From assembly GCA_934365195.1 (NCBI GenBank), contig CAKRNA010000008.1:3995-67994 (forward strand): a DNA stretch of 64,000 bases, read 5' to 3'. Shown here piece after piece: positions 1 through 64,000 of the stretch; positions within the stretch are counted from its first letter, which is position 1, and every line of letters begins with the position of its first letter. The stretch is from an uncultured Clostridia bacterium. Lineage in GTDB: Bacteria; Bacillota; Clostridia; Christensenellales; CAAEEZ01. Under the pieces are notes generated by a model. The model saw only the letters and a list, made by a program, of their open reading frames with translations, ran no database searches and was not told the DNA's origin. The position numbers and the translations under genes are program-made.

Positions 1-93
1 GACGACCAAGCAATCGTCCGTCGCAACTACACCAAAGAGCAACTTGCCGAGATGTTCCCGGAAATCGACAATTTCGACAATTTGGAATTTTAG
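1..93 (+). CDS. 3' end of an ORF that starts upstream of the window (ends ...EIDNFDNLEF*)
   Basis: Frame 1 is open from base 1 to TAG at 91-93. No recognisable motif. Confidence 0.4.
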   Translation, partial: DDQAIVRRNYTKEQLAEMFPEIDNFDNLEF

Positions 94-125
94 GAGGGCG
101 TAGCAAAAGCAATGGCGTTAAGTTG

Positions 126-219
126 GGGCTAGCAACGTAGCCAACAAGCAGCGTTGACAACCGGGGTTAAACAACGTGGTTAAAAATCTGGGCGCATTGC
201 TGCGTTAAATATCGAGGTC
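126..219 (+). repeat. Copy 1 of the conserved intergenic module (GGGCTAGCAACG leader plus 64-bp core GACAACCGGGGTTAAACAACGTGGTTAAAAATCTGGGCGCATTGCTGCGTTAAAxATCGAGGTC)
   Basis: The core at 156-219 is near-identical to 7033-7096 and 8266-8329. It lies directly upstream of the RBS of the 237 CDS. Confidence 0.85.
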
Positions 220-236
220 AAAAATAAGGAGGTAAT

Positions 237-713
237 ATGACACAAAAGAAAAACAAAAAGAAACACCTATCACTACTACAAACGCTTTTTCAACGAGCCA
301 AAAACAATAACATAGTAAATCCTATAATCGTCAATACAAAAAGACATAGAGATTCTCAAGGTAACCACCCGCACATCATTATTGAAGATATTGACGATAA
401 ACACATATCGGTAGGCTTATCAACTCATTCAAAAAAAGGAAAGAGTAAAAAAGCCGGTAATAATTATTCTTTAGATATCAATCCGCTATCACACGATACA
501 AGACACTCTTATATGCGTAGACAAGGTACGGTTGATAAAAAAAGAAATTATTTTCAATCAGAACTAGGAGTAATGTCTGAAAAAGATTATAAACAAGCAA
601 AACACTATGCGGACAATGCAAAAGTTAAATACCTAAATACAAATAAAAATAAAAAAAATAGTAACACAAGTCCAAAAACTCACACGAGTAATAAGACGGA
701 CTCAAATAACTAA
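237..713 (+). CDS. Lysine-rich basic protein, unknown function (distant paralog of 8373-8903)
   Basis: RBS AAGGAGG 7 nt upstream. K-rich N and C termini. The central HPHIIIEDIDDKHISVGLSTH core is reminiscent of the HHFALYKENGRIRAVRLTH core in 8373-8903. Confidence 0.6.
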   Translation: MTQKKNKKKHLSLLQTLFQRAKNNNIVNPIIVNTKRHRDSQGNHPHIIIEDIDDKHISVGLSTHSKKGKSKKAGNNYSLDINPLSHDTRHSYMRRQGTVDKKRNYFQSELGVMSEKDYKQAKHYADNAKVKYLNTNKNKKNSNTSPKTHTSNKTDSNN

Positions 714-841
714 GTCGGCGTTACTATCTATAAATAAAATATCAAATAATATCTACCGTTGTCAACTATTTAATTAAAAAATCTACGAATAGAAGACCTA
801 AAAAGAAAAATTGCTGGCGAGCAAAAACGCTGGAGGTAAAT

Positions 842-1045
842 ATGAAAATTCGTATTATGGGAACACCCGAAGAATTGAAAAGCGCTGAAACTTACTACAA
901 AGCGCTACGTAAACAGGATTACGTCAATTACGTAGAGATATCTAAGCCGTATCCAAACAGAAACGGCAGTCAATTAAGCAGACTTTACGTAGAAGTAATT
1001 TGCAAAGATTGTACACCTAATTCGCTTTTAATAAAGAGCGAATAA
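842..1045 (+). CDS. Small protein resembling the DUF3970-type family of Firmicute phages/plasmids (from memory)
   Basis: RBS GGAGG. The pattern MKIRIMGTPEEL...SKPYPNRNGSQLSRLYVEV matches the recalled family pattern xRLxGTxEE...S.PY.NRG.S...RVYxxV. Confidence 0.5.
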   Translation: MKIRIMGTPEELKSAETYYKALRKQDYVNYVEISKPYPNRNGSQLSRLYVEVICKDCTPNSLLIKSE

Positions 1046-1058
1046 AGGAGGTATTGAA

Positions 1059-1184
1059 ATGCTGACGATAATTCTTTTGCTTTTGCTAAGCGTAAACAAA
1101 AAAGACGAAATAAAAACGTACGGACACCGTGCGGACGACATTGATTTTCTACGAGGTGCTTATGGAAAGAATACTACTAGATAA
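1059..1184 (+). CDS. Possible 41-aa peptide with hydrophobic N-terminus (MLTIILLLLLSVNKK...)
   Basis: Very good RBS AAAGGAGGT 7 nt upstream of the ATG. It is below the ORF-track size cutoff and overlaps the next ORF out of frame. Confidence 0.3.
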   Translation: MLTIILLLLLSVNKKDEIKTYGHRADDIDFLRGAYGKNTTR

Positions 1185-1422
1185 AGTGGACTACTCTAAA
1201 GTAGTGAATTTACCGGAGTTTGAAGTGCTCGAGCCTACCTTTTACGCTCACGTAGAGTACAGCGCTCCGTTTAATATCTACTATGCAACGATTACGTTTG
1301 AGAACAACACCGAAAACAGCGGCGCTTTTCCTACGTTAAACAACAAAAAAGAGGCGCTGGACAAAGTTATTGCGTTCCTTAAAAACGAACGCTCTGAATA
1401 CGACAGAGGTTTATATGACTAA
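1162..1422 (+). CDS. Hypothetical protein (start moved to MERILLDK)
   Basis: ORF 1129-1422. The internal ATG at 1162 is preceded by GAGGTG. Confidence 0.5.
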   Translation: MERILLDKVDYSKVVNLPEFEVLEPTFYAHVEYSAPFNIYYATITFENNTENSGAFPTLNNKKEALDKVIAFLKNERSEYDRGLYD

Positions 1423-1609
1423 ACAAGATTTAATCAATACGAAATTTGAAATTGAAGAAAACTGCAAGGGCGCTTGTGCCGATTGCAACGTTAAAAGAAA
1501 ATGCGAGCGAGTGTATCAACGCTACAATCTATCTTTTTACAGCGCAAATGATATTAAAACGAACTTTGCACTTAACACAATAGACGAGGTGGGAAATGAA
1601 AGAAATTAA
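1415..1609 (+). CDS. Small Cys-rich protein (CKGACADCNVKRKC), unknown function
   Basis: ORF 1370-1609. The likely start is MTKQDL at 1415, after AGAGG. It overlaps the previous stop. Confidence 0.5.
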   Translation: MTKQDLINTKFEIEENCKGACADCNVKRKCERVYQRYNLSFYSANDIKTNFALNTIDEVGNERN

Positions 1610-1775
1610 AACTCACCTATATGAAATAACTAAAAAAGAGATAAAAGAACTTGACGAAGAAACTCAAGTATTAGTTTTTAACGCCTTTGATATTAAGTAT
1701 TACATTGAAAAACCTAGCAAGGCGCTTCTATACTCTGCTTCTTCCTGTTACTTTTTCCTTTTTGATAAAGAATAG
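1596..1775 (+). CDS. 59-aa hypothetical protein (MKEIKTHLYEITKKEIKELDEE...)
   Basis: ATG at 1596 preceded by GAGGTGGGA. It fills the gap to the next gene and is just under the ORF-track cutoff. Confidence 0.45.
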   Translation: MKEIKTHLYEITKKEIKELDEETQVLVFNAFDIKYYIEKPSKALLYSASSCYFFLFDKE

Positions 1776-1791
1776 CCAAAGGAGGTAAATT

Positions 1792-2181
1792 ATGGCAACA
1801 AAAAAACCGAGCAAACCAAAAGCAAAGCCACAAAAGGCTAAAAAGACAACTGCTAACCCACGGAATCCATACATACAAAACGATACTTTTTGGCGTGGGA
1901 TATTCCATTTTTTCGGCAACAAAAAAAGAACCGGCAAATATGGTTCTTCAAAGTTTGGAAAAAAATACACAGTCAACGCAACGACGCATTTGTCCAGGGA
2001 TAATGAAATAATCACCGCTACCGTTTACAATGCTAACGGCAAATTAGTTTCAACGCATAGCGGGACAGATTTAGTAGACGCTGTAAAACCCGCTCTTACT
2101 AAGGCAGGGCTTAAAGTTAAACCCTACAACCCATTTTATACTGAAAGAAAAAGGAGGAAGAAAAATGGCAAATCAAACTAG
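1792..2181 (+). CDS. Basic protein with K/P-rich N-terminus and KRRKK C-terminus, unknown function (possible nucleic-acid binder)
   Basis: RBS AAAGGAGGT. Composition only. Confidence 0.6.
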   Translation: MATKKPSKPKAKPQKAKKTTANPRNPYIQNDTFWRGIFHFFGNKKRTGKYGSSKFGKKYTVNATTHLSRDNEIITATVYNANGKLVSTHSGTDLVDAVKPALTKAGLKVKPYNPFYTERKRRKKNGKSN

Positions 2182-2950
2182 AAAAAACACTAAAGCAAGA
2201 ACTAGCGCTCCAACAGTGCAAAGGATATCAAAAGAAGAATTTAATAAACTACGTAAGCGTAGTATTCGCAATAAATTTATTGCCGGTATATGCACGTTTG
2301 TTTTAGGCGTTGGTGCCGGCGCAGGCGCATACTTCGGCATTAAATCCGCCGTGGATAAGAAAAACCCCGGCACGACTCCTCCACCTATACAGCAAGAGCA
2401 AGAAGTAACTAATAAAAACGTTCATTATTCTAGCACGAACGATATTATAGGCGAGGCTTCACAAACATATACCGACGAATATATTAAGTTTTGGAAAAAC
2501 TATGCACAAGAGTTTCACAAGGCGTATTTTGAGAAAGACGTCACGATAGAATTGCCTATAAATATTAGACTTTTCAAAGGCGTTAATCTCGGCGATGAAG
2601 AATATGTCGTGCCGATTGTTACCGAGTACGTGGGCACTATTAGTCTAGATAAGATAGTGGTTAGAGGTGCTTACCTTGATAATGAGTTATCTACAAGATT
2701 AAAAATAAGCGAAGAAGATATCGCTAAAATCTTCCCTGAAACCGCCGGGGCAAAAATACTTCAATGTATGGCATTAAACGGCGGTGAGCCGGAAGAGAAA
2801 GCGGGACTGGTATACAAGTTCGGTAACTACGTTTTATACGTTACTAACTTTAGAGAGTTGGACAAGTTACAAATCGAAATTGCTAGTTATAAAGACCAGT
2901 ACATTTCTAAAGAAATAACTGAGTTAGATTTCTCAGTAACGATAGCGTAA
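2165..2950 (+). CDS. Single-pass (N-in) membrane protein with basic cytoplasmic tail, (GA)n-containing TM and external domain
   Basis: TM segment FIAGICTFVLGVGAGAGAYFGIKSAVDKKNPG. Paralogous N-terminus to the next gene. Confidence 0.65.
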   Translation: MANQTRKNTKARTSAPTVQRISKEEFNKLRKRSIRNKFIAGICTFVLGVGAGAGAYFGIKSAVDKKNPGTTPPPIQQEQEVTNKNVHYSSTNDIIGEASQTYTDEYIKFWKNYAQEFHKAYFEKDVTIELPINIRLFKGVNLGDEEYVVPIVTEYVGTISLDKIVVRGAYLDNELSTRLKISEEDIAKIFPETAGAKILQCMALNGGEPEEKAGLVYKFGNYVLYVTNFRELDKLQIEIASYKDQYISKEITELDFSVTIA

Positions 2951-2959
2951 AGGTTAATA

Positions 2960-3592
2960 ATGAAAAAAGTAAAAAACAGCAAAACGAAACCCGCAACGTC
3001 GAAAAAAGTGCCGCATAAAAGAGGTATAAAAATATTTATAACAATCCTATGCGTTTTTGTATTAGGTGCCGGCGCCGGCGCCGGTGCGTTCTACGGCATT
3101 AAATCCGCCTTAAACAAAAAAACTGAAACGTACGTTGTAAATAATTTAAGAGTTAGTAAAGAAAACGCTATGAATTATTATGGAGTTACCTATATAGATA
3201 CTAACAATATGTACCCCGTTCCGTTTAATATCAATTTAACTTGTATAGATAAAACTAGAGGCGTTGTTACTAACGTCGTATTTGAAAATAGTATTGCTTT
3301 TACAATATATGAGGCTGACGGCGGATTTGTTGCTATTAACCTTAAAAAACTATTTAAAGAGAACAATATTGAACTTCCTACAAGGAGCGTAGGGGAAACG
3401 ATACATAAGTGGTGGAACTTAAAAGAACAGTATCTAGACGGGCACTTTTTCTACTTTTATGACGGAGGAGGATATAATATCTTCTCGGATAGTTTTTTTA
3501 AAGAAATAGAATTTACTGCTGACTTTGCTCTTTTAATCTATTCTATTTATTTAGGAAAAGCAAAAGATATGAATTTTACTATTTTAATTTAA
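2960..3592 (+). CDS. Single-pass membrane protein, N-terminal paralog of 2165-2950
   Basis: TM segment IFITILCVFVLGAGAGAGAFYGIKSALNKKTE, the same motif as the upstream gene. Confidence 0.65.
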   Translation: MKKVKNSKTKPATSKKVPHKRGIKIFITILCVFVLGAGAGAGAFYGIKSALNKKTETYVVNNLRVSKENAMNYYGVTYIDTNNMYPVPFNINLTCIDKTRGVVTNVVFENSIAFTIYEADGGFVAINLKKLFKENNIELPTRSVGETIHKWWNLKEQYLDGHFFYFYDGGGYNIFSDSFFKEIEFTADFALLIYSIYLGKAKDMNFTILI

Positions 3593-3605
3593 AAGGAGGA
3601 ATAAT

Positions 3606-4853
3606 ATGAAAAAAAGTACATATAAAACCGCCACTATAATAACAGTAATACTTTGCTTGTTCACGCTAGGTTTAGCGTGGACAAGTGACTGGTTTACTAA
3701 CTGGAATACGGCGGAATGGACGAAAAAGTGGGAGCAACTGTTCGGCAACGAACAATCTAAGCCTAACCCTACCCCACCGGGCGACGATACGCCTACTAAC
3801 CCGGGCACTCCTAAACCGCCCGTTGATAATGACGTTGTCGCTATATCGGGTAAAGGCGATAATATGCTAGCAGGCAAAACGTACGATATGGACAACTTTG
3901 CTTATGTTTGTTCTGAAAACTCTGTTAACAAAACAATAACGTTAAATGCTACAGTTGAACCCGAGAACGCTACAGATAAAAACAATATACGCTGGAAAGT
4001 CGAATGGGTAAATCCTAACGTAGGATTTGCAAACGGCAAAAAAGTAACCGATTATATCACTATCAAGCAAGATACCACTAATCCGGCAATATGCAAAGTT
4101 AGTTATCAACAAGATTTTGGAAGCAAAATTAAAGTAGTTGCTTATATATATACTAATCCTACCGTTAATGCCGAATGCACGGTCGATTGTGTCCAAAAAT
4201 TCATACATTTTAACGCCGACGGAGCAGTTCCTTTATTCGCTGATTTTAACGGAAATACTTTTCCTAAAAACGATACCGGTAGTAACGGTTATAATATATT
4301 TTTGGCAGCATATTTAATGTCTGTATATAATTTTGAAGATTATACTCCCGGGAAAGGTGGAATAAATGTTAATCCTGATGATTATAAAAATAAAAAAATA
4401 GGCTTCTTCTATAATCAATCAATAGGTACTATTTCAAACGATATAACTTCTGCTGAAATTACCTATGCGTTAACTCCTGAATTTAAACAGTTTATAGATA
4501 GCCAAGGTTGGACTTCGGAAGTATCTACATATACCATTTCGTTGAACACAAAATCTAACGATATTATCTACAATTATCCTGAGGGTAATATCTCGTATAA
4601 AACTATTTCTACAGAGAATACATACGTTACTATGAACGATATCTATAAAAAGTTTTTTAACGTTACTTCTAATAATGATTTAAAAGCAGTCTATGATTGG
4701 ATGAAAACGGAAGGCAATAAGGCTTTTACTGAAACGATTGTTTTTCACAATAATTTTGAAGATATAACTTTTAGTGATGTGATTAACCTTGATATTTATG
4801 TAGATATCCCAGCAACTAACATAAACATTGACCAAGGCAACATTAAAGTATGA
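3606..4853 (+). CDS. Membrane-anchored protein with Pro/Thr-rich linker and Ig-like-looking external domain(s)
   Basis: RBS AAGGAGGA. N-terminal TM followed by PNPTPPGDDTPTNPGTPKPP. The rest is unknown. Confidence 0.65.
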   Translation: MKKSTYKTATIITVILCLFTLGLAWTSDWFTNWNTAEWTKKWEQLFGNEQSKPNPTPPGDDTPTNPGTPKPPVDNDVVAISGKGDNMLAGKTYDMDNFAYVCSENSVNKTITLNATVEPENATDKNNIRWKVEWVNPNVGFANGKKVTDYITIKQDTTNPAICKVSYQQDFGSKIKVVAYIYTNPTVNAECTVDCVQKFIHFNADGAVPLFADFNGNTFPKNDTGSNGYNIFLAAYLMSVYNFEDYTPGKGGINVNPDDYKNKKIGFFYNQSIGTISNDITSAEITYALTPEFKQFIDSQGWTSEVSTYTISLNTKSNDIIYNYPEGNISYKTISTENTYVTMNDIYKKFFNVTSNNDLKAVYDWMKTEGNKAFTETIVFHNNFEDITFSDVINLDIYVDIPATNINIDQGNIKV

Positions 4854-4876
4854 TAACACTTATACTTCAATTCATA

Positions 4877-4963
4877 ATGCCTATTTTCATAGGTATTTTT
4901 GGAATTTTTACTGTTAGTTTACTTTACGTAGCAATACTTTTAGTTATTGCTAAATCAAAATGA
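4877..4963 (+). CDS. Possible 28-aa hydrophobic peptide MPIFIGIFGIFTVSLLYVAILLVIAKSK
   Basis: It fills the 4854-4972 gap as a single TM with a basic C-terminus. No convincing RBS. Confidence 0.25.
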   Translation: MPIFIGIFGIFTVSLLYVAILLVIAKSK

Positions 4964-4972
4964 GAGGTACTT

Positions 4973-6982
4973 ATGCAAAAGAAAAAACTATTAGTAGTAA
5001 TAACGTTGATATGCCTACTATCTACTATGTTAGTAGGCGCTACGTCTTTTGCGTTTGCTCAAGATAGTTTCGACACCTCTAACGTTATGGACGACCTGTC
5101 CACCGCTGACGGATTCAATCTTTTAGAATATCGTCCCGACAACCAAGGCGAATTAACGTTATGTAATTTTGTCGAGTATGGTTTTAATTATAAGCAAGAT
5201 AATTCCAACAATTATGGACTATATTTTTACGTGTACAATCCACGACTTATAGATTTTGACACTAAAACTAATCGTAATACAGTTTCGTTAGCAGTAACTA
5301 ACAATGGAATAACTAGCGAGTACAAAACCTACGAATTACAATTCTTAAGCAAATCGACGAAAAAAGATGATAACCAACTATATACAGATAACCTTTTTTA
5401 CAAATTTAAGGTAAAAAATGCAGAAGAAATATTAAAACTTGTAGACAAAAACGCCAGGATTTATAATATCGCTTCTATTGAATTGTTAACTAAAGGCTCT
5501 ACAACGTTGAAAGATTATCAAACCGGAGGAGTATATACTGTAACTGGTTATGCTAAAGGGCTAGGTAATGGCAATACAACTTCGTCTTTACATCAAACTA
5601 TTAGCGAACTTTTAACAATGGAACTTGAATGTCACACTACTTTTTTTAGAACGAATACGTCACCAAAAGGACGTTTTTACCAAAATCAAATAACAAGTAT
5701 GTACTTTGCTATACCAAACAAAATATTAGATACTTATGGCGGTGTTAATAAAATATACGCCCAAACGTATAAACAACGCAGCGCTCCGTTTATAGTAACT
5801 AAAGACAAAACCTTTTATAATAAATTAAAAAATTATCTAGGAGTTACTATGCCGATAGGAGGAGATAAAGACGTGGACGAATATTTAACGTCTTATTATA
5901 AAGAAGCAGTTGGAGGTACATACGTTTACGAATGGGGCTGGAATAACGGCAGGCTATGGGGAAGTGGTGAACCAACAAGTATTCCTCTACAAATAAAAAA
6001 TCGTCTAAGTTATCTTACCGGCGTTTTTTATACCGATAGTCCAGATATGTACGTGCCAGGTAAAGAAGTTATGAAAGAAATTTTTAACTACTCTGCTAGT
6101 TATAATAATGGCGAATGTTTTAATGGAGTGTCTAACGATTTACATAGTTCAACTTTAACTAAAGACCAAATGTATAAAAAATACATCGTCAGCGCCAACG
6201 ATAAAACCAACTTGTTAGACTATAACAGTACTCACAGTTGGTGGGACAAGTTAAACGATTATGGTTTAATCAATATTGGAACGCCAACAAACGAGGAATT
6301 TAAAAACGTAGAAGGTATTAGAACGGTATCTACTAAAGATATTATTAAAAACGTTACTGAACTATCAAAAAATCTTTTAGTTGCAGAGTGCGACGTAAAC
6401 AATTTATCCTCTTTTGTTATAAAAAATGAATTAGGTAATAAGACCACATATTTAATGCGTTTTGATTTCGACGACTACTATTCAATTCCTATGACTCACA
6501 AATATGAGGCAGGCAACGTATACGGCGCCGGAACGGCAGATACGTACCTATATCAAGAACCGCTCTTTTACGACTTACAAATTATCGAAGTTCAATTCTA
6601 CCGTGACGGCAAATACACTAATATCCCTGTAGTTTCCGACCCGACAAACTATGCCGGTGGTGGCACTAAACCTATAAATCCTAAATCGCTTTTAGAACTA
6701 ATTATTGATTGGTTAAAAAGAAACTGGAAATGGATATTACTAGCATTTATATGCTTGCTACTACTTCCGGTATTGCCTAACGTTATAGTTTTCGTGTTCA
6801 AAGTAGCCTTTGCGCTGATTAAATTACCTTTTATTTTAATTAGCAAAACGTTCTATGCGTTTAAAGAAAAGGCGGTTAAACGAGAACAGCAGCAAAACAT
6901 AAACGCCTTACAGTCTATTCAAGAACTGGAACGCTACGAGGAACGTCAAGCCCGGCGTGAAAGTATAATTAAGAAAAAATAA
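4973..6982 (+). CDS. Secreted 669-aa protein with cleavable-type signal peptide and C-terminal TM anchor plus charged coiled tail (the topology of a filamentous-phage g3p-type adsorption protein or an adhesin)
   Basis: The N-terminus MQKKKLLVVITLICLL...SFAFAQD and the C-terminal WKWILLAFICLLLLPVLPNVIVFVF. A hairpin CCCGGAC-N7-GTCCGGG lies just downstream. Confidence 0.7.
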   Translation: MQKKKLLVVITLICLLSTMLVGATSFAFAQDSFDTSNVMDDLSTADGFNLLEYRPDNQGELTLCNFVEYGFNYKQDNSNNYGLYFYVYNPRLIDFDTKTNRNTVSLAVTNNGITSEYKTYELQFLSKSTKKDDNQLYTDNLFYKFKVKNAEEILKLVDKNARIYNIASIELLTKGSTTLKDYQTGGVYTVTGYAKGLGNGNTTSSLHQTISELLTMELECHTTFFRTNTSPKGRFYQNQITSMYFAIPNKILDTYGGVNKIYAQTYKQRSAPFIVTKDKTFYNKLKNYLGVTMPIGGDKDVDEYLTSYYKEAVGGTYVYEWGWNNGRLWGSGEPTSIPLQIKNRLSYLTGVFYTDSPDMYVPGKEVMKEIFNYSASYNNGECFNGVSNDLHSSTLTKDQMYKKYIVSANDKTNLLDYNSTHSWWDKLNDYGLINIGTPTNEEFKNVEGIRTVSTKDIIKNVTELSKNLLVAECDVNNLSSFVIKNELGNKTTYLMRFDFDDYYSIPMTHKYEAGNVYGAGTADTYLYQEPLFYDLQIIEVQFYRDGKYTNIPVVSDPTNYAGGGTKPINPKSLLELIIDWLKRNWKWILLAFICLLLLPVLPNVIVFVFKVAFALIKLPFILISKTFYAFKEKAVKREQQQNINALQSIQELERYEERQARRESIIKKK

Positions 6983-7015
6983 ATAACAAGTTGTTTCCCC
7001 GGACAGTTAACGTCC

Positions 7016-7160
7016 GGGCTAGCAACGGTATCGACAACCGGGGTTAAACAACGTGGTTAAAAATCTGGGCGCATTGCTGCGTTAAACATCGAGGTCAGCA
7101 TACGTAGTCAATCTACGTTGTCAAAAAACGAGGAATACTATGAAAAATAATACTAAAAAA
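7016..7160 (+). repeat. Copy 2 of the intergenic module, extended form: 64-bp core, ACGTAG-N5-CTACGT palindrome, RBS, ATG and the first 7 codons (MKNNTKK)
   Basis: 7081-7160 differs from 8314-8393 at only 2 positions. Confidence 0.9.
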
Positions 7161-8249
7161 ATAAATAAAAAAAAGAAACCACAAAACGTTTTTCTAATAA
7201 AAACGCTAATACTTTTGTCAGTTTTATTTATAGTTTTATCAACTACTCTGTTTGGTGTGCTATATGGACTGCGAAACTTGATTTTTAAGCCACAGCCTCT
7301 ACCCCCACCTGAAACTCCCGTTGAAACTATAAGTGATTTAAAAAAATGCTATTTAGGAAACAGAAATAATTACGTCGAAATGCCGGATAAGAGTATAAAA
7401 TTTGTTATTAACGTAGACGGCGATTATAGGGTTGTTAAAGGCAATTTACCGTATGACAAGACGATGAATAACGATTTTTTAGCCTATGATTTTAGCATTA
7501 TATATCCGGACTTAAAAGAGTGTACGTTATTACATTACAACGCTTTTGGTAATTATAACGTTCCAAATGGTTCGGTTCACTTTTTACCATATACCCAACC
7601 GAAAGAAGAAACTTACCAACTATTTTTAAACATAGAAAATAATGAAAGTACTGTTTATGAGGGTAACTACGAACCTAATGTTGAACTAATCTATTTTAAA
7701 AGCGATGAAAAATATATTGAAGAAGCAGTTAGAAACATACGTCCTATTATAAAACCTGAAGGGAGCGTTCCACCTGTTGAATATATCATTGAGCCTACCC
7801 GCTTTAATAATAGTTGGCACGAAAAAAATATAAACGAAGATTTTTTTATCCCCACAGAAGCAGATGAAGGCGGATATATTCGTTGCCACTTTTTTTACAA
7901 AGGTGAGCACGTATATACTACAATAGGAATGCCTTTTGCCGGGTGGCAAGGTACTAATTTAATTTTTCCACACCACTATAATATCGATAAACGTAAATTT
8001 TTGCCCGACGACGGTTTTGTTTTTAAGGGGAAATTAAGATATTGCACGAATATCGGATATAAATATTATACCTTTAATTTTGATAAACATAATGACCAAC
8101 CTTCTGCCGTTGGTGTATATCAATTAACTTATGAAGGAGTAATAGGCGACGACGGAACACCACGCTTACGTGTTAAACGTTTTTTTGGTCCGGAGTATAC
8201 AAAAATGGAAAACAATTCTTATTCGGATATATGCTTCTTCTATTTTTAA
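7140..8249 (+). CDS. Single-pass membrane protein (K-rich tail, TM, 300-aa external domain), unknown function
   Basis: MKNNTKKINKKKKPQNVFLIKTLILLSVLFIVL.... The start lies inside repeat copy 2. Confidence 0.65.
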   Translation: MKNNTKKINKKKKPQNVFLIKTLILLSVLFIVLSTTLFGVLYGLRNLIFKPQPLPPPETPVETISDLKKCYLGNRNNYVEMPDKSIKFVINVDGDYRVVKGNLPYDKTMNNDFLAYDFSIIYPDLKECTLLHYNAFGNYNVPNGSVHFLPYTQPKEETYQLFLNIENNESTVYEGNYEPNVELIYFKSDEKYIEEAVRNIRPIIKPEGSVPPVEYIIEPTRFNNSWHEKNINEDFFIPTEADEGGYIRCHFFYKGEHVYTTIGMPFAGWQGTNLIFPHHYNIDKRKFLPDDGFVFKGKLRYCTNIGYKYYTFNFDKHNDQPSAVGVYQLTYEGVIGDDGTPRLRVKRFFGPEYTKMENNSYSDICFFYF

Positions 8250-8258
8250 CACACGCAC

Positions 8259-8393
8259 CGGTATCGACAACCAGGGTTAAACAACGTGGTTATAAAGCAG
8301 GGCGCATTGCTGCGTTAAACATCGAGGTCTACATACGTAGTCAATCTACGTTGTCAAAAAACGAGGAATACTATGAAAAATAATACTAAAAAA
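8259..8393 (+). repeat. Copy 3 of the intergenic module, extended form including ATG and 7 codons
   Basis: See copy 2. The core is at 8266-8329. Confidence 0.9.
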
Positions 8394-8903
8394 CCAAATA
8401 ATAAAACATACAAAAAGAAAAACAGCAAAAATACCGGCAAACAACGAACTATAAATAATTCGTTGTTTCGTCGGTGGTTAGCAAGGTTACGAATACATAA
8501 GCCGGTTAAGGAAGCGACAAGGAATAATCTGTTTAAAAACGATAACGATATGTATTTTGCAACGATTAAAGACGGATATATTATCCCAAAATCCAAAAAC
8601 CGCAATATCCACCATTTTGCCTTATATAAGGAAAATGGACGAATACGTGCAGTACGTCTAACTCATTTATACGAACCTGACAAAGTAAAAAAACTTGAAA
8701 ATAACCGCTTAAAAGAATTAAAAATTCCTACTTTTAAGTATCCTAGTGGGTATTTAGACAGTTATAAAGATAAAACTATTAACAATAAAAATATAAACCC
8801 AATGGATTCCAAGCACATTACTTCAATAAAAGACAACGTTTTTACTGAAAAGCAAAAAAGAGAAATTAGAAAATTTGTAAAATATAAAGATAATTACAAA
8901 TAA
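8373..8903 (+). CDS. Lysine-rich basic protein, distant paralog of 237-713
   Basis: It has the same MKNNTKK start as 7140. The core is HHFALYKENGRIRAVRLTH. Confidence 0.6.
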   Translation: MKNNTKKPNNKTYKKKNSKNTGKQRTINNSLFRRWLARLRIHKPVKEATRNNLFKNDNDMYFATIKDGYIIPKSKNRNIHHFALYKENGRIRAVRLTHLYEPDKVKKLENNRLKELKIPTFKYPSGYLDSYKDKTINNKNINPMDSKHITSIKDNVFTEKQKREIRKFVKYKDNYK

Positions 8904-9016
8904 AAAAATAGCACCGCCACTTGTGTAAGCCCAAAGTCAGACACGGGGGTGCTAATAAAGGTTAAACCTTTTCTCCATTTTTATTATACACAATAAATAG
9001 GAGGAAAGTCAACAAA

Positions 9017-10489
9017 ATGAACGAAATTACAAGAAAAAACTTAAAACGTACTCGTAGATATCGCAGTATTTCCACGTATATTGCGCTGTTTAACCTTTTA
9101 ATTGCTATTGCGGTTACTGTTCCCGGCGTTATGAATAAGTCGCTTACCTGGGCAAGTGGCACAGTTATATACGCTATCATAAGTCTTATCTTTATGATAG
9201 GTAGCCTCGGCTATCTAGCGCCCTACTTCATACTTAAACACAAGGTCAACAACACGCCGTACAAGGTAAATTCTTTACTTGTGCCGATTAAAGAGAAGTA
9301 TGCCCCGCCAAGAACCGGTAAAAGTAGCAGTATGTATCTTGAGGCGCAATTTATACAGCCTGTTTTAGAGTTTCAACTTAGGTACGACTACTGGTATTAC
9401 AAAAATCATATCGAAAAATGGACTAAAGAGGGCAAAACCGACAAACTAATCAAGTGGGAAGTAATAAAAGCCTCGTATGAGTTTTGGGCAAGCCACGATT
9501 ACGCCTGGTGCGTAATGAGTTCATTGCCTTGTACGTACAAAGGCAAACAAGTTTTACAACTTAAAAAAGGACACCTATTACAACAAATATGGGCGCCTCG
9601 TTACACTTTATGGCTTATAGACGAAGCAGGCAAGTTTATGCCCCAACAATCTTTTGAAAACAAGATTACTGCCCTAGTGGACACTTACCGTGAGATAGGA
9701 CACTTTAAGTTTTGGTGTGTTTACTGCGAGCAACGTCAAGATAATATACAAATAGACGTAAGGTGTATGACACAATTAACTCAATGTATGCAAGGTCAAA
9801 AGAACTTTTGTAAACCGCATTTAATAGAACACTATTATAACCGATTACAAAGCAAAGCAATACTGCCTAAAAACGAAAATAACGTAGCCCTAGCGCTTAA
9901 ACTTGAACGGCTTAAGAATTATATTGACAGCATAGGTTTTCGTGTGTGGTACTCTACAATATGGCAATCAAACGGCAAAGAATTTACTAGCACTAAACTT
10001 ACGCTTTACTGGACACAAAATTTAGATTTTGACTATGATAACGAGTGTATGTTCGTAGCCTACAAGGCTGAACCTGACACCGTTAAAGAAAACGTTGCGT
10101 GGGAAAATACGTTGCTTACCAGGGAACAAGCGGACGAATTTTTTGCTCCGTACAAAAAACCGGACAAAAACGAGAGTTTAACTACTGAAGAACGCATTAA
10201 AAAACTTATTCCGGCGCTGAATTTTGACGTAGAACTGCCAAAAGATATAAACGTAGGGTTATTGCTTACCGAAATAAATAAATCCGACCTAGTTAAACGT
10301 TGGAAGAATTTGAGCGTAATACTAAAACATTACGACGAAATAACGTCGGGTAAGTATCGAAACAAGTCGGAAGAGGAAATTGCTGAAATCTGCAAGCAAA
10401 AAAACCGAGAAAAAGCAAAATCGGAAAAAGTAGTGCAATCAATAGAGCCGTCAGACGAAGACGACGGCGAAGTGCATTGCTTTGATTAG
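9017..10489 (+). CDS. Membrane-associated P-loop NTPase, Zot / filamentous-phage pI-like (tentative)
   Basis: There are two N-terminal TM helices. Walker A is APPRTGKS. Walker B LWLIDEAGKF is followed by YREIGHFKFWCVYCEQRQDNI, which resembles the Zot pattern FIDECGxxWP ... hRHhGWDIxxxTQ. Family assignment is from memory only. Confidence 0.5.
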   Translation: MNEITRKNLKRTRRYRSISTYIALFNLLIAIAVTVPGVMNKSLTWASGTVIYAIISLIFMIGSLGYLAPYFILKHKVNNTPYKVNSLLVPIKEKYAPPRTGKSSSMYLEAQFIQPVLEFQLRYDYWYYKNHIEKWTKEGKTDKLIKWEVIKASYEFWASHDYAWCVMSSLPCTYKGKQVLQLKKGHLLQQIWAPRYTLWLIDEAGKFMPQQSFENKITALVDTYREIGHFKFWCVYCEQRQDNIQIDVRCMTQLTQCMQGQKNFCKPHLIEHYYNRLQSKAILPKNENNVALALKLERLKNYIDSIGFRVWYSTIWQSNGKEFTSTKLTLYWTQNLDFDYDNECMFVAYKAEPDTVKENVAWENTLLTREQADEFFAPYKKPDKNESLTTEERIKKLIPALNFDVELPKDINVGLLLTEINKSDLVKRWKNLSVILKHYDEITSGKYRNKSEEEIAEICKQKNREKAKSEKVVQSIEPSDEDDGEVHCFD

Positions 10490-10504
10490 GCTTTATTAAG
10501 CCAC

Positions 10505-10640
10505 AGTCGGCTTGCCGACTATAAAAATACTGCCGGGGGGCATAGGGGGGACAAGTCCCCCCTAAGTTACCCGGCATTATATAAATTCTCCCAACCGCTT
10601 TATGAAAAGGTGTCGGGAAAACGGCGAATTTATAATTCGC
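10505..10640 (+). other. Cluster of perfect GC-rich hairpins in the non-coding right arm of the element
   Basis: AGTCGGC-TT-GCCGACT at 10505-10520. A nested hairpin TGCCGGG..AGGGGGGAC-AA-GTCCCCCCT..CCCGGCA at 10531-10576. GCGAATT-TAT-AATTCGC at 10624-10640. Confidence 0.8.
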
Positions 10641-10778
10641 TGTTGTCCTGACCGCTTTTTTATGCAAAAATTTATGAATTTTTGAGGGAATTTTTGACGT
10701 TAAACAGCAGCGTTGAGTTCCTGGGCTAACAACGGTGCCGTTCAGCGCCGCCACCGTCCTGGGCTATGCACCGGAATA

Positions 10779-10850
10779 GACAACCGGGGTTAAACAACGT
10801 GGTTAAAAATCGAAGTTAATCAACGTAGTCAAACTACGTGGTTTTTATAA
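10779..10850 (+). repeat. Copy 4 (partial) of the intergenic module, with a variant palindrome ACGTAGT-CAA-ACTACGT and no gene downstream
   Basis: 10779-10811 is identical to the first 33 nt of the core. Degenerate GGGCTA / GTTAAAC pieces occur at 10696-10778. Confidence 0.8.
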
Positions 10851-10938
10851 TAAAAAAGGCTACCGCTTTGGTAACCTTTAAAATTTGATAATGAGTGTCA
10901 AAATGAGTGTATATCTTGATTTTACTTACTTTTTAAAC

Positions 10939-10983
10939 CTGTTAACCGCAGGGTCGTTGGTTCGAGTCCAACTTGGGGAGCCA
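10939..10983 (+). other. Displaced 3' half of tRNA-Asn(GTT), from the anticodon loop to CCA; putative attR of the left element
   Basis: The fragment reads CTGTTAA CCGCA GGGTC GTTGG TTCGAGT CCAAC TTGGGGA G CCA. There is no matching 5' acceptor or D-arm upstream. Confidence 0.75.
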
Positions 10984-10987
10984 AAAG

Positions 10988-11019
10988 GGTAATTTTTAAC
11001 GAAATTACCCTATTTTTTT
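10988..11019 (+). terminator. Rho-independent terminator of the former tRNA-Asn gene
   Basis: GGGTAATTT-N5-AAATTACCC followed by a T7 run. Confidence 0.7.
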
Positions 11020-11090
11020 GCAATTTTTCCTTGTTTTTCGCTCCCTTTTATAGCGTTTTACCGCTAAAAAACCTAATTTTTTTGATTAGT

Positions 11091-11122
11091 GGTGTCAAAA
11101 TCGGTGTCAATTTTGGTGTCAA
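11091..11122 (+). repeat. Three exact GGTGTCAA direct repeats with 12-bp period
   Basis: The repeats start at 11091, 11103 and 11115. Two related GAGTGT(C/A)A units with the same 12-bp period lie at 10893-10915, on the other side of the tRNA fragment. Confidence 0.8.
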
Positions 11123-11296
11123 AAAGCACATTTTTTGCTTATCTTTTTTTTATTTTTTTAATATTGAAGTTTTAAAAATGCTAGGATAATGCAAAACGCA
11201 ACTAATTACCCACCTAATAAAAAATACGATAACCATAATATCGTTACAAAAATCTAAAATATTTAATAAATAAAAAAACCGAAACAAGCCGTTTGC

Positions 11297-11581
11297 TTAT
11301 TTCAGATTTTTCACAAGTTGTAATAATGCTTTTTTATTTTCGTTTGAAAGCAGCCTTACTCTTCTTATAAGTTCGTCTTCGCCTTCCTCTTCGCTAAAAA
11401 ACTCGGATAAAGTAATCCCAAATGCACCGCAAATCGCTCTTAACGTGGAAATTTTAGGCTCGCTTTTCCTTGAATATAGATTATTTAGAGTGGACTGAGT
11501 AAGCCCGCTCTCCATAGCAAGATAATTTATGGACCAGCCTCTCTCTTTTCTTAATACTTCAATTTTTTCAAGTACTTCCAT
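11297..11581 (-). CDS. XRE-family helix-turn-helix transcriptional regulator
   Basis: Cro/C1-type HTH: RKERGWSINYLAMESGLTQSTLNNLYSRKSEPKISTLRAICGAFGITLSEFF. Confidence 0.8.
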   Translation of the reverse strand: MEVLEKIEVLRKERGWSINYLAMESGLTQSTLNNLYSRKSEPKISTLRAICGAFGITLSEFFSEEEGEDELIRRVRLLSNENKKALLQLVKNLK

Positions 11582-11918
11582 ATTTGCTTACCCCTTATGT
11601 TAATATTTTACAACTTAAATGAGTTAAATACATAACCCACAACTATTGACATATAAACTCTTTTGAGTTAGTATAATAATTGAAGTAACAATACTTTAAT
11701 GGGGAATAATTGAATAAATTTTAATACTTATGCTATGCGTAATTATTATGGTTTTTTTATCTTTTATTATCTAAAATCCTACAAAATTTCCTCATTTCCT
11801 CTCGATTAAACCAAAAGTTTATCTATTCAACTAACAGTTGAGTTAATTACTACACTTTAATATTGTAAGAGTTTTTAAAAATTGTTATAATTATGTAAAA
11901 AACATAAGGAATTAAAAA

Positions 11919-12791
11919 ATGTACGGGGACAAAATATCACAATTAAGAAAAGAAGCAAATTTAACACAAGGTCAACTTGGTAATTTACTTAATGTAAGTG
12001 CTCAGGCAGTTTCAAAGTGGGAAAATAATTTATCAGAACCAGACCTTGCAACTGTAAAAAGGATTGCTAGTATATTTAATATATCTATTGATGAATTTCT
12101 AGATATCAAAATAGATAGCAACGTAGATGAAGAGACAACCAGTGTACAACAAAATAAAGAAGTTAGTGATGCAATTGCAAATGCTGTTACGGAAATAAAA
12201 GAAGATGTTATTGGGTATTGCACAAATTGTGGAACAAAGGTAACAAAAGACAATGTTGGAGTTACTAGTCCAAAAATTTTATGTAAAAAGTGTGCCGAAG
12301 AAGTAAGGCTAGAAGAAGATAAAAAAGAACGAGCAAAAGAGACGGCAAGACTAAATAAAAAGCAAGATTTAAGGACTAGAAAAAAGAAGAGCATTATTAA
12401 AGGTAGTATTGTAGCTGTATTAGTTTTTGTATTTGGTATGATGGTTACATTTGCAGATACTTCAGATGCCGCAGGTACAGTAGGCTTATTCTTTTTCTTC
12501 TTGTTTGTAACTTATGGAAGCTATGCTTTTACCGCAGAAATTGTTCTTGATAAAGGACCTATTGGCGATATATTATTATGGTTTGTTTCAAGGCCACTTC
12601 GTATGCCTGGTGTTATCTTTACACTTGATTTAAGTGGATTGTTTTTCTTGATATTTGTAAAACTAGGGCTTACAGTACTTAGTTTTATGTTAGGTGCATT
12701 ATTGTTTTTAGTGGGAGTATTTGTAGGCTTAATTGTTGCACCATTTTCGTTCCCATTTACAATACATAAAGTTAATAAAGAATTAAAATAA
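11919..12791 (+). CDS. Membrane-bound regulator: XRE HTH, zinc ribbon (CTNCG...CKKC) and a C-terminal multi-TM domain
   Basis: N-terminal HTH_3 motif LRKEANLTQGQLGNLLNVSAQAVSKWEN. A CxxC...CxxC pair. About 4 hydrophobic helices at the C-terminus. Confidence 0.75.
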   Translation: MYGDKISQLRKEANLTQGQLGNLLNVSAQAVSKWENNLSEPDLATVKRIASIFNISIDEFLDIKIDSNVDEETTSVQQNKEVSDAIANAVTEIKEDVIGYCTNCGTKVTKDNVGVTSPKILCKKCAEEVRLEEDKKERAKETARLNKKQDLRTRKKKSIIKGSIVAVLVFVFGMMVTFADTSDAAGTVGLFFFFLFVTYGSYAFTAEIVLDKGPIGDILLWFVSRPLRMPGVIFTLDLSGLFFLIFVKLGLTVLSFMLGALLFLVGVFVGLIVAPFSFPFTIHKVNKELK

Positions 12792-12817
12792 TATTAAAAA
12801 AACAAAAGGGGGAAAAA

Positions 12818-15295
12818 ATGAAAAAGAAAAGATTGCTAATGTTACTTACTGCAATTCTTGTTATTGCTTTGACATTTACACTTGTAGCCTGTGGCGGTGA
12901 TAAGGGAAACGATACACCAACTAAACCTGGCACAAGTCAAGATACCGGTGGTAGCACAGAGCCAGAATTAAAGGACTTAACAGGTTTTACATTTCCAAGC
13001 AAAACAGTAGATTATGATGGACACGAACAAAAAGTTGAAGTTGTTGGGGAATTGAATGGTGCAACCGTAACTTATACTAATAATAAGGCTACAAATGCAG
13101 GTACATATAATGCTAAAGCCGTAATATCTAAGGCTGGATATAAGGATTTAACATTAAATACAACCTTAACCATTAACAAAATTAATATGTCTGATAATAT
13201 TGTATTTAAAAATAGGACTTTTGAATACGATGCAACTGCACATAAAATAACTATTGAAGGTACAATACCTCAAGGTGCATCAGTTGTATATACTGGTGGT
13301 GAAGATGGTAAAAATGGTGCTACTAATGTAGGTGTATACGAGATTACTGCAACTGTTACATCAAACAACTATAATACAAAAGTATTAAAAGCTAATTTGA
13401 AAATCAACTCAACAGAGGAAGATTTAAATGTCGTTTTATATAAGGATATGTTGTTCTTCCAAAATCCATTACATAACAACTATTTCTATGGATATGATAA
13501 TGCAAATGTTTCATTTGTAAGCTATGATTCTCCAGTTTCATTTGCTATGGCTAATGAAAAGATGTATTTCTTTAGTAAAGGATTACTTTCAACAAGTATT
13601 TGTTCGTTTGATGCATTGGGTGGTAATAAAGTAACTAGTTTGTTAGAAGTAAACGGCGAAAACCTTGTAACAGATGGAATAAATCTATACTATGTAAACA
13701 ATAGCTTATTTAATGCAGAGGCTAATGGTATTTATAAGATAGCAATAGCAGACTTGGAAAACGAGAGTATTGACCCGATTCCAACAAAATTAACTAGTGT
13801 TAAAGCTGATTATTTAGCATACAACAATGGTTATATTTATTTTGCAAATAAAAAAGATGGCAATAAACTTTATAGAATAGCTACTACAGCTAACAACGGT
13901 ATAAGCACAAAAGTATACGATTATAAGGTTTCAGAGTTAATTGCATATGGCAATAAATTATACTTTAATAGACACAGCAACTTAACTGCAGCAATTTACA
14001 GTATTGATTTAACTTCTAATCCAGCATTGCCAGTTGTAGATAATAACAGTATCGTAAAGAAAATCACAGCATCAAAAGGTAAAAACCTAACAGTCATAAA
14101 TGATTATCTATTCTTTATGAATATTGATATGGCTACAACAACAATATTTGGGGATGGCATTTATAAAGCGAAATTAGATGGTAGTGCAAATGCAGAAAAA
14201 GTTATAGATGGTTCAGAAAATAAAGTGTATGCATTTACTGGTGATAATATGTATTTATATTATTACAAACAAAATGATAAGCACTTATATTCTTATGACT
14301 TAATAACAGGTAAAGAAAAAGATTGTATGGCAGGTTTTACACCACCAGAAGTAAAAGAAGTTATAACAACATATTATGAAAAAACTTTAGTTCATAATGG
14401 CGAAATGTATTATATCAATATGAAAGATGGTGGTAAACTTTATAAATACAATTTTGAAAACGGTAATGAATTTAGAATAACAGGTCTTCAAGTTGCAGAT
14501 TTTGCAATCAATGGCGATTATCTATACTTTGCATCAGTTAGATTTATGACTAATTTTGATTTATACAGAATTAACTTAATTAATGGTGAAATGGATAGAA
14601 TTTCTACAGATAAATGTTACTATTTAACATTTGATAATGATTGGATTTACTACTTAAACTTTAGTGGTAAAAACACATTAAATAAAATGAAACTTGATGG
14701 AACAAAAAATACTGTACTTTATCAAGAAAAGAAAGTAGCAGATAGACCTATTACACTAAAAGATGGTAAAATTTATTTTGTAAATGACCCATCAGTAGGC
14801 TACAAAAAGATGTTAACATACGATACTAAAAATGGTACAGTGCAAGAAGTTAATAAAGATACTTGTTCACCACTTGAATACATAATTGTTGGCAATAAGC
14901 TTATCGTAGTTAATGCACAAAAGAGCAATACTTTAGAGATTAGAGATTTAACAACAAACGCTATTCTAAATACAGTAAAACTAGGTGTTGATGATGCAAG
15001 AAGCCTTATGGTAGTAGGTAATGACTTATATTTCTATCGTAATGTAGCAGCAGGTAGTTCATCTAAAGGTTTATATAAACTAGATTTAACAAATAATAGT
15101 GCAACACCAGTATTGGTTGACGATATGGTTAGAGATGGTAAAACATACTATGTATCTAATGCTCAAATGGTTGACGGTAAATTGTACTTTATGAACGAAT
15201 GGCAAGTATTAAATTCAGTTCCAGAACCAACATTTAGTACAGGCAATCTATGTTCGTATGACTTTACCACAAAACAAATAGAAGTATTAAACTAA
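12818..15295 (+). CDS. Lipoprotein with MBG-like N-terminal domains and a DUF5050-type beta-propeller repeat region
   Basis: Lipobox LVAC|GG. Repeated xGxNLYYxN / DGxKLYR / DYLYF motifs are typical of DUF5050-like propellers. Confidence 0.7.
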   Translation: MKKKRLLMLLTAILVIALTFTLVACGGDKGNDTPTKPGTSQDTGGSTEPELKDLTGFTFPSKTVDYDGHEQKVEVVGELNGATVTYTNNKATNAGTYNAKAVISKAGYKDLTLNTTLTINKINMSDNIVFKNRTFEYDATAHKITIEGTIPQGASVVYTGGEDGKNGATNVGVYEITATVTSNNYNTKVLKANLKINSTEEDLNVVLYKDMLFFQNPLHNNYFYGYDNANVSFVSYDSPVSFAMANEKMYFFSKGLLSTSICSFDALGGNKVTSLLEVNGENLVTDGINLYYVNNSLFNAEANGIYKIAIADLENESIDPIPTKLTSVKADYLAYNNGYIYFANKKDGNKLYRIATTANNGISTKVYDYKVSELIAYGNKLYFNRHSNLTAAIYSIDLTSNPALPVVDNNSIVKKITASKGKNLTVINDYLFFMNIDMATTTIFGDGIYKAKLDGSANAEKVIDGSENKVYAFTGDNMYLYYYKQNDKHLYSYDLITGKEKDCMAGFTPPEVKEVITTYYEKTLVHNGEMYYINMKDGGKLYKYNFENGNEFRITGLQVADFAINGDYLYFASVRFMTNFDLYRINLINGEMDRISTDKCYYLTFDNDWIYYLNFSGKNTLNKMKLDGTKNTVLYQEKKVADRPITLKDGKIYFVNDPSVGYKKMLTYDTKNGTVQEVNKDTCSPLEYIIVGNKLIVVNAQKSNTLEIRDLTTNAILNTVKLGVDDARSLMVVGNDLYFYRNVAAGSSSKGLYKLDLTNNSATPVLVDDMVRDGKTYYVSNAQMVDGKLYFMNEWQVLNSVPEPTFSTGNLCSYDFTTKQIEVLN

Positions 15296-15328
15296 ATTAT
15301 TAGTTAACAAAAACCACTAATTTTAAAG

Positions 15329-15460
15329 TGCACCCCAGAAGTTAGACAAAAATATAAAACTTTTGGAGGTGCATTTTTAATGGCAAAAAAAGAACAAGCG
15401 TTTAGAAAATACTCGCCTGAGTTTAAGTTATCTGTTATACCGGATATGCGCGAAAATTTT
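15329..15460 (+). mobile_element. IS3-family remnant: left terminal repeat (TGCACCCCAGAAGTTAGAC) plus the truncated 5' end of orfA
   Basis: MAKKEQAFRKYSPEFKLSVIPDMRE resembles IS3/IS150 OrfA N-termini and then degenerates. No transposase body or right end is present. Confidence 0.5.
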
Positions 15461-15647
15461 ACAAAAAGGGAAAATTATATAAAAATAACTAAATTGATAA
15501 GTAGAAATGTAAGCACAATACCCCCACACATAACAGTATATTTTCCAATAATATAAATACAATTCGCTAATTATATAAACGCAAATCCCTTGCTAAATCG
15601 CCACCGTTGTGCTATAATTACCATTGCTAAAACTTAATACCGCTTGC

Positions 15648-15688
15648 GCTTCCGTAGTTAAATGGATATAACAGCCCCCTCCTAAGGG
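15648..15688 (+). other. 5' half of a disrupted tRNA-Arg(CCT): acceptor, D-arm, anticodon stem and loop; putative attL
   Basis: GCTTCCG TA GTTAAATGGATATAAC A GCCCC CTCCTAA GGG followed by non-tRNA sequence. The stems are complementary to the 3' half at 28806-28850. Confidence 0.75.
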
Positions 15689-15867
15689 TTTGCTATTCCT
15701 AATATGAACCCTTGAAAACGGGGCAAAACTATGCAAAAACCGCTCAAAATCGTGCATTTTGGCGATATGGCAGACGGCTAAAATAAAATTTGGTGACCTA
15801 AATGGTGACCACGGCGAAAAAAGTTCGCCAAAGTGGGTATTGCTATATCCTGTAAAATTTAATATAT

Positions 15868-15942
15868 CTTTCCGTAGTTAAATGGATATAACGGCGCCCT
15901 CCTAAGGCGCAATTTCGGGTTCGACTCCCGGCGGGAAGACCA
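15868..15942 (+). tRNA. tRNA-Arg (anticodon CCT), 75 nt with encoded CCA
   Basis: Manual cloverleaf. Acceptor CTTTCCG/CGGGAAG. D stem GTTA/TAAC. Anticodon arm GCGCC-CTCCTAA-GGCGC. T arm TCGGG-TTCGACT-CCCGG. Discriminator A, then CCA. Confidence 0.9.
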
Positions 15943-15946
15943 AAGA

Positions 15947-15971
15947 AACGACCGATTTCTCGGTCGTTTTT
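15947..15971 (+). terminator. Intrinsic terminator after tRNA-Arg
   Basis: AACGACCGA-TTTC-TCGGTCGTT followed by a T run. Confidence 0.7.
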
Positions 15972-16241
15972 GCATTGTAGTGCGTTATTTATTCTTTCTT
16001 AAATTCTGTCAGCATACGTAGATGCGCTTGCCTATAGTATTTTCTAAAGGTAGCCCACGGTAGGCTTGTATCCTGGGAGAAGGCGATTATCACGCCTATC
16101 AGTTCGCCTTAGTCCTTCGCCTCTGTAATTACCTTTTCATAATCCATTTTATTTACACTGTTTGCTCCCTATCTTTGATAAATATACAATACAGCAAATG
16201 AAAATTTAAGTCCAATAAAACCCGCCAAAAACCCAAAGAAA

Positions 16242-16265
16242 AACGACCGAATCATCGGTCGTTTT
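16242..16265. terminator. Second copy of the same hairpin; a bidirectional terminator at the 3' end of the ATPase gene
   Basis: AACGACCGA-ATCA-TCGGTCGTT with T runs on both strands. The context CCAAAGAAA(AA)CGACCGA duplicates 15941-15971. Confidence 0.65.
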
Positions 16266-16268
16266 TAC

Positions 16269-18593
16269 TTATACCTTTTGGAGTATTGTGTATAAATCAA
16301 TTATACTGTTTCTTTTTTGTTCTTCTTCGTCATTGTCAAATTGGTGCGCTGGGGAGTTGTATTCTTCTCTCTTAAGGTCAAGTTCCTTAAATAAATCTAA
16401 TCCAAGGCAACCTGTATCTTTTAGCCAATTTAACAACTCGTGAAGTTGGGTGTAATTAAAATTCGCAGTTCTTATTTCATATGCAAAATGGTATTCTAAA
16501 TGTTTTTGCATTAAAGTACGCGCATCCACTTCATTATAAGAGTGAGAAGTGCCATCCATGAAAGTAACCATAGAATGAATTGCTGATTGGTAATCGTCCA
16601 TCAACAAAGGTTCATTTTTGGGATCGATTTTTTTCAAATCATTTGTTGTCGGACCGTGGGTTATTTTTATTAAGGTAGGATTATCGTGATATGTTAATTG
16701 AACTGCTTTTTTATAGAAGTTTTGATAGTGAGTTGTAATAATTATTTGAGCAACGGAATCCTTTAATTTTTTTACTTCATTGATGAAAATATTCATTCTA
16801 TCAATATCAAAACTTGTGATAGGGTCATCTAAAAAAATAATTGTTTCACCCGATGCTGTTCTTTTTATTTTGGTGAAAAATATTGCTAATGCCAACGCTC
16901 GCCTATCCGATTCGCTTAATACAAATTGTATTTTATCTTTCGGTACTAACTCGCCTCTAAAATAAACATCAAGTGAGTAGGTTTTGTTTGTTCCTTTGGT
17001 GGTAATAACCTTTTCGATTTTATAATTCCTACTACCAAATTTTTCGAAATAAGCATTAATATCATCATAGAATTCGGTTAAGTAGGATTCTTGTTCTTTG
17101 TCAAAATCTTGCTTTTTTTGCTTAGACTGATTTGCTATATCAGTAATTTGTTTTTTTAGTAAAACAAATTGTTGAATTTTATCGTTAAGCAAATTACGCT
17201 GGACAATGATAAATAATCGGTTGTATTCATTCTCTAGTTCAATTATGTGTTTATTTATTGAATCTGCTGTTAGGTTGGCAATGTATGCGCCCGCTAATGT
17301 ATTAAATTCCTGTAATAGGGTGTTATATTGTTTTATATTTTCGTTATATGCTTTAATGGTGTTGTAAAAACTTTGCAAATCAAATGCTTCAATCGAAGTA
17401 TAAAAGTTGTCAAATTTATTTTTAATTTTTACTTCCATTGTTTCGATTAGTGTTTTAAGGCTCTTTTCGCAATTTTCATAATTAGATATAAGAATTTCTC
17501 TTGCGTCAAGCAATGAATGGTATAAAGTTGAAACCTTTTCATCGAAAACCTTTGAATTAATTGTCGCAATTAAATCTTCATTTTGTATTAATTTTGTTGG
17601 ATTAATATTTAATTTTGTTGGAAACTTAATTTTATTGAGTGATAATACCTTTTGGGTATATTCTTGTATTTCCTTGCTAAAAAATTCAATAAAAACATCG
17701 ATGCTTTCATTTCCAGTTAAGGAGGTACCACAAAAAGGACAATGTTCGTCAACAATCCATTGTGTTCCTTGTAAAATCCAATTGTCTATTGCAACTGAAT
17801 CTGATGAATTTATATAAGTGTTTTTATGATTATTATATAATTCAATTAAATCTTGTTTTTGAAAAGAATATGCACTGGCTAGTATTTTATTTATATCATT
17901 AATTACGGAAAATATATTTATATCAATGGGAAGCAAAGCAGTTGGGAATGCTAAATTTTTAATAGCAGAAATATTTTTCAAGTTTTTTGTTTCTTCTTGT
18001 ATTGTCGTTTTTATTCCCAATAACGCAACATCTTCATCGTGAATATCTGCTTGATATGGCGCTTTTATAAAGTCTTTCAATGGAAGTTTTTTTTCGATTG
18101 CACGTTCAATATCTTCGGTAAGGGAATCATATTTACGAGTAAGCTCATTTTTTTGTTCGTTTAATGCCAATAATTCTCTTGATAAATTTACGCTTTTCTC
18201 ACCAATAATAAAGCGAGTAAAGTTTTCTTTATTTTTATGCTCTATTGCATTATTTGTAAATACATTATCAAAAACAAAAGCGGTATCAAAAACCTCTATA
18301 TTTGACATGTCGCCCAACCCTGGGTCTATACACCACAAACCTCTTTGAAATTTTGCATTTTTACCATTTGAAAAATTGAATGATACAGTCGGTTGTTCAG
18401 TCTGTCCAACAGTTTTTCTTTGAGTAATATAAATGGGGTCGTTATTCTTAAGCGATTTAATGACGTCACATATAGTTGTTTTTCCTTGTGAATTTGGTCC
18501 ATACATCAGTACTAGTTTTGATAATTCAATTGACGCCGGGCGAGAACTTAAAAATGTCCCAATGTTTTTTATCTCTTGTATCCTACTAATCAT
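16269..18593 (-). CDS. RloC/PrrC-like AAA_13-type ABC ATPase with long coiled-coil insert, CxxC zinc hook and C-terminal R...NxxxH region; putative defence ATPase or anticodon-nuclease-like protein
   Basis: The N-terminus IKNIGTF...LVLMYGPNSQGKTT carries Walker A. CPFCG sits mid-way in a ~500-aa helical insert. The signature-like LSESDRRAL and Walker B IIFLDDPITSFD follow. The C-terminus reads ARTLMQKHLEYHF...EEYNSPAHQF. The 774-aa size is similar to RloC. Family assignment is from memory. Confidence 0.55.
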   Translation of the reverse strand: MISRIQEIKNIGTFLSSRPASIELSKLVLMYGPNSQGKTTICDVIKSLKNNDPIYITQRKTVGQTEQPTVSFNFSNGKNAKFQRGLWCIDPGLGDMSNIEVFDTAFVFDNVFTNNAIEHKNKENFTRFIIGEKSVNLSRELLALNEQKNELTRKYDSLTEDIERAIEKKLPLKDFIKAPYQADIHDEDVALLGIKTTIQEETKNLKNISAIKNLAFPTALLPIDINIFSVINDINKILASAYSFQKQDLIELYNNHKNTYINSSDSVAIDNWILQGTQWIVDEHCPFCGTSLTGNESIDVFIEFFSKEIQEYTQKVLSLNKIKFPTKLNINPTKLIQNEDLIATINSKVFDEKVSTLYHSLLDAREILISNYENCEKSLKTLIETMEVKIKNKFDNFYTSIEAFDLQSFYNTIKAYNENIKQYNTLLQEFNTLAGAYIANLTADSINKHIIELENEYNRLFIIVQRNLLNDKIQQFVLLKKQITDIANQSKQKKQDFDKEQESYLTEFYDDINAYFEKFGSRNYKIEKVITTKGTNKTYSLDVYFRGELVPKDKIQFVLSESDRRALALAIFFTKIKRTASGETIIFLDDPITSFDIDRMNIFINEVKKLKDSVAQIIITTHYQNFYKKAVQLTYHDNPTLIKITHGPTTNDLKKIDPKNEPLLMDDYQSAIHSMVTFMDGTSHSYNEVDARTLMQKHLEYHFAYEIRTANFNYTQLHELLNWLKDTGCLGLDLFKELDLKREEYNSPAHQFDNDEEEQKRNSIIDLYTILQKV

Positions 18594-18609
18594 GCTCTTC
18601 CTCGTTTTT

Positions 18610-19347
18610 TTATAAATGTATGTTGTACATCAGCCTGTCTTCACGGCCATTATCGTATAAAAAGGCTTTTTGGTCGTAATTAAAGACTGGCTTTGCTTTA
18701 TGTATTATACGGTGATGGTCTGGACAGACAATCATCACGTTTTTCGCGTCGTTGTTTGCTGTGAGGGAGATGGGTTGAATGTGATGTGCTTCACTTACGT
18801 CAACGCCATACATTTCAATTGCTCGTGCTCCACATATTTGGCAACGGTATTCATACAACCCTTTAAGCGATTGTTGAATTTTAGGGTCGAATACGCGGTT
18901 CTTGGATTCTTTTATCGTCTTAATAATATGAGCCGTGCTGTCCTTACCGTTTATTATTGCCTCTAATTCGTCTTCGGAGCACCCGTGAATAATTTTCCGC
19001 GCTTGCTGTCTTTCGTGCTCCTCAATGGTTATTTCTTCGTTATCGGCTAAAATAGACTGAACAATTTTAGTTAACTCTTCAAAAGTGTAATGTTTTAAGC
19101 CGTTGTGAAAGGTTTCAACTACGGCGTTAGGCATCCTTTTATTGAAACCAACGCGGTGGCTACCTGTTAATGGGTCAAACTCATCACGACGGAGTTTTAG
19201 GTAATGATTATCTTTGCCAAATTTTAAGGATAAATCGCTAAAAGCCTCGGTTAACGTAGAATAACCAAGCGCTTTCATTGCATCCCTATCAAATTTTGAA
19301 AAATAATACGCCATTATCGTGGCTTTTCTATTATTGTCGGTAAGCAC
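18610..19347 (-). CDS. HNH endonuclease (McrA-type beta-beta-alpha-Me zinc finger) with a ~110-aa N-terminal domain of unknown function
   Basis: CQICG...EAHHIQP...N...VCPDHHRIIH. GTG start with AAGGAG 7 nt upstream. It ends 16 nt before the ATPase gene, so the two form an operon. Confidence 0.8.
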   Translation of the reverse strand: MLTDNNRKATIMAYYFSKFDRDAMKALGYSTLTEAFSDLSLKFGKDNHYLKLRRDEFDPLTGSHRVGFNKRMPNAVVETFHNGLKHYTFEELTKIVQSILADNEEITIEEHERQQARKIIHGCSEDELEAIINGKDSTAHIIKTIKESKNRVFDPKIQQSLKGLYEYRCQICGARAIEMYGVDVSEAHHIQPISLTANNDAKNVMIVCPDHHRIIHKAKPVFNYDQKAFLYDNGREDRLMYNIHL

Positions 19348-19465
19348 AACCTTTCTCCTTTGTTATTCGTGTTTTACTTGGATTTCGTTATAGTCATACC
19401 TGTTTTGTTTGTGGTCAATAGTTTGGTTGTTTTCCAATATTTAAGCCAGTATTTCTTTTATAAGT

Positions 19466-20638
19466 TCAGTTTTTTTGACCAAACAACTGTTTCGCCATAT
19501 ATTCAATTACTTTTACGTTAACAGCATTCCCGAATTGTTTATAGGCTTGGTGGTCGTTAGGGTTACATATAAACGTGTCAGGGAAACTTTGTAGACGTGC
19601 AGCCTCTCTAGGGGTCAGTCTACGTTTAACCTTGCCTATGACAGGAATTTGAACCATTGCCACAAGAGCGGGGAATACGCTAGGTCTTTTTACGCGTACG
19701 CCACTTGGTCTAAACTGAATCAATGCATCCCAAACGGAAGAGCAATCTTTACCACATTGCCATTCGAATTTTTGTTCGGTCATGGTAAAGTCTTTTAAGT
19801 AATCCCATTTCTTAAGCCATTTGTCAATAAACTCTTTGTTGTTTAAGTAAAGCGCACGGCTTTTCCTAATAAATTCCTCCTTCCATTTTGGGTAACCTAA
19901 ACCTTCATACTGATACGTTTTTCCAAATTCATCAGACCATATAGGAAATCCAATTACTTTTTCTTTTATGCCTTTTATGAACTCATCCCAGCATGTTAAC
20001 ACTTTTTCTTCGTGTTCGGTAATGTAGTATTTAGCGTCAACGGAACCTTCTTCAATAATGCCAGATTCCAAGAAGTTAATTTTATCTTTGTCGGTGTGTG
20101 GTAATTCAACCTTTATTTCTGTTACGCCAAGTGATTCGTGAATACCTAGTATTACAACTCTTTCGCGTATTTGTGGAATGCCTAACTGGTGTGGACTAAT
20201 AATTATAGGTTCTTCTGTAATGACATATCCTAGTTCTTTTAAACTATTTTTAATTACACGCCAAGTATTGCCGTTATCGTGCGCTGCCAGGTTTCTAACA
20301 TTTTCAAGAATAAAGTAAGGCGTTTTGTGATACTTTAGTATTCTTATAATTTCAAAGAAAAGCGTACCACGCGTTTCATCCTCAAATCCCTTTTGATGGC
20401 CTGCTTTCGAAAATGCTTGACAAGGGAAGCCTGCACAAAGAACATCGTGTTTTGGAATCATCTCAGCAGCGACGTCACGGATGTTTATTCCAGAATCTAT
20501 GTTATAATTTAACTTATATGTCTCAATCGCATATTTATCTATTTCTGATGCAAATACGCATTCTCCACCTAAATTGCTTAACGCTTGGTGAAATCCTCCT
20601 ATTCCTGAAAATAGATCTATAAATTTAAATTTGGTCAT
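19466..20638 (-). CDS. DNA (cytosine-5) methyltransferase, R-M subunit M2
   Basis: Motifs FSGIGG (I), GFPCQAFS (IV), ENV (VI), QSFPD, GNAV (X). The start was moved to MTKFKF (GGAGG RBS). Confidence 0.9.
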   Translation of the reverse strand: MTKFKFIDLFSGIGGFHQALSNLGGECVFASEIDKYAIETYKLNYNIDSGINIRDVAAEMIPKHDVLCAGFPCQAFSKAGHQKGFEDETRGTLFFEIIRILKYHKTPYFILENVRNLAAHDNGNTWRVIKNSLKELGYVITEEPIIISPHQLGIPQIRERVVILGIHESLGVTEIKVELPHTDKDKINFLESGIIEEGSVDAKYYITEHEEKVLTCWDEFIKGIKEKVIGFPIWSDEFGKTYQYEGLGYPKWKEEFIRKSRALYLNNKEFIDKWLKKWDYLKDFTMTEQKFEWQCGKDCSSVWDALIQFRPSGVRVKRPSVFPALVAMVQIPVIGKVKRRLTPREAARLQSFPDTFICNPNDHQAYKQFGNAVNVKVIEYMAKQLFGQKN

Positions 20639-20686
20639 TATTACCTCCGCTACCAAAATAGCGTAAATATTTTTACAAGTCCAGTA

Positions 20687-21355
20687 CTATTTATTTGTTT
20701 TAAATTTATAAATTTCAAGGTTAGGATTATTTACATCGATCATAACCTTGGCATTTCTAGCCGCGCCATTAGAATTTCTAAACGCCGATTGAAATTTGCC
20801 GCAATATTGAATTGTTTCGGCATTTACCCAAGCAAAAATAAGTTCGTCAAAAGAAAAAGAAGTTTTTCTGCGTCTTGATGGTGCTTTACGTTCAACGCGT
20901 TCTTTTTCGTATTTACTGATTCCACCTTTTAATTCGTCATGCCACTTCTTAAAAGAACCGTCAGTGTCATAAATACTAACTCCGCTAGCAATGATAAAGC
21001 AAACTTGTCCATATTCGTCAATTGCGCGCATAGTTTCGTCATAGCCATTTGTTGGAATCTTACCGCCATCATTTTTGACAGGGTCAATACTGTGTGCTTT
21101 AAAATCCCAATTTATATCTCTAAAACCATCAAATTCTACTTTGCCATATTTTTTGCCTGGGCATTCCATAAAATTGTCTTTACCTAAAGTTTTTTCGCAC
21201 ATAAACTGAAAATAAAAACCAGGCCACTCCATTTGTTTCCAATGGTGGCAACCATTCTCTTTCATGTATTCAATTGATGCCTTTCCCTCCCAAACGGGAG
21301 GGATTCCTTTTTGCAATTTTTCAAAAATTGTTTTCATCATTAATTCTTTATTCAT
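20687..21355 (-). CDS. Putative type II restriction endonuclease (PD-(D/E)xK candidate)
   Basis: It lies between two m5C MTase genes. Its ATG overlaps the M1 stop (ATGA at 21352-21355). A possible catalytic core is FDGFRDINWDFK. No family was recognised. Confidence 0.55.
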   Translation of the reverse strand: MNKELMMKTIFEKLQKGIPPVWEGKASIEYMKENGCHHWKQMEWPGFYFQFMCEKTLGKDNFMECPGKKYGKVEFDGFRDINWDFKAHSIDPVKNDGGKIPTNGYDETMRAIDEYGQVCFIIASGVSIYDTDGSFKKWHDELKGGISKYEKERVERKAPSRRRKTSFSFDELIFAWVNAETIQYCGKFQSAFRNSNGAARNAKVMIDVNNPNLEIYKFKTNK

Positions 21356-22317
21356 ATGTTTTCTCCTTTATTAAGAGTTTCTTTAATTTTAATTGCAATC
21401 CTTTTAACAAGCGGTACGCATACCGTATTACCCGCTTCAGAGTATGCTTTATCTAATGTTGTCCCGCTTGCAAAAGAAAAGGTTGTCGGGAACCCCTGAA
21501 GTAATAGGCACTCCTGTGGCGTAAGGTAGCGTATACCGAATTTATCGTAAATAATGGGTTTGTGTAATTTTAACCCACCCATACTAGCGGTTAGCGTTCT
21601 GCAAATTCCGTCTTTACCTGTGCGTACTTGTCCGAAGTGTAATTGGTACATTTGACTTTTATCTTCCATTTTTGATTTTAAAAGAAAATAGTCTTCACTT
21701 TGCTTATCAATATAATAGATTGCATCGTGCTTAATAGAAAAATCAATTATATCAGTTAGTTTAACGTTTAACTCTTGTGGTTCGGGAAATTTGAAAAGTT
21801 CTCCCAAGTTCTCATCCAGAAAAGCCACAATAAAAATACGTTCTCGCTTTTGGGGAATATTCGCATATTCGGTTGGACAAAGAATTTTATATCTGACCGA
21901 ATATCCAAATTGAGCGAGGGAGGCAAATATTTTATTAAAGGTTTTGCCGTCATCATGTTCTTGAAGATTTTTCACGTTCTCAAGAAAAATAACTTTAGGT
22001 TTCTTTTTTTCTACTATACGTTCAATTTCAAAAAACAAAGAGCCTCGCTTATCTTCAAAACCACGTTGTTTGCCTGCAATGGAGAATGCCTGGCAAGGGA
22101 AACCAGCAACCAAAACGTCAAAATCAGGAATATCGTTAGGATTAACTTTTTTAATATCTTTTTCCAATAGGTTATGGTTAGGAAAGTTTTTCTTATATGT
22201 TTTGCAAGCATATTTATCAATTTCATTGGCAAAAACGATGTCAAATCCTGCTTGCAAAAAGCCTAAATCAATTCCTCCAATGCCCGAGAAAAGGCTTGCA
22301 ACTTTGATATTTGACAT
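21352..22317 (-). CDS. DNA (cytosine-5) methyltransferase, R-M subunit M1
   Basis: Motifs FSGIGG, GFPCQAFS, ENV, QGFP, GNTV. The true start is MSNIKVASLF at 22317. The ORF-track 5' extension overlaps the HTH gene. Confidence 0.9.
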   Translation of the reverse strand: MSNIKVASLFSGIGGIDLGFLQAGFDIVFANEIDKYACKTYKKNFPNHNLLEKDIKKVNPNDIPDFDVLVAGFPCQAFSIAGKQRGFEDKRGSLFFEIERIVEKKKPKVIFLENVKNLQEHDDGKTFNKIFASLAQFGYSVRYKILCPTEYANIPQKRERIFIVAFLDENLGELFKFPEPQELNVKLTDIIDFSIKHDAIYYIDKQSEDYFLLKSKMEDKSQMYQLHFGQVRTGKDGICRTLTASMGGLKLHKPIIYDKFGIRYLTPQECLLLQGFPTTFSFASGTTLDKAYSEAGNTVCVPLVKRIAIKIKETLNKGENI

Positions 22318-22322
22318 ACAGT

Positions 22323-22532
22323 TTAAATTTCTTCCTTTCCTGCATCCATTATATCGCCGATATTGCATTGTAATACCTTGCAAATGCGTAGCATTACGTC
22401 CATTGATACGGTTTCGTTTTTGCTCATTTTTGCCATAGTGGAAGAAGACATATCCGTTAAGTTGCATAGAGCCGTCTTAGTCAACTTTTTATCTATGAGT
22501 AATTTCCAAAGTTTATCGTAACTGACTGTCAT
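22323..22532 (-). CDS. Small HTH protein, controller (C-protein)-like regulator of the R-M operon
   Basis: 69-aa Cro/C1-type HTH (LTKTALCNLTDMSSSTMAKMSKNETVSMDVMLRICKVLQCNIGDIM) immediately upstream of M1. Confidence 0.7.
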   Translation of the reverse strand: MTVSYDKLWKLLIDKKLTKTALCNLTDMSSSTMAKMSKNETVSMDVMLRICKVLQCNIGDIMDAGKEEI

Positions 22533-22559
22533 ATTTACACCTCATACAGTACTGATAGT

Positions 22560-22622
22560 ATTGTAGCAAAAAAGAGGAAAAATTGCAAGTAATTCCTTTG
22601 ACATATCAAAGAAATTCTTTGA
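22560..22622 (-). promoter_or_regulatory. Promoter of the C-M-R-M operon with C-box-like operator
   Basis: On the minus strand: TTGCAA (22588-22583), 17 nt, TACAAT (22565-22560). Upstream is the 17-bp palindrome TCAAAGAA-A-TTCTTTGA (22606-22622) plus the half-site TTCCTTTGA (22593-22601). Confidence 0.6.
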
Positions 22623-22637
22623 AAAATAACAGTAAAA

Positions 22638-22668
22638 AACCGAGGCGTTTTGTTTATCCCTCGGTTTT
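22638..22668 (-). terminator. Intrinsic terminator after int (bidirectional shape)
   Basis: CCGAGG-N13-CCTCGG flanked by A6 and T5 runs. Confidence 0.7.
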
Positions 22669-22672
22669 TCGT

Positions 22673-24067
22673 CTACTCAAATATTTCTTCTATCTTTTGG
22701 GCGGCGGAACGGTCGGCTGTTTTTAGGAAGTGACTGTATATGTCGGTGGTTGTGCTGGTTCGCGCGTGACCCGCTCGACCTGCGACTGTTACGATAGGAA
22801 CTCCTGCGGCGATTTGCATAGTGATGTTGGTATGTCTAAGGCTGTGGACGGTTCGTTCTTCAAGTCCTGCCGTCTGGCATATCCGTTTCATCCACGTGTT
22901 TATCGTGCCAGGGTAAATGTTTCCGCCGTATTCACCGATAAACAGGCGGTTGCTGTTTTCCCACTTATCGCCGCACATCACTCGGTATTCTTCGTACCAA
23001 GCCTTATATTCCGTCAGCACCGCTATCAGTTTGTCAGATATGGCAATTACGCGCTTACTGCTTTCCGTTTTCGGTTCTTTCAACACCAACCCAACCTTGC
23101 GAACGACGGTGAGCGACCTTGCTATGGTTATCGTGCCGTTTTCTAAGTCGATATCCGACCATTCCAGTCCGCACAGTTCGCCACGGCGCATACCCGTTAG
23201 AAGAAGGGTAAGCATGGCCGTTTTATAGCGGATATCGGAATACTCGTCCGCCGCCTTATAGAACTTTTTAGCGTCTTCGTCATCCATATAATCAATTTCC
23301 CGTGGCGGACGCTTGGGGAATGTTATGTAATCGGCGCTAGCGTAGTTATCGACTATCAGCCTTTGCTTTTTTGCCGTAGCAAGCACCGCCCGTATGGTGC
23401 GCTTTATTTTGTTTATCGTTTCGTAGGCGTATTTTTGCGTCATATGCGTAACGTTGAATAAGTTTTCCGTTTTCTCGCCCAGCGTTTCGGCTAGCCGTTT
23501 GGCATACTCGTAACTGATTTGCTTACCTGCCAACGCGTTGGATAGGGAGCAACTGCTGAAATTCTTTTCATATCGTAGTTTCATATAACCGATACCCGTT
23601 TGGTTCATTTTCTCACGCAAGGTTGGTTTTGCCGTAACGACCGTAACGATCTTTTTCATACGGTCGAGTTTATCGTAGTATTGCTGTATGATATTCGGCG
23701 TAAGTTCTTTAAGTTTGTATCCGCCGATATGCTTATTCGTCAATTCTATGGCGCTCTCGCAGTTTACGTAATAACTCGCAGCCACTTCGTCTTTTCGCCT
23801 TTTTAGCCACCAAAGCGCGTAGTCCGAGAAAGTGGTTTCGGGGGATTGAGTCGGCTCTCCCGACGCCGTTTCTGCCGCTTTAACGGCTGTTTCGTATTCG
23901 GCGGCGAACAACACTACTTCCCGTTCCGTTTGTTTTGGGGTAAGCCCGACGGGCGGTTTCCAAGTGGTAGAGTGAACTTTGATTTCACCGCTACCCCTAT
24001 CCTTAATTTTGACCTGTATCCGATAGGTCATACCGCTTTTCCCGGGGCGTTTGCTTATACTTGCCAT
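22673..24067 (-). CDS. int: Tyrosine site-specific integrase with N-terminal arm-binding-type domain
   Basis: The C-terminus HSLRHTNITMQIAAGVPIVTVAGRAGHARTSTTTDIYSH carries R..HxxR..Y. The earlier RRGELCGLEWSDID box is present. RBS AGGAGG. Confidence 0.9.
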   Translation of the reverse strand: MASISKRPGKSGMTYRIQVKIKDRGSGEIKVHSTTWKPPVGLTPKQTEREVVLFAAEYETAVKAAETASGEPTQSPETTFSDYALWWLKRRKDEVAASYYVNCESAIELTNKHIGGYKLKELTPNIIQQYYDKLDRMKKIVTVVTAKPTLREKMNQTGIGYMKLRYEKNFSSCSLSNALAGKQISYEYAKRLAETLGEKTENLFNVTHMTQKYAYETINKIKRTIRAVLATAKKQRLIVDNYASADYITFPKRPPREIDYMDDEDAKKFYKAADEYSDIRYKTAMLTLLLTGMRRGELCGLEWSDIDLENGTITIARSLTVVRKVGLVLKEPKTESSKRVIAISDKLIAVLTEYKAWYEEYRVMCGDKWENSNRLFIGEYGGNIYPGTINTWMKRICQTAGLEERTVHSLRHTNITMQIAAGVPIVTVAGRAGHARTSTTTDIYSHFLKTADRSAAQKIEEIFE

Positions 24068-24155
24068 TAAATTACCTCCTACGGCGTTTTATTAAGGGGA
24101 CGTAGCAATCCCCTTAACAAAAGGAAGCCGTAAAAATTTAGAAAAGTCTAGCGAT

Positions 24156-24350
24156 TTAGCCTTGCGAACCGCTAAAATATTTGAATAAATCGTCTAAATC
24201 CACGAGAAGTTTCTTCCCCGTAAATACGCAACGTATTTTACCGCTTTTGCAAAGGCTGCGAACACAGTTAGGGGTTACCGCCGTCATAGGGTCTATCGCC
24301 TTAATTTCGGCTATAGTTTCGGTTATCGTTCTCATTCTGGGAATCGTCAT
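24156..24350 (-). CDS. xis: Excisionase-like small DNA-binding protein (MerR/HTH_17-like)
   Basis: 64 aa, directly upstream of int. The ending ...VRSLCKSGKIRCVFTGKKLLVDLDDLFKYF is typical of Xis/AlpA-like proteins. Confidence 0.6.
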   Translation of the reverse strand: MTIPRMRTITETIAEIKAIDPMTAVTPNCVRSLCKSGKIRCVFTGKKLLVDLDDLFKYFSGSQG

Positions 24351-24393
24351 CTAATACTCCTTCTTGCTCATATTTTTCTCCTTTTCCTTGAAT

Positions 24394-24626
24394 CTTCGTA
24401 TCTTCGTTGCATTGTTGCGTCGTTCTTCGTATCTTAGTTTCTTTGAATTTTTTGATTTTTTGAATAAATTTTGATTTTCGTGTGTATTAAAATCAAAAAT
24501 CAAAATCGAACGAAGTGGCGTATTTTTAGCATTTTTTTAAAGATTTGTCACTAAAATCGCCTTTTTCGCCACTTCGAACGAGTTTTGAAAATATTTTTTG
24601 ATTTTGCGCTTTGATTTTTGATTATG
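24394..24626. repeat. Repeat-rich AT-rich non-coding region; candidate iterons/origin or regulatory hub of the island
   Basis: TTGATTTT occurs 8 times in both orientations. The direct repeat CTTCGTATCTT occurs twice (24394, 24425). The inverted repeat CGAAGTGGCG / CGCCACTTCG lies at 24511-24520 / 24567-24576. Confidence 0.6.
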
Positions 24627-24702
24627 CGAAAACTCACGTATGATTGCCGCCCCGCTTATGAGTTAAAATCGTAGAGATTTGACATCCCCCCAGGGAACGC
24701 AA

Positions 24703-25020
24703 TTAGACCCTACCACTCTCGTCTTCCATTTTCTTGATTTCATCGCATTCCATCAGGGCGAAGTAGTGTACGTAAGCACCGTCAGGTTCTTGCTCGTACT
24801 CGTGCTTAATATAGCAACGACGGGTCAGAAATTCTTCTAATTCAAACGTCAAATTATAGGCGGTAATAATATCGATTCGTTCGTTTTTGGGCAATCCGTC
24901 GTTGTAGATATCTTGCAATTTCTTGGTGCTGAGTACCCAACCCTCGTCACCGCTTTCTTGAGCATAAATTCCTATAATATTTTTCATTCTTTTTTCTTGC
25001 GCGTTTTTAAGTTCTACCAC
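24703..25020 (-). CDS. Hypothetical protein (105 aa with GTG start, or 94 aa from ATG at 24987)
   Basis: It is adjacent to the stop of the upstream gene. No motif was recognised. Confidence 0.5.
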   Translation of the reverse strand: MVELKNAQEKRMKNIIGIYAQESGDEGWVLSTKKLQDIYNDGLPKNERIDIITAYNLTFELEEFLTRRCYIKHEYEQEPDGAYVHYFALMECDEIKKMEDESGRV

Positions 25021-25021
25021 G

Positions 25022-25840
25022 TTAAATGTCTCCGTTAATAAATTTTAATAGTTTTTTCTCGTTTTGTTTGCGTACGAGGTCACGCATATTTTCGCAGTCT
25101 AACTGCCGTTCGAATAGGCACGAGCCTTTAATTCGGTGAGCCGTCCGTTCTTCGTAATTGCAATTCGCCATTAGGGCGCTGATGCGATTATTACTTGAAT
25201 AGATGGTTGGTTTTTTAGCATTGATACGAGTATTGATAAGATCAAACGCTATCGTTTGCAACCAACCCGTACCCGCTTTAACGTTTTCTGCGCCGATATC
25301 GTCCAAAAAGAGAAAGTCAACCGTTTCGGCTTTGTTAAGTACGGCAGATTGCGCCGAGTTGTTTCCAAAGCCTTCTTTTAGTTTTCTTTCAATCTCCACG
25401 AAACTGGTAAACAGTACGGTGTATAACTTATCCGCCAGGGCGTTACCCATACATGCGGTAAGATGAGTTTTGCCAACGCCGGGAACGCCGTAAAGATAAG
25501 CACCGACGCCCGCCGCGTACATTTTGTCCGCGTGAAAGCAATAGTTCCGACACATTTGATAGACTTCCTTGTTGTTAGGTATAATCGTAACCGTTTCAAA
25601 CGTACAGTTTCTAAAATGCTTTCCGAGCGCGCTGTTACGGCGGTATTCTTCCGCTTTTACTTTCCGTTCGTACATTTTTCGCTCGTTTTCGGCTTTTTTA
25701 TAAGCCTCTTCACGGCATTTGCAGGCGACGGGGAAATAAATGTCTTCAATACGGCATACCCTTGGCGTGTGGCAGTTTTTGCAATAGGCAAGTCCGTCGT
25801 CGCCCAAGTATTCGTCGGTTTGTAGTACAATCGTATTCAT
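25022..25840 (-). CDS. DnaC/IstB-like AAA+ ATPase (helicase-loader type) with N-terminal Cys-rich region
   Basis: Walker A GVPGVGKTHL. Walker B FLFLDDIGAE. N-terminal CKNC...CKC. Confidence 0.8.
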   Translation of the reverse strand: MNTIVLQTDEYLGDDGLAYCKNCHTPRVCRIEDIYFPVACKCREEAYKKAENERKMYERKVKAEEYRRNSALGKHFRNCTFETVTIIPNNKEVYQMCRNYCFHADKMYAAGVGAYLYGVPGVGKTHLTACMGNALADKLYTVLFTSFVEIERKLKEGFGNNSAQSAVLNKAETVDFLFLDDIGAENVKAGTGWLQTIAFDLINTRINAKKPTIYSSNNRISALMANCNYEERTAHRIKGSCLFERQLDCENMRDLVRKQNEKKLLKFINGDI

Positions 25841-25845
25841 CAATC

Positions 25846-26268
25846 TTATTCGCCCCAGTCGATACCGTAATTACTTTCGTAAGAAATATTATTTTTATCT
25901 ATTCTACTTACTGTATTATAGTTAGCGTTTTTAAGCGTATGTTTTTCGCGTTTTTGAGCGTTACCCACGCTTATTTTTGACAGCGTTATTGAAGAATTCG
26001 GTTTAATAATACGCTTACGATAACCATTATCGTCTGTAATGCGACTAACGGTTATGAGTTTGTAACGTTTAAGTACCCCTATCAATCTGCTCACCGATTG
26101 AATTGACAGGTTTAATCGCCTTGCAAAATACTTATTTGATGCAAAACAAAACCCGTCGGTTTGTGATAAGGCGCAAATCTCTCCATGCAGTATTTTTGCG
26201 CGTGGCGGAATAGAAGTGATAGAATTCACTTTTTCGTCCAGTTTTATGTAGTTCCTACTAGTTATCAA
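25846..26268 (-). CDS. Winged-HTH protein, replication-initiator/organiser-like
   Basis: TTG start after AGGAGGA. The segment AKILHGEICALSQTDGFCFASNKYFARRLNLSIQSVSRLIGVLKRYKLI is typical of phage/ICE replication HTH proteins that sit upstream of DnaC-like loaders. Confidence 0.55.
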   Translation of the reverse strand: MITSRNYIKLDEKVNSITSIPPRAKILHGEICALSQTDGFCFASNKYFARRLNLSIQSVSRLIGVLKRYKLITVSRITDDNGYRKRIIKPNSSITLSKISVGNAQKREKHTLKNANYNTVSRIDKNNISYESNYGIDWGE

Positions 26269-26364
26269 CGTGTTTCCTCCTGCTTATATGTTTGTTAGCA
26301 ATATTGCGAACACTCGGGTAAAATTAAAAAGGAATCGGCAATTCCTTTTTAGGAAGGGAGCAGA

Positions 26365-26838
26365 CTAATCTTCTACGTCGGCGTCAGCCACTCCTTTTGA
26401 TATAAGACCGTCAACGGCTGAAATTATCGCAAGCGATTCGTCTTCGTTGTCGACCACTAGCGAATCCAAGTTGTCCACTTGCATTAGTTTGCGTACTACT
26501 AGTCTGGAAAATTGATTTTTGCGTAAGAATTCAGCCATATCGGGAGCAAGTTCCTTTCTTCCTAATCCGATCAATTCCATAACCTCATACTCGGTGTTTT
26601 CATTCACTCTGTAAGCAGAAAGGATTTTCTTGAGAACCTCGCCTACGGGCGGATAGCGTCTGTCGTTTTCAAGGTCGGAAAGATATGCCGGGGATATTCC
26701 TATTTCTCCACAAGCACCACGGAGCGACAAATTGCACCTTTCTCTTAACTTCTTTATCATTTTTCCGAAGGTAACGCCTTCTGCGTTTGCAATTACTGCG
26801 CCGTCTTCTCTTCTTGGCATAGCCTTATATTTTGCCAT
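26365..26838 (-). CDS. XRE-family HTH regulator of the island
   Basis: KKLRERCNLSLRGACGEIGISPAYLSDLENDRRYP. Confidence 0.75.
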   Translation of the reverse strand: MAKYKAMPRREDGAVIANAEGVTFGKMIKKLRERCNLSLRGACGEIGISPAYLSDLENDRRYPPVGEVLKKILSAYRVNENTEYEVMELIGLGRKELAPDMAEFLRKNQFSRLVVRKLMQVDNLDSLVVDNEDESLAIISAVDGLISKGVADADVED

Positions 26839-27136
26839 AGTCTTACTCCTTTAATATATGTTCGCATTTTTGCTTACATTAGTATTATATGCAACTTAAA
26901 GTCATTTGTCAACAAAATTGCGAACATTTTTTAAAATATTTTTTAATTATGTTTATTAGAATTGATAATTTACATATGAACAGGGGAAAACATGCCGTTA
27001 CAGAAAATCGTTTGACTTTTTGAAATTATTTTTTATAAAGCGATGAATTTTTGACCAAAACAAACGAAATAAATTATCGTATAGTTGGCAGTTTTTCAAA
27101 TAATAAATCGAATATTGCTTATATACGAGCAAATTA

Positions 27137-27173
27137 TTGACAAAAAGACTAAAATGTGCTAATATATTAGCAC
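27137..27173 (+). promoter_or_regulatory. hipBA promoter with overlapping perfect 18-bp palindromic operator; near-leaderless transcript
   Basis: TTGACA (27137-42), 17 nt, TAATAT (27160-65). The palindrome GTGCTAAT-AT-ATTAGCAC spans 27156-27173. The ATG is at 27175. Confidence 0.65.
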
Positions 27174-27174
27174 T

Positions 27175-27465
27175 ATGGAAAGAAAATTTGATATAAGCGA
27201 TTTCGTAAACGCACCCACTATTCAATCGACGCTCGTTTCTTTGACCGACAGGGTTAAAGCGCGCAGAAAGGAATTAAAGTTATCTCAAAAAATCCTTGCA
27301 CAAAAGTCGGGGGTTTCTTACGCGTCCGTTCGACGTTTTGAAAGCACGGGCGATATAGCGTTCGTATCCTTATTAAAAATCGCAAGCGCGCTCAATTGTC
27401 TTGAAGATTTCAACGCGCTTTTCGGCAGTAGAAGAATAACCAACTTAAAGGACTTGAAATTATGA
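27175..27465 (+). CDS. hipB: HipB-like XRE antitoxin
   Basis: HTH LSQKILAQKSGVSYASVRRFESTGDI. There is a 4-nt ATGA overlap with hipA. Confidence 0.75.
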   Translation: MERKFDISDFVNAPTIQSTLVSLTDRVKARRKELKLSQKILAQKSGVSYASVRRFESTGDIAFVSLLKIASALNCLEDFNALFGSRRITNLKDLKL

Positions 27466-28565
27466 TTAAAGACGTAAAAAAAGTTACGGTTAAGTATAAC
27501 GGTCGCACAGTCGGATATCTTGCCGAAATTGAACCGTCCGTCATCGCCTTTCAATACGACGATGCCTGGGTGAAAAACGGCTTTTCTATATCTCCTTTAT
27601 CGTTACCTCTCAATAATGCCGTTCTCGTTAGCAAAAAAGACTTATTCGCGGGATTATACGGCGTGTTCTGGGATTCTCTCCCCGACGGCTGGGGCGAATT
27701 GCTGATGAATCGTTTATTGAGCAAGAAAGGAATAAATCCCAACAAAATTTCTATTTTAACCAAGTTGTCGCTCGTGAATAAAAACGGTTTAGGCGGATTG
27801 ACGTACGAACCTACTCAACCTTTTGAATACGAATACGGCAATTTTAATTTTGACGAACTGTCAAAGGAAATCGAAAAGATATTAAACGACGAAAACGAAC
27901 CCGTTGATTTGGATTTGGTTTACGGTTTGGGCGGCTCCAGCGGCGGCGCAAGACCAAAGGCGCACATTAAACTAAACGGCGAAGAATGGATTGTAAAATT
28001 CGCTTGCAGAATCGACCCGAAAAACGTAGGCGAAAAAGAATTTATCGCAAACCAAACTGCCGAAAAATGCGGTATCAACGTAAACGAATATAAACTGTTT
28101 CCGTCCAAGTTATGCGCGGGCTATTTCGGAGTAAAGCGATTTGACCGAAAAGGTGAAAGGCGTGTCCATACGATTTCGCTTGCCGCCCTTTTGGAAACTA
28201 CTCACAAAATACCAAACCTTGACTATATGCATCTATTCCAGGTGATTCAAACCATTAGTGCGAAACCTACCGATGATTTATACGAGGCGTTCCGCCGTAT
28301 GTGTTTTAACGTGTTCTATAACAACAAAGACGACCACGGAAAGAATTTTGCATTCATTTACGACGAAACGCTTAACGGCTACGCGCTTTCTCCCGCATAC
28401 GACCTAACGCGAGTACCCGATAAATATGAGCACGAAATGACGGTAAACGGCAACGGCAATCCGACCAAAGACGATTTGCTTGCGGTAGCAAAGGAATTCA
28501 GGTTATCTGTTACCAAGTGCAAATCCATAATGAATTCGATTGAAAAAATTTGCAGGGACATATGA
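27462..28565 (+). CDS. hipA: HipA-family serine/threonine kinase toxin (short form, 367 aa)
   Basis: A HipA N-terminal coupling region. The motifs GGSSGGARPKA and NKDDHGKNFAF match the HipA catalytic motifs. Confidence 0.85.
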   Translation: MIKDVKKVTVKYNGRTVGYLAEIEPSVIAFQYDDAWVKNGFSISPLSLPLNNAVLVSKKDLFAGLYGVFWDSLPDGWGELLMNRLLSKKGINPNKISILTKLSLVNKNGLGGLTYEPTQPFEYEYGNFNFDELSKEIEKILNDENEPVDLDLVYGLGGSSGGARPKAHIKLNGEEWIVKFACRIDPKNVGEKEFIANQTAEKCGINVNEYKLFPSKLCAGYFGVKRFDRKGERRVHTISLAALLETTHKIPNLDYMHLFQVIQTISAKPTDDLYEAFRRMCFNVFYNNKDDHGKNFAFIYDETLNGYALSPAYDLTRVPDKYEHEMTVNGNGNPTKDDLLAVAKEFRLSVTKCKSIMNSIEKICRDI

Positions 28566-28641
28566 TTTTCAGTATACTGAACATAATAGCACACATTTTG
28601 GTGACCTGGGTTTATAAAATGCCTTATTTTACCTAAGATTT

Positions 28642-28683
28642 GGCAACCAAATTTGGTGACCTTTTTGGTTGCCTTGGGTTTTT
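28642..28683 (+). terminator. Intrinsic terminator after hipA
   Basis: GGCAACCAAA-N12-TTTGGTTGCC followed by TTGGGTTTTT. The loop contains one TTTGGTGACC repeat. Confidence 0.6.
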
Positions 28684-28805
28684 GAACGCTATAAAAGTTG
28701 TTAAAAGACGTAAAAATTATGCAAAATACGGCGGGCAAACGGCGAAAATGACGCAAAATACGTATTTTAGGTATTTTGCAAACCCTACGTCAGGGGCAGA
28801 TATAT

Positions 28806-28850
28806 CCTCCTACGGGGCCGTTGTGGGTTCGATTCCCGCCGGGAGTACCA
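28806..28850 (+). other. 3' half of the disrupted tRNA-Arg(CCT); putative attR
   Basis: C CTCCTAC GGGGC CGTT GTGGG TTCGATT CCCGC CGGGAGT A CCA. It pairs with the 5' half at 15648-15688 (GCCCC/GGGGC and GCTTCCG/CGGGAGT). Confidence 0.75.
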
Positions 28851-28853
28851 AAA

Positions 28854-28888
28854 AACCTAAGCCTGTTTTGGCTTAGGTTTTGTTTTTT
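28854..28888. terminator. Bidirectional intrinsic terminator serving the former tRNA-Arg and the convergent 1022-aa gene
   Basis: AACCTAAGCC-N6-GGCTTAGGTT with A and T runs on both sides. Confidence 0.7.
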
Positions 28889-28914
28889 GGTAAGAATGTT
28901 TTTTAGCGTGTAAG

Positions 28915-31900
28915 TTAGGCGATTTTGACGGGCAAAACGCCGCTATAAGCCACGCCGGTTTCGTGGTCGTCTAATTGCTTATAAAGTGAATTCTCGCTTG
29001 AATTAGAGTACAAGAAGAAGTTAAAATCTTGTGTGCCTGCTGCAAGAGGCAAGTACGTGCCTTGGTCCTGCAAGTCTTTATCGTTAGTTTCTTTAAGGAT
29101 ACCGATATTCACGTCGTAACGGGTAAAATCTTTGTAACGAGTATCCAGTTTGGATAGGTCGATATTAGCGTAGTTTTTACCGCCGCCGTATTTTACCATT
29201 GCGCTACTTAAAAACTTCTCGTTATTTTCTATAGTAAATATATCGTCGTAACTATTATCGCCCTTGCTATGAGCAATATCCACAACGCTTTCTATCATCT
29301 TTTTAATATCCAGTTTGAACCTATCGAATTTTCCGCCCGCAAACACTTCCACCAGTTGCGAACTGTCCATATTGTTCACGGATTTCCAGTCGTAAAACCT
29401 CACGTCGCCCTCAAGCCTAATAGCGCTAGCAAACATCGTACCGCCTATCTTCCAGTTTTTAGCAAATTCTTCTAGCCCTGCGTCTAATAGGTTATCACCA
29501 TTAAGCACCGGACCTGAGAAGTTACTCTCCATACCCAAAGCAAATAGCCCGCTATTTTCCAGCACGCTGTTTTTCAAGGTCAAATCCGTCATAACGTACT
29601 TGTTGTAGAAGTATTCGTCGTTAAGGTTATAATCATTCGTTTTATAAGGCTTTCCGCCGGCGTCTAGTAGGTTTGGCTCGTCGCCGTTTATTTTGCAGGA
29701 CCTAAGCGCACGGTTAGAGCCCGTTTTAATTAAAAACTCTCTTGCTACGGATATAACCGAGCCGTTTATTTCCACCTTAATTCTATCCGCTTCGGCAATA
29801 TCGTTTCCGTCTAGGCTAGGCACAAAAAAGTTTTGTCCTTCCCTGTTTCCGCCAAACACCCTCACCGCAGTTTTGCCGTTTTTTATTCTGCAATTTAGCA
29901 CCTTGCAATCAGCGTTAATTTCCAGCACCGTGCCCACGTTATTTAAGCGGTTTAATTCTACCTTATCGCCCTCCACCAAACTCTCGTCAAAGCACCCTGC
30001 AAGCGTTACGTTGGACAATGTTACCCCGTCCGTCCTAATTAGGAACGATATATTATCCTGACCTGATATTTTCATTAGTTGGTTTTGGTTTAAATAGTAC
30101 CCAACCAGCGGCAAACTGCCCGTAAATATTAGCGGTTTACCCGTGGAATCCTCCGCTTTTGCAATATGTTCTGCATTTATCATATAGCCGTTGCCGTACA
30201 CGTTATTTTTAAATTCGATAGCGTATTTTACAGCGTTAGAACCGCCGGTCGCTTTTACGTAATCGGTATTATACGTGCTTGGCATAGTGTAAATTCTGCC
30301 CTTTCTTTCCTCAATAGAATAAGGCGTTTTGTTATCCTCTTTCGTGCCAAGGTTTATATTCCTTCTTAGCACAACGGGTTTTTGGCTATCGGTAGCCTTT
30401 TTAAGTTGGTCATAGTTATATACTTCCACGCCGCCTTTAACCGCCACAAAAGTGTACTTAGCGCAAATATTCGTGCCGTAATTTTGGTTGCCCTTCCACT
30501 CGGCTTTTATGGTTACTTCACCGGTCCTTTTTATCCTAAGTTTTAGCCTGCCTCCCTCTATTGTGGTTTCAGCAATACTATTGTTCGAACCGGTGATATT
30601 AAAGTCTTTTAATTCAGGGTTTTCGCCACCGATATTTTTAAGGCTAACGTCAAAGTAATAGTCTAGCCTTGCAAGTTTCATATCCACAAACTGCGTATCG
30701 CCTATTGCGTTTAGCCCCAAAAGACCATTCCCGTCGTCATCGTTAAACGCAACGCTACTTGCCCTACCGACTACGGTTACGTTCACCGTTTTTTCCAAAA
30801 CTTTTGTGCCGTTATAAGTTGCCTTGCATATCAAAACAAACATTTGCTTTGTCTTTGCTTTAACCTTTATAGCGCCGTTTCTAATATTTTCAATAGTTTG
30901 GTTTCCGCCTATCGCTTGCCACTCGTAAGTTATATCGGAAGGGTTGGTTACCGAACTTGCGTAGAACGTTACTTCATCGCCTAAAACAGCCGTTACTTTG
31001 TTGCCTGTTTGTTTAACCAAGTCGGTCTTTACAACAAAATCAAAAGGTATTTTTTTAGCAGGGAAAGTCTGCTCCTTTTCGTCTGCCGAAACCACTACGT
31101 TAAACTCGTCTACGCCCGTATCGTTATAGGTAATATCCAAATCGTACAGCCCCTCTTCCTTTGGGGTAATTTTCCAAGATTTAATCTCCGGATTATCTTT
31201 AATTACGGGCTCTCCGTTAGGCGAATATACTATCGATTTTGACGTAAACGTGACTTTATCTATCAAAAACGTGTGATTAGCCTCGCCGTTTATCAATATC
31301 GGCGAATCTACTTTTATAGGGCTTGCATTCACGGTTAGACGCTTCGTAACGGTCTTTTTGTCACGAACTACGAACTCTATTACCGACTCGCCCTTGCTTA
31401 AAAACGCCATAGTTTTGGTGGTTTTATCCACGATAACGTTGCCGCTAATTACGTTTATTTCCACTTTGCTTTCTTTAAGCGGAATAGGTGAAGCCTCGTA
31501 ACTGTACTTACCCACGGCGACGTTTGATAAGTAGTTTTCACCATTAGTTTCAATAAGATTATTTTTGTGGTTTTCGTCCGCTATGTCGTACATACCCAGC
31601 CTTAAATCAAGCACCGAAGAGGACTCTACCACAACGTTCACGCTGTCCTTAAATCCGCCGTCGTTAGACACGATAGTTATCTTGGTAGAGCCTAGGGACT
31701 TAGCAATTAGCACGCCGTCCTTAGTTACCGTAGCCACCTTTTCGTCGCCTACAACAAAAGAATATTTTTTGTTCGATGCGTTAAGTGGGAACACGTTTAC
31801 GTTGAATTTTTTGTCATTATTATACGAAGCCATATCCACGTACATAGTTGGCTCTTTATCCTTAATTTCTATTCCGTTTACGGGAACGTTCACTTGCAAA

Positions 31901-31983
31901 CTACTAACCTGCACCACCGAAAAAACGGTGAACATAAATATTAGCGGAATAAGTAAAACAAGCGCTATTATCATTTTTTTCAT
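28915..31983 (-). CDS. Large secreted or membrane-anchored protein with Big_2-type Ig-like domains and a C-terminal parallel beta-helix-like region
   Basis: N-terminal signal anchor. VATVTKDGVLIAKSLGSTKITIVSNDGGFKDSVNVVV is Big_2-like. Repeated NxxVxNC/G strands occur in the C-terminal half. Confidence 0.7.
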   Translation of the reverse strand: MKKMIIALVLLIPLIFMFTVFSVVQVSSLQVNVPVNGIEIKDKEPTMYVDMASYNNDKKFNVNVFPLNASNKKYSFVVGDEKVATVTKDGVLIAKSLGSTKITIVSNDGGFKDSVNVVVESSSVLDLRLGMYDIADENHKNNLIETNGENYLSNVAVGKYSYEASPIPLKESKVEINVISGNVIVDKTTKTMAFLSKGESVIEFVVRDKKTVTKRLTVNASPIKVDSPILINGEANHTFLIDKVTFTSKSIVYSPNGEPVIKDNPEIKSWKITPKEEGLYDLDITYNDTGVDEFNVVVSADEKEQTFPAKKIPFDFVVKTDLVKQTGNKVTAVLGDEVTFYASSVTNPSDITYEWQAIGGNQTIENIRNGAIKVKAKTKQMFVLICKATYNGTKVLEKTVNVTVVGRASSVAFNDDDGNGLLGLNAIGDTQFVDMKLARLDYYFDVSLKNIGGENPELKDFNITGSNNSIAETTIEGGRLKLRIKRTGEVTIKAEWKGNQNYGTNICAKYTFVAVKGGVEVYNYDQLKKATDSQKPVVLRRNINLGTKEDNKTPYSIEERKGRIYTMPSTYNTDYVKATGGSNAVKYAIEFKNNVYGNGYMINAEHIAKAEDSTGKPLIFTGSLPLVGYYLNQNQLMKISGQDNISFLIRTDGVTLSNVTLAGCFDESLVEGDKVELNRLNNVGTVLEINADCKVLNCRIKNGKTAVRVFGGNREGQNFFVPSLDGNDIAEADRIKVEINGSVISVAREFLIKTGSNRALRSCKINGDEPNLLDAGGKPYKTNDYNLNDEYFYNKYVMTDLTLKNSVLENSGLFALGMESNFSGPVLNGDNLLDAGLEEFAKNWKIGGTMFASAIRLEGDVRFYDWKSVNNMDSSQLVEVFAGGKFDRFKLDIKKMIESVVDIAHSKGDNSYDDIFTIENNEKFLSSAMVKYGGGKNYANIDLSKLDTRYKDFTRYDVNIGILKETNDKDLQDQGTYLPLAAGTQDFNFFLYSNSSENSLYKQLDDHETGVAYSGVLPVKIA

Positions 31984-31984
31984 A

Positions 31985-33664
31985 TTAGCAGCCCCCTGAT
32001 ACTTCGTAGTATTTTTTCTTAAGTTTTCTAATCATATACGCCCAGCCTAACACCGCTAAAATCACCGACGTTAGCGCCGATATTACGTAAGTAATCGTAT
32101 TTGAATATACACCTTTTAGGCTTTGCGATATTTTAAAATATAGCAGCAATGCGCCCACAAGCGAGGTGGCGATAAGCCCGAACGTAATCACCCTGCTTAC
32201 AAGGTTTGTAGCCCTATCTCCGCCTTTATCGGTAAAGTCCGGAAAGTTTAGGTTGCTCCTTGTAGCAAAGCAAATTTGGGTAAAAGCAATCAACACGCCG
32301 ACTATTAGCACCAAGAACGCTCCACCCACGTTTACGTAGCCGGTTGCACCCAGCACCACGGCGTTTGCAACGTTACTGATAAATGCCACGATTAGTGCGG
32401 TTAAAACCTTTACCATCATCACTTTTTTGCCACTCACGGGCATTGCTTTAATAGAGTAGAACATTTCCCTATCCCTATTTATTCCCGTTGCGCAGAACGT
32501 ATTTGTAAGCGATACGAACAAAACGGTAAGGATAAGCGCAAGTTCCAGCGAGGTATTTACGCCCACAAGCGACTTAACCATATCCGCCGTAAGACTTACC
32601 GAGAAAAACACGATAAGCGGCATAATTAGTGCCACCGACAAATAAGAAAACGCATAACCGGGCGTTCTAAATATTATGATAAACTCCTTTTTCATTAACG
32701 CAAAAGCAGGGCTTTTTTGTTTTTTAAGCCCGTTGTGTTTGCGGTTAAAGTACAAACTATCCGTTCGGCTTTGCATAGCGCTATTAAACAGCATTTTAGT
32801 AACGATTAGCGTAACTATAATGCAACCTATGGTTAGCCCGATGCTTGCCGAGAAGTTTACCCAAAAGTTCTGCCCCAGCGTCATTCCACTAAGCCAGCAC
32901 GCCGGATAAGTATTTTTTGTAAAATTTATTATTAAATTCATACGCCTTTCGTCAAAGAAATAGCGTATATCTTCGCCAACGAGGATTTTTTGAATGCCGC
33001 CTAATAGGTAGCAATAAGCAACGATAAATCCTGCAATTAGCAAGTTTACAATAAGGAAAGACAAAGTAAATCTCTCCTTTAAAAACATTATTATTTTTCT
33101 AAGCGGCAACACTATAAACGACGCCACCGTAATAGACAAGAACGGCAAAATAAAGGTAACAAGTAGCGAGCCGAAGTAGTACCCCACGCTCTGTTCCAGT
33201 TTAACTGCAAAAGTTACGTTTACGGTAATAATAAACGCAATACTTACGATAAGTTGCCTAATATACACGCTGATTATTTTGGAAAAATACAGGCTGGTAT
33301 CAGGTATCGGCATTGCCGAAAACAGCACGTTTTCCTCCCTAAACAGCAATTTGTTCAGTTGTACTGCTCCGCTAATTATCATAATAATGAAAATAGCGTT
33401 GTACAGCATGGTCAACATTTCGTACGCCCTCTTTCCGTAGTCCTTCACGCCGTATATTTTCACGTTTAAGTAAATATCGCTAAACCTATTGAATATGCTT
33501 ACGAATATTGCAATATAGCCTGCGAATATCAAAATTTTTAAAACAAAACCCAGCACGTCGGTTTTTTGGGATTTTAGTTTGTTCCAAAACTCCGTGCCTT
33601 CCTTTTTCAGTAGTACGTTTGTCAACTTAACGTTTAGTTTTAATTTCTCTGTCTTAGTATTCAT
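31985..33664 (-). CDS. ABC transporter permease, polytopic (ABC-exporter type)
   Basis: About 12 hydrophobic helices. It overlaps the ATPase gene stop and lies 1 nt before the next gene. Confidence 0.7.
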   Translation of the reverse strand: MNTKTEKLKLNVKLTNVLLKKEGTEFWNKLKSQKTDVLGFVLKILIFAGYIAIFVSIFNRFSDIYLNVKIYGVKDYGKRAYEMLTMLYNAIFIIMIISGAVQLNKLLFREENVLFSAMPIPDTSLYFSKIISVYIRQLIVSIAFIITVNVTFAVKLEQSVGYYFGSLLVTFILPFLSITVASFIVLPLRKIIMFLKERFTLSFLIVNLLIAGFIVAYCYLLGGIQKILVGEDIRYFFDERRMNLIINFTKNTYPACWLSGMTLGQNFWVNFSASIGLTIGCIIVTLIVTKMLFNSAMQSRTDSLYFNRKHNGLKKQKSPAFALMKKEFIIIFRTPGYAFSYLSVALIMPLIVFFSVSLTADMVKSLVGVNTSLELALILTVLFVSLTNTFCATGINRDREMFYSIKAMPVSGKKVMMVKVLTALIVAFISNVANAVVLGATGYVNVGGAFLVLIVGVLIAFTQICFATRSNLNFPDFTDKGGDRATNLVSRVITFGLIATSLVGALLLYFKISQSLKGVYSNTITYVISALTSVILAVLGWAYMIRKLKKKYYEVSGGC

Positions 33665-34370
33665 TTAAGAATATTTCCTCTATATTCTTTCCTTCGTTTT
33701 GCGCCTCGGCAATATTAACGTTTAACACCACCGTTCCTCTGTTTATAATCACCACTCTATCGCACAATTTTTGCACGGTATTTAGGTTATGCGACGAAAA
33801 AACAATGCCGTTACCCATACTTGCGTACTCTTTCATATATTTGATTACGGCATTCATTGTGATAGGATCAAGTCCAAGCATAGGTTCGTCCAAAACCCAT
33901 AGTTTAGGCTGATGAATAAGCGAGCCTATCATAGATATTTTTTGTTTCATACCGTGAGAATAAGAAGATATCAGATTATAAATAGGACCGCCTAGCCTAA
34001 ACACCTCTTGCAATTTCTCCAGCCTTTCTTTTCTTTCAGTAGTGCCAACGCCGTAAATATCCGCCAAAAAATTCACGTATTCAACGCCCGTCATAGAGGT
34101 AAATACAGCGTGGTTATCGGTTACAAACCCCATATTCTTTTTGGCTTTTACGGGCTCTTTTACTATGTCACTACCCATTATGGATATAGTGCCCTCTTCA
34201 AAAGGCAACACCCCTTCCATACACTTAATTAGGGTAGACTTGCCCACGCCGTTATGCCCAAGCAAGCCCACAATTTCACCCTCGTTGCAGGTTAAAGACA
34301 CCCCTTTTAGCACAAGGTCGGCTTTTTTAGAATATCTTTTCTTTAATCCCTCAATCTTTAGTACTTCCAT
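33654..34370 (-). CDS. ABC transporter ATP-binding protein
   Basis: Walker A GHNGVGKST. Signature YSHGMKQK. Walker B LWVLDEP. Confidence 0.9.
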   Translation of the reverse strand: MEVLKIEGLKKRYSKKADLVLKGVSLTCNEGEIVGLLGHNGVGKSTLIKCMEGVLPFEEGTISIMGSDIVKEPVKAKKNMGFVTDNHAVFTSMTGVEYVNFLADIYGVGTTERKERLEKLQEVFRLGGPIYNLISSYSHGMKQKISMIGSLIHQPKLWVLDEPMLGLDPITMNAVIKYMKEYASMGNGIVFSSHNLNTVQKLCDRVVIINRGTVVLNVNIAEAQNEGKNIEEIFLNEY

Positions 34371-34371
34371 A

Positions 34372-37300
34372 TTATCCTATTCCCCAACCATCGTTAGTAG
34401 CAACGTAAGTAGTTCCTGCGCTAAACTTCGTAAGCACTCCGTCCACCATTCCACAAGCGTAACCCGTGGAAGTGAAGTAATTTGCCTTAGTTTTAAACGC
34501 ACCTTCGGACTTAGTAAAATCCTCTTTTATACTATAAGTTATCTTAGCCGCCGAGTTAATCACGACTTTTCCGCCATCTCTTGCAGTTATCTTACCCGCA
34601 AACGATGAGCCTGCATTTAAGTTCAACGTGCCTTCCACCACTAATTCAGCAGGCGTATACTTATTAAACGACCTAGTTATATTCCTAAACCACGCACTTT
34701 GACTGTCAGTAGGATAATCCCACGCTCCGTCTTGGAAACCGTCGTAAACAGCCGTTCCCCTAGGGTTTGTAGATTTATTCATAGTCAAGTATTCGTCAAG
34801 CGAATATACAAACATATTTCCGCCGTTATTTAAGTTTAGCGTTGCGCCTTTCTCCACGATAAACTTAGAGCCGGGCAACAATTTTACTCCTATTCCTACG
34901 TTCACGGTGCTACCGGTTTTGGCAACTACGTCGATATATCCGGATAGTGGTACTTGTTTGTTATTTGTTGATGCCGTGATAGAAATAAACACCTTTATCG
35001 TCAACGATATATTATTTAGTGTAACGTCGCCGTATAAATTTAAAATCATTTTCCCGGTTTTTTCATCAAACGTCTTAATAACTTTGCCGCTATTTATTTG
35101 GATAAATTCATTTTTAGTAGTTCCGATAAATTTAATATCGGATTGTGCTTCAGCACTTGCGTATACGTATGCTTTTGCAAAGTAATTGACGCCACGATTT
35201 ATCTCGGTATCTACCGTAATATTAGCAAGCGTAAATTGATTTATAGGGAATATATCGCCATATATCGCATACGTAACGGAGCCACCCTTAAAGTTTAGTA
35301 CTGCCATTGCCTCGTACACGTTTCCGCTATTTGCAACGAGTTTTCCTTCGCCGTGTACAAAACCTAACGATTCAAACACGCCGCCGTTTACAGTAATATT
35401 TGCATCCCTTTCAATCTTTATTGCTCCGTACTTATTGCCACTAGGGTTGCCCGACACACCTGCTCCGCCTGCTCTTACTGCGTTGACCAAAATATGTCCT
35501 TCGGTTACAAAGTTAACACCGCTAGGCACGGTTAAGGTTACGTAAGCCGCATCCTTACTTGTTGGAGAAAGCACGTCCTCCACCACGTTTGCTCTAATTT
35601 CATAAGTATTATCGTATGGAACTAATAAGTACTCGTTTTGCGCTAATTTATAACAATCCGCACCGTTAAACAAATCAGGGCGTTTTATTCTAACGTCACT
35701 ACTTGCAAACGAAGTATTAGCAGTAATTACAAGATAGTTGCTTACGCTTGGCTTTTTAGTAGTTGCCGTACTCTTTGCTAAAGCGTCCTCGATAGTGTAT
35801 AACGCAGCGCCATATTTTACCGACTTAACCTTTATCGCTACGTGCTTTGCCTCTGCCTTATACCACTCGTTGTCGTTTAGCGTTAGCGTTACCACATAGG
35901 TACTGCCCACGTTTATATCAACACGTGTTCTTGTTATGCTAAGCCCTGCGTACTCAATCGGTGCGCCGTTCTTTTTGTAGGAAACGGCAATTTGTACGTC
36001 GTCACTACTGATTTTACCGTTAAAGTTCATTTCAACGTCATTTGCCACTATTTCAATATTAGTTTTTTCGCCAACCACCGTTAAAGTAGTATCTAGAGGG
36101 TTGTAGTTTCTTTCGTCGGCAAGGTAAACCACCTCCACCGTTTGCTCGCCAAGACGTGGAACGTAAGACGGATTTTTAAACGTTACGTATTTTGGCGAAG
36201 TGCTGTCTGCAAGCGTTTTGTTTGGTTCTACTTTTACAAAGAACTTATCTAAAGTAACACCCTCGTAGTTTGCCTTGTTTATCACCACTTCAAAGGTTTT
36301 TGCGGTTTCTTCGTAGTTGGTTGTCTCCTCGCAAATTACCGTAATCGTCATTTTGCTGCCGTCAGGAACGTTTACAAAACTATTGTTTTCGTACCTAACG
36401 TTTCCTAGTTCTTTCGCACTTACCGTGCCCTCTATAAATTGCTCTTGTCCGTTATAGGTATAGGAGTTTTGGGTAAAACTAAAGTCGTTATCAATCTTTC
36501 TTATAACCACTTTAAAGGTATTAGATTGCATCTCTGTGCCATCTTTCATTAACCTGTATTTTACCACGTACTCGCCGGTGTTTACAAATTTTGGAGCGAC
36601 AGTAGTCCACGTTTCACCATTTAAGTATTCAACAATTATATCCGTTACTTCATCAGAAGTTACCACAACCTCGCCACCGTGCTCTGTACCGTCGTAGTCA
36701 CCCACGAAAGTGTTTATTTTCACGCTGACAAATTTATCTATCGCTAACGTAAAGTCAAATTTCAAAGCAAAGTTTTTGGTTTTGGATTCGGCGTCCTTTG
36801 TAACCTCATAGCCCTCAACCGTGAAGTTATCGTTTAAATCTCCGTTTAGCACGTACTCGCCCGTTTCGTTTGTGTTCGCTTTAATAATTCCGCTTATAGC
36901 AAAACCGCTTGGTAACCCATCAATATGCCCATTAAGTTCTGCCGACCACAAAGTATTATCGCTAGAATTATCTTTTATAAAATTGCCTCTAAACCAAACC
37001 TCTTTTGCTGTAACGTTAAACGACACGCTATTACTTATCGTAGGATAGTAGTTTTTGCTATCAGTTACAAACTCAGCGCTAACTTCGTACTTTCCAACGT
37101 CGCTAGTTTCGGTATAAGTAGTATCGTATTTCACCTTGCCCAAACTTTGAGTAGTATCGCCGTTTATCAGTCCATCGCAAGATATACTAAAAGTAGGCGT
37201 TTTTGACAAGTATACTACGTCTGCCACGTTGTTTATATAGGCGCTAACCGGAAGTTTTCCCACGGTCACGGTAGAATTAACCAGCGTAATTTCATAGTTA

Positions 37301-39984
37301 TTTGCCTTTTCTCCATCAAAAGCAAAGCCCTCTTTAAAGTTGACATCATAATTTCCAACGCCGTCATATTGAGCATAAGTGGTTTCTAACTGAGCCGTGC
37401 CCATTTTGTCCTTGTCCACGTCTAATATGCCCGTAAATTCATATTTTATCTCTGGCAAAATCTCCCCGTAAATCACGCTTATCGGGGTAATTTTAGCCTC
37501 TGCATTTTTCTTATTAACGGTTATTTCTCCCACTACGTAACTAATTTCATAGTTACTTGCAGATAGCCCTTTTCCTCTAACAAAATACGTTCCTACGTCA
37601 GAGCCTTCAACGTAATCGGTCACCTTTTCAAAAGTTCCCGTAATTACGCTCTCGTTCTCGCCGTAAACAAAGCCGTCTACCGTATAGGTTACATCTTTTA
37701 GGCTATCGCCATAGGTAACTGAGGCCTGCTCGATAGTTACGGTTAAAGTAGACTTTATTATTTCAAAGTCAAGTACGCTAGTGTTAGCGCTAACACTCTC
37801 TAACCCTTCAATGCTTGCGGTAATTACTGCTTTTACTGTGTACGTGCCGCAATCTCTAACGCTTGGAGTAAAGTTGTACGTGCCTCTATTTTCGTCAAAA
37901 CTTCCTGCCGTGCTGCCATTAACAAACCACTCAACGCCGTAGGCTATCCTCTCGTTAGCCTTTTCAAACGTTAATGTGTAGTTTGCTAGCGCCTCGCCAT
38001 AAACAAATTGCTTATCCTCTACGCTTGGGTTAAGTTCAACGTTTCTTATGCTGTCAATCTTCCATTTAACATTTACGGTTACGTCTTCGTCAGGCATTGT
38101 TTCGCCCTCAACAGTTGCGCCCGTATCCAAAACGTACTCAATGAACGTTAGCCCGTTTTCCTTAAGTTTTGTATCGGTAATTTCCGGCATAGATAACGAT
38201 ATTTCGCTATCGTACTCAACTCCTTCCACCCTATATTCTTTTTCAAACGACTTAATTATTATAGTATGCTTATTTATTTTATATGTTGCAGTATAAACAT
38301 ACTCACCCGTTGCGGTTATCATCTCGCCACTAGGAATAAACCCTGTTTCGCCATATTTCCAGCCGATGAACGTGTAGCCGATTTTTTCCGCTACTGGTGG
38401 CGCAGTTATCTTAGTGCCGTACTCTGCCGATATTGTTGTGTTTCCATCTAATTCTATAAAGTTTCCTTCTTCGTCTTGGAATCCGATGGTGTAAGTATCC
38501 ACGTTAAACTTCGCATTAACAACAAGGTTCTCTTTCACGCTTGTAAACTCTTTATCCCACCCTGCAAAAGTGTGCCCCTCTTTCGTTGGGTTTGCAGGAG
38601 CACTAGCGCTCTCTCCGTGCTTAACTTGTTGCGTTTTTAAAATCTCTTCACCGCTTTTGAAAGTCACTGTGTATACTTTGATTTCAAACTTCGCGTTTAC
38701 GGTCAAATTGCTGGTTACTACCTCAAACTCTTTGTCCCAGCCTACAAAATTGTAGCCCTCTTTCGTAGGGGTTGCAGGCGCAATAGCGCTCATGCCGTGC
38801 TCAACTTGTTGCACGTCCTTGCCGCCAACCTGTATTACCTTTCCGTCACCGTCCACGAACTTAACTTCGTACACGTTTATTTCGTATTTTCCATTAACAA
38901 TCAAATCGCACTTAACGTTGTCAAAACTTTGTTGCCAACTAAACGTGTACCCCTCTTTTTCAGGCATAGTTGGAGCAACAGCGCTCTTGCCGTACTCAAC
39001 TTTTTGCACGTCCTTGCCGTTTACTTTAATTACGTTGCCATCTTCGTCCACAAATTTTACATCGAATACTTTGATTTCAAATTTTGCGTTTACGGTCAAA
39101 TCGCTAGTTACTACATCAAACTCTTTATCCCAGCCTACAAAATTGTAGCCCTCTTTCGTAGGGTTTTCAGGCGCAACAGCGCCCTTGCCGTGCTCAACGA
39201 CTTGCGTTTTAATAGTTTTTTCACCGTTTTTGAAAGTCACGGTGTATTCACTTATCTTATAGATTGCATTAGTTACAATATCACCCTTTACGTTTGTGAT
39301 ATCTTTATCCCAACCAACAAAAGTGTAACCCTCTCTAATCGGAAGCACAGGGGCTACCGCATCTTCTCCGTAATTAACAGATTTTTTCTCGATTAGTTCG
39401 CCCTTTTCGTTTCTGAACTCTACTTCGTAAACTATTATGTTAAACTTCGCCTTAACAATAAGGTTCTCTTTCACGCTTGCAAAGTCTTTATCCCAGCCTG
39501 CAAAAGTGTGTCCCTCTTTTGTAGGGTTTTCAGGCGCAACAGCGCTCTCGCCATAAAATACTGTTTGCTCGGTTTTTCCGTCCACCTTAATAGGATTGCC
39601 GTTTTCGTCCTGAAAGGCAACTACGAAACTCTTTCTTACAAGTTCAAATTTTGCATACAAAGACAAGTTTTCATTTTTATCAATTTTGTGATAATCGAAA
39701 ATAGTGCCATCACTAAAATACCAGCCTAAAAACTTGTAAGTTTTTCCCTCTTCCTCACAATTTTTAGTTGGATCAGTCGGCATATAACCTTCAAAATCGA
39801 ATTTTTCGCTATCCACCTTTAAAGTGGACACAGGCGCAGCATCGTTTTCGTCCAAGTAGAATTTGATTTCATACTTTTTAAAAACGCCAAAATTACCAAC
39901 CTTACAGGCGGTAAGCATCATCAATGCAATGATTAAAACAGCAACAACGGTCATTACTTTTTTAACGTGTACATTTCTTTTCAT
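34372..39984 (-). CDS. Giant (1870 aa) surface lipoprotein with about eight Listeria-Bacteroides (Flg_new) repeats, several MBG-type domains and a C-terminal beta-helix-like region
   Basis: Lipobox LTAC. EGxTFxGWDKxF recurs every ~70 aa. The motifs YGE/YGD...G.Y.V....NYEI are typical of MBG domains. Confidence 0.8.
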   Translation of the reverse strand: MKRNVHVKKVMTVVAVLIIALMMLTACKVGNFGVFKKYEIKFYLDENDAAPVSTLKVDSEKFDFEGYMPTDPTKNCEEEGKTYKFLGWYFSDGTIFDYHKIDKNENLSLYAKFELVRKSFVVAFQDENGNPIKVDGKTEQTVFYGESAVAPENPTKEGHTFAGWDKDFASVKENLIVKAKFNIIVYEVEFRNEKGELIEKKSVNYGEDAVAPVLPIREGYTFVGWDKDITNVKGDIVTNAIYKISEYTVTFKNGEKTIKTQVVEHGKGAVAPENPTKEGYNFVGWDKEFDVVTSDLTVNAKFEIKVFDVKFVDEDGNVIKVNGKDVQKVEYGKSAVAPTMPEKEGYTFSWQQSFDNVKCDLIVNGKYEINVYEVKFVDGDGKVIQVGGKDVQQVEHGMSAIAPATPTKEGYNFVGWDKEFEVVTSNLTVNAKFEIKVYTVTFKSGEEILKTQQVKHGESASAPANPTKEGHTFAGWDKEFTSVKENLVVNAKFNVDTYTIGFQDEEGNFIELDGNTTISAEYGTKITAPPVAEKIGYTFIGWKYGETGFIPSGEMITATGEYVYTATYKINKHTIIIKSFEKEYRVEGVEYDSEISLSMPEITDTKLKENGLTFIEYVLDTGATVEGETMPDEDVTVNVKWKIDSIRNVELNPSVEDKQFVYGEALANYTLTFEKANERIAYGVEWFVNGSTAGSFDENRGTYNFTPSVRDCGTYTVKAVITASIEGLESVSANTSVLDFEIIKSTLTVTIEQASVTYGDSLKDVTYTVDGFVYGENESVITGTFEKVTDYVEGSDVGTYFVRGKGLSASNYEISYVVGEITVNKKNAEAKITPISVIYGEILPEIKYEFTGILDVDKDKMGTAQLETTYAQYDGVGNYDVNFKEGFAFDGEKANNYEITLVNSTVTVGKLPVSAYINNVADVVYLSKTPTFSISCDGLINGDTTQSLGKVKYDTTYTETSDVGKYEVSAEFVTDSKNYYPTISNSVSFNVTAKEVWFRGNFIKDNSSDNTLWSAELNGHIDGLPSGFAISGIIKANTNETGEYVLNGDLNDNFTVEGYEVTKDAESKTKNFALKFDFTLAIDKFVSVKINTFVGDYDGTEHGGEVVVTSDEVTDIIVEYLNGETWTTVAPKFVNTGEYVVKYRLMKDGTEMQSNTFKVVIRKIDNDFSFTQNSYTYNGQEQFIEGTVSAKELGNVRYENNSFVNVPDGSKMTITVICEETTNYEETAKTFEVVINKANYEGVTLDKFFVKVEPNKTLADSTSPKYVTFKNPSYVPRLGEQTVEVVYLADERNYNPLDTTLTVVGEKTNIEIVANDVEMNFNGKISSDDVQIAVSYKKNGAPIEYAGLSITRTRVDINVGSTYVVTLTLNDNEWYKAEAKHVAIKVKSVKYGAALYTIEDALAKSTATTKKPSVSNYLVITANTSFASSDVRIKRPDLFNGADCYKLAQNEYLLVPYDNTYEIRANVVEDVLSPTSKDAAYVTLTVPSGVNFVTEGHILVNAVRAGGAGVSGNPSGNKYGAIKIERDANITVNGGVFESLGFVHGEGKLVANSGNVYEAMAVLNFKGGSVTYAIYGDIFPINQFTLANITVDTEINRGVNYFAKAYVYASAEAQSDIKFIGTTKNEFIQINSGKVIKTFDEKTGKMILNLYGDVTLNNISLTIKVFISITASTNNKQVPLSGYIDVVAKTGSTVNVGIGVKLLPGSKFIVEKGATLNLNNGGNMFVYSLDEYLTMNKSTNPRGTAVYDGFQDGAWDYPTDSQSAWFRNITRSFNKYTPAELVVEGTLNLNAGSSFAGKITARDGGKVVINSAAKITYSIKEDFTKSEGAFKTKANYFTSTGYACGMVDGVLTKFSAGTTYVATNDGWGIG

Positions 39985-40774
39985 TTTTTACTTCCTATTT
40001 TCCTTGCTTTTATATGCATTTTTTTTACCAAATTATTCTAAAACAACTTTTTTTTGAACAAAAAATACGAACTACGTCATTCCCCGTAATTAAAAAATTG
40101 AAAATTTTAGACACGACTGATGAAAAATTTTTAAAAAATTAAATTTTTCGACTGTTTTTTTAATGTTTTAACGTTAGCCGTATTTGTTTTTTTACAAAAA
40201 AGGCTCTTTTATTAAGTTTTTCTATGTTTTTTATACATTTGTTTATAAAATATGTACCTATAAGGCGTAGACACTATACTACTTAAAATAGGATTTGTCA
40301 ACACATTTAATTGTATCTATATAATTAAACAATATTATTAACATAATAGTAAATAGCCACCTGTACCGCTAATGATACAAGTGGCTTAATTACCCCCTAT
40401 TTTTCGACAAAATTTTCAAAAAATTCTCTCTTTTTTTCAAAAATTTTTATAAATTGTTTGAATAACGTAAACTATTTTCAAAAATCTTTCCAAAGCCGCT
40501 TTTTGCTAAAAACAAAAAAGCGCAACAAAAATCATCGTGTTTTTATTACGCTAAAAAATCTTATTCATAGGCGACTTCCTCCCGTCCGTTAGTAAGTTAG
40601 TTCGTTGGTCTAGTCCTTTTTTACCTCTTTTAATACGTGCTACTTAAAAGTTTAGCAAGCATCAACTTTTATCTTTATGTTTATATTATATCATGTTTTA
40701 AAGGCGTTTTCAATAATTGCACAAATTATCATATATTGCGTTTTTTGTTTTTTAATTAGCCTTAAAATTTACAG

Positions 40775-40805
40775 AAAAAAGGAGCAAGTCAAAAATCCGA
40801 CTTGC
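40775..40805 (-). terminator. Intrinsic terminator after fucO
   Basis: GCAAGTC-N8-GACTTGC followed, on the minus strand, by CCTTTTTT. Confidence 0.7.
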
Positions 40806-40847
40806 CCTAATTTAATATCATTAGTTTTATCAAATTTCAAACAAATT

Positions 40848-41996
40848 CTAGAACGCTTTTTTGTAAAGAGCAAGAATATCCGCCTCGGTAATTTCCCTTG
40901 GATTTCCTCCCGTACAAACGTCGTTAAATGCGTCTTTTGATAGTTGTTCAAGTGCATTTTCGGGGATATTTATCTCTCTAAGCGTTTGTGGTATGCCAAG
41001 GTCAAGCGACAATTTCCTTACTGCTTGAACACCAAGTTTAGCGCCTTCCTCTTTGGTTAATCCCTCTACTTTTTCCCCCATAGACTTTGCAATATTACAG
41101 TATTTTTCAACGCAAGCAGGCATATTGTACTCCATTACAATAGGTAAAAGTAGTGCGTTTGCCACGCCGTGCGGAATATCAAATCTTGCGCCAAGTGGGT
41201 GCGCCATTGAGTGCACACAGCCAAGTCCGACGTTAGAAAAAGCCATACCTGCCACGTATTGAGCAAGCGCCATATTTTCCCTTGCCACTTTGTCTTTGCC
41301 GTTAAAAGTTGCTTCACGAAGGTTTTGAGATATTAGTTCGATAGCCTTTAACTCAAACATATCTGATAACTCCCACGCCCCTTTGGTGATGTAACCCTCG
41401 ATAGCGTGAGTAAGAGCGTCCATACCCGTCGATGCGGTTAAGCCCTTTGGCATAGACTCCATAAGTTCAGCGTCGATTATTGCCAAAATAGGTATATCGT
41501 GCGGATCTACGCACACCATTTTTCTGCCCGTTTCCTCGTCGATAATTACGTAGTTAATGGTAACCTCTGCGGCCGTTCCTGCGGTTGTCGGAAGCGCTAT
41601 AATCGGCACGCACTTGTTCTTTGTAGGCGCTACTCCCTCAAGCGACGTAACGTCGGCAAATTCAGGGTTGTTTGCCACAATTCCTATGCCCTTTGAGGTA
41701 TCTATTGCACTACCGCCGCCTATTGCGATGATAAAATCCGCTCCGGACTTTTCAAAAGCCTTTACGCCGTCCTTTACGTTAGTAACGGTTGGGTTTGCCT
41801 TAAAATCCACGAACGTTTCGTAAGGGAAGCCCTCTAAGGAAGAAGTAACCATATCCGTTACACCAAATTTTACAAGGTCTTTATCGGCCACAATAAACGC
41901 CTTTTTAAAGCCACGAGCCTTAATTTCGCCAAGTAGTTCGCTCCTTGAACCCGCACCAAAATACGAAGTTTCGTTTAGGATAAATCTGTTTGCCAT
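40848..41996 (-). CDS. fucO: Lactaldehyde reductase / 1,2-propanediol oxidoreductase (iron-containing alcohol dehydrogenase)
   Basis: Collinear with recalled E. coli FucO along the whole length: MANRxILNET..FG, IAIGGGS, NNPEFADV, PTTAGTAAEVTINYVI, CVDPHDIP, DALTHAIEGYIT, GVANA, DVCTGGNPRE. Confidence 0.9.
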   Translation of the reverse strand: MANRFILNETSYFGAGSRSELLGEIKARGFKKAFIVADKDLVKFGVTDMVTSSLEGFPYETFVDFKANPTVTNVKDGVKAFEKSGADFIIAIGGGSAIDTSKGIGIVANNPEFADVTSLEGVAPTKNKCVPIIALPTTAGTAAEVTINYVIIDEETGRKMVCVDPHDIPILAIIDAELMESMPKGLTASTGMDALTHAIEGYITKGAWELSDMFELKAIELISQNLREATFNGKDKVARENMALAQYVAGMAFSNVGLGCVHSMAHPLGARFDIPHGVANALLLPIVMEYNMPACVEKYCNIAKSMGEKVEGLTKEEGAKLGVQAVRKLSLDLGIPQTLREINIPENALEQLSKDAFNDVCTGGNPREITEADILALYKKAF

Positions 41997-42296
41997 AATA
42001 TTATCTCCTTATAATTTAGTACAGTTTTATTATATTATTCCATAATCACGTTGTCAATACTACCTCGTTTTTCCGCCCGAAATCCCCGCAAAAAATATAG
42101 CCTTATATTTTCCATACGAACAAAAATAGTTTGCATAAATATCGCCTATAATAACATAATCAAGGCTTTATAACACATTTTTGACACATAAAGTGCATTT
42201 TTACACAATACTCCCACATTATATTTTTAACGATAGAGAAAATATATAATAAAATAAGGCTACCAAACGGTAGCCTTTTAAAATAAATCTAATTTA

Positions 42297-45200
42297 CTAT
42301 TTAAGCGTGATTAGGTTGCCTTTTTCAGACACTTTGCCCGCCTTTTTCAAAAGTTGCAAAGCCTTTTCCAGTTGCATAGTAACCACGTCGCCTGCCCTTG
42401 AGTAGCCAAGGTTTTGCGCAATGTTTTTGAATAAATCGTCCTTAGTAACTTCGATATTTTGCTTTACAACCATCTCGATGCCTGCTGCAAGTTCCTCAGG
42501 AGCGATATACCTAATATCCCGTTGCTCGCCCTTTTTAGGCACTCTTAGTTCGAAAGTACCTTGGCTGGTTTTGTAGATAAATCCGCCTTTTCTAGTGATG
42601 CCTTTTATCTTGCCTAGGCTTTCGTTAAAGGAATCTTTCACCGCTTTTGTTACAAAAGTTTTATCAAACAACACGGCTGTGCGCTTCATTATCCACTCCT
42701 CGCTGACAGGGGCTTCTTTTATAATGATTTTGCAAATTAGGTTGCTATATTTCCCGTCGTAAGTGGCTTTGTTTATCGGCTCTTGCTCGTACTCTTTGTA
42801 GATAATCAAGGTGTTTTGAGTAGGCTTTTGGCTAGCGTTTTTGTTTTCACCCTTAGCACCGTCTTTTAAGCCCATCTTTGTTACGGCGTCTTTAGTAACG
42901 GTTAATAGCCTTCTCTTTTCCACCTTGTTGTTTCTAAACCAGTCGGTAGACCACACTCTGTAATATTGCCAGCCCAGTTTTTCCAAAACGGACTCACGCA
43001 GCCTATCCCTATCCCTCGTAGACTTGCTTTGAAGGTAGGTTTGCCCGTCGCACTCAATGGCAAGCACGTACTTATTCAAAGTTGGGTGCTTAACCGCTAA
43101 GTCTATCTTGTAACTAGAACTACCCACGTTCTTTTCCACAACGTAGCCTGCCGACGTCAAGAAATCGTAAATCTCGCTGACGATTGCGCTATCTCTAACA
43201 GGCGATTTCCTTTGCCTTACGTTACGCTCTAATGCTACCGCTTTATTTTCGGCGTAGTCTAGGTATTCTCTAAGCAGCCTTGCCCCCTCTGCAGCGGTTT
43301 TGTTTAGGTCTATATCGTAATATTTAATAGACGCCACCAGTTTTACGTTGTACTTTGCCCTAGTTACCGCCACGTTCAGTCTTCTTTCGCCGCCCACTCT
43401 ATTTAACGGACCGAAGTTGTGGAAGAACTTGCCCGAATTATCCCTTGCGTAGCCCACGCTGAAAATTATCGTGTCCCTCTCGTCACCTTGAACGGTTTCT
43501 AGATTTTTAACGAAGAACGGCTCTTTTTGGTTTTGGTCAAACAGTTTGTCAAGCAACTTGTTTTCGTCACGCTTTCTTGCGATTATGCGCTCGATAACCT
43601 CCTGTTGCGACTGGCTGAACGCTACTACGCCCAGCGACCTATTAGGGAATTTTCTAAGGTCGTCTATTACCATATTCGCCACTTGCTCCGCCTCGATTAA
43701 GTTGGTTTTCGTCTTTCTATCGAATACGCCGCCCTGCACGTAGTAAAAATCTACGCCGAAGTTTTTGTTCTTTTTAAGTGCAGACGGGAAAGTAACGAGT
43801 TCGCCGTTGTAGTAATTCTTGTTTGAAAAGGCAATCAAATCCTCCGTTTTGCTGCGGTAATGCCACTTCAAACGGTTTTGCGAAAACGCCGTGGTGCACA
43901 AGTCCAAAATAGACTCGAAGTCCTCTACGTCCTCGTTGTAGTCCTCCTCGCTAAAATCCTCCTCGCCGATTGATGCGGTAAAGAAATTGCTTGGCGGCAT
44001 TTGTTTGCTATCGCCAACGACTATCACTTGTTTTGCCCTGTATATTGCCCCCAAAGCGTCCTCAGGGAAGATTTGCGACGCCTCGTCGAATATTACAAGG
44101 TCAAACTCTATATCGGTATCTAAAAAAGTGCTTACGCTAAGCGGCGACATCAAAAAGCACGGTTTTAAAGTAAGGATAAGTTCAGGTATCCTACTTAATA
44201 GCATTCTTACTGGCATTTGTTTGCGTTGTTTTTCCTGCTCACGAACAAGCACCGCAACCTGACTACCCGGCGCCATTGCCTCTACGTTAGGGCGCATTGC
44301 GGATAGTTTTGCGTTGATTTGCGCTTTGGAAATCTCGAAAGTAAGTTCGTCCTTATCCTTGAATAGTTTTACGCATTTATCGTGCGACACCCTATCAAGT
44401 TCGCTTAAAACCTCGCTTTCAGAGAAGATTTGGTATGCCCATTGCTTGTAGAAAAGCAATGCGTACAGGCTTGGCATAGTCTCCGCTTTTACGTTCTTTT
44501 CCCTTGCCGTATCGATAAAGGTAAGCACGTCTAACTGCTTTGCCTCCTCTAACAACTTGTAGAAAAGCACCCAGTTTTCCAACTCGCCTATATTACCACT
44601 ACACCTAGACAGTTTTTCAATCACCTTTTCAAGATATTCTACTTTTAGGTTGAAAATCGCCTTGTCAAAGCACTCCTCCAAAAACTCGAAGTGTTGCATA
44701 TTCAGGTTTAGCACCTTGCCAAGTTTCGTGGACCAAATAGCCATACTGTATTTTAGTTCGTCAAACTCACCCTCGGCAAAGTTTGAAAGCGGCGATAGGT
44801 CTATGCCTTGGCTGTAAAAATTCTTAATATCATTGCCTTTTTTGATTGCGTAATCAAAATCGGTTTGGTAGCCCTTATAGAACTCGCCCAAAATATCCTT
44901 GATAAAGCCCTCTTTTTCCTTATATTTTGCCTCAAGCCCTTGCATTTCCTTTAACTTTTCAAGGTAGTAAACGGTGTGCTTGTAGTTTAATTTTTTGTCC
45001 GGTTTTAAACATAGGATTATGTCGGTTTTATCCTTGTTGTATCCACGCTTCAAGTCCCTAAACACGTCGCCGTATAGGTTGACGTACCTTGCGTACAAGT
45101 TGTTGCCGTCCAACTTGTAGATATTCTCGTCAAACTGCTCGTCCAGTTCGCCTTTTAGCGCCAAAATCTTACCGGCAAGTTCCTTGCACTCGGCGGTATC

Positions 45201-46853
45201 AACTATAAACCTATCCAGTTCCTTTTTGGAGAAAATGGTAGGCGACAAGAATTTCATATTGCTAACAAGCGCAAACAACTTCCTAAGTAGTTCCAGCCCT
45301 CTCACGTTCAAAATTTGAAGAGGAACGGCGGAGGTTATCTCCTTTCTTACTTTTCTTAGGTCGGTTAGTGCGCCTAGCGCCGATATTAAATGTTGTTTTA
45401 GGGTGATTTGGTGGGTGTACGACGTGTCCGTATCGATATAGCCGTACCACTCGTTTTTCTTGTAGTTTACGCCTATCGACTTGGTGTACTCCACGTACCT
45501 TTCAATAAGGGCAACCGACCTAGTTAGGTGGTCCATACCCTTGTTTTCTATATTCTTTACGATAAATTCAATCTCTTTTACGTTGTCAAGCCCTGCCACC
45601 TCGCAAAAAACTCTAAACGGCGAAACCTCGATAGTTGGCGTGGTTTCGTGAAGTTTGGTAGCGTACTCGTCCAATTTTTCCTTAACGGTGTTTAGGGTGG
45701 TAAGTTCCTCAAGCGCCTTTACGGGAACGGTGGTTTTAGGCTTGTTTAGTATCCTATTAAGTTCTGCTATAACTTCCTTTTTATTCGTCTTATAACTGTG
45801 CAGTTCAAGGCAGAAGTCGTCAAGTTCCGCTTTTTTAAGGTTGTTGTAAACCACGTTTAAAGCGGCAAGTTTTTCGCTTACGAACAATATCTTTTTGCCG
45901 TCGTACAAGCACTCTGCGATTATATTTGTTATCGTTTGGCTTTTTCCTGTTCCCGGCGGGCCTTGTAAAACGAAACTCAGCCCTTGCTTTGCCATTTTGA
46001 TAGCGTCTATTTGGCTGGAATCGGCGTCAACCACGTTGTGAAGTACAAGGTCGCTATTTTTAACCTCCTCAGCCATAGCGATATTTTCCTTTTCGTTCAC
46101 TTGCCTTTCGCCAAGCAACGTTAGTACGTTTTTGTTTTGCAAAATGTGGTCGGCGTTGTTTTTAATATCGAGGTACATATTCATTTTCAAGAACGAAAAC
46201 AAACCTATCCTCATTTCCTTAGTGGTTTTCCAGCCAAGCACAGCCACGGTTTTTGCAACTTTTACAAGGTATTCTTCAAGGTCCTCCCCGTCCTCTAAAA
46301 CGGGCAACTTGATATTTTTTTCAACGGCAAGTTTGTAACAAAGCGTAGGGTTGATTATCACCTCGTCCTCGTACTGCTCTATTACGGTAGGCGCACTTAT
46401 GCTCTCCTTTTTTATCGTGATAGGCACTAAAATTAGCGGCGCTTTGTAGTAAGAGTTATTTCCCTCTTCCTTCCACCAAACGAAACCGACAGCCAAATAC
46501 AAAACGTTGATACCCCTTTCAAGTATCGTTTCTTTTGCCTTTTTGTCTATGGCTTTAAGCACCTTATCGGTAGGAGTGTACCTATTAAGCAAGGCGATTT
46601 GATTAGCCTTTAAATCGGTAAGATTAGCGGCAATATCCCTAGTAATAGCCTTTTCAAGATGCTTTTTTTGAACGATATCGTCTATATCCACCACGTTAAG
46701 CGACGGTTTTTCGCCTGTAAAAACAGAATACACCGTTTGCACGTTTGGAAAAACCACCTCCAAAGTGTTCACCTTAGAGTCCTTGTAGTTTATAAGTTTA
46801 TTCCTTTTGCCAAGGTCTAATAATCTATCTTCCCATTTATCTAATTTCGCCAT
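42297..46853 (-). CDS. DUF4011 domain, SF1 (Upf1/DNA2-like) helicase, Vsr/DUF559-like endonuclease and DUF3320 in one protein; Hhe-like single-gene defence candidate
   Basis: N-terminus KLDKWEDRLLDLGKRNKLINY (DUF4011). Helicase motifs GPPGTGKSQT, VIFDEASQ, VVGDSKQMPP, QGDERDTIIFS, RRLNVAVTRAK. Nuclease-like KIDLAV...LAIECDG...WQYYRVWSTDW. The start was moved to MAKLDKW (GGAG RBS). Confidence 0.8.
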   Translation of the reverse strand: MAKLDKWEDRLLDLGKRNKLINYKDSKVNTLEVVFPNVQTVYSVFTGEKPSLNVVDIDDIVQKKHLEKAITRDIAANLTDLKANQIALLNRYTPTDKVLKAIDKKAKETILERGINVLYLAVGFVWWKEEGNNSYYKAPLILVPITIKKESISAPTVIEQYEDEVIINPTLCYKLAVEKNIKLPVLEDGEDLEEYLVKVAKTVAVLGWKTTKEMRIGLFSFLKMNMYLDIKNNADHILQNKNVLTLLGERQVNEKENIAMAEEVKNSDLVLHNVVDADSSQIDAIKMAKQGLSFVLQGPPGTGKSQTITNIIAECLYDGKKILFVSEKLAALNVVYNNLKKAELDDFCLELHSYKTNKKEVIAELNRILNKPKTTVPVKALEELTTLNTVKEKLDEYATKLHETTPTIEVSPFRVFCEVAGLDNVKEIEFIVKNIENKGMDHLTRSVALIERYVEYTKSIGVNYKKNEWYGYIDTDTSYTHQITLKQHLISALGALTDLRKVRKEITSAVPLQILNVRGLELLRKLFALVSNMKFLSPTIFSKKELDRFIVDTAECKELAGKILALKGELDEQFDENIYKLDGNNLYARYVNLYGDVFRDLKRGYNKDKTDIILCLKPDKKLNYKHTVYYLEKLKEMQGLEAKYKEKEGFIKDILGEFYKGYQTDFDYAIKKGNDIKNFYSQGIDLSPLSNFAEGEFDELKYSMAIWSTKLGKVLNLNMQHFEFLEECFDKAIFNLKVEYLEKVIEKLSRCSGNIGELENWVLFYKLLEEAKQLDVLTFIDTAREKNVKAETMPSLYALLFYKQWAYQIFSESEVLSELDRVSHDKCVKLFKDKDELTFEISKAQINAKLSAMRPNVEAMAPGSQVAVLVREQEKQRKQMPVRMLLSRIPELILTLKPCFLMSPLSVSTFLDTDIEFDLVIFDEASQIFPEDALGAIYRAKQVIVVGDSKQMPPSNFFTASIGEEDFSEEDYNEDVEDFESILDLCTTAFSQNRLKWHYRSKTEDLIAFSNKNYYNGELVTFPSALKKNKNFGVDFYYVQGGVFDRKTKTNLIEAEQVANMVIDDLRKFPNRSLGVVAFSQSQQEVIERIIARKRDENKLLDKLFDQNQKEPFFVKNLETVQGDERDTIIFSVGYARDNSGKFFHNFGPLNRVGGERRLNVAVTRAKYNVKLVASIKYYDIDLNKTAAEGARLLREYLDYAENKAVALERNVRQRKSPVRDSAIVSEIYDFLTSAGYVVEKNVGSSSYKIDLAVKHPTLNKYVLAIECDGQTYLQSKSTRDRDRLRESVLEKLGWQYYRVWSTDWFRNNKVEKRRLLTVTKDAVTKMGLKDGAKGENKNASQKPTQNTLIIYKEYEQEPINKATYDGKYSNLICKIIIKEAPVSEEWIMKRTAVLFDKTFVTKAVKDSFNESLGKIKGITRKGGFIYKTSQGTFELRVPKKGEQRDIRYIAPEELAAGIEMVVKQNIEVTKDDLFKNIAQNLGYSRAGDVVTMQLEKALQLLKKAGKVSEKGNLITLK

Positions 46854-47293
46854 TACTATCTCCGAAAACATTTACTAAATAATAGTTTAACATTTATTAT
46901 TATATTTCGCAATAATTATAATTAAAAACCTAAAAAAGCCACGCTTATAACGTGAAATTTTACGGTAGCCTTTCAAAATCTATTTGCACAAATAAAAAAG
47001 GCGCTGGGTATCCCTTCGCCTTTTGTTGCTATTTCACAAAAAACACGACGACTATGCGAACGCAAAAGTTTGGAAACCCGAATTGATTTACTTGGAATCG
47101 AGTTCGACGTTGCACGGGTGCTTTCCTTTTTGTTTGCGAAATACTCTTTCGTTGTTGTAATAGCATTTATATTCGCTCTTCTTATCAATTCTATCAATAG
47201 TTATTAGTAATTATAAATCGAATTTTCCCCTTGCTTTTTATATATGTGGCATTGACTTTAATCAATGCCACATAAGCTTTCTTTTTACACAGC

Positions 47294-48664
47294 TCAATCA
47301 TTGATTGATACTGTGCCGTCGGTGCAAACAACTTTGCAAGTACTTGGAACATTAAGTTTCCAGTCAGCACCTTTCGTAATATTCTGCCATTTCGCTTTTG
47401 TGCCATTGAAATTGATAGAAGTAAGTCCTGTGCAATCACGGAATGCCACCTCTCCTATACTTTTCACGCTGTTTGGTATTGTGATTGAAGTCAGTCCTGT
47501 GCAATCTTGGAATGCATAATCTCCTATACTTTTCACGCTGTTTGGTATTGTAATTGATGTTAGTCCTGTGCAATAAATGAATGCACAATTTCCTATACTT
47601 TTCACGCTGTTTGGTATTGTAATTGATGTTAGCCCTGTGCACTCAGCGAATGCACCTCTTTCTATACTTGTCACACTGTTTGGTATTGTGATTGATGTTA
47701 GTCCTGTGCAATAAATGAATGCACCATTTCCTATACTTTTCACGCCTTCCGGTATAATAACTGACTTGCCACAACCAGCCACAAGTTTTTTGGTTGCTCT
47801 TTCTATAATACAATTATTTTCACTATAATAAACTTCATTATCTTTGTGTACCGAAATGTTTATTATGTTTTTTCCTGTAATAAATAATAGCGTTCCTATT
47901 TTTATTACACTTTTTGGTATAACAATGCTAGTTATTTTCTCATTTCTTCCAATCATTACTTGACCTATTCCTCTCGTTCCTTCTTTTACTTTATATTCAC
48001 CTGAGACGGTCTCTCTTACCGCTACAAGCCAGTTGTCAACGTACAAAGAACCATCTTGCCAATTTTTTTCATCATTATAATATGCTGTGTCCTCAAAATT
48101 GGTTGCTATATATGTAATTCCCTCGTGTAAATTAATCTTAGAGAGGTTTACACAGTTGTCAACCCATCCCATTATTTTGACAGGAATACCATCGATAGAA
48201 TATGGAATAACAAGTTCTGTCAACAACACCTTGTTTGAAGCACTTACCATATAACAAGGATACTCCTCGTCCGACAAAATAATTCCTTCGCCTCCTATAT
48301 CATCGGATATATCTTGAATAATACTGAAACCTAGATATGGATAAAGTCTCTTAAGCGCCGTTGACTTGACATCGCCACAAACGTCGCAAACGTCATCGCC
48401 ATTGCCGTCTATATGCTTTGCTACGTCTTTCTTTTCACCGCAACTGCACTCATGCCAATGCTCTGTCTCGGATACTTTCCAAGGTGTGTCAAAGTTGTGC
48501 TTGTGCGCACCTTGATTGCCTCCTTGGTCCGGGGTTGTGCCTTGGTCCGGGGTTGTGCCTTGCCCCGGCTTTGCCCCTTGTCCACCCGGATTACATGCCA
48601 CCAAGCATAGCGACACCACAGTGAGAACAATCACCATCACCAAAATTTTTGAAATTTTCTTCAT
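47294..48664 (-). CDS. BspA-type leucine-rich-repeat (LRR_5) lipoprotein
   Basis: Lipobox LVAC. A Q/G/T/P-rich linker. The 23-aa repeats [23 protein letters not shown]. RBS GGGAGGG. Confidence 0.85.
47400..47765 (-). repeat. About five tandem 69-bp intragenic repeats encoding the C-terminal LRR units
   Basis: Near-identical units CCTATACTTTTCACGCTGTTTGGTATTGT(A/G)ATTGATGTTAGTCCTGTGCA.... Confidence 0.85.
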
Positions 48665-48751
48665 AATCCCTCCCTTTTGTTTAGCATATCTCTTACTAAG
48701 AGTATGTAACCTAGTTTTGCCACGATAGTGACCTTGCTATTTTTTTGTTCC

Positions 48752-48804
48752 TTATAAAAGCAAAAACGCACCGCCCCATAGGCTATTGCCTATGCAGCAG
48801 TGCG
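48752..48804 (-). terminator. Strong intrinsic terminator between the microsatellite and the LRR gene
   Basis: On the minus strand: CGCAC-TGCTG-CATAGGC-AATA-GCCTATG-GGGCG-GTGCG followed by TTTTTGCTTTT. Confidence 0.7.
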
Positions 48805-48845
48805 TTGAACTTTTGTTATATTAGCCTCAAAGGGCAGATTTACGT

Positions 48846-48927
<82 letters not shown>

Positions 48928-49278
48928 AATGATTGTCGCAAACTTGTCATACCTTGTCAACTCCTTTTGCCTGTGTTTTACATTTTTTTTTGCAGGTTTT
49001 TGCGAGATTGATAGTTACATAAGTTTATATAACATGTATTTTTTTAATTGTAACATAAGTTTTTTATAAAATCAATACCTTAATGTAAAATTACACAAAA
49101 TCAAATATTCGCCCCTATTTATTCATTTCCTCTCATTTTCAACATCTTTTGCGCTATATAAAAACGCCCCGTGTTTTTGGGGCGCTTCCACTATCTTTGT
49201 TAACTTTTTTATCGTTTGAAAGGCATTTCTTTAATTAAGTTTTAATAATTTCCTATGAGAACTACCGCTTTGGGTAGT

Positions 49279-50703
49279 TTAGTCTACTTTCATAAGTTCG
49301 AAGTTTCCTTGGTTTATTCGCTTTCTCGTCTTTTTGAAAAATACGATTGCGTACACCATAGACACAAGCATAGTTATCGTCCAGCCTATCGAGAACGACC
49401 AGCAAATTGCCTTAAACTGCATAGCGGGTACTAAGATATACGCTAGCGCCACCCTCGTACCAAGGTCTAGGAAAGTGCAAACGGTAAAGCCCACCATATT
49501 TTGACTTCCTTTTAGCAGTCCGTCGCACATAATTTTGAAACTTACCGCACAGTAAAACGGCGCAACCACGTACAAAAACTGCATTCCGTAGTCCAAAATA
49601 AGTTCACGATTGCCGTCGGTGTTTTTCGATATGAATAAGCCTATTATCTCCCTTGGTAAGCACAGCATAATGATGGTGCAAACCAGTATAAAACCTTCGC
49701 TGATTATCAGCATATCTATAAAGCCTTTCTTTATCCTTTCGATATCCAAAATGCCTAGGTTTTGTGCGGTGAAAGTGGATATTGCGTTGGACATTGCCAC
49801 AACCGACAAAGTGATAAGGCTGTTTAGTTTTAGCGCTATTCCAAACCCGGTGAACATTTCGGTGATGCCAAAGGACATTATCAAAGATTGAATAAGCAAA
49901 TTGCCCACCGATATAAAACTTTGTTGCAAGATAGAAGGAATGGCAACCTTGGTCATTTTAACTAGGGTGCTAGACGAAAAATACTTGTTTTTCTCGCCCG
50001 TTTTAATCTTTACAACCTTGCGAAGTAGTAGCACGATAGCAATAATAGATACAACGCCTTGGCATAAAAACGTAGCCCACGCAACCGCCAAGATAATATC
50101 GTCAAAAAGCAATGCAAACACTACGTCGCAAATAATATTAGATACCGACGAGATTATAAGCAAAATTAGTGGCGTTTTGCTATCGCCAAGCCCCGTGCTG
50201 ATGCTGTTTGCTATGTTGTAAATAAACAGGAAGAAAAAGCCGTAAATATAAATTTGCAAATACCTATCCGCCGCATCTATAATATCGGGCGTGGTTTTTA
50301 ATAATTCAAGCAATGGACGAGAAACGAATATGCCGATAACGGTGATAACAGCCGCCATAATCGACAAGGAGATAATAGCCGTGTAGATAGCCGTTTTCGT
50401 CGCCTTGTACTCGTGCTGCCCAAAATACCTAGAAATGATTACGCTTGCCCCGGTAGTTCCGCCAACTGCAAAGGCGATAAATATCATAACGATATTCGAG
50501 GAAGCGTTGATTGCAGCCGACGCCACCATTGAGTTTGCGCCACCCATATTGCCCGCCACAATGTTGTCCGCTAGCGAATACAGTTGCTGAAATACCATTG
50601 ATAAAAGCAAAGGCAAGGCAAACCTAAGTAGCACCTTAAACGGATTGCCTACGGTTAAGTCACCTTTCGCTATACTGTTTGACACCGATACGTTTTTGTC
50701 CAT
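49279..50703 (-). CDS. MATE-family multidrug/oligosaccharidyl-lipid efflux transporter
   Basis: 474 aa and about 12 TMs. The N-terminus ...GNPFKVLLRFALPLLLSMVFQQLYSLADNIVAG is typical of MATE/NorM proteins. Confidence 0.85.
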   Translation of the reverse strand: MDKNVSVSNSIAKGDLTVGNPFKVLLRFALPLLLSMVFQQLYSLADNIVAGNMGGANSMVASAAINASSNIVMIFIAFAVGGTTGASVIISRYFGQHEYKATKTAIYTAIISLSIMAAVITVIGIFVSRPLLELLKTTPDIIDAADRYLQIYIYGFFFLFIYNIANSISTGLGDSKTPLILLIISSVSNIICDVVFALLFDDIILAVAWATFLCQGVVSIIAIVLLLRKVVKIKTGEKNKYFSSSTLVKMTKVAIPSILQQSFISVGNLLIQSLIMSFGITEMFTGFGIALKLNSLITLSVVAMSNAISTFTAQNLGILDIERIKKGFIDMLIISEGFILVCTIIMLCLPREIIGLFISKNTDGNRELILDYGMQFLYVVAPFYCAVSFKIMCDGLLKGSQNMVGFTVCTFLDLGTRVALAYILVPAMQFKAICWSFSIGWTITMLVSMVYAIVFFKKTRKRINQGNFELMKVD

Positions 50704-50845
50704 TTTTTCCCTAAAAAAGTGTAAATTTCAGTAATTTTCCCTCACAATTTCACAAAGATTATATATCAATTTAATTCAATAAGCAAACGATTTTATCAAT
50801 TATTTTATATAATCTTACAAATTTTTTTACCAAGCGTTTTCCTTA

Positions 50846-50871
50846 CAAAAAAACGCAACGAATCGTTGCGT
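50846..50871 (-). terminator. Intrinsic terminator after the 244-aa membrane protein gene
   Basis: ACGCAAC-GAATC-GTTGCGT flanked by A7 and T runs. Confidence 0.65.
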
Positions 50872-50927
50872 TTTATTTTTAGATTTATTAAGATAACTTT
50901 TAACGTAGCACCTGCCCTAATTTTAGG

Positions 50928-51662
50928 TTAAACCTCGTTACCGTATAAGTGGCTTTCCTTTTTAACTAGGTTTTTATTAGGTAGTTTTTTGTCCATAAGT
51001 ATGTACAAAAGACCTAGCCCTGCGTACGCTAGCGCCATACCGAGTATTATCAGTATCATCCAGTAGCCTAGTACGTCAAAGTCCATAAACGGATATGGAT
51101 ATCTAGAACGAACCACCTCGCCTGCTGCCGTTTTGCCCACTACGAAAATCTTAGTTTTTTGTATGCCTGCCCTTGACGTGATTAGTATCAAATAAAAGAT
51201 AGGATACAGCAAAAACGACCATACTTTTTTGTAACTAACCGTTTTGTGCGGCATAAATGCAATCCAGTCGATAATTGCCATAATAGGCACGATATAATGC
51301 ACCAAAATATTTGCTACCACAAGTTTTATGCCCATTTGCGGATTGTTCACCATCGAGAACATCGTGCCCGACAGCATAATTGCGTACACCAAAAACGTAA
51401 TGGTAATGTAAAATACTAATGCAAGTTGCACCGAGCAATTTATGTGCGCCACTTCGTCGCCCTTTTCCTTTTTTACGATTTGCACCAAGGTTTTTACCGC
51501 CAAGGTTATCATCATAAACAAAATGAAAAAGTTTGTTTGCATAGTAAAATAGTATAGTTGCCTTACGGGTTGGTTGTCAATTACGAACAAAAACGTAATA
51601 CCGATTATGCTTAGCGTAACGGCAATACTTCTCCATAGGAGCGCTATAATTCTTTTTTTCAA
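50928..51662 (-). CDS. Integral membrane protein (about 6 TMs), unknown function
   Basis: Hydrophobicity pattern only. Confidence 0.6.
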   Translation of the reverse strand: MKKRIIALLWRSIAVTLSIIGITFLFVIDNQPVRQLYYFTMQTNFFILFMMITLAVKTLVQIVKKEKGDEVAHINCSVQLALVFYITITFLVYAIMLSGTMFSMVNNPQMGIKLVVANILVHYIVPIMAIIDWIAFMPHKTVSYKKVWSFLLYPIFYLILITSRAGIQKTKIFVVGKTAAGEVVRSRYPYPFMDFDVLGYWMILIILGMALAYAGLGLLYILMDKKLPNKNLVKKESHLYGNEV

Positions 51663-51689
51663 AATATTCTCCCTTTATTACTAGGCAGT

Positions 51690-52109
51690 TTACTTACCGT
51701 ATTTTGCCTCGAACTCCTCAACTGAATATATTTCAGCCTCAGGCGCCCATTTGCCAACGCTCAAAATTCCAGCCTTGCAAGAAGCCTTACTTGCGTAGCC
51801 TTCCTCTGAAATGCATAGCAAAGTACCGTTGTTTGCACGCAATCTATAACGGAATTTGTCTTGCTTATCCTTGTATAATTCAAATTTCGGATTAGTCAAA
51901 ACCTCATAATTTTTAACGGTTTGGTCCTCAACCTTGTCGATAACCGAGAATTTTCTTACGGAATCAATACCAAGTTTACAGTTTTTAAGTGCGGGATATA
52001 CGCCGTCGCTTACTGCGATTGTCTCGTTATTAGAGGCTTTCAATCTGAAATTGAAGTTGCCGTTTGCAGTTTTTGAATACACAAATTTACCTTTTAATTC
52101 CACAGCCAT
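51690..52109 (-). CDS. YegP-family protein (tandem DUF1508 domains)
   Basis: Two repeats of the F.F.LKA.N...I..S..Y.....C..GI.SV pattern: NFNFRLKASNNETIAVS and KFRYRLRANNGTLLCIS. Confidence 0.8.
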   Translation of the reverse strand: MAVELKGKFVYSKTANGNFNFRLKASNNETIAVSDGVYPALKNCKLGIDSVRKFSVIDKVEDQTVKNYEVLTNPKFELYKDKQDKFRYRLRANNGTLLCISEEGYASKASCKAGILSVGKWAPEAEIYSVEEFEAKYGK

Positions 52110-52374
52110 AATTTACTCCTTCTGTACAAAAATTTTGTTTTAAAATTTCACTCAATTTAAGATAATTTTATTATACTTTTTGGCAAATTAAAAGTCAATA
52201 CTATACTGCTTTTATATTCTTAGTAGTTTAATTTTATTATTATGTGCGAGCAAAAATTAACCTGTTTTTTTAAAACGTCAGCGTTATTTTTTTAAATTTA
52301 ATATATGTAAAAACGCCCCGTTTGGAGCGCATTTACGTAGGGTTATTATAAACTAATCCTAGGTAGGATTATGA

Positions 52375-52521
52375 TTAAGCGATATAGCCAAGTTTTACGA
52401 CTAAGTATACCATTATCGCAATATCAAAAATTAAAGATATAGCCAATGTGCCGTGGATAGCCCGTAGTAATCCGTCAAAAACGTCGCCGCACTCTCGTTC
52501 TTTCCTTTTTTTCTTTTCCAT
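52375..52521 (-). CDS. Possible 48-aa small membrane protein (MEKKKRKERECGDVFDGLLRAIHGTLAISLIFDIAIMVYLVVKLGYIA)
   Basis: RBS AAGGTGG just upstream. A basic N-terminus followed by one TM. Below the ORF-track cutoff. Confidence 0.4.
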   Translation of the reverse strand: MEKKKRKERECGDVFDGLLRAIHGTLAISLIFDIAIMVYLVVKLGYIA

Positions 52522-52779
52522 TTTCCACCTTTCTACCTACATTTTACAGTTTTCACTTTTTTACTTCAATATCAAGGTGTGTCATTATTAGGACGTTTGC
52601 CGTCTTTCCCCTCTTTTTTATAGTTTTTGATGAAGATTTACCTATTTTTATATAACTTTTGCCCAAATTTTCCTATTTTTATATATAGATTTTACCAAAA
52701 TTTCCTATTTTCCTGTATTTTTTTAGGCTATCTTCTCATAAAAACGTTTTCCCTAGCCCCCTAGTTTTGCTTTCTAATA

Positions 52780-52810
52780 ATAAAAAAGAGCGACTAAGAA
52801 TTCTTAATCG
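52780..52810 (-). terminator. Intrinsic terminator after rbr
   Basis: The near-perfect palindrome CGACTAAGAA/TTCTTAATCG is followed on the minus strand by CTCTTTTTTATTATT. Confidence 0.6.
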
Positions 52811-52836
52811 CCCTTACTTGTTTATTTAATTTTGAC

Positions 52837-53376
52837 TTATTTACCAAAATATCTGTTGTATAATCCGGTAAATCCTGCGCCGTGTCTTGCCTCGTCCTTA
52901 GCCATTTCGTGAACGGTGTCGTGAACGGCGTCGTAGCCTAACTCTTTTGCAAGTTTAGCGGTAGAAAGTTTGCCTTCGCAAGCGCCTGCCTCTGCTTCCA
53001 TACGCATTTTTAGGTTGGTTGCGGTACTATTAGTTAAAACGTCACCGATAAGTTCAGCAAATTTAGCAGCGTGCTCAGCCTCTTCCAAAGCGTATCTCTT
53101 GAAAGCCTCTGCAACCTCAGGATAGCCCTCTCTATCTGCTTGACGGCTCATTGCAAGATACATACCCACCTCGCTGCACTCACCGTTAAAGTTAGCGATT
53201 AAATCGTCCATAATGCGCTTGTCAACGTCTTTTGCAACGCCTACTTCGTGCTCGCAAGCATAACCCTTGCCCTCTACTAATTCCTTAAAAGTAGTTGCGC
53301 CACAAACCGGGCACTTCTCAGGAGCGCTATCGCCCTCATATACGTATCCACATACGGTACATACAAATTTTGCCAT
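52837..53376 (-). CDS. rbr: Reverse rubrerythrin (N-terminal rubredoxin domain plus a ferritin-like di-iron domain)
   Basis: CTVCGY...CPVCG rubredoxin knuckles, then [17 protein letters not shown]...EEAEHAAKF...EARH di-iron motifs. The start was moved to MAKFVC (GGAGG RBS). Confidence 0.85.
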
Positions 53377-53403
53377 AATAATTACCTCCAACGTTTTTAA
53401 ATT

Positions 53404-53787
53404 TTATTTTTTGTTTTTGCAATCCTCACACACACCGTAAAAGGTTAAGCCGTAGCCACAAAACCCGTTTTCGTCCATCTCGCAGTTTAACGCATCTACC
53501 AGCCTATCTGTTGGGAAACTATCCGTTACCTTGCCACACTTTAAGCATACTACGTGGTTGTGATTTTCCACCCTAGCGTCGTACCTTGCGCTTTCGAACG
53601 TTCCGCTGACTTCGATTATTTCGCCTTTGCTTTTAAGTAGCGCCAAATTCCTGTACACCGTGCCCTTACTAATAGACGGATTTTTTTGTCTGCACTTTTC
53701 GTAAATCCATTCGGCTGTCGGGTGACTGGTGGTATTTGACAATACTTCGTAAACCAGTTCACGTTGTTGTGAATAATTGTTTTTCAT
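53404..53787 (-). CDS. perR: Fur-family peroxide-stress regulator (PerR-like)
   Basis: HPTAEWIYEK...ISKGTVYRNL, HNHVVCLKCGKV, CEDC. The start was moved to MKNNYSQQ because a consensus promoter lies inside the longer GTG-started ORF. Confidence 0.75.
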   Translation of the reverse strand: MKNNYSQQRELVYEVLSNTTSHPTAEWIYEKCRQKNPSISKGTVYRNLALLKSKGEIIEVSGTFESARYDARVENHNHVVCLKCGKVTDSFPTDRLVDALNCEMDENGFCGYGLTFYGVCEDCKNKK

Positions 53788-53793
53788 GGTTTT

Positions 53794-53844
53794 ATTATAT
53801 AACCATTTTTTCACATTGTCAACAAAATTAGTAATAATTCCTAA
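53794..53844 (-). promoter_or_regulatory. perR-rbr promoter (leaderless) with an upstream Fur/Per-box-like palindrome
   Basis: On the minus strand: TTGACA (53822-17), 17 nt, TATAAT (53799-94), 6 nt, ATG at 53787. The box TTAGGAATTATTACTAA spans 53828-53844 (14 of 17 positions palindromic). Confidence 0.6.
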
Positions 53845-54275
53845 TTTTATTTTTTCTTATTATTTTACTTCACCCCTTACAATATAATTTTTTGCAGTAA
53901 TAAGGTTTTTATACTTGCCTATTACTCACTACTTATAAAGTTAGCAGTTAAATCATTTGCCACTCTTTTAATCGTCTTGTGAGGCGAATTCTTTGTGCCC
54001 GTAATATAACCCTTGCCAACTACAATCGCCCTCAAATAACCCATTATAATCGGCAGTAATCATACCCCTTGCCATTCGCCCTATACCAACCCCTATACTA
54101 ACCCCTTGAAGTTACCCATACAAAACAAAAAACGCCCAAACAGGCGTTTTTGATTTGCTTTAATATTTTGTTTTATTAAATTTGCTTTTTGTTTTCTTAC
54201 GATTACCTTACTTCTATATTATTTAGCATTTTATTAGTAACCGAATTTATTATATTTAAATTACTTTTGATTTTT

Positions 54276-55571
54276 TTATTGCTCACCGCTTAGTTTCTCT
54301 TTTTTGTACTTAGGATAATCCACCATACATATAATTAAACTTACTACTATTAGCGATAAAACTATCGAAATTACTGCCACTAGCACCACGCTTCTTCCGT
54401 TATTTACAACCACCACGTTTCCGGTTGGGTATTCCACCTTCGTGTTTTCTTCGTAAAACCTACTAATTGCATTTTGGCACGTCTCGGTTTTAACGATAAG
54501 CGCCTCTTTCGTTTTCTCTAAGTTTGCCGAAAACTCTGCGTGAGGAGGAATGGATATCTCACTTGGAGCAACCCACTTAGTTCCGTCGAAAGTATAACCA
54601 AGCGAAGTATAACTCGTTTTAAGTTCGTTATCGATAGTTGCGTTACGTTCGGTTAGCGCCGATATCCTCTCGGTAAACGGAGCAAGCGACTCGCTAATTT
54701 GCGTAGTACTTACGCTACCTAACTTGTCGATAATCTCATTCATTTCGGTTTTCAAACTTTTGATAATATTCTCATTATTTTCTTTTTCTTTTTCAAACGC
54801 CTTGTTTTTTGCCAAAACTTCTTCAACTTTATTTTCGCTAGTAATATATTTATTTACGTTTAAATCATTCCTTAGATAACTTAACATACTAGCGATGCTA
54901 CCTTTTAATTCTTCTTTTAATTGACTAATAGTTTGCTTATTGTAAATAAAGTTAGCATTCTTTCCTTTTTCTATTATATCATCATAATATTTTACTAACC
55001 CTTTGTATTGACTATCAAGTGCACTAAGTTTTTCTTCGTAAGTAGTTGCATAATCGTATGATGCAAAATTCATGGAGTAATCAATTTTATTTAAGTTTTC
55101 CTTTACTTCTTTCATGGCGTAGTCAACTAATGCCATCAAAAATTCTTTTGCTTGCTTTACGTCGCTAAAACAATTAGATTTAGCCTTGATAACGTAGTTA
55201 CCTGTCGGCTCGGTTTTTTTGTTATTTCCTTCGCCAACCACTTTTTGTTCCGGTGCGATACTGATATTTCCCGTAAGGCTTTCAACGTCTACCTTACTAA
55301 ACTTTGCATTGCTTTGCTTAACGGCAAGCAAATTACCTACGTACACTATCGACTCCACGTTAAATTTTTCTCCGTTTGGATAAACGTTGTCCTCGGAATT
55401 TGGATACTCGTAACCAAAAGTCAACGAATATTCCTGCTTGCCCTTATTTACAACGAATGCCATAAGACAAGAGGCAACTATCGTTACAATCAAAACGACA
55501 GCAACCACCCACCAAATACGTTTTTTTAACATTTTAGCAATATCGCCAAAAGTAATTTTCGTCTCTTCCAT
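54276..55571 (-). CDS. Bitopic membrane protein with a large coiled-coil external domain; Wzz/polysaccharide co-polymerase-like topology
   Basis: The N-terminus ...KKRIWWVVAVVLIVTIVASCLMAF and the C-terminal TM VVLVAVISIVLSLIVVSLIICMV. No diagnostic motif was seen. Confidence 0.45.
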   Translation of the reverse strand: MEETKITFGDIAKMLKKRIWWVVAVVLIVTIVASCLMAFVVNKGKQEYSLTFGYEYPNSEDNVYPNGEKFNVESIVYVGNLLAVKQSNAKFSKVDVESLTGNISIAPEQKVVGEGNNKKTEPTGNYVIKAKSNCFSDVKQAKEFLMALVDYAMKEVKENLNKIDYSMNFASYDYATTYEEKLSALDSQYKGLVKYYDDIIEKGKNANFIYNKQTISQLKEELKGSIASMLSYLRNDLNVNKYITSENKVEEVLAKNKAFEKEKENNENIIKSLKTEMNEIIDKLGSVSTTQISESLAPFTERISALTERNATIDNELKTSYTSLGYTFDGTKWVAPSEISIPPHAEFSANLEKTKEALIVKTETCQNAISRFYEENTKVEYPTGNVVVVNNGRSVVLVAVISIVLSLIVVSLIICMVDYPKYKKEKLSGEQ

Positions 55572-55794
55572 ACTCCTCCTATGAAATACAACTCTTTTGT
55601 ATTATAAATATATTATTCTTTTATACTGGTAATAAATTATGTAATTTCGCAAATCGTGGACGGCAAACTCGTTTTGTTTATACTTTATAAACTGTATTTT
55701 TATCGCTTTACCTATCTTATTTACGTGCAATTAACCTAATTTTTCTTTTTTTTATTATTCGCTTAATAACGTTTTAATTACCACAAACCGCACT

Positions 55795-56646
55795 TTATCC
55801 TGCCAAAAACTCGCTGTAAAAGTCGTTTTTCACCTTTTCACGATTATTTTCGTCTATCCTATCCAAAAACTTTAACGGGGCTTTGCGCCTTTTTAACCGC
55901 TCGGTAAACTTAGACGAATAGGCAATAAACAGCAAGTACACGTACGGCATACCAAGGTTGGTTTCCACCAGCGAATTTACGATAAGCGTTTTTAGTTTTT
56001 GGCTAAACGGCATCGTGCTAGACGGATTTCTAATACCACCTATAAGCAAAGTAAACTCCCAGCCAAACTGCACAAGAATGCCTATAATCAGTAGCCACAG
56101 GATATTGATTTTGCCGTTATTGTTGTTTTTCAAATTCCAAATTATCAGCATCAAGTAGCCCACAAACAGCATTATCGCCATGCCGCCGTGAGTAGTGCCC
56201 GTGGTTCTAAAAGTGATTATCTCGCCGCCCGCCGAGAACTTATCGGCAAGCATAGGGCCTGTTAGCCACCAGCACAATATTAGTAGCGACCACTCGAACA
56301 GGTGCTTGTCCTTTGATATCCACAGCCAAATCCACACAAAATTAGTAAAGCCGTAACTAAGCGACATCCAGCACAGTATCCAAAAAAATAACTGCTTATT
56401 TGCCATATCGCCGTTAAATAGGATAATCCGCTCCTGAAATGCGTGGTAAAATATGCCGTAATCCACCACCATATACAGCACGCCTGCAAGCGCTCCGACA
56501 AGTAGCGTCATATACTTTTTCTGCCACAGCAGTAGCCCGATAAGTACCACCAAAAAGGCGATATCAAAGTAAATAAACGCCTCGTCAAATACCCTCATAG
56601 CCACCACCATACCGTCAGGCACGTTTGGAGTTGCTAAAAAAGTCAT
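55795..56646 (-). CDS. Polytopic integral membrane protein, unknown function
   Basis: Eight or more hydrophobic helices, Trp-rich. The start was moved to MTFLATP (purine-rich RBS GAGGGGGAT). Confidence 0.55.
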   Translation of the reverse strand: MTFLATPNVPDGMVVAMRVFDEAFIYFDIAFLVVLIGLLLWQKKYMTLLVGALAGVLYMVVDYGIFYHAFQERIILFNGDMANKQLFFWILCWMSLSYGFTNFVWIWLWISKDKHLFEWSLLILCWWLTGPMLADKFSAGGEIITFRTTGTTHGGMAIMLFVGYLMLIIWNLKNNNNGKINILWLLIIGILVQFGWEFTLLIGGIRNPSSTMPFSQKLKTLIVNSLVETNLGMPYVYLLFIAYSSKFTERLKRRKAPLKFLDRIDENNREKVKNDFYSEFLAG

Positions 56647-57326
56647 ATCCCCCTCTCCCCTAATACTACTATAACTTTTCGTTACAAGCAATACTATTTA
56701 ATAAGTATATTTTATATTCTATAAACTTCTTTTGTCAATAAAAACGGGCTTTATATTTAGACAGGTTGCCATTTCAAACGGCTTAATTACTCAGTTATAC
56801 CTTTCGTTCGCCTATTTCGTATTCATATCCTTGGTTTTTCACGCCTTACGCCTCACACTTTCAAGCCTTTCGCTCTCGCTTTTCAAGTCACCCTTCACGC
56901 CGCTGCCCGCATGTTCAGACTATTCTTCCCGGCCCGACGCAACGTAGCCCTTTTACCCAAATCCTTGTAAAATCTTGCCCCTTTACTTGCCACGCCAAAA
57001 CGCAAAATCTAGCCTACGTTTATAATACCATATTTTGCTTATTTCCACAATACCACTAAAAGCAAACAAAATTCTTCTCCCGTTCTTCTCTCAAATCAAG
57101 GATAAATACTGCTGCGTATTAGTCCTGCCTTAAACAATCAGTTAAACCATATCTTTTATTTATGCAATAACAACTAATGAGGTTTAAAGTCACTTCACCT
57201 GTAATTATATAAAAAGAACTTAAAAATTCCATATTAGGCGTAAAATTCGCTTCACAATCGTACTTTTATGATATAATATTATTGACAAAACGTTGTGAAA
57301 CACGTATTAAAAACGGAGAACTCGGT

Positions 57327-57842
57327 ATGGCTTTTAAACGCAAAAAAGTATCTACTTTAAAAAAAATTATTTCTGATATTGCGATAATCCTGTTTGTGAT
57401 TATCGTAGGGGTCGTTTACGTAGCGGGCGCTCCTGAAAGATGGAATATGGTACTATTTAACGTACTCGACACCCTTAAATTAGGCAGAGCCGGCGGGGCT
57501 TTAATTTGGGTGCTTTTCTCCTTTATTATCGGCGCTATCGTCACCCCGATAACGTTAAAAGAAAGCAAGTGGAACAACAAAAATTTGGCGCTACCCGTAA
57601 TAAGCCTTAATGGTGACAAAATCGAAATAAATAATTACAATAATTCGGTTGTGCTTTGCGCTACGGATATTGCCAAAGTAACCATTATGAACAAGGATTC
57701 CGTAATCCAAATTTACACTAAAGACGGCAAACGCACCATACCCGAAAACCTAGATAGCCCTCGCCTTTCGTACGAAAAACTAAAAGAATATCTTACCGCA
57801 GTTAGCCCCGATATCACTTTCGAGGACTCTGCTAAACAATAA
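57327..57842 (+). CDS. Membrane protein (2 TMs plus a soluble C-terminal domain), unknown function
   Basis: The start was moved to MAFKRKK. Hydrophobicity only. Confidence 0.5.
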   Translation: MAFKRKKVSTLKKIISDIAIILFVIIVGVVYVAGAPERWNMVLFNVLDTLKLGRAGGALIWVLFSFIIGAIVTPITLKESKWNNKNLALPVISLNGDKIEINNYNNSVVLCATDIAKVTIMNKDSVIQIYTKDGKRTIPENLDSPRLSYEKLKEYLTAVSPDITFEDSAKQ

Positions 57843-58325
57843 CCCAAAGTTTCACGAATTTTAGCCCTAAAAAAGCAATATCGAAAACCTAACAAATGGT
57901 AAATATGCTAATAAATAGTGTGTCTATATAGTAACAAAATATAAATCTGCATAAATATACAAACAAAAACCGCCTGATGATAAAACCATTACGAAAAATT
58001 GCAACAATTTGCAAATATATTTCGATATTGATCATTTAATCAACAAGGCGCTTTTATTTTTCAAAGCAACAAAATCAATCGCAAAAGATAAGCGTAAATT
58101 ACATATTTTGCCGCAACAATTCAAGCACTCGACACGGTTAAATATCTAATACTTAAAACCCTAACCTCGCTTTCCGCTAAGTTAGGCAATATTTGGTGGG
58201 AATAATGAGGATATGTTTCAAAAGATTTATGACGTTTAGACGGCACATACTTTCATACCGAAAAAAGTTAAATAATAAAATAATACAAACCCCGTTTTTG
58301 TTTCAGGGTTCGTACAATTCGCTTG

Positions 58326-58414
58326 TGGCGGAAGCGGTGGGATTCGAACCCACGGTACCTTACGGTACAACTGATTTCGAGTCAGTCCCGTTATGACCAC
58401 TTCGATACGCTTCC
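58326..58414 (-). tRNA. tRNA-Ser (anticodon CGA), 89 nt with long variable arm and encoded CCA
   Basis: The reverse complement is GGAAGCG TA TCGAAGTGGTCATAACGG GACTGA CTCGAAA TCAGT TGTACCGTAAGGTACC GTGGG TTCGAAT CCCAC CGCTTCC G CCA. Confidence 0.9.
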
Positions 58415-58423
58415 ATAGGTCTT

Positions 58424-58452
58424 ATTATAATATAAAGTTTGCAGTTTAGCAA
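58424..58452 (-). promoter_or_regulatory. Sigma-70-type promoter of tRNA-Ser
   Basis: On the minus strand: TTGCTA (58452-47), 17 nt, TATAAT (58429-24), 9 nt before the mature 5' end. Confidence 0.55.
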
Positions 58453-58873
58453 ATCAAATTTAGGTGTTTTTAATTTTTAAGCCAAAATTCTATTTAATTC
58501 GTAATTATATTGCATTCTTAATTGATTATGTTAAAAACTCGCTGTTTTAAGGCGTTTTTCTGCTAAGAGTTTTTATTACTCTTTAAGGCGCACAAAAACG
58601 TAAACTTTTACGCCGTTTAAAAACGCTTAAAATTTGCTTAAAAACACAATTCTCCCCGCAAATTTTGTAAAATTAGCCATTTTTAACACTAAAAACCTTA
58701 TAAAGTAGGCGGATATTTACATCGCCTTTATCTCCTCTTTTACCTAAGGTTTTTCCGTTTTTTTACGTAATTTTGATACTTTAAAAGAAATTTTTACGTG
58801 AATTTGCAAGAATAATAACGCTTAGTTTTTACCTATTAAAACGGGATATCCCACAAAATAGGCAATTATTTTA

Positions 58874-58903
58874 CAAAAAAATAACGAGGTTCTTGCCCTC
58901 GTT
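58874..58903 (-). terminator. Intrinsic terminator after the 664-aa gene
   Basis: AACGAGG-N7-CCTCGTT followed on the minus strand by ATTTTTTTT. Confidence 0.7.
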
Positions 58904-58918
58904 ACTTATTTTTTAGCA

Positions 58919-60913
58919 TTATTTTTGCTCCGATTGTTTGTTAAAATCGGTATTATACGTTAGGTTGTAATAAATTATCCAGTCCTGATTATTTGCAAGT
59001 TCGTCAAACTTTTTGCCGCTGAACGAATTAACTTTGTAAGGGAAAACGTAAGCGCAACTAGCCTTATCGTCGTTATATAATAGCAACAAATCCAACAAAA
59101 GATTATTCGCTCTTTCTTGGTAATAAGGCTTGTTTTTCGGCTTTGAGTACCTGCTTAACGCCTTTGCCGTAATCACACTACTTAGGCTTGGGAAGTTATC
59201 GCCGTAAAGCCTGCTTTGACCAAACTTGTGGCTATCCCAATGCCTTATTGCCGAATCGTACATAAACACGCTTGGTTGTTTTCCGCTAAACGACAACAAG
59301 ATTTTGAACAGTTTTTTTGCCTCGATTAGATACTTATCCTCGCCCGTCAAATCGTACGCATCTAGCATAATATCGGTGGCCGACGCTACCACGCTGTCAG
59401 AGAACCTTGCGTACTCGGTAGGGAAGTGTATGCCGTGTTTTAGCACGTTTTCGATTTGTTGCAAATACTTCTCCTTTAAAGATTTTGCCACTTCTTTTTC
59501 GCCAAGTTTATCCGCAAACGCAATTATTTTAAGGATAGGCAGTTCCACGTAAGCGTTCACACCGCCCTTTTCGTAGAACTTAAACAGAATTTTAACCGCC
59601 TTGTCAAAATACCTTCTATCGCCAAAATACTCGTAAGCAAGCAAATAAAGTAGCGAATACCAGCCGTACGTGGACTTGTTTTCAATAGGTGAAACTTTAA
59701 AAATCGCCGTGTCGCACACCGTTCCGCTTTCCTTTACAATCGTCCTATCGATAAAGTCCAACCCAAGTTTAATGCTGTCCTCTAATTTTGCCTTAAATTC
59801 CTCAGTAATAGGCTGCTCCGATAGTAGCCTTGAAAGAATGGCAATAGGCATACAAACCCTGTCTTTACCAAGGTTTTTGTCGCTTTTTGCAGTTGGCTCG
59901 TGCAATTTTCTTTCCTCGCTAAAATCGTACACGTAGTAAGCCCCACGCCTTAAATCGTTTTTATCGTGGTTTTGTTGGTTATCCACAATAAAGTTAAGCC
60001 TATCGTCGATTAGTTCTAGTTCGTTTTTAATGATATTGATATCAAAATGCGTGGTATGATTGTTGTACTTAATCACGAATTTCTTTATGCCCGGAGTGTC
60101 GAACGAGCCGTGCAATAAAAACCTATCGTCACCGATTTTAGCCACCTCACACGGCTTGCCACCTGCCATTACGTTTATGGAATTGATGTTTTTGCCTTGA
60201 AGTTCCACCTTGATTTCTTCTTTTATTCTGAAGGTAAATCTATCCACGTTTATTTGTAGGTAACTTTCTTCTTTAAGCGCCTTTTCAAAGAATCTCTTTT
60301 CGTTTCTAAACGAGAAAAGTTTCAGTCTTAGGTGCAATTTATCCATAGGGTTTATGGTAAACGGCCTAAACAAAAGCACGAAGTCGCCCCTATCGTTTAT
60401 TTGCATTTTTCTAATAATAGCGTAGTCCGCAATTTGTCCGCCCACAACTTGAACGCCGAAGTTGTTATCCTCCCCGTTCATTCTAAGAGCGTAAATATAA
60501 CTGGAACTTTCGCCGCACCAGATATGCGCATGGCATTTTTTTGTAAGTTGGTGCTCCTTTGTAAACGGCGTGTAACTATCGTTAAACGGAGCAAAAATAC
60601 CGATATCGCCCGTGTTAAAGGTAAGCGGATTAAGTTGCTTGTTCGTGAACACGTAGTCAAGATAAGCGTCGTTTTCGGTCATAGTCAAATTACATACGAC
60701 CTCTAATTCGTTGTAATAGTACGTTTCGGTGATTTTATTCGGCTCGTAACTTGTTGAGGTTATCGTATTTTCGCCGTACATACTGCCAAACAGCCCGCTA
60801 TTACTCTTCACCCAGTTAAGTTGATGTTGGTCGGAGTTTAGCGTCAGTTTTTTAATTCCGCCTTTCACTTTGTCGTACTCAATTCTAAACTTGTTGTTTT
60901 GTAGTACTTTCAT
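58919..60913 (-). CDS. Hypothetical 664-aa cytoplasmic protein (possibly alpha/alpha-toroid glycosidase-like in its C-terminal half; unverified)
   Basis: No signal peptide. The ATG abuts the tex stop codon. No motif was recognised with confidence. Confidence 0.5.
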   Translation of the reverse strand: MKVLQNNKFRIEYDKVKGGIKKLTLNSDQHQLNWVKSNSGLFGSMYGENTITSTSYEPNKITETYYYNELEVVCNLTMTENDAYLDYVFTNKQLNPLTFNTGDIGIFAPFNDSYTPFTKEHQLTKKCHAHIWCGESSSYIYALRMNGEDNNFGVQVVGGQIADYAIIRKMQINDRGDFVLLFRPFTINPMDKLHLRLKLFSFRNEKRFFEKALKEESYLQINVDRFTFRIKEEIKVELQGKNINSINVMAGGKPCEVAKIGDDRFLLHGSFDTPGIKKFVIKYNNHTTHFDINIIKNELELIDDRLNFIVDNQQNHDKNDLRRGAYYVYDFSEERKLHEPTAKSDKNLGKDRVCMPIAILSRLLSEQPITEEFKAKLEDSIKLGLDFIDRTIVKESGTVCDTAIFKVSPIENKSTYGWYSLLYLLAYEYFGDRRYFDKAVKILFKFYEKGGVNAYVELPILKIIAFADKLGEKEVAKSLKEKYLQQIENVLKHGIHFPTEYARFSDSVVASATDIMLDAYDLTGEDKYLIEAKKLFKILLSFSGKQPSVFMYDSAIRHWDSHKFGQSRLYGDNFPSLSSVITAKALSRYSKPKNKPYYQERANNLLLDLLLLYNDDKASCAYVFPYKVNSFSGKKFDELANNQDWIIYYNLTYNTDFNKQSEQK

Positions 60914-63190
60914 TTATTTTACGCCTCCGAATTTGTTTTGCAAAGCCTTAAGCATATCGTCCACGCTCTTCTCGTTAGGTTTATTCCTTCTGCCGTTATC
61001 CTTGTCACGCTTGGTTACGTTGGTTTTTGCAAGTCTTTCTTTCATAAAATCGTTTTTGCAACCTATCATAGTCAGGCTGATGCGCTTTCTTTCCACGTCA
61101 ACGCCAAGGACTTTCACCTCTACGATATCGCCCACTTTCAGTACGTCGGACGGGTGTTTTACGTATCCGACGTCGGTGATTTGCGAAATGTGAACGAGTC
61201 CGTCTTGATGAACGGCAATATCCACGAACACGCCGAAATCGATTACGTTTCTAACCGTGCCTTTTAGCGTCATACCTTCCTTTAAGTTAGAAATATCCAT
61301 AAGGTCCTTTCTAAGTTCAAGTTGAGGCAATTCGTCCCTTATATCCCTGCCCGGTTTTAGTAGTTCTTCCACCACGTCCATTAAAGTCGGCGTGCCGATA
61401 TCACACATTTTTGCGATTTGCTCCACGCCCTCGCTCTCTATCCTCTTTTTTAAGTCTTGTAGTTTTTCCTCTTTTACGTCCTTTGCAGAGTAGCCAAAGT
61501 GCTCCATAAGAGTCCTAACAGCCTTGTAACTTTCAGGGTGAACGCCCGTGTTGTCCAGCACGTTTTTGCTGTTTGGAATACGCAAAAAGCCGGCGCATTG
61601 AGTGTACGCCTTAGGTCCGAGTTTTGGCACTTCTAGTAGTTGTTTTCTGCTGGTAAACGGCTGAGTTTCACGGTAAGCAACGATATTTTTTGCAATAGCG
61701 TTATTCAGCCCTGCCACGCTTTTAAGCAGGCTAACCGACGCAGTATTTAGGTCAACGCCGACGCTGTTTACACAGTCCTCCACCACTCCGCCAAGCACTT
61801 CGTCCAAGCGTTTTTCGGGCATATCGTGTTGATATTGACCTACTCCTATAGACTTAACGTCTATCTTGATTAGTTCGGCAAGCGGATCTTGTAACCTTCT
61901 TGCAATCGACACAGCGCTACGAAGCGATACGTCGAACTCCGGAAATTCCTCTGCGCCAAGTTTTGAAGCACTATAAACGCTTGCGCCCGACTCATTCACC
62001 ACCATATAACCAACGGGGGTGTCAAGTTCCTTTATCAAGTCGCTAACGAAAATCTCGCTCTCCTTACTTGCCGTTCCGTTACCTATCGATATCACTTCCA
62101 CGCCGAATTTTTTAACAAGTTTTTTGATTATTGCCTTGCTTTCCTCAATCTTACTTTGCGGTGGGGTTGGGTAAATTACGGTGGTAGCAAGTACGTTGCC
62201 GCTCCTATCGATAACCGCAATTTTGCAGCCCGTTCTATACGCAGGGTCAAGCCCTAAAATCACCTTGTTTTTAAGTGGCGCTTGCATTAGTAACGGTTTT
62301 AAGTTCACCTCGAACATTTTGATTGCTTGCTCGCTTGCCGTATCGGTCAGTTCGTTTCTAACCTCCCTTTCAATCGACGGGAAAATAAGCCTTACGTAAC
62401 TGTCCTCGATAGCCTCTATCATATACTTACTATCGCTTTTTAGTTCGTGGCTTTTTAGGTAGTCAAGAGCAAGTTCTTTATCAAGCACAATGCTTACTTT
62501 CAAGCATTTTTCTTTTTCGCCCCTGTTTATTGCCAAAATTCTGTGGCTAGGAATTTTGTTTATCGGCTCACTATACTCGCCGTACATATCGTAAACGTCG
62601 CTACTTTTTTCCTTGGTAAAAGCGGTTTCGATACTGCCCTTATCAAACAACATCTGCCTTAGCGCCTTGCGGTAATTAGCATTATCCGATATCCACTCGG
62701 CAATTATATCCTTAGCGCCGCTAATAGCCTCCTCCACGGAGTTTACGCCCTTTTCTTCATTTACGTAATCTTTGGCAATTTCCTCGATATTTTCGCCATT
62801 CTGCCCGTAAATCACCTTTGCAAGCGGCTCTAAACCACGCTCGACAGCCACGCTAGCCCTCGTTTTTTTCTTTTGCTTAAACGGACGATAAATATCCTCC
62901 ACCTCGGTTAGCGTCTTGGCAACAGTTAGCGCCATAGCGATTTCGTCGGTCATTTTGCCTTGCTCGGTAATAGCGTTTGCCACCTCTTGTTTCCTAGTTT
63001 CAAGGTTGCGCAAGTACACTAGCCTATCGTAAAATTCACGAAGCATTTGGTCGTTAGCCTCGCCCGTTTTCTCCTTTCTATACCTTGCTATAAACGGAAT
63101 GGTGTTGCCCTCGTCGATTAGGGCTATAATATTTTTGGTGTATTCCGGTTTTACGTCAAATTCTCTAGATAGCGTTAATTCAATATTCAT
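60914..63190 (-). CDS. tex: Tex-like transcription accessory protein (YqgF/RuvC-like fold, HhH and S1 domains)
   Basis: The N-terminus ...IIALIDEGNTIPFIARYRKEKTG. The C-terminal S1 domain GMTLKGTVRNVIDFGVFVDIAVHQDGLVHISQI. Confidence 0.9.
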   Translation of the reverse strand: MNIELTLSREFDVKPEYTKNIIALIDEGNTIPFIARYRKEKTGEANDQMLREFYDRLVYLRNLETRKQEVANAITEQGKMTDEIAMALTVAKTLTEVEDIYRPFKQKKKTRASVAVERGLEPLAKVIYGQNGENIEEIAKDYVNEEKGVNSVEEAISGAKDIIAEWISDNANYRKALRQMLFDKGSIETAFTKEKSSDVYDMYGEYSEPINKIPSHRILAINRGEKEKCLKVSIVLDKELALDYLKSHELKSDSKYMIEAIEDSYVRLIFPSIEREVRNELTDTASEQAIKMFEVNLKPLLMQAPLKNKVILGLDPAYRTGCKIAVIDRSGNVLATTVIYPTPPQSKIEESKAIIKKLVKKFGVEVISIGNGTASKESEIFVSDLIKELDTPVGYMVVNESGASVYSASKLGAEEFPEFDVSLRSAVSIARRLQDPLAELIKIDVKSIGVGQYQHDMPEKRLDEVLGGVVEDCVNSVGVDLNTASVSLLKSVAGLNNAIAKNIVAYRETQPFTSRKQLLEVPKLGPKAYTQCAGFLRIPNSKNVLDNTGVHPESYKAVRTLMEHFGYSAKDVKEEKLQDLKKRIESEGVEQIAKMCDIGTPTLMDVVEELLKPGRDIRDELPQLELRKDLMDISNLKEGMTLKGTVRNVIDFGVFVDIAVHQDGLVHISQITDVGYVKHPSDVLKVGDIVEVKVLGVDVERKRISLTMIGCKNDFMKERLAKTNVTKRDKDNGRRNKPNEKSVDDMLKALQNKFGGVK

Positions 63191-63197
63191 TTTTCAC

Positions 63198-64000
63198 CTA
63201 TTTCATATATTCAAAGAACAAATCTTGCTCGATAAAAGTATCTCTAATTTTTGCCACGTCGAAGTTGCCGTAGCCTATCATCAGTTTTACAAGTGCAGCC
63301 TCTATGCTAATACCCTTCAAAATCTTCACGTTATTTTCTTTAAGGGCGGTGGTGCTTGCGTAATTTTTTTGCTTAATATCCATCGGGGTTAAGTACAAAT
63401 CAATGGAGTTTTGCTTGCAATATTTTGCAAAGTTTATCAAAGACGTAGTTTCACCCTCTACGCAACAAGTACCGCTGTGGTAAAGTTCGTGCAGAATAAA
63501 TTTTGCCTTGAACTTGCTGTGGAAAAACTCGTAATTCATACTTACGTACGGTTTTATCAGCATAAACTCGTTAGAAAAGTTCGGCGTGTAGCCCGAAGGC
63601 ACGAATTTTTTGTTGTTCACCTCTTCAACGGTCGGGTTGTACTCGGACGGAATATAACAGAACTTGCCGTCCACCATTTTACCAAAAGGCTCGCCGGAAG
63701 CGGACAAAACCTCCCCCGTGATTTGAGTGGCTTGGGTGGTTCTCGTTGCAAGGATAATATTATCGCTGCCGAATTTATCACGATAAGCAACGTACACTCC
63801 CTTCACGTTGGCGTTTATTATAAAATTAGCGGCGCTCATAAAGTTGGCAAAGCCGTTGCCCGTTTCGTCCGATAGCGGCTTGTTGCTAGACACCACTACG
63901 ATAGGGATATTCACCCCTGCGAACATATAACCAAGCATACACGACGTATATGCCAAAGTGTCCGTGCCGTGCGTCACGATTATTCCGTCAGGCTTAGATT
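63198..64000 (-). CDS. L-asparaginase (type I-like), 5' end outside the window
   Basis: The frame stays open to the window edge. The reading ...KPDGIIVTHGTDTLAYTS contains the asparaginase HGTDT motif. Confidence 0.75.
   Translation of the reverse strand, partial: SKPDGIIVTHGTDTLAYTSCMLGYMFAGVNIPIVVVSSNKPLSDETGNGFANFMSAANFIINANVKGVYVAYRDKFGSDNIILATRTTQATQITGEVLSASGEPFGKMVDGKFCYIPSEYNPTVEEVNNKKFVPSGYTPNFSNEFMLIKPYVSMNYEFFHSKFKAKFILHELYHSGTCCVEGETTSLINFAKYCKQNSIDLYLTPMDIKQKNYASTTALKENNVKILKGISIEAALVKLMIGYGNFDVAKIRDTFIEQDLFFEYMK

Follow-up and report, generated by a model that had tools for sequence, protein, structure and literature searches.

Layout and integration of the element

The analysed window, a stretch of 64,000 nucleotides, opens inside an integrated element of 14,968 bp, the right ~11 kb of which occupy positions 1-11051; the left boundary lies 4,030 bp ahead of the window start, and the left part corresponds to L001 5735-9764. 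A perfect 113-bp direct repeat brackets the element at both ends, and integration, the work of a tyrosine integrase, took place in the 3' half of tRNA-Asn. The tRNA-Asn(GTT) half-site recognised in the initial annotation was thereby confirmed, as the other repeat copy is an intact tRNA-Asn(GTT) ~15 kb to the left of 10939-11051, outside the window. The right end, previously drawn at 10983, had to be moved, since the repeat extends to 11051. Tailed-phage or T4SS genes in the upstream region had been named beforehand as a refuting result; none was found there. Instead, the left 4,030 bp hold attL within the intact tRNA-Asn, the tyrosine integrase, two XRE-type regulators (an XRE repressor and a second HTH protein) and small ORFs, including those for proteins of 101 aa (basic) and 274 aa (a putative initiator). 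The XRE/CI-type repressor gene adjoins three operator-like repeats overlapping a promoter. Spo0A is encoded in the flank of the element. The features within the window are as follows.

1..11051, + strand: right part of the element (from the 113-bp repeat, element length and upstream gene calls)
145..296, + strand: repeated intergenic module, copy 1, ~150 nt with core GACAACCGGGGTTAAACAACGTGGTTAAAAATC, at the 5' side of the 158-aa gene
237..713, + strand: soluble protein of 158 aa, very basic, belonging to a trio of paralogs that show a 'HPxIIxD...GLTHS' motif (PemK/MazF-like)
842..1775, + strand: five small ORFs (67, 41, 86, 64 and 59 aa), three of the five kept in L005
1792..2181, + strand: 129-aa lysine/arginine-rich protein (ORF call and Pfam-type search)
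2165..3592, + strand: two paralogous membrane proteins of 261 and 210 aa (homology, repeat D3)
3606..4853, + strand: 415-aa signal-anchored protein (cluster-2 HMM E 1.2e-31; tblastn to L004-L007 and L011)
4850..4963, + strand: 37-aa fully hydrophobic ORF with C-terminus KSK, immediately 5' of the 669-aa gene
4973..6982, + strand: 669-aa protein with signal peptide, beta-rich ectodomain, C-terminal TM anchor and charged helical tail
7022..7173, + strand: repeated module, copy 2, taking in the RBS and codons 1-11 of the 369-aa gene
7140..8249, + strand: 369-aa membrane protein with basic N-terminal tail, single TM helix and external domain
8255..8406, + strand: repeated module, copy 3, which shares 93% identity with copy 2 and takes in the start of the 176-aa gene
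8373..8903, + strand: 176-aa basic protein, PemK-like paralog (homology comparison)
9017..10489, + strand: 490-aa membrane-anchored P-loop ATPase, Zot/pI-like family (profile and motif evidence)
10505..10520, + strand: short GC-rich hairpin with a perfect 6-bp stem, right after the ATPase stop codon
10527..10580, + strand: hairpin A, long GC-rich imperfect composite, kept in L004, L005 and L007
10605..10672, + strand: hairpin B, conserved long imperfect composite (10605-10659), then a T-run
10768..10843, + strand: repeated module, partial copy 4, with 13-nt-spaced repeats GTTAAACAACGTG / GTTAATCAACGTA / GTCAAACTACGTG
10890..10911, + strand: ATGAGTGTCAAAATGAGTGT repeats adjoining attR; two further occurrences of the motif lie close to attL, where they fall within the integrase gene's 3' end
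10939..11051, + strand: attR, a perfect 113-bp copy comprising the tRNA-Asn 3' half from anticodon loop to CCA, a terminator hairpin and ~40 bp

Fifteen co-directional + strand ORFs lie within 237-10489, nearly all with a Shine-Dalgarno match, and independent gene calls on the public scaffold gave the same genes. The initial annotation had listed at least 14 such packed ORFs, the absence of capsid, portal, terminase, tail, relaxase and VirB4 genes, and six consecutive signal-anchored or secreted products, and each of these statements held. Matches to those six functions, or to lysis genes, were absent from Pfam, PHROGs, NCBIfam and PADLOC searches, and the 15 co-directional genes were likewise free of T4SS and defence signatures (PADLOC without matches). 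The six consecutive products (261, 210, 415, 37, 669 and 369 aa) each carry an N-terminal signal or anchor helix, and five large membrane-anchored ectodomain proteins are encoded in one long rightward operon. Both the 261-aa and the 210-aa protein combine a basic N-terminal tail with an external domain and a single TM helix in which a GAGAGAGA motif lies, and the 415-aa protein is homologous to a 351-aa Ser/Thr-rich external protein that occurs in 1-3 copies in most related elements. The 369-aa gene has a counterpart in L004 and none in L005 and L006. At least four very basic soluble proteins are also encoded; among them, the 158-aa protein is a candidate DNA-binding protein, a relative of which in L019 matches PemK_toxin weakly (E 0.002). 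In relatives, a member of the 176-aa protein's family is encoded in the interval that separates the ATPase gene from the 669-family gene.

Two earlier caveats also hold, namely that the element has neither a recognisable RCR Rep nor a conserved major-coat gene. The sole initiator candidate (274 aa) is without an HUH motif or family match, and the sole major-coat-like candidate is the 37-aa ORF, which is missing from the closest relatives L004-L006, where the flanking genes abut.

The membrane ATPase and the 669-aa anchored protein

The membrane-tethered P-loop NTPase previously seen at 9017-10489 was located in detail, with two N-terminal TM helices (21-39 and 50-68), Walker A APPRTGKS (residues 96-103), Walker B LWLIDE (residues 198-203), a further RE..GHF...CEQRQD..ID.R motif and an invariant C-terminal DDGEVHCFD. 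Its family comprises 128 representatives, with relatedness at E values down to 2e-29. The earlier suggestion of Zot/pI likeness was strengthened by profile searches, in which 23 of 80 family members matched PF05707 (Zot) and no second Pfam family recurred. The nearest distant relative of the ATPase, P0005, scored 25.8 bits over Zot positions 2-145, where the cut-off is 20.3; the window ATPase itself reached E 0.056, under Pfam's threshold. When four reference phage genomes were scanned with the family profile, M13 gene I was the best ORF, and hhalign of the family against M13 pI gave 72% probability (E 3e-5), with the Walker A, Walker B and downstream R-H...Q...R signatures aligned. Weaker links were obtained between the family profile and the pI-like Orf8 of phage B5 (5.4%) and between the window ATPase and the ATPase of the main lineage of relatives (5.6%). 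A comparison with coupling proteins had also been proposed, and no match to FtsK/SpoIIIE, VirD4, VirB4, TcpA or relaxase was found in any of the 80 family members or in neighbouring genes. On this sequence evidence, the ATPase is assigned to a rare family related to Zot/pI. The N-terminal position of its TM helices, formerly counted against an inovirus, is not disqualifying, because the published pI-like criteria allow one or two TMDs at the N- as well as the C-terminus (Roux et al. 2019, PMC6813254).

The signal peptide and C-terminal anchor described earlier for the 669-aa protein correspond to hydrophobic helices at 6-24 and ~585-606, in agreement with an AF2 model (pLDDT 86.8; helices 2-20 and 585-668) that had no fold match in the PDB. 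The protein defines a large unannotated family that is the hallmark of the element family, with more than 366 clusters and 361 loci among Clostridia species genomes, and was not found in IMG/VR, GenBank phages or plasmids. It is a candidate adsorption or tip protein.

The structured non-coding arm

The arm downstream of the ATPase gene folds far more strongly than its shuffles (z -6.5 and -6.8). The earlier description of three perfect GC-rich hairpins thus stood as regards structure and required correction as regards form, since one hairpin has a perfect 6-bp stem and two are long imperfect composites. Across relatives, 89.5% of cells in hairpins A and B are paired, versus 47-57% in slid controls, with 11 covarying pairs; hairpin A shows compensatory changes in 9 of 19 pairs. 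Hairpin A is a candidate packaging or origin signal, or RNA element, and by analogy with the position of the signal in Ff phages it would be the best candidate for the packaging/origin role. For hairpin B with its T-run, termination of the long operon is the simplest reading. Further downstream, the copy-4 repeats are a candidate origin or regulator-binding array, and the ATGAGTGTCAAAATGAGTGT repeats are candidate integrase arm-type sites.

Relatives, known systems and the nature of the element

Relatives were counted over loci that share the 669-aa and 415-aa genes and have enough downstream sequence (n=40). Their usual order is 669-family gene, small TM protein, membrane P-loop protein and HUH rolling-circle Rep. 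A multi-TM P-loop protein is present in 36 of these 40 loci, and a Rep with FVTFTY / HFHGLFY / YLLKYIEK motifs in 32. The scanned cluster representative of this Rep matches PF23343 REP_ORF2-G2P at 3e-11, and the Rep is of the ssDNA-phage G2P/ORF2 type, which supports the initial reading of a cryptic inovirus-like prophage. A different branch of relatives carries a Rep_OBD and SF3 helicase Rep. Flanking the relatives are S24 repressors of the CI kind, together with integrases of either the serine or the tyrosine class. Family members were absent from IMG/VR and GenBank phages, and no match was found among 72,556 plasmids.

Among known systems, parallels to the element were seen in filamentous phages; there is no detectable sequence similarity to any deposited phage. 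The gene order, (37-aa TM ORF), 669-aa anchored protein, small proteins, ATPase and structured non-coding arm, parallels M13 gVIII-gIII-gVI-gI-IG and B5 Orf5-Orf8; M13 and the element share collinear genes and a hairpin-rich non-coding region 3' of the assembly genes. Unlike M13, the element has no homologs of gII, gV and gVIII, carries an integrase and a CI-type switch, places its TM helices ahead of the ATPase domain, and neither has nor needs a secretin. Propionibacterium phage B5 (Paulinoviridae) and the Enterocloster/Clostridium inovirus prophages, like the element, have monoderm Firmicutes/Actinobacteria hosts (PMC6813254; PMC10061712). B5 Orf3-Orf8 show the same succession, in which small TM proteins come first and a large anchored protein, a small protein and the ATPase follow. 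Gram-positive inovirus prophages are likewise integrated, direct-repeat-flanked and devoid of lysis genes, with a Zot/pI-like ATPase as the sole recognisable morphogenesis gene, and within this group a 16-kb prophage has been reported in Enterocloster (Roux et al. 2019, PMC6813254; Burckhardt et al. 2023, PMC10061712). Their ATPases, however, carry C-terminal helices, and the element differs further in its 15-kb size, its five large ectodomain proteins and its lack of an RCR Rep; against characterised inoviruses of ~4-11 kb, this size and these proteins are atypical.

A second reading, which we regard as unlikely, is a temperate, non-lytic virus other than a classical ssDNA filament. Here, dsDNA would reside in a budding or enveloped particle, plasmavirus-like or IME1-like, the ectodomain proteins would form the envelope, the basic proteins would condense DNA, and the Zot-like ATPase would drive either assembly or packaging at the membrane. 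In line with this are the five membrane proteins, whose cytoplasmic tails are basic, and the very basic soluble proteins, and the wHTH-like initiator candidate and repeat arrays, in place of an RCR Rep, suggest dsDNA theta-type replication. Among viral folds (BFVD), the one that best matches the 669-aa model belongs to ORF1 from Acholeplasma virus L2 (Plasmaviridae; E 5e-4). L2, whose host is wall-less and whose virion is an enveloped vesicle with dsDNA, is also temperate, ~12-15 kb, integrated at a tRNA and encoded almost wholly on one strand, and shares the order of large anchored protein (ORF1, 591 aa, C-terminal anchor), small TM protein (ORF2) and N-terminally anchored P-loop protein (ORF3, N-terminal TM, PGGGKS and DE). 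The L2 links are nevertheless not significant in sequence or profile, with no HMM match, TM-scores of 0.12-0.14 and hhalign probabilities of 0.2% for ORF1 and 7.5% for ORF3. Moreover, the hosts here are Clostridia that have a cell wall and form spores (the flank encodes Spo0A), for which we know of no enveloped phage, and most relatives encode ssDNA-phage-type HUH Reps. The Dehalococcoides IME1 elements, proposed to be non-lytic dsDNA budding viruses, resemble the element by description in being integrated, in lacking tailed-phage hallmarks and in carrying a pI-like ATPase, small TM/signal-peptide proteins, a tyrosine recombinase and a lambda-like repressor, but they are 21-28 kb long, confined to Chloroflexota and replicated by a primase-helicase (bioRxiv 10.64898/2026.09.15.751708).

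That the element is not viral at all, but an IME/ICE-like element or cell-surface island whose ATPase translocates DNA or protein across the membrane and whose secreted proteins are adhesins, appears quite improbable. Genomic islands in general have an integrase, a tRNA att site and a repressor module, coupling proteins share the N-terminal TM topology, some relatives bear Flg_new cell-surface repeats, and viral databases hold no member; yet the ATPase family matches Zot only, conjugation families and plasmids gave no match, and relatives bear phage-type Reps with CI/S24 repressors. Equally doubtful is a defective or domesticated remnant that no longer replicates or forms particles. The missing Rep type of most relatives, the missing conserved coat gene and the absence of circular or episomal contigs among 39 whole-contig loci would fit such decay; all three points also count against the inovirus-like reading. 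Against it, the 113-bp att repeats are identical, integrase, repressor and ~20 ORFs are intact and closely packed, and different samples yielded 6-8 contigs with identical proteins. Synteny is also retained in close relatives (70-84% identity), with hairpins maintained through compensatory changes, which indicates purifying selection.

We therefore consider the element to be probably a prophage, 15 kb long and to all appearances intact, of a divergent inovirus-like, non-lytically extruded phage of gut Clostridia. Its cycle would begin with derepression and excision, after which the circular genome would replicate, probably from the repeated GTTAAACAACGTG array bound by the 274-aa winged-helix-like protein. 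Structural proteins would enter the cytoplasmic membrane with their basic ends inward, and an ATPase multimer would pass the DNA across the membrane during coating, releasing particles without lysis; the 669-aa protein may form the tip or mediate adsorption, and hairpin A, directly 3' of the ATPase gene, may signal packaging or origin. The lineage, so far uncatalogued, thus appears on balance to be a divergent relative of the filamentous (inovirus-type) phages.

Boundaries and integration of the element

The left region of the window is proven to be an integrated element by an intact tRNA-Asn, an integrase and a perfect 113-bp repeat. The 10 kb upstream come from the public scaffold and form locus L001 (window position x corresponding to L001 position x + 9764), and the same ORF calls are present on the 422-kb public metagenome scaffold that contains the window. 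The integration features are:

L001 5704-5779: intact tRNA-Asn(GTT)
L001 5735-5847 and window 10939-11051: the two copies (attL and attR) of the perfect 113-bp direct repeat
L001 5886-6986, minus strand: tyrosine integrase (PF00589, 2.5e-19)
Predicted attP junction: right arm ...CTTACTTTTTAAAC + 113-bp core + TTATTTTTAACGATT...

The repeat yields an element of 14,968 bp, the left 4 kb of which fall outside the window. An integrase beside an intact tRNA, with the 3' part of the tRNA repeated at the far end, is the arrangement by which tRNA-integrating tyrosine-recombinase islands are recognized. The initial annotation had placed a tRNA-Asn half-site at the right end, and this was confirmed: ARAGORN called no tRNA there, and the sequence is the 3' half of tRNA-Asn within the 113-bp repeat, which moves the end from the proposed 10983 to 11051. 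The intact tRNA-Asn and the integrase that it had suggested looking for upstream are both present in L001; the rolling-circle (RCR) Rep sought along with them is not, none of the relatives' Rep types being found in the element.

After the integrase gene, L001 carries genes for an XRE repressor, another HTH protein and a 274-aa protein, as well as small ORFs. The stretch separating the repressor gene from the rightward operon has a TTGACA-17-TATATT promoter overlapped by three operator-like repeats of the TGTACAAAAAATGTRYA type (L001 7500-7590; window -2264 to -2174), and this predicted combination of repressor, operators and promoter is a classical lysogeny-switch layout. A promoter scan was uninformative (43 sites versus 38 expected). 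The ATGAGTGTCAAA repeats beside both att sites look like candidate integrase arm sites. Genes for Spo0A and a SipL-like protein lie in the host flank, and the former indicates a Clostridia-type Firmicute as host.

Just beyond attR, three GGTGTCAA repeats (11090-11124) resemble the integrase-proximal ATGAGTGTCAAA repeats and are followed by an XRE gene (11297-11581, minus strand) and a gene for an HTH-plus-TM protein (11919-12791); window 11052-11600 may be the leftover of a second element formerly located at the same tRNA-Asn site. Past a tRNA-Arg in the host flank, minus-strand genes for an AAA_13 ATPase (774 aa), a 245-aa protein and a DNA cytosine methylase (window about 16270-20490; L002 17253-21473) look like a defence or restriction-modification islet beside the integration hotspot.

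Gene content and the Zot-related ATPase

Window 237-10489 carries 15 co-directional, closely packed plus-strand ORFs, nearly all with a Shine-Dalgarno match, in agreement with the at least 14 such ORFs initially annotated. As also proposed there, six successive products (261, 210, 415, 37, 669 and 369 aa) have a hydrophobic signal/anchor helix at the N-terminus, and the 669-aa protein (4973-6982) possesses a C-terminal anchor in addition. The initial view that capsid, portal, terminase, tail, relaxase and VirB4 signatures are lacking was upheld by Pfam, PHROGs and NCBIfam; together with PADLOC, these resources also gave no ORF match to lysis, T4SS or defence families, and PADLOC identified no defence system. 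Neither the element's ORFs nor 80 homologs of its ATPase matched a relaxase or a T4SS ATPase (VirB4, VirD4/TcpA/FtsK-like) in Pfam, PHROG or NCBIfam, the features that define ICEs and IMEs. Likewise, none of the tailed-prophage or PICI-like features (capsid, portal, terminase, tail, small terminase, capsid-remodelling gene) was found in the element, and tblastn against 50,697 phage records gave no match. Within the 30-90-aa range that Roux et al. 2019 set for short single-TM structural proteins, major coat protein included, there are a 37-aa hydrophobic ORF (4850-4963) and a 41-aa ORF (1059-1184); neither is kept in the close relatives L004-L006.

Three very basic paralogs of 101 aa (L001 7794-8099), 158 aa (window 237-713) and 176 aa (window 8373-8903) share a PemK/MazF-like core, HPxIIxD...GLTHS...NPL, and possibly bind DNA. 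A member of this family lies between the 669-family and ATPase genes in L004-L006, L010 and L019, and the L019 member matches PemK_toxin (E 0.002). The HPHIII stretch of the 158-aa protein was considered as an HUH motif and rejected, because the paralogs lack it and the family is PemK-like in appearance.

The 490-aa ATPase (9017-10489) has two N-terminal hydrophobic TM helices (residues 21-39 and 50-68) and, beyond them, a Walker A (APPRTGKS) and a Walker B (LWLIDE) motif. Only three close homologs (70-84% identity) turned up in a set of 5.8 billion clustered proteins, nothing further was recovered there with an 80-sequence alignment, and a profile search with the close alignment returned nothing from IMG/VR or GTDB genomes. 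When 1.84 billion representatives were searched exhaustively with HMMER, 128 distant relatives emerged at about 20% identity; they share the motifs GxPGxGKTS, hhhhDE and FRxxRHF...TEQD...IDxRR. When 80 family members were scanned singly, 23 matched Pfam Zot (PF05707; best 5e-9). P0005, the nearest distant relative, scored 25.8 bits over profile positions 2-145 (curated cut-off, 20.3 bits) and is linked to the window's ATPase subfamily at E 2e-29. In support of this assignment, the family profile ranked M13 gene I first among all ORFs of M13, B5, MV-L1 and L2, and hhalign related the family to M13 pI at 72% probability. On its own, the window protein matches Zot only at E 0.056, so its Zot/pI membership rests on transitive, family-level evidence, and it is at this level that the initial comparison to Zot/pI stands. 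The ATPases of this lineage are at or past the detection limit of Zot models.

No FtsK, VirD4, VirB4, HerA, terminase or other non-Zot family recurred in the Pfam scan of the 80 members, which answers the check proposed against FtsK, HerA and VirD4, and a PDB sequence search gave only generic P-loop matches (E above 0.05). Zot/pI is accordingly the closest known ATPase domain at the family level, and no significant similarity to another ATPase type was found by sequence in Pfam and PDB, as the scheme of Roux et al. 2019 (PMC6813254) asks of pI-like proteins together with one or two N- or C-terminal TM domains. Since that scheme accepts N-terminal TM domains in genuine pI-like proteins, the main objection raised initially, namely the N-terminal position of the TM helices, falls away. 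The AF2 model of the ATPase, built from a four-sequence alignment, has a pLDDT of 40.6, too low for a structural comparison. The last nine residues of the ATPase, DDGEVHCFD (window 10463-10489), are invariant in all four close homologs, the preceding 100 residues being variable, and could form a docking motif.

The 669-aa family and replication modules

For the 669-aa protein, more than 366 homologs were found at cluster level, aligning over the full length at about 30% identity; none carries a Pfam domain or an informative name. Its AF2 model (113 sequences; pLDDT 86.8) shows an ectodomain rich in beta structure and a long helix at the C-terminus, with no fold match in the PDB. A scan of one genome per GTDB species located 361 loci in gut and rumen Clostridia, their hosts including Clostridia, Christensenellaceae, Christensenellales, Eubacteriales, Lachnospiraceae, the isolate Pumilibacter intestinalis and others. 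The same scan method did not find the family in IMG/VR, and tblastn found neither it nor the ATPase among GenBank phages or PLSDB plasmids.

The window element's close relatives (L004-L007) share the gene order 260-aa, 210-aa, about 400-aa, about 665-aa, (366-aa), small basic protein, ATPase. More distant ATPase-family loci are bordered at one end by a tyrosine or serine recombinase with an HTH or S24 repressor and at the other by host genes. We retained 80 of the 361 loci (L026-L105) and clustered the ORFs of 78. Their conserved core includes small basic proteins, a 195-aa anchored protein, the 669-family gene and a 351-aa protein in one to three copies, homologous to the window's 415-aa protein (3606-4853; E 1e-31). 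In 40 of the 78 loci, a TM ORF of 31-57 aa (MKTVKRIIAVLLLIV..VGYLIFTGS) begins at most 16 nt from the 669-family stop codon. The core also contains a multi-TM protein of 709 aa whose P-loop is deviant and which shows the same RH...TDEQR...DxR signature, its link to the window ATPase type being statistically weak (hhalign 5.6%). None of the 39 whole-contig loci is circular as judged by terminal overlaps.

A further core protein, of 342 aa, matches PF23343 REP_ORF2-G2P in the representative scanned (3e-11), and its FVTFTY, HFHGLFY and YLLKYIEK motifs are the three motifs of HUH rolling-circle initiators. Among the 40 loci with sufficient downstream sequence, 36 have an ATPase-like gene and 32 a G2P/ORF2-type Rep; the L018-L021 branch instead encodes a Rep with Rep_OBD and SF3-helicase (S3H) domains. 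Because most relatives carry an HUH Rep (32/40) and a further branch carries Rep_OBD, the wider family of the window's structural genes appears, from its gene content, mostly to replicate like ssDNA phages. No HUH- or Rep_trans-type initiator is present in the window element, as initially noted for the window; the rolling-circle initiator of Roux-type inoviruses is found in its relatives. The 274-aa protein (L001 9033-9857), which matched no family, contains two perfect tandem copies of DQGNKSIL followed by DQGNKNAL, located between N-terminal winged-helix-like and C-terminal domains, and its C-terminal half is 46% identical to an L005 protein.

The 450 nt 3' of the ATPase gene fold far better than shuffled sequences on both strands (z -6.5 and -6.8). 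In an alignment with L004, L005 and L007, compensatory changes preserve both hairpin A (10527-10580) and hairpin B (10605-10672), the latter with a T-run behind it: pairing holds in 89.5% of cells compared with 47-57% in slid controls, and both sides changed in 11 of 38 pairs, 9 of these in hairpin A, all among only four sequences. The G-T pairs in these hairpins indicate that the structure lies on the plus strand. Hairpin B is most simply an operon terminator. Hairpin A lacks a T-run and is located like the Ff packaging signal; by analogy, a packaging signal and an RNA role are equally possible. Rfam gave no family in the arm, hairpin A included.

An intergenic module of about 150 nt is repeated within the element:

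145-296: copy 1, before the 158-aa gene
7022-7173: copy 2, before the 369-aa gene
8255-8406: copy 3, before the 176-aa gene
10768-10843: partial copy, right arm

Copies 2 and 3 are 93% identical. Besides the 14-mer GTTAAACAACGTGG (8 copies in the element compared with 0.33 expected in the 64-kb window) and a small hairpin (ACGTAGTCAATCTACGT), the module takes in the RBS of the 369-aa and 176-aa genes and their opening 11 codons (MKNNTKK...). It may serve as an internal promoter or operator or as an origin array, or be a repeat at cassette junctions; L005 and L006 lack the 369-aa gene that it brackets. The GTTAAACAACGTG array is a candidate origin or operator.

Nature of the element and its relatives

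Taken together, integration at a tRNA, a CI-type switch, a single long operon encoding membrane and basic proteins and a Zot-family membrane ATPase, with neither lysis nor capsid genes, suggest that the element is probably a divergent inovirus-like prophage extruded without lysis. A filamentous, circular-ssDNA virion with non-lytic release would fit, indirectly, the lack of lysis genes and the conserved hairpins with plus-strand G-T pairs. The element would excise, and the 274-aa protein would initiate its replication at the repeat arrays; structural proteins would enter the membrane with their basic ends facing the cytoplasm, and the genome would be coated and extruded across the membrane at the expense of ATP, leaving the host unlysed. 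The 669-aa protein would serve as the tip or adsorption protein.

A dsDNA budding particle, similar to plasmaviruses or to IME1 (Dehalococcoides elements with a pI-like ATPase), would account for the absence of an RCR Rep, for the large number of ectodomain proteins that have basic tails and for the basic soluble proteins. It is also suggested by a weak Foldseek match to Acholeplasma virus L2 together with the ORF1-ORF2-ORF3 architecture of that virus, in which a C-terminally anchored ORF1 and a small two-TM ORF2 precede ORF3. We regard it as rather unlikely. The weak Foldseek match of the 669-aa model to L2 ORF1 (E 5e-4, TM-score 0.12-0.14) is kept only as a lead because it lacks statistical support in hmmsearch, phmmer, hhalign and Pfam, the first three of which gave no significant homolog of L2 ORF1, ORF13, ORF14 or ORF3. 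Moreover, the hosts have cell walls, whereas Plasmaviridae infect wall-less Mollicutes: the flank encodes Spo0A and a SipL-like protein, and relatives reside in Clostridia, Christensenellales and Eubacteriales. We observed that L2 ORF3 (L022 2278-3216), a hypothetical protein by annotation, is hydrophobic at its N-terminus and carries PGGGKS and a hhhhDE motif further on; these features indicate a P-loop NTPase that is anchored in the membrane and arranged like the window ATPase. A non-viral island seems very improbable, as neither the ATPase family scan nor the plasmid searches yielded positive evidence for one, and the chance of a defective remnant is similarly slim in view of the identical att repeats, the intact genes and the hairpins under selection.

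A broader proposal, which we consider doubtful, is that the element represents a large, so far unrecognised viral lineage in gut Clostridia, non-lytic and assembled at the membrane, with the 669-aa protein as its defining feature. The window's sub-branch would have swapped the rolling-circle Rep for a winged-helix initiator and repeat arrays, and as a result may package dsDNA; its particle would differ from classical filaments, and the sub-branch would link inoviruses with plasmavirus-like or budding viruses of Firmicutes that have cell walls.

Cryptic inoviruses are already known, including some of gut Clostridia with demonstrated secretion, so the kind of element is not new. What is new here is the lineage, whose proteins are unmatched in phage, viral-contig and plasmid collections. 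Its 669-aa hallmark family is widespread yet unannotated, and the window element joins the structural module to a non-RCR replication module at 15 kb. As the carrier of a related element, L045, is a cultured isolate (Pumilibacter intestinalis CLA-AA-M10), the prediction is open to experimental testing. New detection markers are the 669-aa protein and a second type of pI-like ATPase, which is very divergent. Replication-module swapping (HUH G2P-type, HUH + S3H, winged-helix) bears on the kinship between ssDNA filamentous phages and dsDNA budding viruses. Inovirus-type phages influence biofilm formation, virulence and immune interactions, and are mostly overlooked by standard virus-detection tools. 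Given that the 669-aa family is widespread in gut Clostridia but absent from the viral and plasmid collections searched, virome studies may be missing an entire clade of gut phages that are chronic and non-lytic.

Follow-up and report, generated by a model that had tools for sequence, protein, structure and literature searches.

Four near-identical intergenic sequences lie within about 11 kb of the window analysed here (a stretch of 64,000 nucleotides from an uncultured member of the Clostridia), and two of them run on into the first codons of otherwise unrelated genes, which raises the question of what function, if any, such a repeated module serves. The modules belong to a small virus-like element, uncharacterised so far, that is integrated in the genome of a gut Firmicute; it is ~15.1 kb long, carries an integrase and sits in a tRNA-Asn gene (L001 5704-5779). 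The element is annotated as tail-less and capsid-less, is probably inovirus-like and has almost no annotated relatives. Its left attachment repeat (attL, 113 nt, L001 5735-5847) is 100% identical to attR, and adjoining the integrase gene at attL is a 21-mer identical to the repeats at 10890-10910. A double hairpin near the right end is kept in relatives with compensatory changes and is followed by an AT-rich stretch; this region is a candidate ssDNA origin or packaging signal. The likely cI operators, judged by eye, are other palindromes, distinct from the modules. The right end of the element is laid out as follows.

10510-10659, + strand: two very stable hairpins 3′ of the ATPase gene (MFE -65 kcal/mol, z -6.0)
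10696-10853, + strand: array 4 (position C), gene-less, with degenerate units from 10698 and four clean units at 10789-10840 (13 nt x 4.3 by TRF)
10855-10879, no strand assigned: hairpin closing the right end, terminator-like on the - strand and kept in L004, L009 and L103
10890-10910, + strand: tandem GAGTGTCAAAAT repeats, putative integrase arm-type sites
10939-11051, + strand: attR, a 113-nt repeat comprising the tRNA-Asn 3′ end and downstream sequence

The other three modules and their neighbours are these.

98-130, + strand: 3′ remnant of a deleted DNA-methyltransferase gene (VAKAMALSWG-stop), directly upstream of array 1
140-236, + strand: array 1 (position A), 13-nt units from ~153 up to the RBS of the 158-aa gene
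237-713, + strand: 158-aa basic protein (b158), a paralog of a 101-aa protein (b101)
7004-7139, + strand: array 2 (position B), preceded by a 7-bp GC hairpin (6998-7018), with ~9 phased 13-nt units ending in the Shine-Dalgarno (SD) sequence (ACGAGG) of the 369-aa gene
7022-7160, + strand: left copy of a 139-nt block (array, RBS and first seven codons)
7140-8249, + strand: 369-aa membrane-anchored cassette gene (p369), with the duplicated block on both sides
8255-8393, + strand: right copy of the 139-nt block (array 3, RBS and first seven codons of the 176-aa gene)
8373-8903, + strand: 176-aa basic protein (b176)

The 27-mer GACAACCNGGGTTAAACAACGTGGTTA occurs in four exact copies (starts 156, 7033, 8266 and 10779, all on the + strand) against an expectation of 0 from 100 shuffles, so the four-copy conserved module described by the sequence-only reading is real. 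Over the 64-bp core of that description, copies 1 and 2 differ at 1/64 positions and copies 2 and 3 at 4/64, and copy 4 matches for 33 nt with no mismatch. The reported positions and identities hold, but the division into core and extension is arbitrary: all four copies are arrays of 4-9 units of 13 nt in strict register (consensus GTYAAnmAwCGwr, a 9-nt core CGWRGTYAA plus a 4-nt spacer), with every unit-to-unit spacing a multiple of 13 and every array of the window oriented as the coding strand. The GTTAAAC words and the palindrome singled out earlier are present as sequence, although as by-products of the tandem units rather than as separate features. In copies 1-3 the last unit is the source of the SD sequence. 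A position weight matrix of the unit gave 14 matches of 12 bits or more in the 11-kb element, every one of them on the + strand and within the four arrays, compared with 6 in the other 53 kb of the window and 17 in control phage loci totalling 474 kb. Of the strict motif GTYAAANNNCGNGG there are ten occurrences in the element, a single one in the rest of the window and none in the controls. The repeat is element-specific, as had been supposed, rather than a REP or MITE spread through the genome.

Copies 2 and 3 are a single 139-nt segment in duplicate, with 7/139 differences overall and 2/64 in the former extension (2/80 if counted from 7081). The edges of the block are sharp, 22/40 positions mismatching after codon 7 and identity also being lost left of 7022. 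The RBS and seven codons are held in common, so that both ORFs begin MKNNTKK, which bears out the earlier remark that two otherwise unrelated proteins (369 and 176 aa) have the same start. Because the b176 homologs P0082 and P0083 begin MTNNNKP, this type of start appears native to the b176 gene; the p369 homolog in L004 (32% identity) starts differently (MPKKTNKK). From these N-termini we infer that the 5′ region of the b176 gene (array, SD and seven codons) was copied before the 369-aa cassette gene, overwriting the start of the latter. Array 3 is an extra copy, with none at the corresponding place in relatives.

Positions A, B and C are also used in the relatives L004, L009, L103, L107 and L005. 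Position A opens a single long rightward operon, 3′ of a putative replication gene and the methyltransferase block; position B opens a variable cassette region, 3′ of a 669-aa gene; and position C is 3′ of the conserved double hairpin and AT-rich stretch, beside attP/attR. The window copies have in common GACAACCGGGGTTAAAC...GGGCGCATTGCTGCG, whereas those of the L004/L009/L103/L107 lineage have GGGCTAACCTACCGTATTYAATCGGGGGTCAA... instead, and the internal copy of L009 is a chimera of an internal-type 5′ part and an end-type 3′ part. Since lineage-specific variants are common to all copies of a genome, the arrays evolve in concert, kept alike by copy-to-copy recombination. Conservation far above that of the flanking genes, as the sequence-only reading had pointed out, is best explained by this intragenomic exchange.

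Gene gain, loss and replacement events sit at the array edges. The 209-aa proteins of L010 and L005, which match phrog_757 DNA methyltransferase (E 1.4e-43), end in ...AMALSWG-stop; in L103 the methyltransferase gene is truncated into the array, and in L009, L103 and L107 a 366-aa gene has been deleted beside the array, leaving its 3′ end behind. The arrays had been suggested to be recombination sites that swap gene bodies, and gene bodies behind or beside them do differ in relatives, but a dedicated site-specific function does not follow: the junctions resemble products of ordinary recombination, homologous and illegitimate, with 3′-end gene remnants left behind. In the distant lineage of L010 and L012, array and methyltransferase gene are present or absent together (L011 has neither), and the array may be a passenger there.

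Copy-to-copy exchange, frequent illegitimate junctions and the dispensability of arrays in some relatives would all suit functionless, slippage-prone, minisatellite-like sequence that is spread and homogenised by recombination and tolerated in intergenic gaps. This is nevertheless very improbable. Unit positions G1, T2, A4, A5, C10 and G11 and the 13-nt phase are kept where the ATPase is only 70-84% identical, and also in a lineage with almost no other detectable similarity, whereas non-coding DNA under no selection would have become random over such a distance. The array positions A, B and C are conserved as well. Furthermore, the L005 genome strongly avoids ACGT (5 occurrences versus ~19-27 expected), and its units have changed ACGT and kept GTCAA, which suggests that the array is maintained by selection in the face of restriction.

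The leading idea of the sequence-only reading was a portable expression cassette, that is, an element-specific promoter and/or translation-initiation region for whichever gene follows. Copies 1-3 do end at an SD and ATG, with the last unit giving the SD (…ACGAGG-N7-ATG), likewise in L004; no other intergenic gaps of the operon are as long as those at the arrays (123-157 nt); and the 13-bp SAS (start-associated sequence) motifs of Cluster K mycobacteriophages similarly hold an SD core 3-7 bp from the start codons of unrelated genes (PMC3203893). However, no sigma-70-like -35/-10 pair was found on the + strand of any copy, in agreement with the earlier statement that the module lacks a well-spaced one, and the -35-like hexamer varies at key positions (TTGACA, TCGACA, TAGACA). 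Copy 4, correctly described as gene-less and at the element end (~100 nt from attR), runs like all position-C copies into the terminator hairpin, and the position-C copy of L005 is inverted. SD-like (GAGG) units make up only 2-3 of the ~8 per array, the rest being ACGTAG or ACGTTG, and in L010/L012 the array lies ~110 nt upstream of a gene whose own upstream region is kept even in array-less L011. An expression cassette is thus unlikely, and as an autonomous promoter it is not supported, in view of the lack of a consensus promoter, the gene-less copy and the inverted one. A structured RNA 5′ leader, also proposed, is not supported: fold z-scores of the arrays are only -0.25 to -0.7, and an Rfam search of the module gave no match. 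The arrays show no terminator either.

Because 16/17 arrays are co-oriented with transcription, a role at the level of RNA or ssDNA fits equally well, and the main rival explanation, itself rather unlikely, is that MazF/PemK-fold proteins of the element cleave or bind the units, either on the polycistronic mRNA or on the packaged (+) strand. The arrays could then resemble the RNA repeats of type III toxin-antitoxin systems and sponge or inhibit a nuclease encoded just downstream; alternatively, the units could be processing sites programmed by the phage, at which mRNA 5′ ends are generated immediately before the SD. The best-conserved protein of the element family is b101 (61-65% identity across otherwise very divergent elements), and its AF2 model (pLDDT 91.5) predicts a MazF/PemK-like fold: the top 50 PDB matches by Foldseek are all MazF-type endoribonucleases, and the best viral structural matches are PemK-like proteins or endoribonucleases. 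Paralogs of b101 stand directly behind arrays (b158 after copy 1, BLASTP E 7e-6; a 129-aa gene after the internal array of L009), and the units are unstructured and strand-specific. Type III systems (toxIN/cptIN/tenpIN) likewise place a tandem repeat array directly upstream of a small basic protein gene; their repeats are 31-62 nt in 1.9-5.6 copies, their toxins are 70-288 aa, and the structure of ToxN is related to those of Kid and MazF (PMC3401426), a type of fold predicted for the b158 family. A 38/39-nt super-period of the arrays (166/204; 7043/7081/7120; 39 nt x 2.1 by TRF in L005; 4 x 39 in L010) and downstream proteins of 129-184 aa fall within these ranges. On the other hand, copy 1 has no terminator between array and gene, and copies 2 and 3 have only a 6-bp palindrome without a U tract; the repeats are degenerate rather than near-identical; and arrays also precede a membrane protein (copy 2), acidic proteins (L103, L107, L005) or no gene (position C), while some MazF-like paralogs (b101 itself, the L005 163-aa gene) lack arrays. 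The b176 family has no relation to b101 detectable by hhalign (its model, pLDDT 38.6, is unusable), the coding sense strand of the element shows no avoidance of unit sub-motifs, PADLOC and Pfam gave no ToxN or PemK matches, and no sequence similarity to ToxN, CptN or TenpN was found.

Tandem, regularly spaced direct repeats also recall replication iterons, with position A as an origin beside a putative initiator (274 aa) or position C as an origin beside the hairpins and AT-rich stretch; the extra arrays would then serve for control by handcuffing or signal the initiation and termination of rolling-circle replication. Array A is directly 3′ of the 274-aa gene or of a methyltransferase gene inserted behind it, and array C comes after the hairpin pair (z -6.0) and the AT-rich stretch, both of them conserved. 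Iteron plasmids are known to carry iteron sets at more than one locus, and in IMG/VR locus L102 an AAA_25 replication-type gene is preceded by a 13-bp array (GTGGTCAAATTTC x3) unrelated to the present ones. Yet the 274-aa protein has no recognisable replication domain, L006/L007 and L011 are array-less at the corresponding places and keep the hairpin region, direct repeats at a rolling-circle origin would yield subgenomic circles, and a 13-bp pitch is atypical. We consider this reading quite unlikely.

The explanation that we tentatively prefer, at somewhat less than even confidence, is that the arrays are iteron-like putative binding platforms for an element-encoded protein, doubling as recombination patches. 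With fold z-scores of only -0.25 to -0.7, the linear sites suit a protein-binding role better than that of a folded RNA. Against this reading, a 13-bp pitch is out of helical phase (as well as unusual for replication iterons), the last unit doubles as an SD, the likely cI operators are other palindromes, and arrays are dispensable in some relatives, being absent from positions B and C in L006/L007 and from B in L005, and may be passengers in L010/L012. Multi-site arrays for small regulators include the omega heptads of inc18 plasmids, the Cox/Apl direct repeats of P2/186, found at a promoter as well as at attP, and the incA/incC iterons of P1. The resemblance is that a small replicon carries a number of arrays of a single short direct repeat, some of them in front of promoters and one at the attachment/origin region, and that the arrays would co-evolve with one protein; here, in contrast, the pitch is 13 bp instead of 7, ~10.5 or ~19-22 bp, the cognate protein is only putative and no promoters were identified at the arrays.

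There are phage precedents for asymmetric, uniformly oriented 13-bp repeats, either as protein sites or as start-associated ones (PMC9283540, PMC3203893). Stoperators of Cluster A mycobacteriophages are asymmetric 13-bp sites, oriented with transcription in intergenic gaps of co-directional operons, that match within a genome and differ between lineages (PMC9283540), but they are single sites with experimentally shown binding of the immunity repressor, whereas the binder here is putative and the element's cI-like repressor appears, by eye, to have separate palindromic operators. The SAS/ESAS of Cluster K, which have no known function, resemble the units in their asymmetric 13-bp motif with SD core a few bases from starts of unrelated genes, their single orientation with rare inverted exceptions and their absence from the host genome (PMC3203893); they differ in being single sites of another sequence (GGGATAGGAGCCC), ~10-20 per genome, rather than 4-9 tandem units in 3-4 arrays per genome, one of them away from a start codon and most units not SD-like. 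The PeSL (promoter-early stem-loop) mobile regulatory cassettes of T4-type phages are short, multi-copy, near-identical intergenic sequences on either side of variable, non-essential genes, where they provide homology for inserting, deleting and replacing genes, and direct copies around one gene in phi1/RB49, comparable to copies 2 and 3 around the 369-aa gene, give rise to mini-circles (PMC2839356, PMC4122927). PeSL, however, combine a strong sigma-70-like promoter with a terminator stem-loop, neither of which the window arrays have, and belong to 170-kb lytic myoviruses rather than to a 15-kb integrative element with tandem 13-nt arrays.

If the arrays are indeed binding platforms, one element-encoded, sequence-specific protein would bind the units side by side; bound arrays at A and B would be operator- or roadblock-type control points on the long operon, and the array at C would be an accessory site near the attachment/origin region.

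The 27-mer GACAACCNGGGTTAAACAACGTGGTTA occurs four times in the window, on the + strand only (starts at 156, 7033, 8266 and 10779, here copies 1 to 4), against a chance expectation of 0, and all that the sequence-only reading had stated as fact about these copies (their number, places and differences, and the MKNNTKK start shared by two genes) holds. Over the 64-bp core, copies 1 and 2 differ at 1 position of 64 and copies 2 and 3 at 4 of 64, and the identity of copy 4 to the others spans 33 nt. Copies 2 and 3 are part of a 139-nt block (7022-7160 and 8255-8393, 7 differences), a duplication that ends sharply to the left of 7022 and past codon 7 of the ORFs behind it; these encode a 369-aa membrane protein (p369) and a 176-aa basic protein (b176) that are unrelated beyond their common start. 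Read in steps of 13 nt, all copies resolve into tandem units. A weight matrix obtained by iterative refinement and built on 47 units gave the consensus G1 T2 Y3 A4 A5 a m A w C10 G11 w r, in which CGWRGTYAA is the uninterrupted conserved 9-mer and the 4 bases after it vary. Units are spaced at 13, 26, 39 or about 65 nt and at no other distance, the strongest being 38/39 nt apart. The GTTAAAC words and the palindrome ACGTAG-N5-CTACGT that had been singled out are present, but the former are the unit heads of the 13-nt array and the latter is two consecutive unit tails. TRF reported a 13-nt period in the window at copy 4 only, a 39-nt repeat of 2.1 copies in the related contig L005 (score 108-117), and no tandem repeat in the more distant L010. 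The arrays are real and more structured than first described.

Matches to the unit weight matrix (threshold at least 12 bits)
Element, 11 kb: 14 matches, all on the + strand and all within the four arrays
Rest of the window, 53 kb: 6 matches
Control phage loci, 474 kb: 17 matches

Outside the element the match rate is that of the background, and the 27-mer is absent outside the element both from the 64-kb window and from the 10 kb to its left; thus the motif is specific to the element, as had been supposed, and is not a genome-wide REP or MITE. It is linear, phased and strand-biased.

The window begins within the mobile element, the left part of which was read from the source contig (L001), a 422-kb metagenome scaffold. 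As this scaffold also encodes Spo0A, the host is a Firmicute. A 113-nt repeat, consisting of the tRNA 3' end and downstream sequence, recurs with 100% identity at window 10939-11051, so that the element is about 15.1 kb long.

Features of the left part of the element, on L001
Left of the window: tRNA-Asn, complete
Left of the window: tyrosine integrase gene
Left of the window: cI-like HTH gene, preceded by three GTACA-T6-GTAC palindromes
L001 7794-8099, left of the window: gene for a 101-aa protein (b101)
Left of the window: second HTH gene and small ORFs
Ending at window 93: gene for a 274-aa protein

Within the window the genes of the element lie on the + strand throughout, and none received a Pfam or PHROG assignment apart from a sub-threshold Zot match of a 490-aa ATPase with Walker A and B motifs and N-terminal transmembrane segments. 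PDB sequence searches with this ATPase, the 274-aa protein and a methyltransferase of the relatives gave no match, and PADLOC gave none. Distant elements that have b101 and the 669-aa protein of the element also carry a G2P-type rolling-circle Rep (PF23343), which supports, but does not prove, an inovirus-like nature. The 274-aa protein, a putative replication or DNA-binding protein, has a C-terminal module of about 60 aa in common with the ATPase (hhalign E 3.3e-5, probability 72%; residues 172-234, L001 9546-9734, and residues 384-445, window 10166-10351). Two neighbouring genes encode paralogous membrane proteins of 261 and 210 aa and have in common a 94-nt stretch (window 2270-2363 and 3029-3122, 71% identity) encoding one Gly/Ala-rich transmembrane segment in both. 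Just outside attR, three tandem GGTGTCAAAATC-like repeats (window 11091-11124), with HTH genes behind them, resemble the putative integrase arm-type repeats of the element, GAGTGTCAAAAT (10890-10910), and possibly represent what is left of another element at this tRNA site. The tetramers AGCT, GATC, CATG and CGCG are each absent from the element (window 1-10900), where 11-35 of each are expected, and are likewise strongly avoided in the host flank (11300-64000; for example, 12 AGCT against about 150). Other sets are avoided in relatives (ACGT 0 in L006; ACGT 5 and GCGC 1 in L005), which looks like restriction-site avoidance that tracks each host.

The known relatives are a handful of metagenome contigs (L004, L005, L006/L007, L009 and L103-L107). 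One of them, L103 (12,939 nt), has both ends within its homolog of the 274-aa gene and an attP with a tRNA-Gln fragment; being circularly permuted, it is probably the circular, excised or replicative (episomal) form of an L009-like element. In the relatives, the same units form arrays at three recurring positions.

Positions of the arrays
Position A: directly after the 209-aa methyltransferase gene or its remnant and ahead of the gene that opens the long operon (L005, L103, L107, window copy 1)
Position B: behind the 669-aa gene homolog, heading a region with different gene content in every relative (L004, L009, L103, L107, window copy 2)
Position C: preceded by two conserved hairpins plus an AT-rich stretch; next come a closing hairpin, integrase arm-type repeats and the attachment site (L004, L009, L103, window copy 4)

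Window copy 3 is supernumerary, and the position-C array of L005 is inverted. Arrays are absent at B and C from L006/L007 (position A lies outside these contigs) and at B from L005, and are dispensable in some relatives. A reading of the arrays as a function-less minisatellite is nevertheless the least probable of those considered here; unit positions and phase are kept across lineages with ATPases 70-84% identical, and beyond, so that, judged by sequence comparison, the arrays appear to be under selection. ACGT is strongly avoided in the L005 genome, with 5 occurrences where about 19-27 would be expected, and the L005 units have lost ACGT and kept GTCAA. The two very stable hairpins of the window, located after the ATPase gene (10510-10659, -65 kcal/mol, z -6.0), are kept in L004, L005, L007, L009 and L103 with compensatory base changes, next to a conserved AT-rich stretch, and are a candidate single-strand origin or packaging signal.

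The methyltransferase gene of position A (phrog_757, E 1.4e-43) is intact in L005, L107, L010 and L012. In the window, GTAGCAAAAGCAATGGCGTTAAGTTGGGGCTAG (98-130) precedes array 1, and its translation, VAKAMALSWG-stop, is the last 10 codons of the methyltransferase; the gene was thus deleted in this lineage and the array kept. Only b101 (61% identical), a 67-aa protein and, weakly, the structural genes connect the window element with the much more distant lineage L010/L012. There, four repeats of 39 nt that have the same head, GTTAAAAnnCGAGGT, directly follow the same methyltransferase gene, 72% identical to that of L005, whereas their sister L011 has neither the gene nor the array. The simplest reading is that the L010 lineage acquired methyltransferase and array jointly from an element of the window type. 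The methyltransferase family is common in tailed phages, and the idea that the array generally accompanies the 3' end of its genes was rejected, as 80 phage loci (474 kb) encoding homologs had no match to the motif.

Within each genome the copies have been homogenised. One array variant, …GACAACCGGGGTTAAACAACGTGGTTAAAAATCTGGGCGCATTGCTGCG…, is common to all window copies and a different one, …GGGCTAACCTACCGTATTYAATCGGGGGTCAATCAACGTGGTCAAACTTCGAAGTCAAT…, to all copies of the L004/L009/L103/L107 lineage, whatever their position, and the internal copy of L009 combines an internal-type 5' flank with an end-type 3' part. Junctions coincide with array edges: in the window, the 3' remnant of the methyltransferase gene; in L103, a methyltransferase gene shortened to 65 codons and joined to the array as a fusion; and in L009, L103 and L107, a 366-aa gene deleted beside the array, with its last ~17 nt left. 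Insertions without arrays, after the ATPase gene in L009 and after a 68-aa gene in L012, are flanked by similar 3'-end remnants, and the junctions at the arrays resemble products of ordinary homologous and illegitimate recombination rather than of site-specific cutting. The L009 insertion (5290-5940) consists of two genes bracketed by the duplicated last ~17 nt of the ATPase gene.

The shared MKNNTKK start can be traced to one of its two genes. Homologs of b176 (P0082 and P0083, 64-72% identical) start with MTNNNKPLKNK…, and such a gene lies directly behind array B in L103 and L107; the p369 homolog of L004, 32% identical over the whole body, starts with MPKKTNKKQT. The start is therefore native to the 176-aa gene, the 5' region of which (array, Shine-Dalgarno sequence and seven codons) appears from these comparisons to have been placed ahead of the 369-aa cassette gene by duplication or conversion. 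The N-termini of the two proteins are tails rich in Lys and Asn, which presumably tolerate the swap. None of the six contigs carrying b176 has the variant without the 369-aa gene that recombination between copies 2 and 3 would yield; the context is identical in all. A parallel is found in L011 (9063-9239) and L012 (9035-9211), where the upstream region and the first ~20-30 codons are alike and the gene bodies (201 and 184 aa) are unrelated.

The copies had been described as lacking a well-spaced sigma-70 promoter, and this is so: a consensus scan of the + strand found no sigma-70 site in any copy, and the -35-like hexamer lies 21 nt from the sole -10-like hexamer and varies at its conserved positions. 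The same scan argues against the promoter role that had been suggested. Sigma-54-like and sporulation-sigma-like readings of GGGCGCATTGCTGCG and CATACGTAG, made by eye, were dropped, the sequences not being conserved in relatives. As to translation, the genes behind copies 2 and 3 have the last unit, GTCAAAAAACGAGG, as their Shine-Dalgarno sequence, and the gene behind copy 1 has a variant unit, GTCAAAAATAAGGAGG. In copies 2 and 3 and in L004 the final unit contains GAGG and ends 6-7 nt before the ATG, a possible likeness to SAS, 13-bp asymmetric sites with a Shine-Dalgarno core 3-7 bp upstream of start codons, although SAS are single and the units here are in tandem. Most units are not Shine-Dalgarno-like, and position-C arrays have no start codon. 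That the arrays are a promoter or translation cassette is improbable.

A structured RNA leader or riboswitch, corresponding to the suggested RNA-level 5' leader, was rejected: the + strand of copies 1-3 gave fold z-scores between -0.25 and -0.7 (the - strand +0.39), and of the Rfam covariance models run on the whole window two tRNAs reached threshold and nothing at the arrays. Integron attC sites are imperfect inverted repeats that form a single-strand hairpin, and the arrays differ from them in having no significant folding on either strand. No terminator was called on the + strand in copies 1-3; a terminator-like score was found only at copy 4 (last two units and a T-run) and is not conserved in relatives. 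PeSL cassettes have a sigma-70-like promoter and a stem-loop terminator in the repeat, and the arrays have neither; like PeSLs, they border variable genes, and their places match the boundaries of indels and replacements between relatives. The portable regulatory cassette, kept by gene conversion and linked to the swapping of gene bodies, that had been envisaged is supported in part; the promoter and the structured leader are not supported.

Replication iterons, direct repeats beside an initiator gene and an AT-rich unwinding region, would share the regular unit spacing, and array C adjoins the AT-rich stretch and hairpins; however, L006/L007 have no arrays at B and C, no initiator gene was recognised and the 274-aa protein is without a PDB sequence match, and this reading is more doubtful than that of a promoter or translation cassette. 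These two readings and the minisatellite are less likely than the main alternative, in which the arrays are RNA or single-stranded DNA targets of MazF/PemK-fold proteins of the element. The best-conserved protein of the element family is b101, with 77 unnamed homologs and no Pfam domain, and its structure is predicted (pLDDT 91.5) to be a MazF/PemK endoribonuclease fold with high confidence: MazF-type toxins make up all of the top 50 PDB matches, and the best viral ones are PemK-like proteins or endoribonucleases. Arrays are directly followed by paralogs of b101 in two cases, the 158-aa basic protein b158 (window 237-713) after copy 1 and a 129-aa gene in L009. Type III toxin-antitoxin systems have, ahead of the toxin gene, tandem repeats of 31-62 nt that number at least 1.9 and can be detected with TRF, and their toxin ToxN is a structural relative of Kid and MazF (PMC3401426). 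Both the 38/39-nt super-period and the sizes of the proteins lie within the ranges published for these systems (PMC3401426). Type III systems also have a palindromic terminator between repeats and toxin gene, whereas here copy 1 has none and copies 2 and 3 have only ACGTAG-N5-CTACGT, with no U tract and uncalled by the scan; p369, moreover, is a membrane protein. The repeats are degenerate, arrays also precede unrelated genes or no gene, some MazF-like paralogs have no arrays, and a b176-b101 link is undetectable (hhalign; b176 pLDDT 38.6). Under self-cleavage, unit sub-motifs might be avoided in coding sense strands; no such avoidance was found. No antitoxin gene is evident. On balance this alternative is unlikely, and slightly less likely still is its more specific form, in which the arrays would be single-strand (mRNA or packaged + strand) recognition arrays for a previously unrecognised MazF/PemK-fold family of inovirus-like gut-Firmicute prophages. 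Such arrays could possibly belong to a phage-borne relative of type III toxin-antitoxin systems, with a degenerate multi-copy RNA repeat controlling the nuclease encoded downstream, or else to phage-programmed cuts of its own polycistronic mRNA at fixed 13-nt sites, setting gene-specific 5' ends. The ~200-nt leader upstream of the b101 gene (L001 7590-7800) folds strongly, at -65.4 kcal/mol (z -4.06), and has no Rfam match. An HUH-nuclease reading of the H-P-H motif of b158 was dropped because the second His is not conserved.

We tentatively favour the arrays as an iteron-like platform for one putative element-encoded protein that would bind them sequence-specifically. At positions A and B this protein would exert operator- or roadblock-type control on a single long operon, and at C the array would be an accessory site near the attachment and origin region; cassette shuffling would be a side effect of recombination between copies. 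Omega heptad arrays, Cox/Apl sites and P1 incA/incC iterons are among the precedents for such a platform. Phage precedents include stoperators (PMC9283540), SAS/ESAS (PMC3203893) and PeSLs (PMC2839356, PMC4122927).

The lineage is rare, without relatives in GenBank phages, IMG/VR or one-genome-per-species collections. The exact 27-mer has no match in 185,579 species genomes and IMG/VR; megablast of the 11-kb region and tblastn of b101 and the 669-aa protein found nothing in GenBank phages. For the 490-aa ATPase, 3 protein relatives and 1 metagenome locus were found, and none in the viral and genome collections searched. A scan of IMG/VR with a three-unit degenerate pattern returned unrelated tandem repeats only. 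The IMG/VR locus L102 (3480-3600) has unrelated 13-bp repeats, GTGGTCAAATTTC three times plus inverted TGGTCA/TGACCA, ~200 nt upstream of an AAA_25 replication-type gene, an origin-like iteron set of the same pitch.

The arrays are a variant of known phage intergenic repeat systems, in an element lineage that is essentially unstudied and has essentially no annotated relatives in phage, viral-contig and species-genome collections. Phage-specific intergenic repeat families (stoperators, SAS/ESAS, PeSLs) are few, and each showed an unusual mode of control or genome shuffling. Combined here are a strictly phased array of 13-nt units, three conserved positions and clear concerted evolution, and the exchange of gene bodies behind a fixed ribosome-binding site and start codon is seen directly. 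Should a binder be found, it would define a control or processing system in barely known small integrative, probably filamentous, viruses of gut Firmicutes. If that binder were the MazF-fold family, toxin-type RNases would be linked to phage gene expression, and the arrays would be of much greater interest if those proteins were shown to act on them.

Follow-up and report, generated by a model that had tools for sequence, protein, structure and literature searches.

Island and gene content

The window, i.e. the whole 64 kb stretch of DNA that was analysed, originates from an uncultured, Spo0A-encoding gut Clostridia bacterium. It contains an island of 13.1 kb (15689-28805) with a tyrosine integrase, a replication module, regulators, a HipBA pair and defence cargo. 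The island genes are listed below (window coordinates; strand in brackets).

16269-18593 (-): ABC-type ATPase (AAA_13, PF13166), cargo; candidate defence system PDC-S06 (PDLC04895, E = 7e-125)
18610-19347 (-): HNH endonuclease (PF01844), cargo
19466-20656 (-): C5 cytosine DNA methyltransferase, cargo
20687-21355 (-): 222-aa cargo protein between the two methylases, matching no family
21352-22317 (-): second C5 cytosine DNA methyltransferase, cargo (called gene 321 aa)
22323-22532 (-): small HTH protein (HTH_26)
22673-24067 (-): tyrosine integrase, 464 aa (PF00589, PF14659)
24156-24350 (-): 64-aa DNA-binding protein directly upstream of the integrase gene (weak match to phrog_6401)
24703-26268 (-): replication module, comprising a 105-aa unknown protein and the next two genes
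25022-25843 (-): DnaC-like helicase loader
25846-26268 (-): DnaD-like/HTH_36 initiator
26365-26838 (-): cI-like HTH regulator
27175-28565 (+): HipB-like antitoxin (27175-27465) and HipA kinase toxin (27462-28565)

The integrase, which is the sole recombinase of the island, has a SAM-like and a catalytic domain besides an N-terminal extension, and its invariant residues (R295, K333, H408, R411, H434 and Y444) fit the catalytic motif; the junctions described below were presumably made by its catalysis. Its homologues numbered 701, and its 90 % identity cluster held 703 member sequences. The 64-aa protein encoded directly upstream is a candidate excisionase (RDF); an ORF of 64-67 aa occupies the same position in the related loci L125, L127 and L128.

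The contents of the defence cargo slot differ between close relatives. To judge from its position alone, the 222-aa protein is possibly a restriction component, and the HTH_26 protein is probably the controller of the restriction-modification cargo. The AAA_13 protein was considered as a PrrC/RloC-type anticodon nuclease tied to the tRNA of the island; this was rejected, because its assignment to PDC-S06 by PADLOC and the variability of the cargo support no such link. Virion, packaging and lysis genes were not found among the scanned island ORFs (Pfam, PHROGs, PADLOC), nor were relatives of the island found in the viral contigs of IMG/VR (integrase as query) or among deposited phages.

Split tRNA-Arg(CCT) gene and empty site

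The island lies inside a tRNA gene of the host, the parts of which are found together with the attachment sites and a second, complete tRNA at the following positions.

15590-15618 (+): promoter of the host tRNA gene (TTGCTA-17-TATAAT, extended TG), still present ahead of the orphaned 5' half
15648-15688 (+): 5' half of the host tRNA-Arg(CCT) at attL (5' strands of the acceptor and anticodon stems, D-arm, loop and GGG)
15678-15688 (+): common core, attL copy (CCTCCTAAGGG, 11 bp, anticodon loop)
15689-15867 (+): left arm (P' arm of attP), 179 bp, beginning with TTTGCTATTCC
15868-15942 (+): complete element tRNA-Arg(CCT) with CTTTCCG/CGGGAAG acceptor, GCGCC/GGCGC anticodon stem and encoded CCA
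15946-15971 (both strands): likely bidirectional terminator of the element tRNA, a G+C-rich hairpin followed by a T-run
28590-28805 (+): right arm (P arm of attP), ending with GCAAACCCTACGTCAGGGGCAGATATAT
28806-28816 (+): common core, attR copy (CCTCCTACGGG, A38C at 28813)
28806-28850 (+): 3' half of the host tRNA-Arg(CCT) at attR
28852-28881 (+): host tRNA terminator

It is confirmed that one host tRNA-Arg(CCT) gene is split at its anticodon loop by the integrase-bearing island and that attL is not restored. The 5' half (GCTTCCG TA GTTAAATGGATATAAC A GCCCC CTCCTAA GGG) runs on into non-tRNA sequence, in agreement with the unrestored attL of the initial annotation; the 3' half reads C CTCCTAC GGGGC CGTT GTGGG TTCGATT CCCGC CGGGAGT A CCA. 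Run on the window, ARAGORN called neither half alone and no tRNA at either junction; run on the halves joined in silico, it returned a canonical 75-nt tRNA-Arg(cct), as had been proposed. With A at position 38 the joined tRNA occurs uninterrupted in at least 20 sampled Clostridia genome loci. Apart from the intact tRNA-Arg(CCT) at 15868-15942, the one tRNA that ARAGORN called in the window is an unrelated tRNA-Ser.

An empty site of the same species was located by using the left-flank protein as query. The exact right-flank protein and the integrase retrieved occupied contigs only, and a synteny search of the window flanks (DNA and protein) against 120 loci with an intact tRNA yielded no empty site. 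On the metagenome contig L211 the gene is intact (8831-8905) and is flanked by a promoter region and a terminator that match those of the window, the terminator being identical; positions 8831-8871 are identical to the 5' half. The two fragments, which the initial annotation had taken for halves of one tRNA-Arg(CCT), are uninterrupted in this contig, and the empty site that it had predicted, with GCTTCCG acceptor and the host terminator, was found there; its own reservation that the fragments might never be contiguous in relatives does not hold. A BLAST comparison of L211 with the window gave two blocks, one ending at 15688 and the other beginning at 28806, so that occupied and empty site differ by one clean insertion of 13.1 kb. 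The blocks overlap by 11 bp in L211 (CCTCCTAAGGG), which identifies the anticodon loop as the crossover core, as had been suggested. About six conspecific contigs carry the island and about six are empty (about half each).

In split tRNAs of the Nanoarchaeum type the halves are transcribed separately and are joined by means of complementary extensions and the archaeal splicing machinery. A trans-spliced tRNA of this kind was rejected for the present halves: the host is a bacterium, an inverted repeat near the junctions is a feature of the element that does not follow the host stems, and the empty site in the same species makes the split a recent insertion polymorphism.

Five kilobases from this non-restoring island lies a conventional, restoring one in tRNA-Asn(GTT), with a displaced 3' half at 10939-10985 and a rebuilt gene found in L215; the two form a side-by-side natural control.

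Attachment core and arms

The two junctions share 11 bp directly and nothing more. In the attR copy of the core, position 38 of the tRNA is changed (A38C at 28813). The change is lineage-specific, since A is found at the empty site and in every related right junction; by this comparison the C is not the host allele. The resulting mismatch between the attL and attR cores could reduce the efficiency of excision.

The left arm contains phased A-tracts and the tandem arm-type repeats TTGGTGACC (15790-15798) and ATGGTGACC (15802-15810), and is conserved across the integrase family. In the right arm, TTGGTGACC is found at 28598-28606 and 28653-28661; the window holds three exact copies of this repeat, all within the two arms. 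The repeat motif varies with the integrase clade (GGTGACC versus GGCACC), and the repeats are putative integrase-binding sites. One further candidate, CCTCCTACGGC at 24075, was examined as an internal att site and rejected, being the Shine-Dalgarno sequence of the integrase gene read on the opposite strand. Among all fetched loci, neither an attP junction of this integrase clade nor a circular (terminally redundant) contig was found; an attP-type junction without any tRNA part was seen only in L160, which belongs to the Arg(CCG) sister clade.

Related loci

The arrangement recurs throughout the integrase family. In 20 of the 21 related loci with enough sequence, the host 5' half is followed by CTCCTAA, a conserved arm (about 150-195 nt in clear cases) and a full tRNA; the gap between core and tRNA is 182 nt in the clade of at least 72 % identity. 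Sister integrase clades show the same design on tRNA-Arg(CCG), Arg(TCG), Arg(ACG) and Lys(CTT), and in every clade examined the element carries a cognate of the tRNA that it splits (five different anticodons). Both junctions were also seen in L132 and L142, where the halves are perfectly complementary, and in L190 for Arg(ACG). Left of the core in L126 the sequence is not tRNA, and this locus may represent a secondary, non-tRNA site. The Gly(CCC) and Pro(GGG) clades may be conventional, having a host-like promoter and no upstream fragment; no far-end repeat was found in range. Where this tRNA allele occurred in the species-representative genomes sampled, about 6 % of them had a truncated copy beside a full one.

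The integrase gene is central in the island, with 6.7 kb between it and the element tRNA, and G+C content differs between the left (27-37 %) and right part (39-48 %). Both observations would also fit a composite origin, in which the left arm and the tRNA would be left over from an earlier, independent element beside which the integrase island landed. Relative to the empty site there is, however, a single clean insertion, and the same arm-type repeat stands in both arms. In compact relatives the tRNA lies only 57-236 nt from the integrase stop codon, so that the intervening DNA of the island is a variable cargo slot, and 20 of 21 loci have the integrase together with the module of tRNA, arm and core. 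Such an origin is therefore highly improbable.

Element-borne tRNA

The complete tRNA lies 179 bp inside attL. It belongs to the island, because the identical tRNA is found in L131, L132, L139 and L142 beside four different host tRNA alleles; the attribution made in the initial annotation, in which a compensatorily different tRNA-Arg(CCT) was assigned to the island, was thus upheld. The reverse reading, that the 5' fragment is a local duplicate of the island tRNA, was also raised there and was rejected, since host fragment and element tRNA differ compensatorily in their stems and represent two tRNA types in L128 and L141. Among the element tRNAs of the family, 355 of 357 stem cells are paired (99.4 %), and 17 of 21 pairs show compensatory changes. 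These counts of pairing are based on structural positions, as MAFFT misaligned the variable-loop region. This covariation supports function and suggests that the element tRNAs are under structural selection.

A promoter scan of 15400-16300 revealed no sigma-70-like promoter belonging to the element tRNA. The best promoter-like match within this region (10/12) is the promoter of the host tRNA, which is now directed into the island tRNA, and no terminator was found on the + strand between the two. Because the element tRNA is situated directly downstream of this promoter, it is probably expressed by promoter capture.

AGG is the most used Arg codon of the host (109 of 254 Arg codons). The premise of a rare-codon tRNA in the initial annotation must therefore be dropped, and a replacement tRNA matters more rather than less; the host may need the element tRNA.

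By wobble rules tRNA-Arg(UCU) can in principle read AGG as well, which leaves room for a reading in which the element tRNA mainly serves another purpose, such as escape from tRNA-targeting defences of the host or of competitors or a boost to island translation, the disruption of the host gene being a tolerated side effect. The element tRNA is unlike the host tRNA in all four stems, the island lies among defence genes including that of the AAA_13 ATPase, and counter-defence has been suggested as a driver of tRNA acquisition by phages (PMC10865867). The anticodon loop, however, is identical to that of the host, so that a loop-specific nuclease would not be evaded, and AGG is used in the island genes half as often as in host genes, so that the tRNA does not serve to supply the island with a codon it favours. 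An element tRNA identical to the host type is found in L113 and L008. The carried tRNA always matches the disrupted one, across five anticodons, which argues for complementation rather than a general benefit. We consider another main purpose unlikely.

The initial annotation had further proposed that the island, by inactivating the host gene and supplying its own copy, makes the host dependent on keeping it. The host gene is indeed inactive while the island is present, its codon is the main Arg codon, the 3' half in the window carries A38C, and in L136 and L138 the decay of the host 3' half has gone too far for the gene to be restored. In general, however, the gene should be regenerated by excision across the 11-bp core, which would make ordinary loss harmless; with about half of the conspecific contigs empty, the island has not gone to fixation; and a conventional toxin-antitoxin pair, HipBA, is already present. 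L136 and L138 themselves possess another full tRNA-Arg(CCT) 250 bp away. Dependence of this kind is very unlikely as a general account and was not retained; loss of the island would be costly only in lineages with a decayed host half (L136/L138).

Proposed mechanism

The preferred reading, to which we assign a probability of about 0.82, is that a non-phage integrative element splits tRNA-Arg(CCT) at the anticodon loop and compensates with a cognate tRNA of its own. The integrase would carry out recombination between attP (right arm, 11-bp core, left arm) and the anticodon loop in the host gene for tRNA-Arg(CCT). As attP shares with its target only the loop CCTCCTAAG(GG) and carries no tRNA 3' part, integration leaves two dead halves (15648-15688 and 28806-28850); the complete cognate tRNA, always placed about 180 nt into the left arm, would make up for the lost gene. 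By using the universally conserved loop alone, the element is freed from matching host-specific stems. Sister clades have been retargeted to other tRNAs by joint change of core and carried tRNA, and the host gene should be restored when the element excises across the core.

A more far-reaching version is possible, although we hold it only tentatively and consider it the less likely outcome. Here a core of 7-9 nt equal to the anticodon loop, the fixed arm and the cognate tRNA would form a modular, retargetable cassette. The integrase would read a generic stem-loop shape, specificity would be set almost wholly by the loop-sized overlap, and the promoter-less tRNA would be switched on by capture of the host promoter. 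Exchange of core and carried tRNA would then suffice to reach a new tRNA target (Arg-CCT, Arg-CCG, Arg-TCG, Arg-ACG and Lys-CTT are those seen in the family), and the family would amount to a naturally programmable integration system that is independent of host range. Element tRNAs are themselves targets in L141 and L139; with such a cassette, nested arrays would be expected, and element copies would gradually take the place of host tRNA genes.

Significance

How frequent tRNA-dependent integration is beyond actinobacteriophages was left open by the authors who described it in 2024 (PMC10865867). The present loci suggest that this mode of integration is frequent among Clostridia of the human and animal gut, and the strategy is not confined to phages. 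Island finders that require a rebuilt tRNA and a long direct repeat will miss such elements or delimit them wrongly, and the tRNA gene counts of metagenome-assembled genomes may include element-borne replacements. An integrase acting on the universally conserved 9-11 bp of the anticodon loop, combined with a complementing tRNA, could serve as a broad-host-range tool for gut anaerobes that are hard to engineer.

Comparison with known systems

Conventional tRNA islands and prophages (Islander/Williams model; P4, HP1, P22) bring along a tRNA 3' part that restores the gene at attL, and are flanked by a long direct repeat. The present island resembles them in its tyrosine integrase, its tRNA target, the crossover in the anticodon loop and the displaced 3' fragment at the far end, but its repeats measure only 11 bp and the sequence that follows its left junction is not tRNA.

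Phage satellites (PICI) are islands of about 10-15 kb with an integrase, a master repressor and a replication module; they divert the packaging of a helper phage, which also induces them. With these the island shares the size of about 13 kb, the integrase, repressor-like regulators, a replication module and a variable defence slot. Genes for packaging or capsid redirection were not recognised among its annotated ORFs, several small ORFs being without annotation, no helper phage is known for it, and no description of a replacement tRNA carried by phage satellites or PICI-like islands was found in the literature searched.

According to the description in PMC10865867, the target tRNA of the prophage Lj965 of Lactobacillus johnsonii (Ventura et al. 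2003) is reportedly not rebuilt and a cognate tRNA is carried. As far as that description goes, Lj965 is, like the island, a non-restoring Firmicutes element with a cognate tRNA, but it is a prophage.

The closest counterpart is the tRNA-dependent lysogeny of actinobacteriophages (Fionnbharth/K4, Cluster L, CQ2, DL and Gaia; Guerrero-Bustamante and Hatfull, mBio 2024, PMC10865867). In these phages a tyrosine integrase acts on an attP core that has pairs of arm-type binding sites on its flanks. Their attB lies at the anticodon loop of a host tRNA gene (Lys(TTT), Ile2(CAT) or Leu(CAA)), and the common core of 8-17 bp is too short to restore a tRNA at one junction or the other. An integrant needs the phage tRNA to survive, because the host has a single copy of the essential tRNA gene; secondary non-tRNA sites also occur (PMC10865867). 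The island likewise combines a tyrosine integrase, insertion at the anticodon loop inside a host tRNA gene, a core (11 bp) from which no tRNA is rebuilt, a carried tRNA cognate to the split gene and candidate arm-type sites on both sides of the attP core. In both systems close integrase relatives hit different tRNAs, and conventional and non-restoring members are apparently mixed.

The differences lie in the carrier and in its arrangement. The island is not a temperate phage but a 13 kb element without virion genes, so that the term lysogeny is not strictly applicable; its host is a gut Clostridia bacterium instead of an actinobacterium; and its target is Arg(CCT), with Arg(CCG), Arg(TCG), Arg(ACG) and Lys(CTT) in the sister clades. 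A cargo slot separates its integrase from attP. The tRNA of Fionnbharth is encoded elsewhere in the phage genome and has its own demonstrated promoter (PMC10865867), whereas that of the island stands about 180 nt from the core, in or next to an attP arm and behind what is probably a captured host promoter. The mechanism itself, which matches tRNA-dependent lysogeny (PMC10865867), is thus already known; new are the non-phage carrier, the phylum, the breadth of targets and the fixed position of the tRNA beside attP, behind the host promoter that it appears to have captured.

Split host gene and empty site

Nucleotides 15648–15688 have the make-up of the 5′ 41 nt of a tRNA (GCTTCCG as acceptor strand, D-arm, GCCCC as 5′ strand of the anticodon stem, loop CTCCTAA, GGG) and run into unrelated sequence with no tRNA continuation; the rest of the tRNA lies at 28806–28850 (C CTCCTAC GGGGC CGTT GTGGG TTCGATT CCCGC CGGGAGT A CCA). 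ARAGORN, applied to the whole window, found only a tRNA-Arg(CCT) at 15868–15942 and a tRNA-Ser at 58326–58414 intact. Neither host half was called alone; joined in silico, they were recognised as tRNA-Arg(cct), 75 nt long and canonical. In the 64 kb there are exactly two copies each of the D-arm string and of the T-arm/acceptor string, against a chance expectation of zero.

Species were scanned (one genome each) by demanding the 5′ half of the window and a closed anticodon stem, the remaining 3′ half being left free. At least 120 loci were obtained, mostly from gut Clostridia MAGs; 20 or more of these match the in-silico join, with A at position 38, over all 75 nt. None of the scanned intact-tRNA loci shared the flanks of the window. 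The empty site was located by way of contigs encoding the exact left-flank protein. In the conspecific contig L211 the next genes after the 825-aa gene are those of the right flank (1022 aa and 559 aa), with an intact tRNA-Arg(CCT) in between at 8831–8905 that has the promoter region and terminator of the split gene. The initial annotation, which had assigned both halves to one host gene, suggested looking for an empty site in related genomes and placed the crossover core in the anticodon loop, is borne out by these loci. By BLAST, L211 4104–8871 corresponds to window 10939–15688 (98.9%) and L211 8861–14478 to window 28806–34423 (99.95%). Because the two blocks overlap by 11 bp, CCTCCTAAGGG, the island is exactly 15689–28805 plus one copy of this 11-bp core in the anticodon loop.

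About six conspecific contigs carry the island and about six are empty; it is therefore a live polymorphism. Position 28813 (tRNA position 38, in the right-junction core) is C. The left junction has A, and since the empty site and all related right junctions also have A, the C is lineage-specific; it could give a mismatch during excision or a C38 tRNA as the outcome.

Gene content of the island

The island is organised as follows.

[quoted passage not shown]
15868–15942: complete tRNA-Arg(CCT) with hairpin terminator, inward of the left arm
16269–22532, minus strand: defence cargo, with a PDC-S06/AAA_13 ATPase, an HNH nuclease, two C5 methyltransferases flanking a 222-aa ORF with no family match, and a small HTH protein
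Right of the defence cargo: tyrosine integrase, 464 aa
Beside the integrase: 64-aa DNA-binding ORF, candidate excisionase
Right of these two: DnaC-like loader, DnaD-like initiator and cI-like regulator
Plus strand, followed by the right arm (28590–28805): hipBA

No virion, packaging or lysis genes were recognised in the island. The integrase has no relatives in IMG/VR, its closest match in 50 697 deposited phages is 28% identical, and the island DNA gave no match to deposited phages. Residues consistent with the catalytic motif are invariant in the integrase alignment. The Arg codon mix of the island genes is quite unlike that of the host (ORFs in 11919–15295 and 28915–64000), which confirms a foreign origin. 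Two near-identical hairpins (15946–15971 and 16239–16266; AAACGACCGAnnnnTCGGTCGTTTTT, 88% identical), probably terminators facing each other, flank a non-coding stretch of ∼270 bp between the element tRNA and the PDC-S06 gene.

Attachment-site anatomy

The exact sequence TTGGTGACC occurs three times in the window (15790, 28598 and 28653) and once with one mismatch (15802); all four copies are confined to the two arms. In a left-arm alignment of 12 elements (integrase identity 51–100%), CCTCCTAAG is invariant, a TTGCT-rich segment is conserved and A-tracts are phased; the tandem repeat is TGGTGACC in the clade of at least 83% identity versus TGGCACC in the 60–72% clade. These repeats fit arm-type binding sites that co-evolve with the N-terminal domain of the integrase.

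A 30-nt imperfect inverted repeat (77%; 15664–15693 and 28778–28807) extends across both junctions, and in the reconstructed attP (right arm, core, left arm) it takes the form GCAAACCC-N28-GGGTTTGC around the core; its role may be core-type integrase binding or synapsis. In the same attP a pseudo-core, AACCC-TACGTCA-GGGGC, lies ∼20 bp left of the real core. The right-arm end is kept in close relatives and is independent of the host stems.

Recurrence in the integrase family

With E < 1e-20 there are 701 integrase homologues, and 703 sequences make up the 90% cluster; contexts were examined for five from exact look-ups and 80 from a metagenome scan. Throughout the clade of at least 51% identity, a tRNA-Arg(CCT) lies downstream of the integrase on the opposite strand in every locus with enough sequence, and in 20 of the 21 loci with room it is preceded by a host tRNA 5′ half that stops within the anticodon loop. 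The loop at the end of this half is CTCCTAA, mutated to CACCTAA in L194. The gap to the element tRNA is ∼150–195 nt in clear cases, exactly 182 nt in the clade of at least 72% identity, and only 44 nt in the composite locus L149. The one exception, L126 (70% identity, ∼17440–17470), has no tRNA half left of its CTCCTAA core; that place is taken by the ribosome-binding site region of an opposite-strand gene for 474 aa. The element may have integrated at a secondary site that is not a tRNA, or the host half may have been lost.

Far-end 3′ halves were found in six loci (L125, L132, L135, L137, L140 and L142); those of L132 and L142 are a perfect complement to their 5′ halves (GTCCC/GGGAC, GCTTCCT/AGGGAGT). 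The element tRNA of the window recurs identically in L131, L132, L139 and L142, beside split host genes that vary in stem (AACCC, GTCCC, TGCGC) and even in D-arm type. The tRNA thus moves as part of the element, and the halves are those of the hosts, in line with the earlier proposal that the island brings a complete tRNA of its own.

In compact relatives the element tRNA lies 57–236 nt from the integrase stop, so the 6.7 kb of defence genes in the window (PDC-S06, HNH and restriction-modification genes) occupies a variable cargo slot. This stretch is a cargo hotspot with differing defence systems in close relatives (L125 11519–19245, L126 11880–17150, L127 11443–12075, L128 11528–14732): NgoFVII-type RM with an nSTAND/UvrD-like protein and DUF2290, MutH-type RM, AbiU2 or McrBC.

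The 5′ fragment of L125 (19536–19665) pairs poorly with its 3′ half (AGCCC versus GGGGC; GTTCCCA versus AGGGAGT), and a second copy of GTTCCCATAG lies 40 nt upstream; the two features suggest decay, inter-element recombination or a chimeric assembly. In L136 and L138 (∼5150–5400 each) what follows the right junction is a decayed host 3′ half (CCTCCTAAGGtgcggatttagcc); ∼250 bp further on there is a second complete tRNA-Arg(CCT), of a different type (GTCGGAT acceptor) and with its own promoter. A gene of this type is itself split by a 92–93% identical element in L141 (8300–8420) and L139, so any tRNA-Arg(CCT) can be a target, possibly element-borne ones too.

Other targets and other integrases

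More distant clades repeat the layout on other tRNAs: the host 5′ half breaks off at the loop, and 127–198 nt further in there is a complete cognate tRNA.

Targets of distant clades and identity to the integrase of the window
Arg(CCG): L161–L163, 45%
Arg(TCG): L172, 41%
Arg(ACG): L190 and L193, ∼33%
Lys(CTT): L208, 29%

Both complementary halves are on a single contig in L190, and the Arg(CCG) 3′ half is present in L157. Near the contig end of L160 (∼16770–16800, Arg(CCG) clade), the right end of the element, CTCCGAC and the left arm are joined with no tRNA part on either side; such an attP-type site points to a tandem copy or an assembled circular form. Two further clades, on Gly(CCC) and Pro(GGG), may be of the conventional kind.

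The same design is found on the host tRNA type of the window with a 474-aa integrase of 27% identity (L113, 5440–5701, and L008). Here the arm begins GGTATTGTTCTATCC and has tandem TGGTATAAA repeats, the full tRNA is ∼160 nt from the core, and the replacement does not differ in sequence from the host type. A truncated copy immediately before a full one was seen in 7 of 109 sampled species genomes that have the host tRNA allele of the window and enough upstream sequence. The break is in the T-loop in three of the seven (L012, 98–300; L105; L116); in L034 a tRNA-Arg(CCT) is truncated just after the anticodon stem. The full copy lies within 32–116 nt in these four loci. Such cases suggest that the gene is replaced, and not rebuilt, by other integrase or recombinase classes as well, whose crossover positions differ; the T-loop breaks in particular suggest that other integrase classes reached the same solution.

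Replacement tRNA and the proposed host dependence

In a set of 17 different element tRNA-Arg(CCT) sequences, standard pairs fill 355 of 357 stem cells, and compensatory double changes are seen at 17 of the 21 stem positions. The strongest promoter-like match of the region is that of the host (TTGCTA-17-TATAAT with TG, 15590–15618). From there to the element tRNA the + strand has no terminator, and the left arm yielded no promoter of similar quality; the replacement tRNA would therefore, after integration, be transcribed from the captured host promoter.

The initial annotation had taken this for a rare-codon tRNA. That premise fails in 12 long host ORFs (9259 codons), where AGG is the commonest Arg codon (109 of 254, 43%; 11.8 per 1000) and CGN codons are almost absent; AGG reaches 6.1 per 1000 in the island genes. 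Given this usage, loss of the host tRNA-Arg(CCT) is probably costly, and a replacement is therefore sensible. Under established decoding rules, tRNA-Arg(UCU) can read AGG by wobble. A dependence of the host on keeping the island, also proposed, is unsupported: excision should restore the host gene, and the island has not gone to fixation. The replacement could in time become permanent through decay of a host half, as in L136 and L138, or through the A38C change of the window.

Neighbouring tRNA-Asn island

Comparison with the empty site identified 10939–10985 as the displaced 3′ half of a tRNA-Asn(GTT), starting at the anticodon loop. The second island to its left (1–10938) extends beyond the window, and its ORFs gave no Pfam matches. 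At its far end, in contig L215 (5704–6974), the tRNA-Asn is intact (5704–5779), having been rebuilt from a 3′ half that the element carries together with ∼70 bp of the sequence downstream; a 362-aa integrase is adjacent, and this island is of the conventional kind. With the tRNA-Asn rebuilt and the tRNA-Arg left split, the conventional and non-restoring strategies occur together within the same 64 kb, which provides an internal control.

Comparison with tRNA-dependent lysogeny

tRNA-dependent lysogeny was defined by Guerrero-Bustamante and Hatfull (mBio 2024, PMC10865867): a tyrosine integrase uses an attP/attB core of 8–17 bp in a tRNA gene without reconstruction, and the phage-encoded cognate tRNA was required, by experiment, for viable integration. 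It was documented in actinobacteriophages targeting Lys(TTT), Ile2(CAT) and Leu(CAA), and its prevalence beyond these phages was left open; Lj965 of Lactobacillus johnsonii is cited there as a possible case outside them. A later paper credits earlier work of the same group with the mechanism in Mesorhizobium-phage-like prophages. A literature search for the mechanism in non-phage islands returned nothing.

The element of the window shares the structural features of this system. The published carriers are phages, whereas this element is not a phage; the published hosts are actinobacterial, whereas this one belongs to the Clostridia and encodes Spo0A. The element family targets Arg and Lys(CTT) tRNAs. 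In Fionnbharth the tRNA lies elsewhere and has its own promoter, whereas the element tRNA described here has a fixed position adjoining attP.
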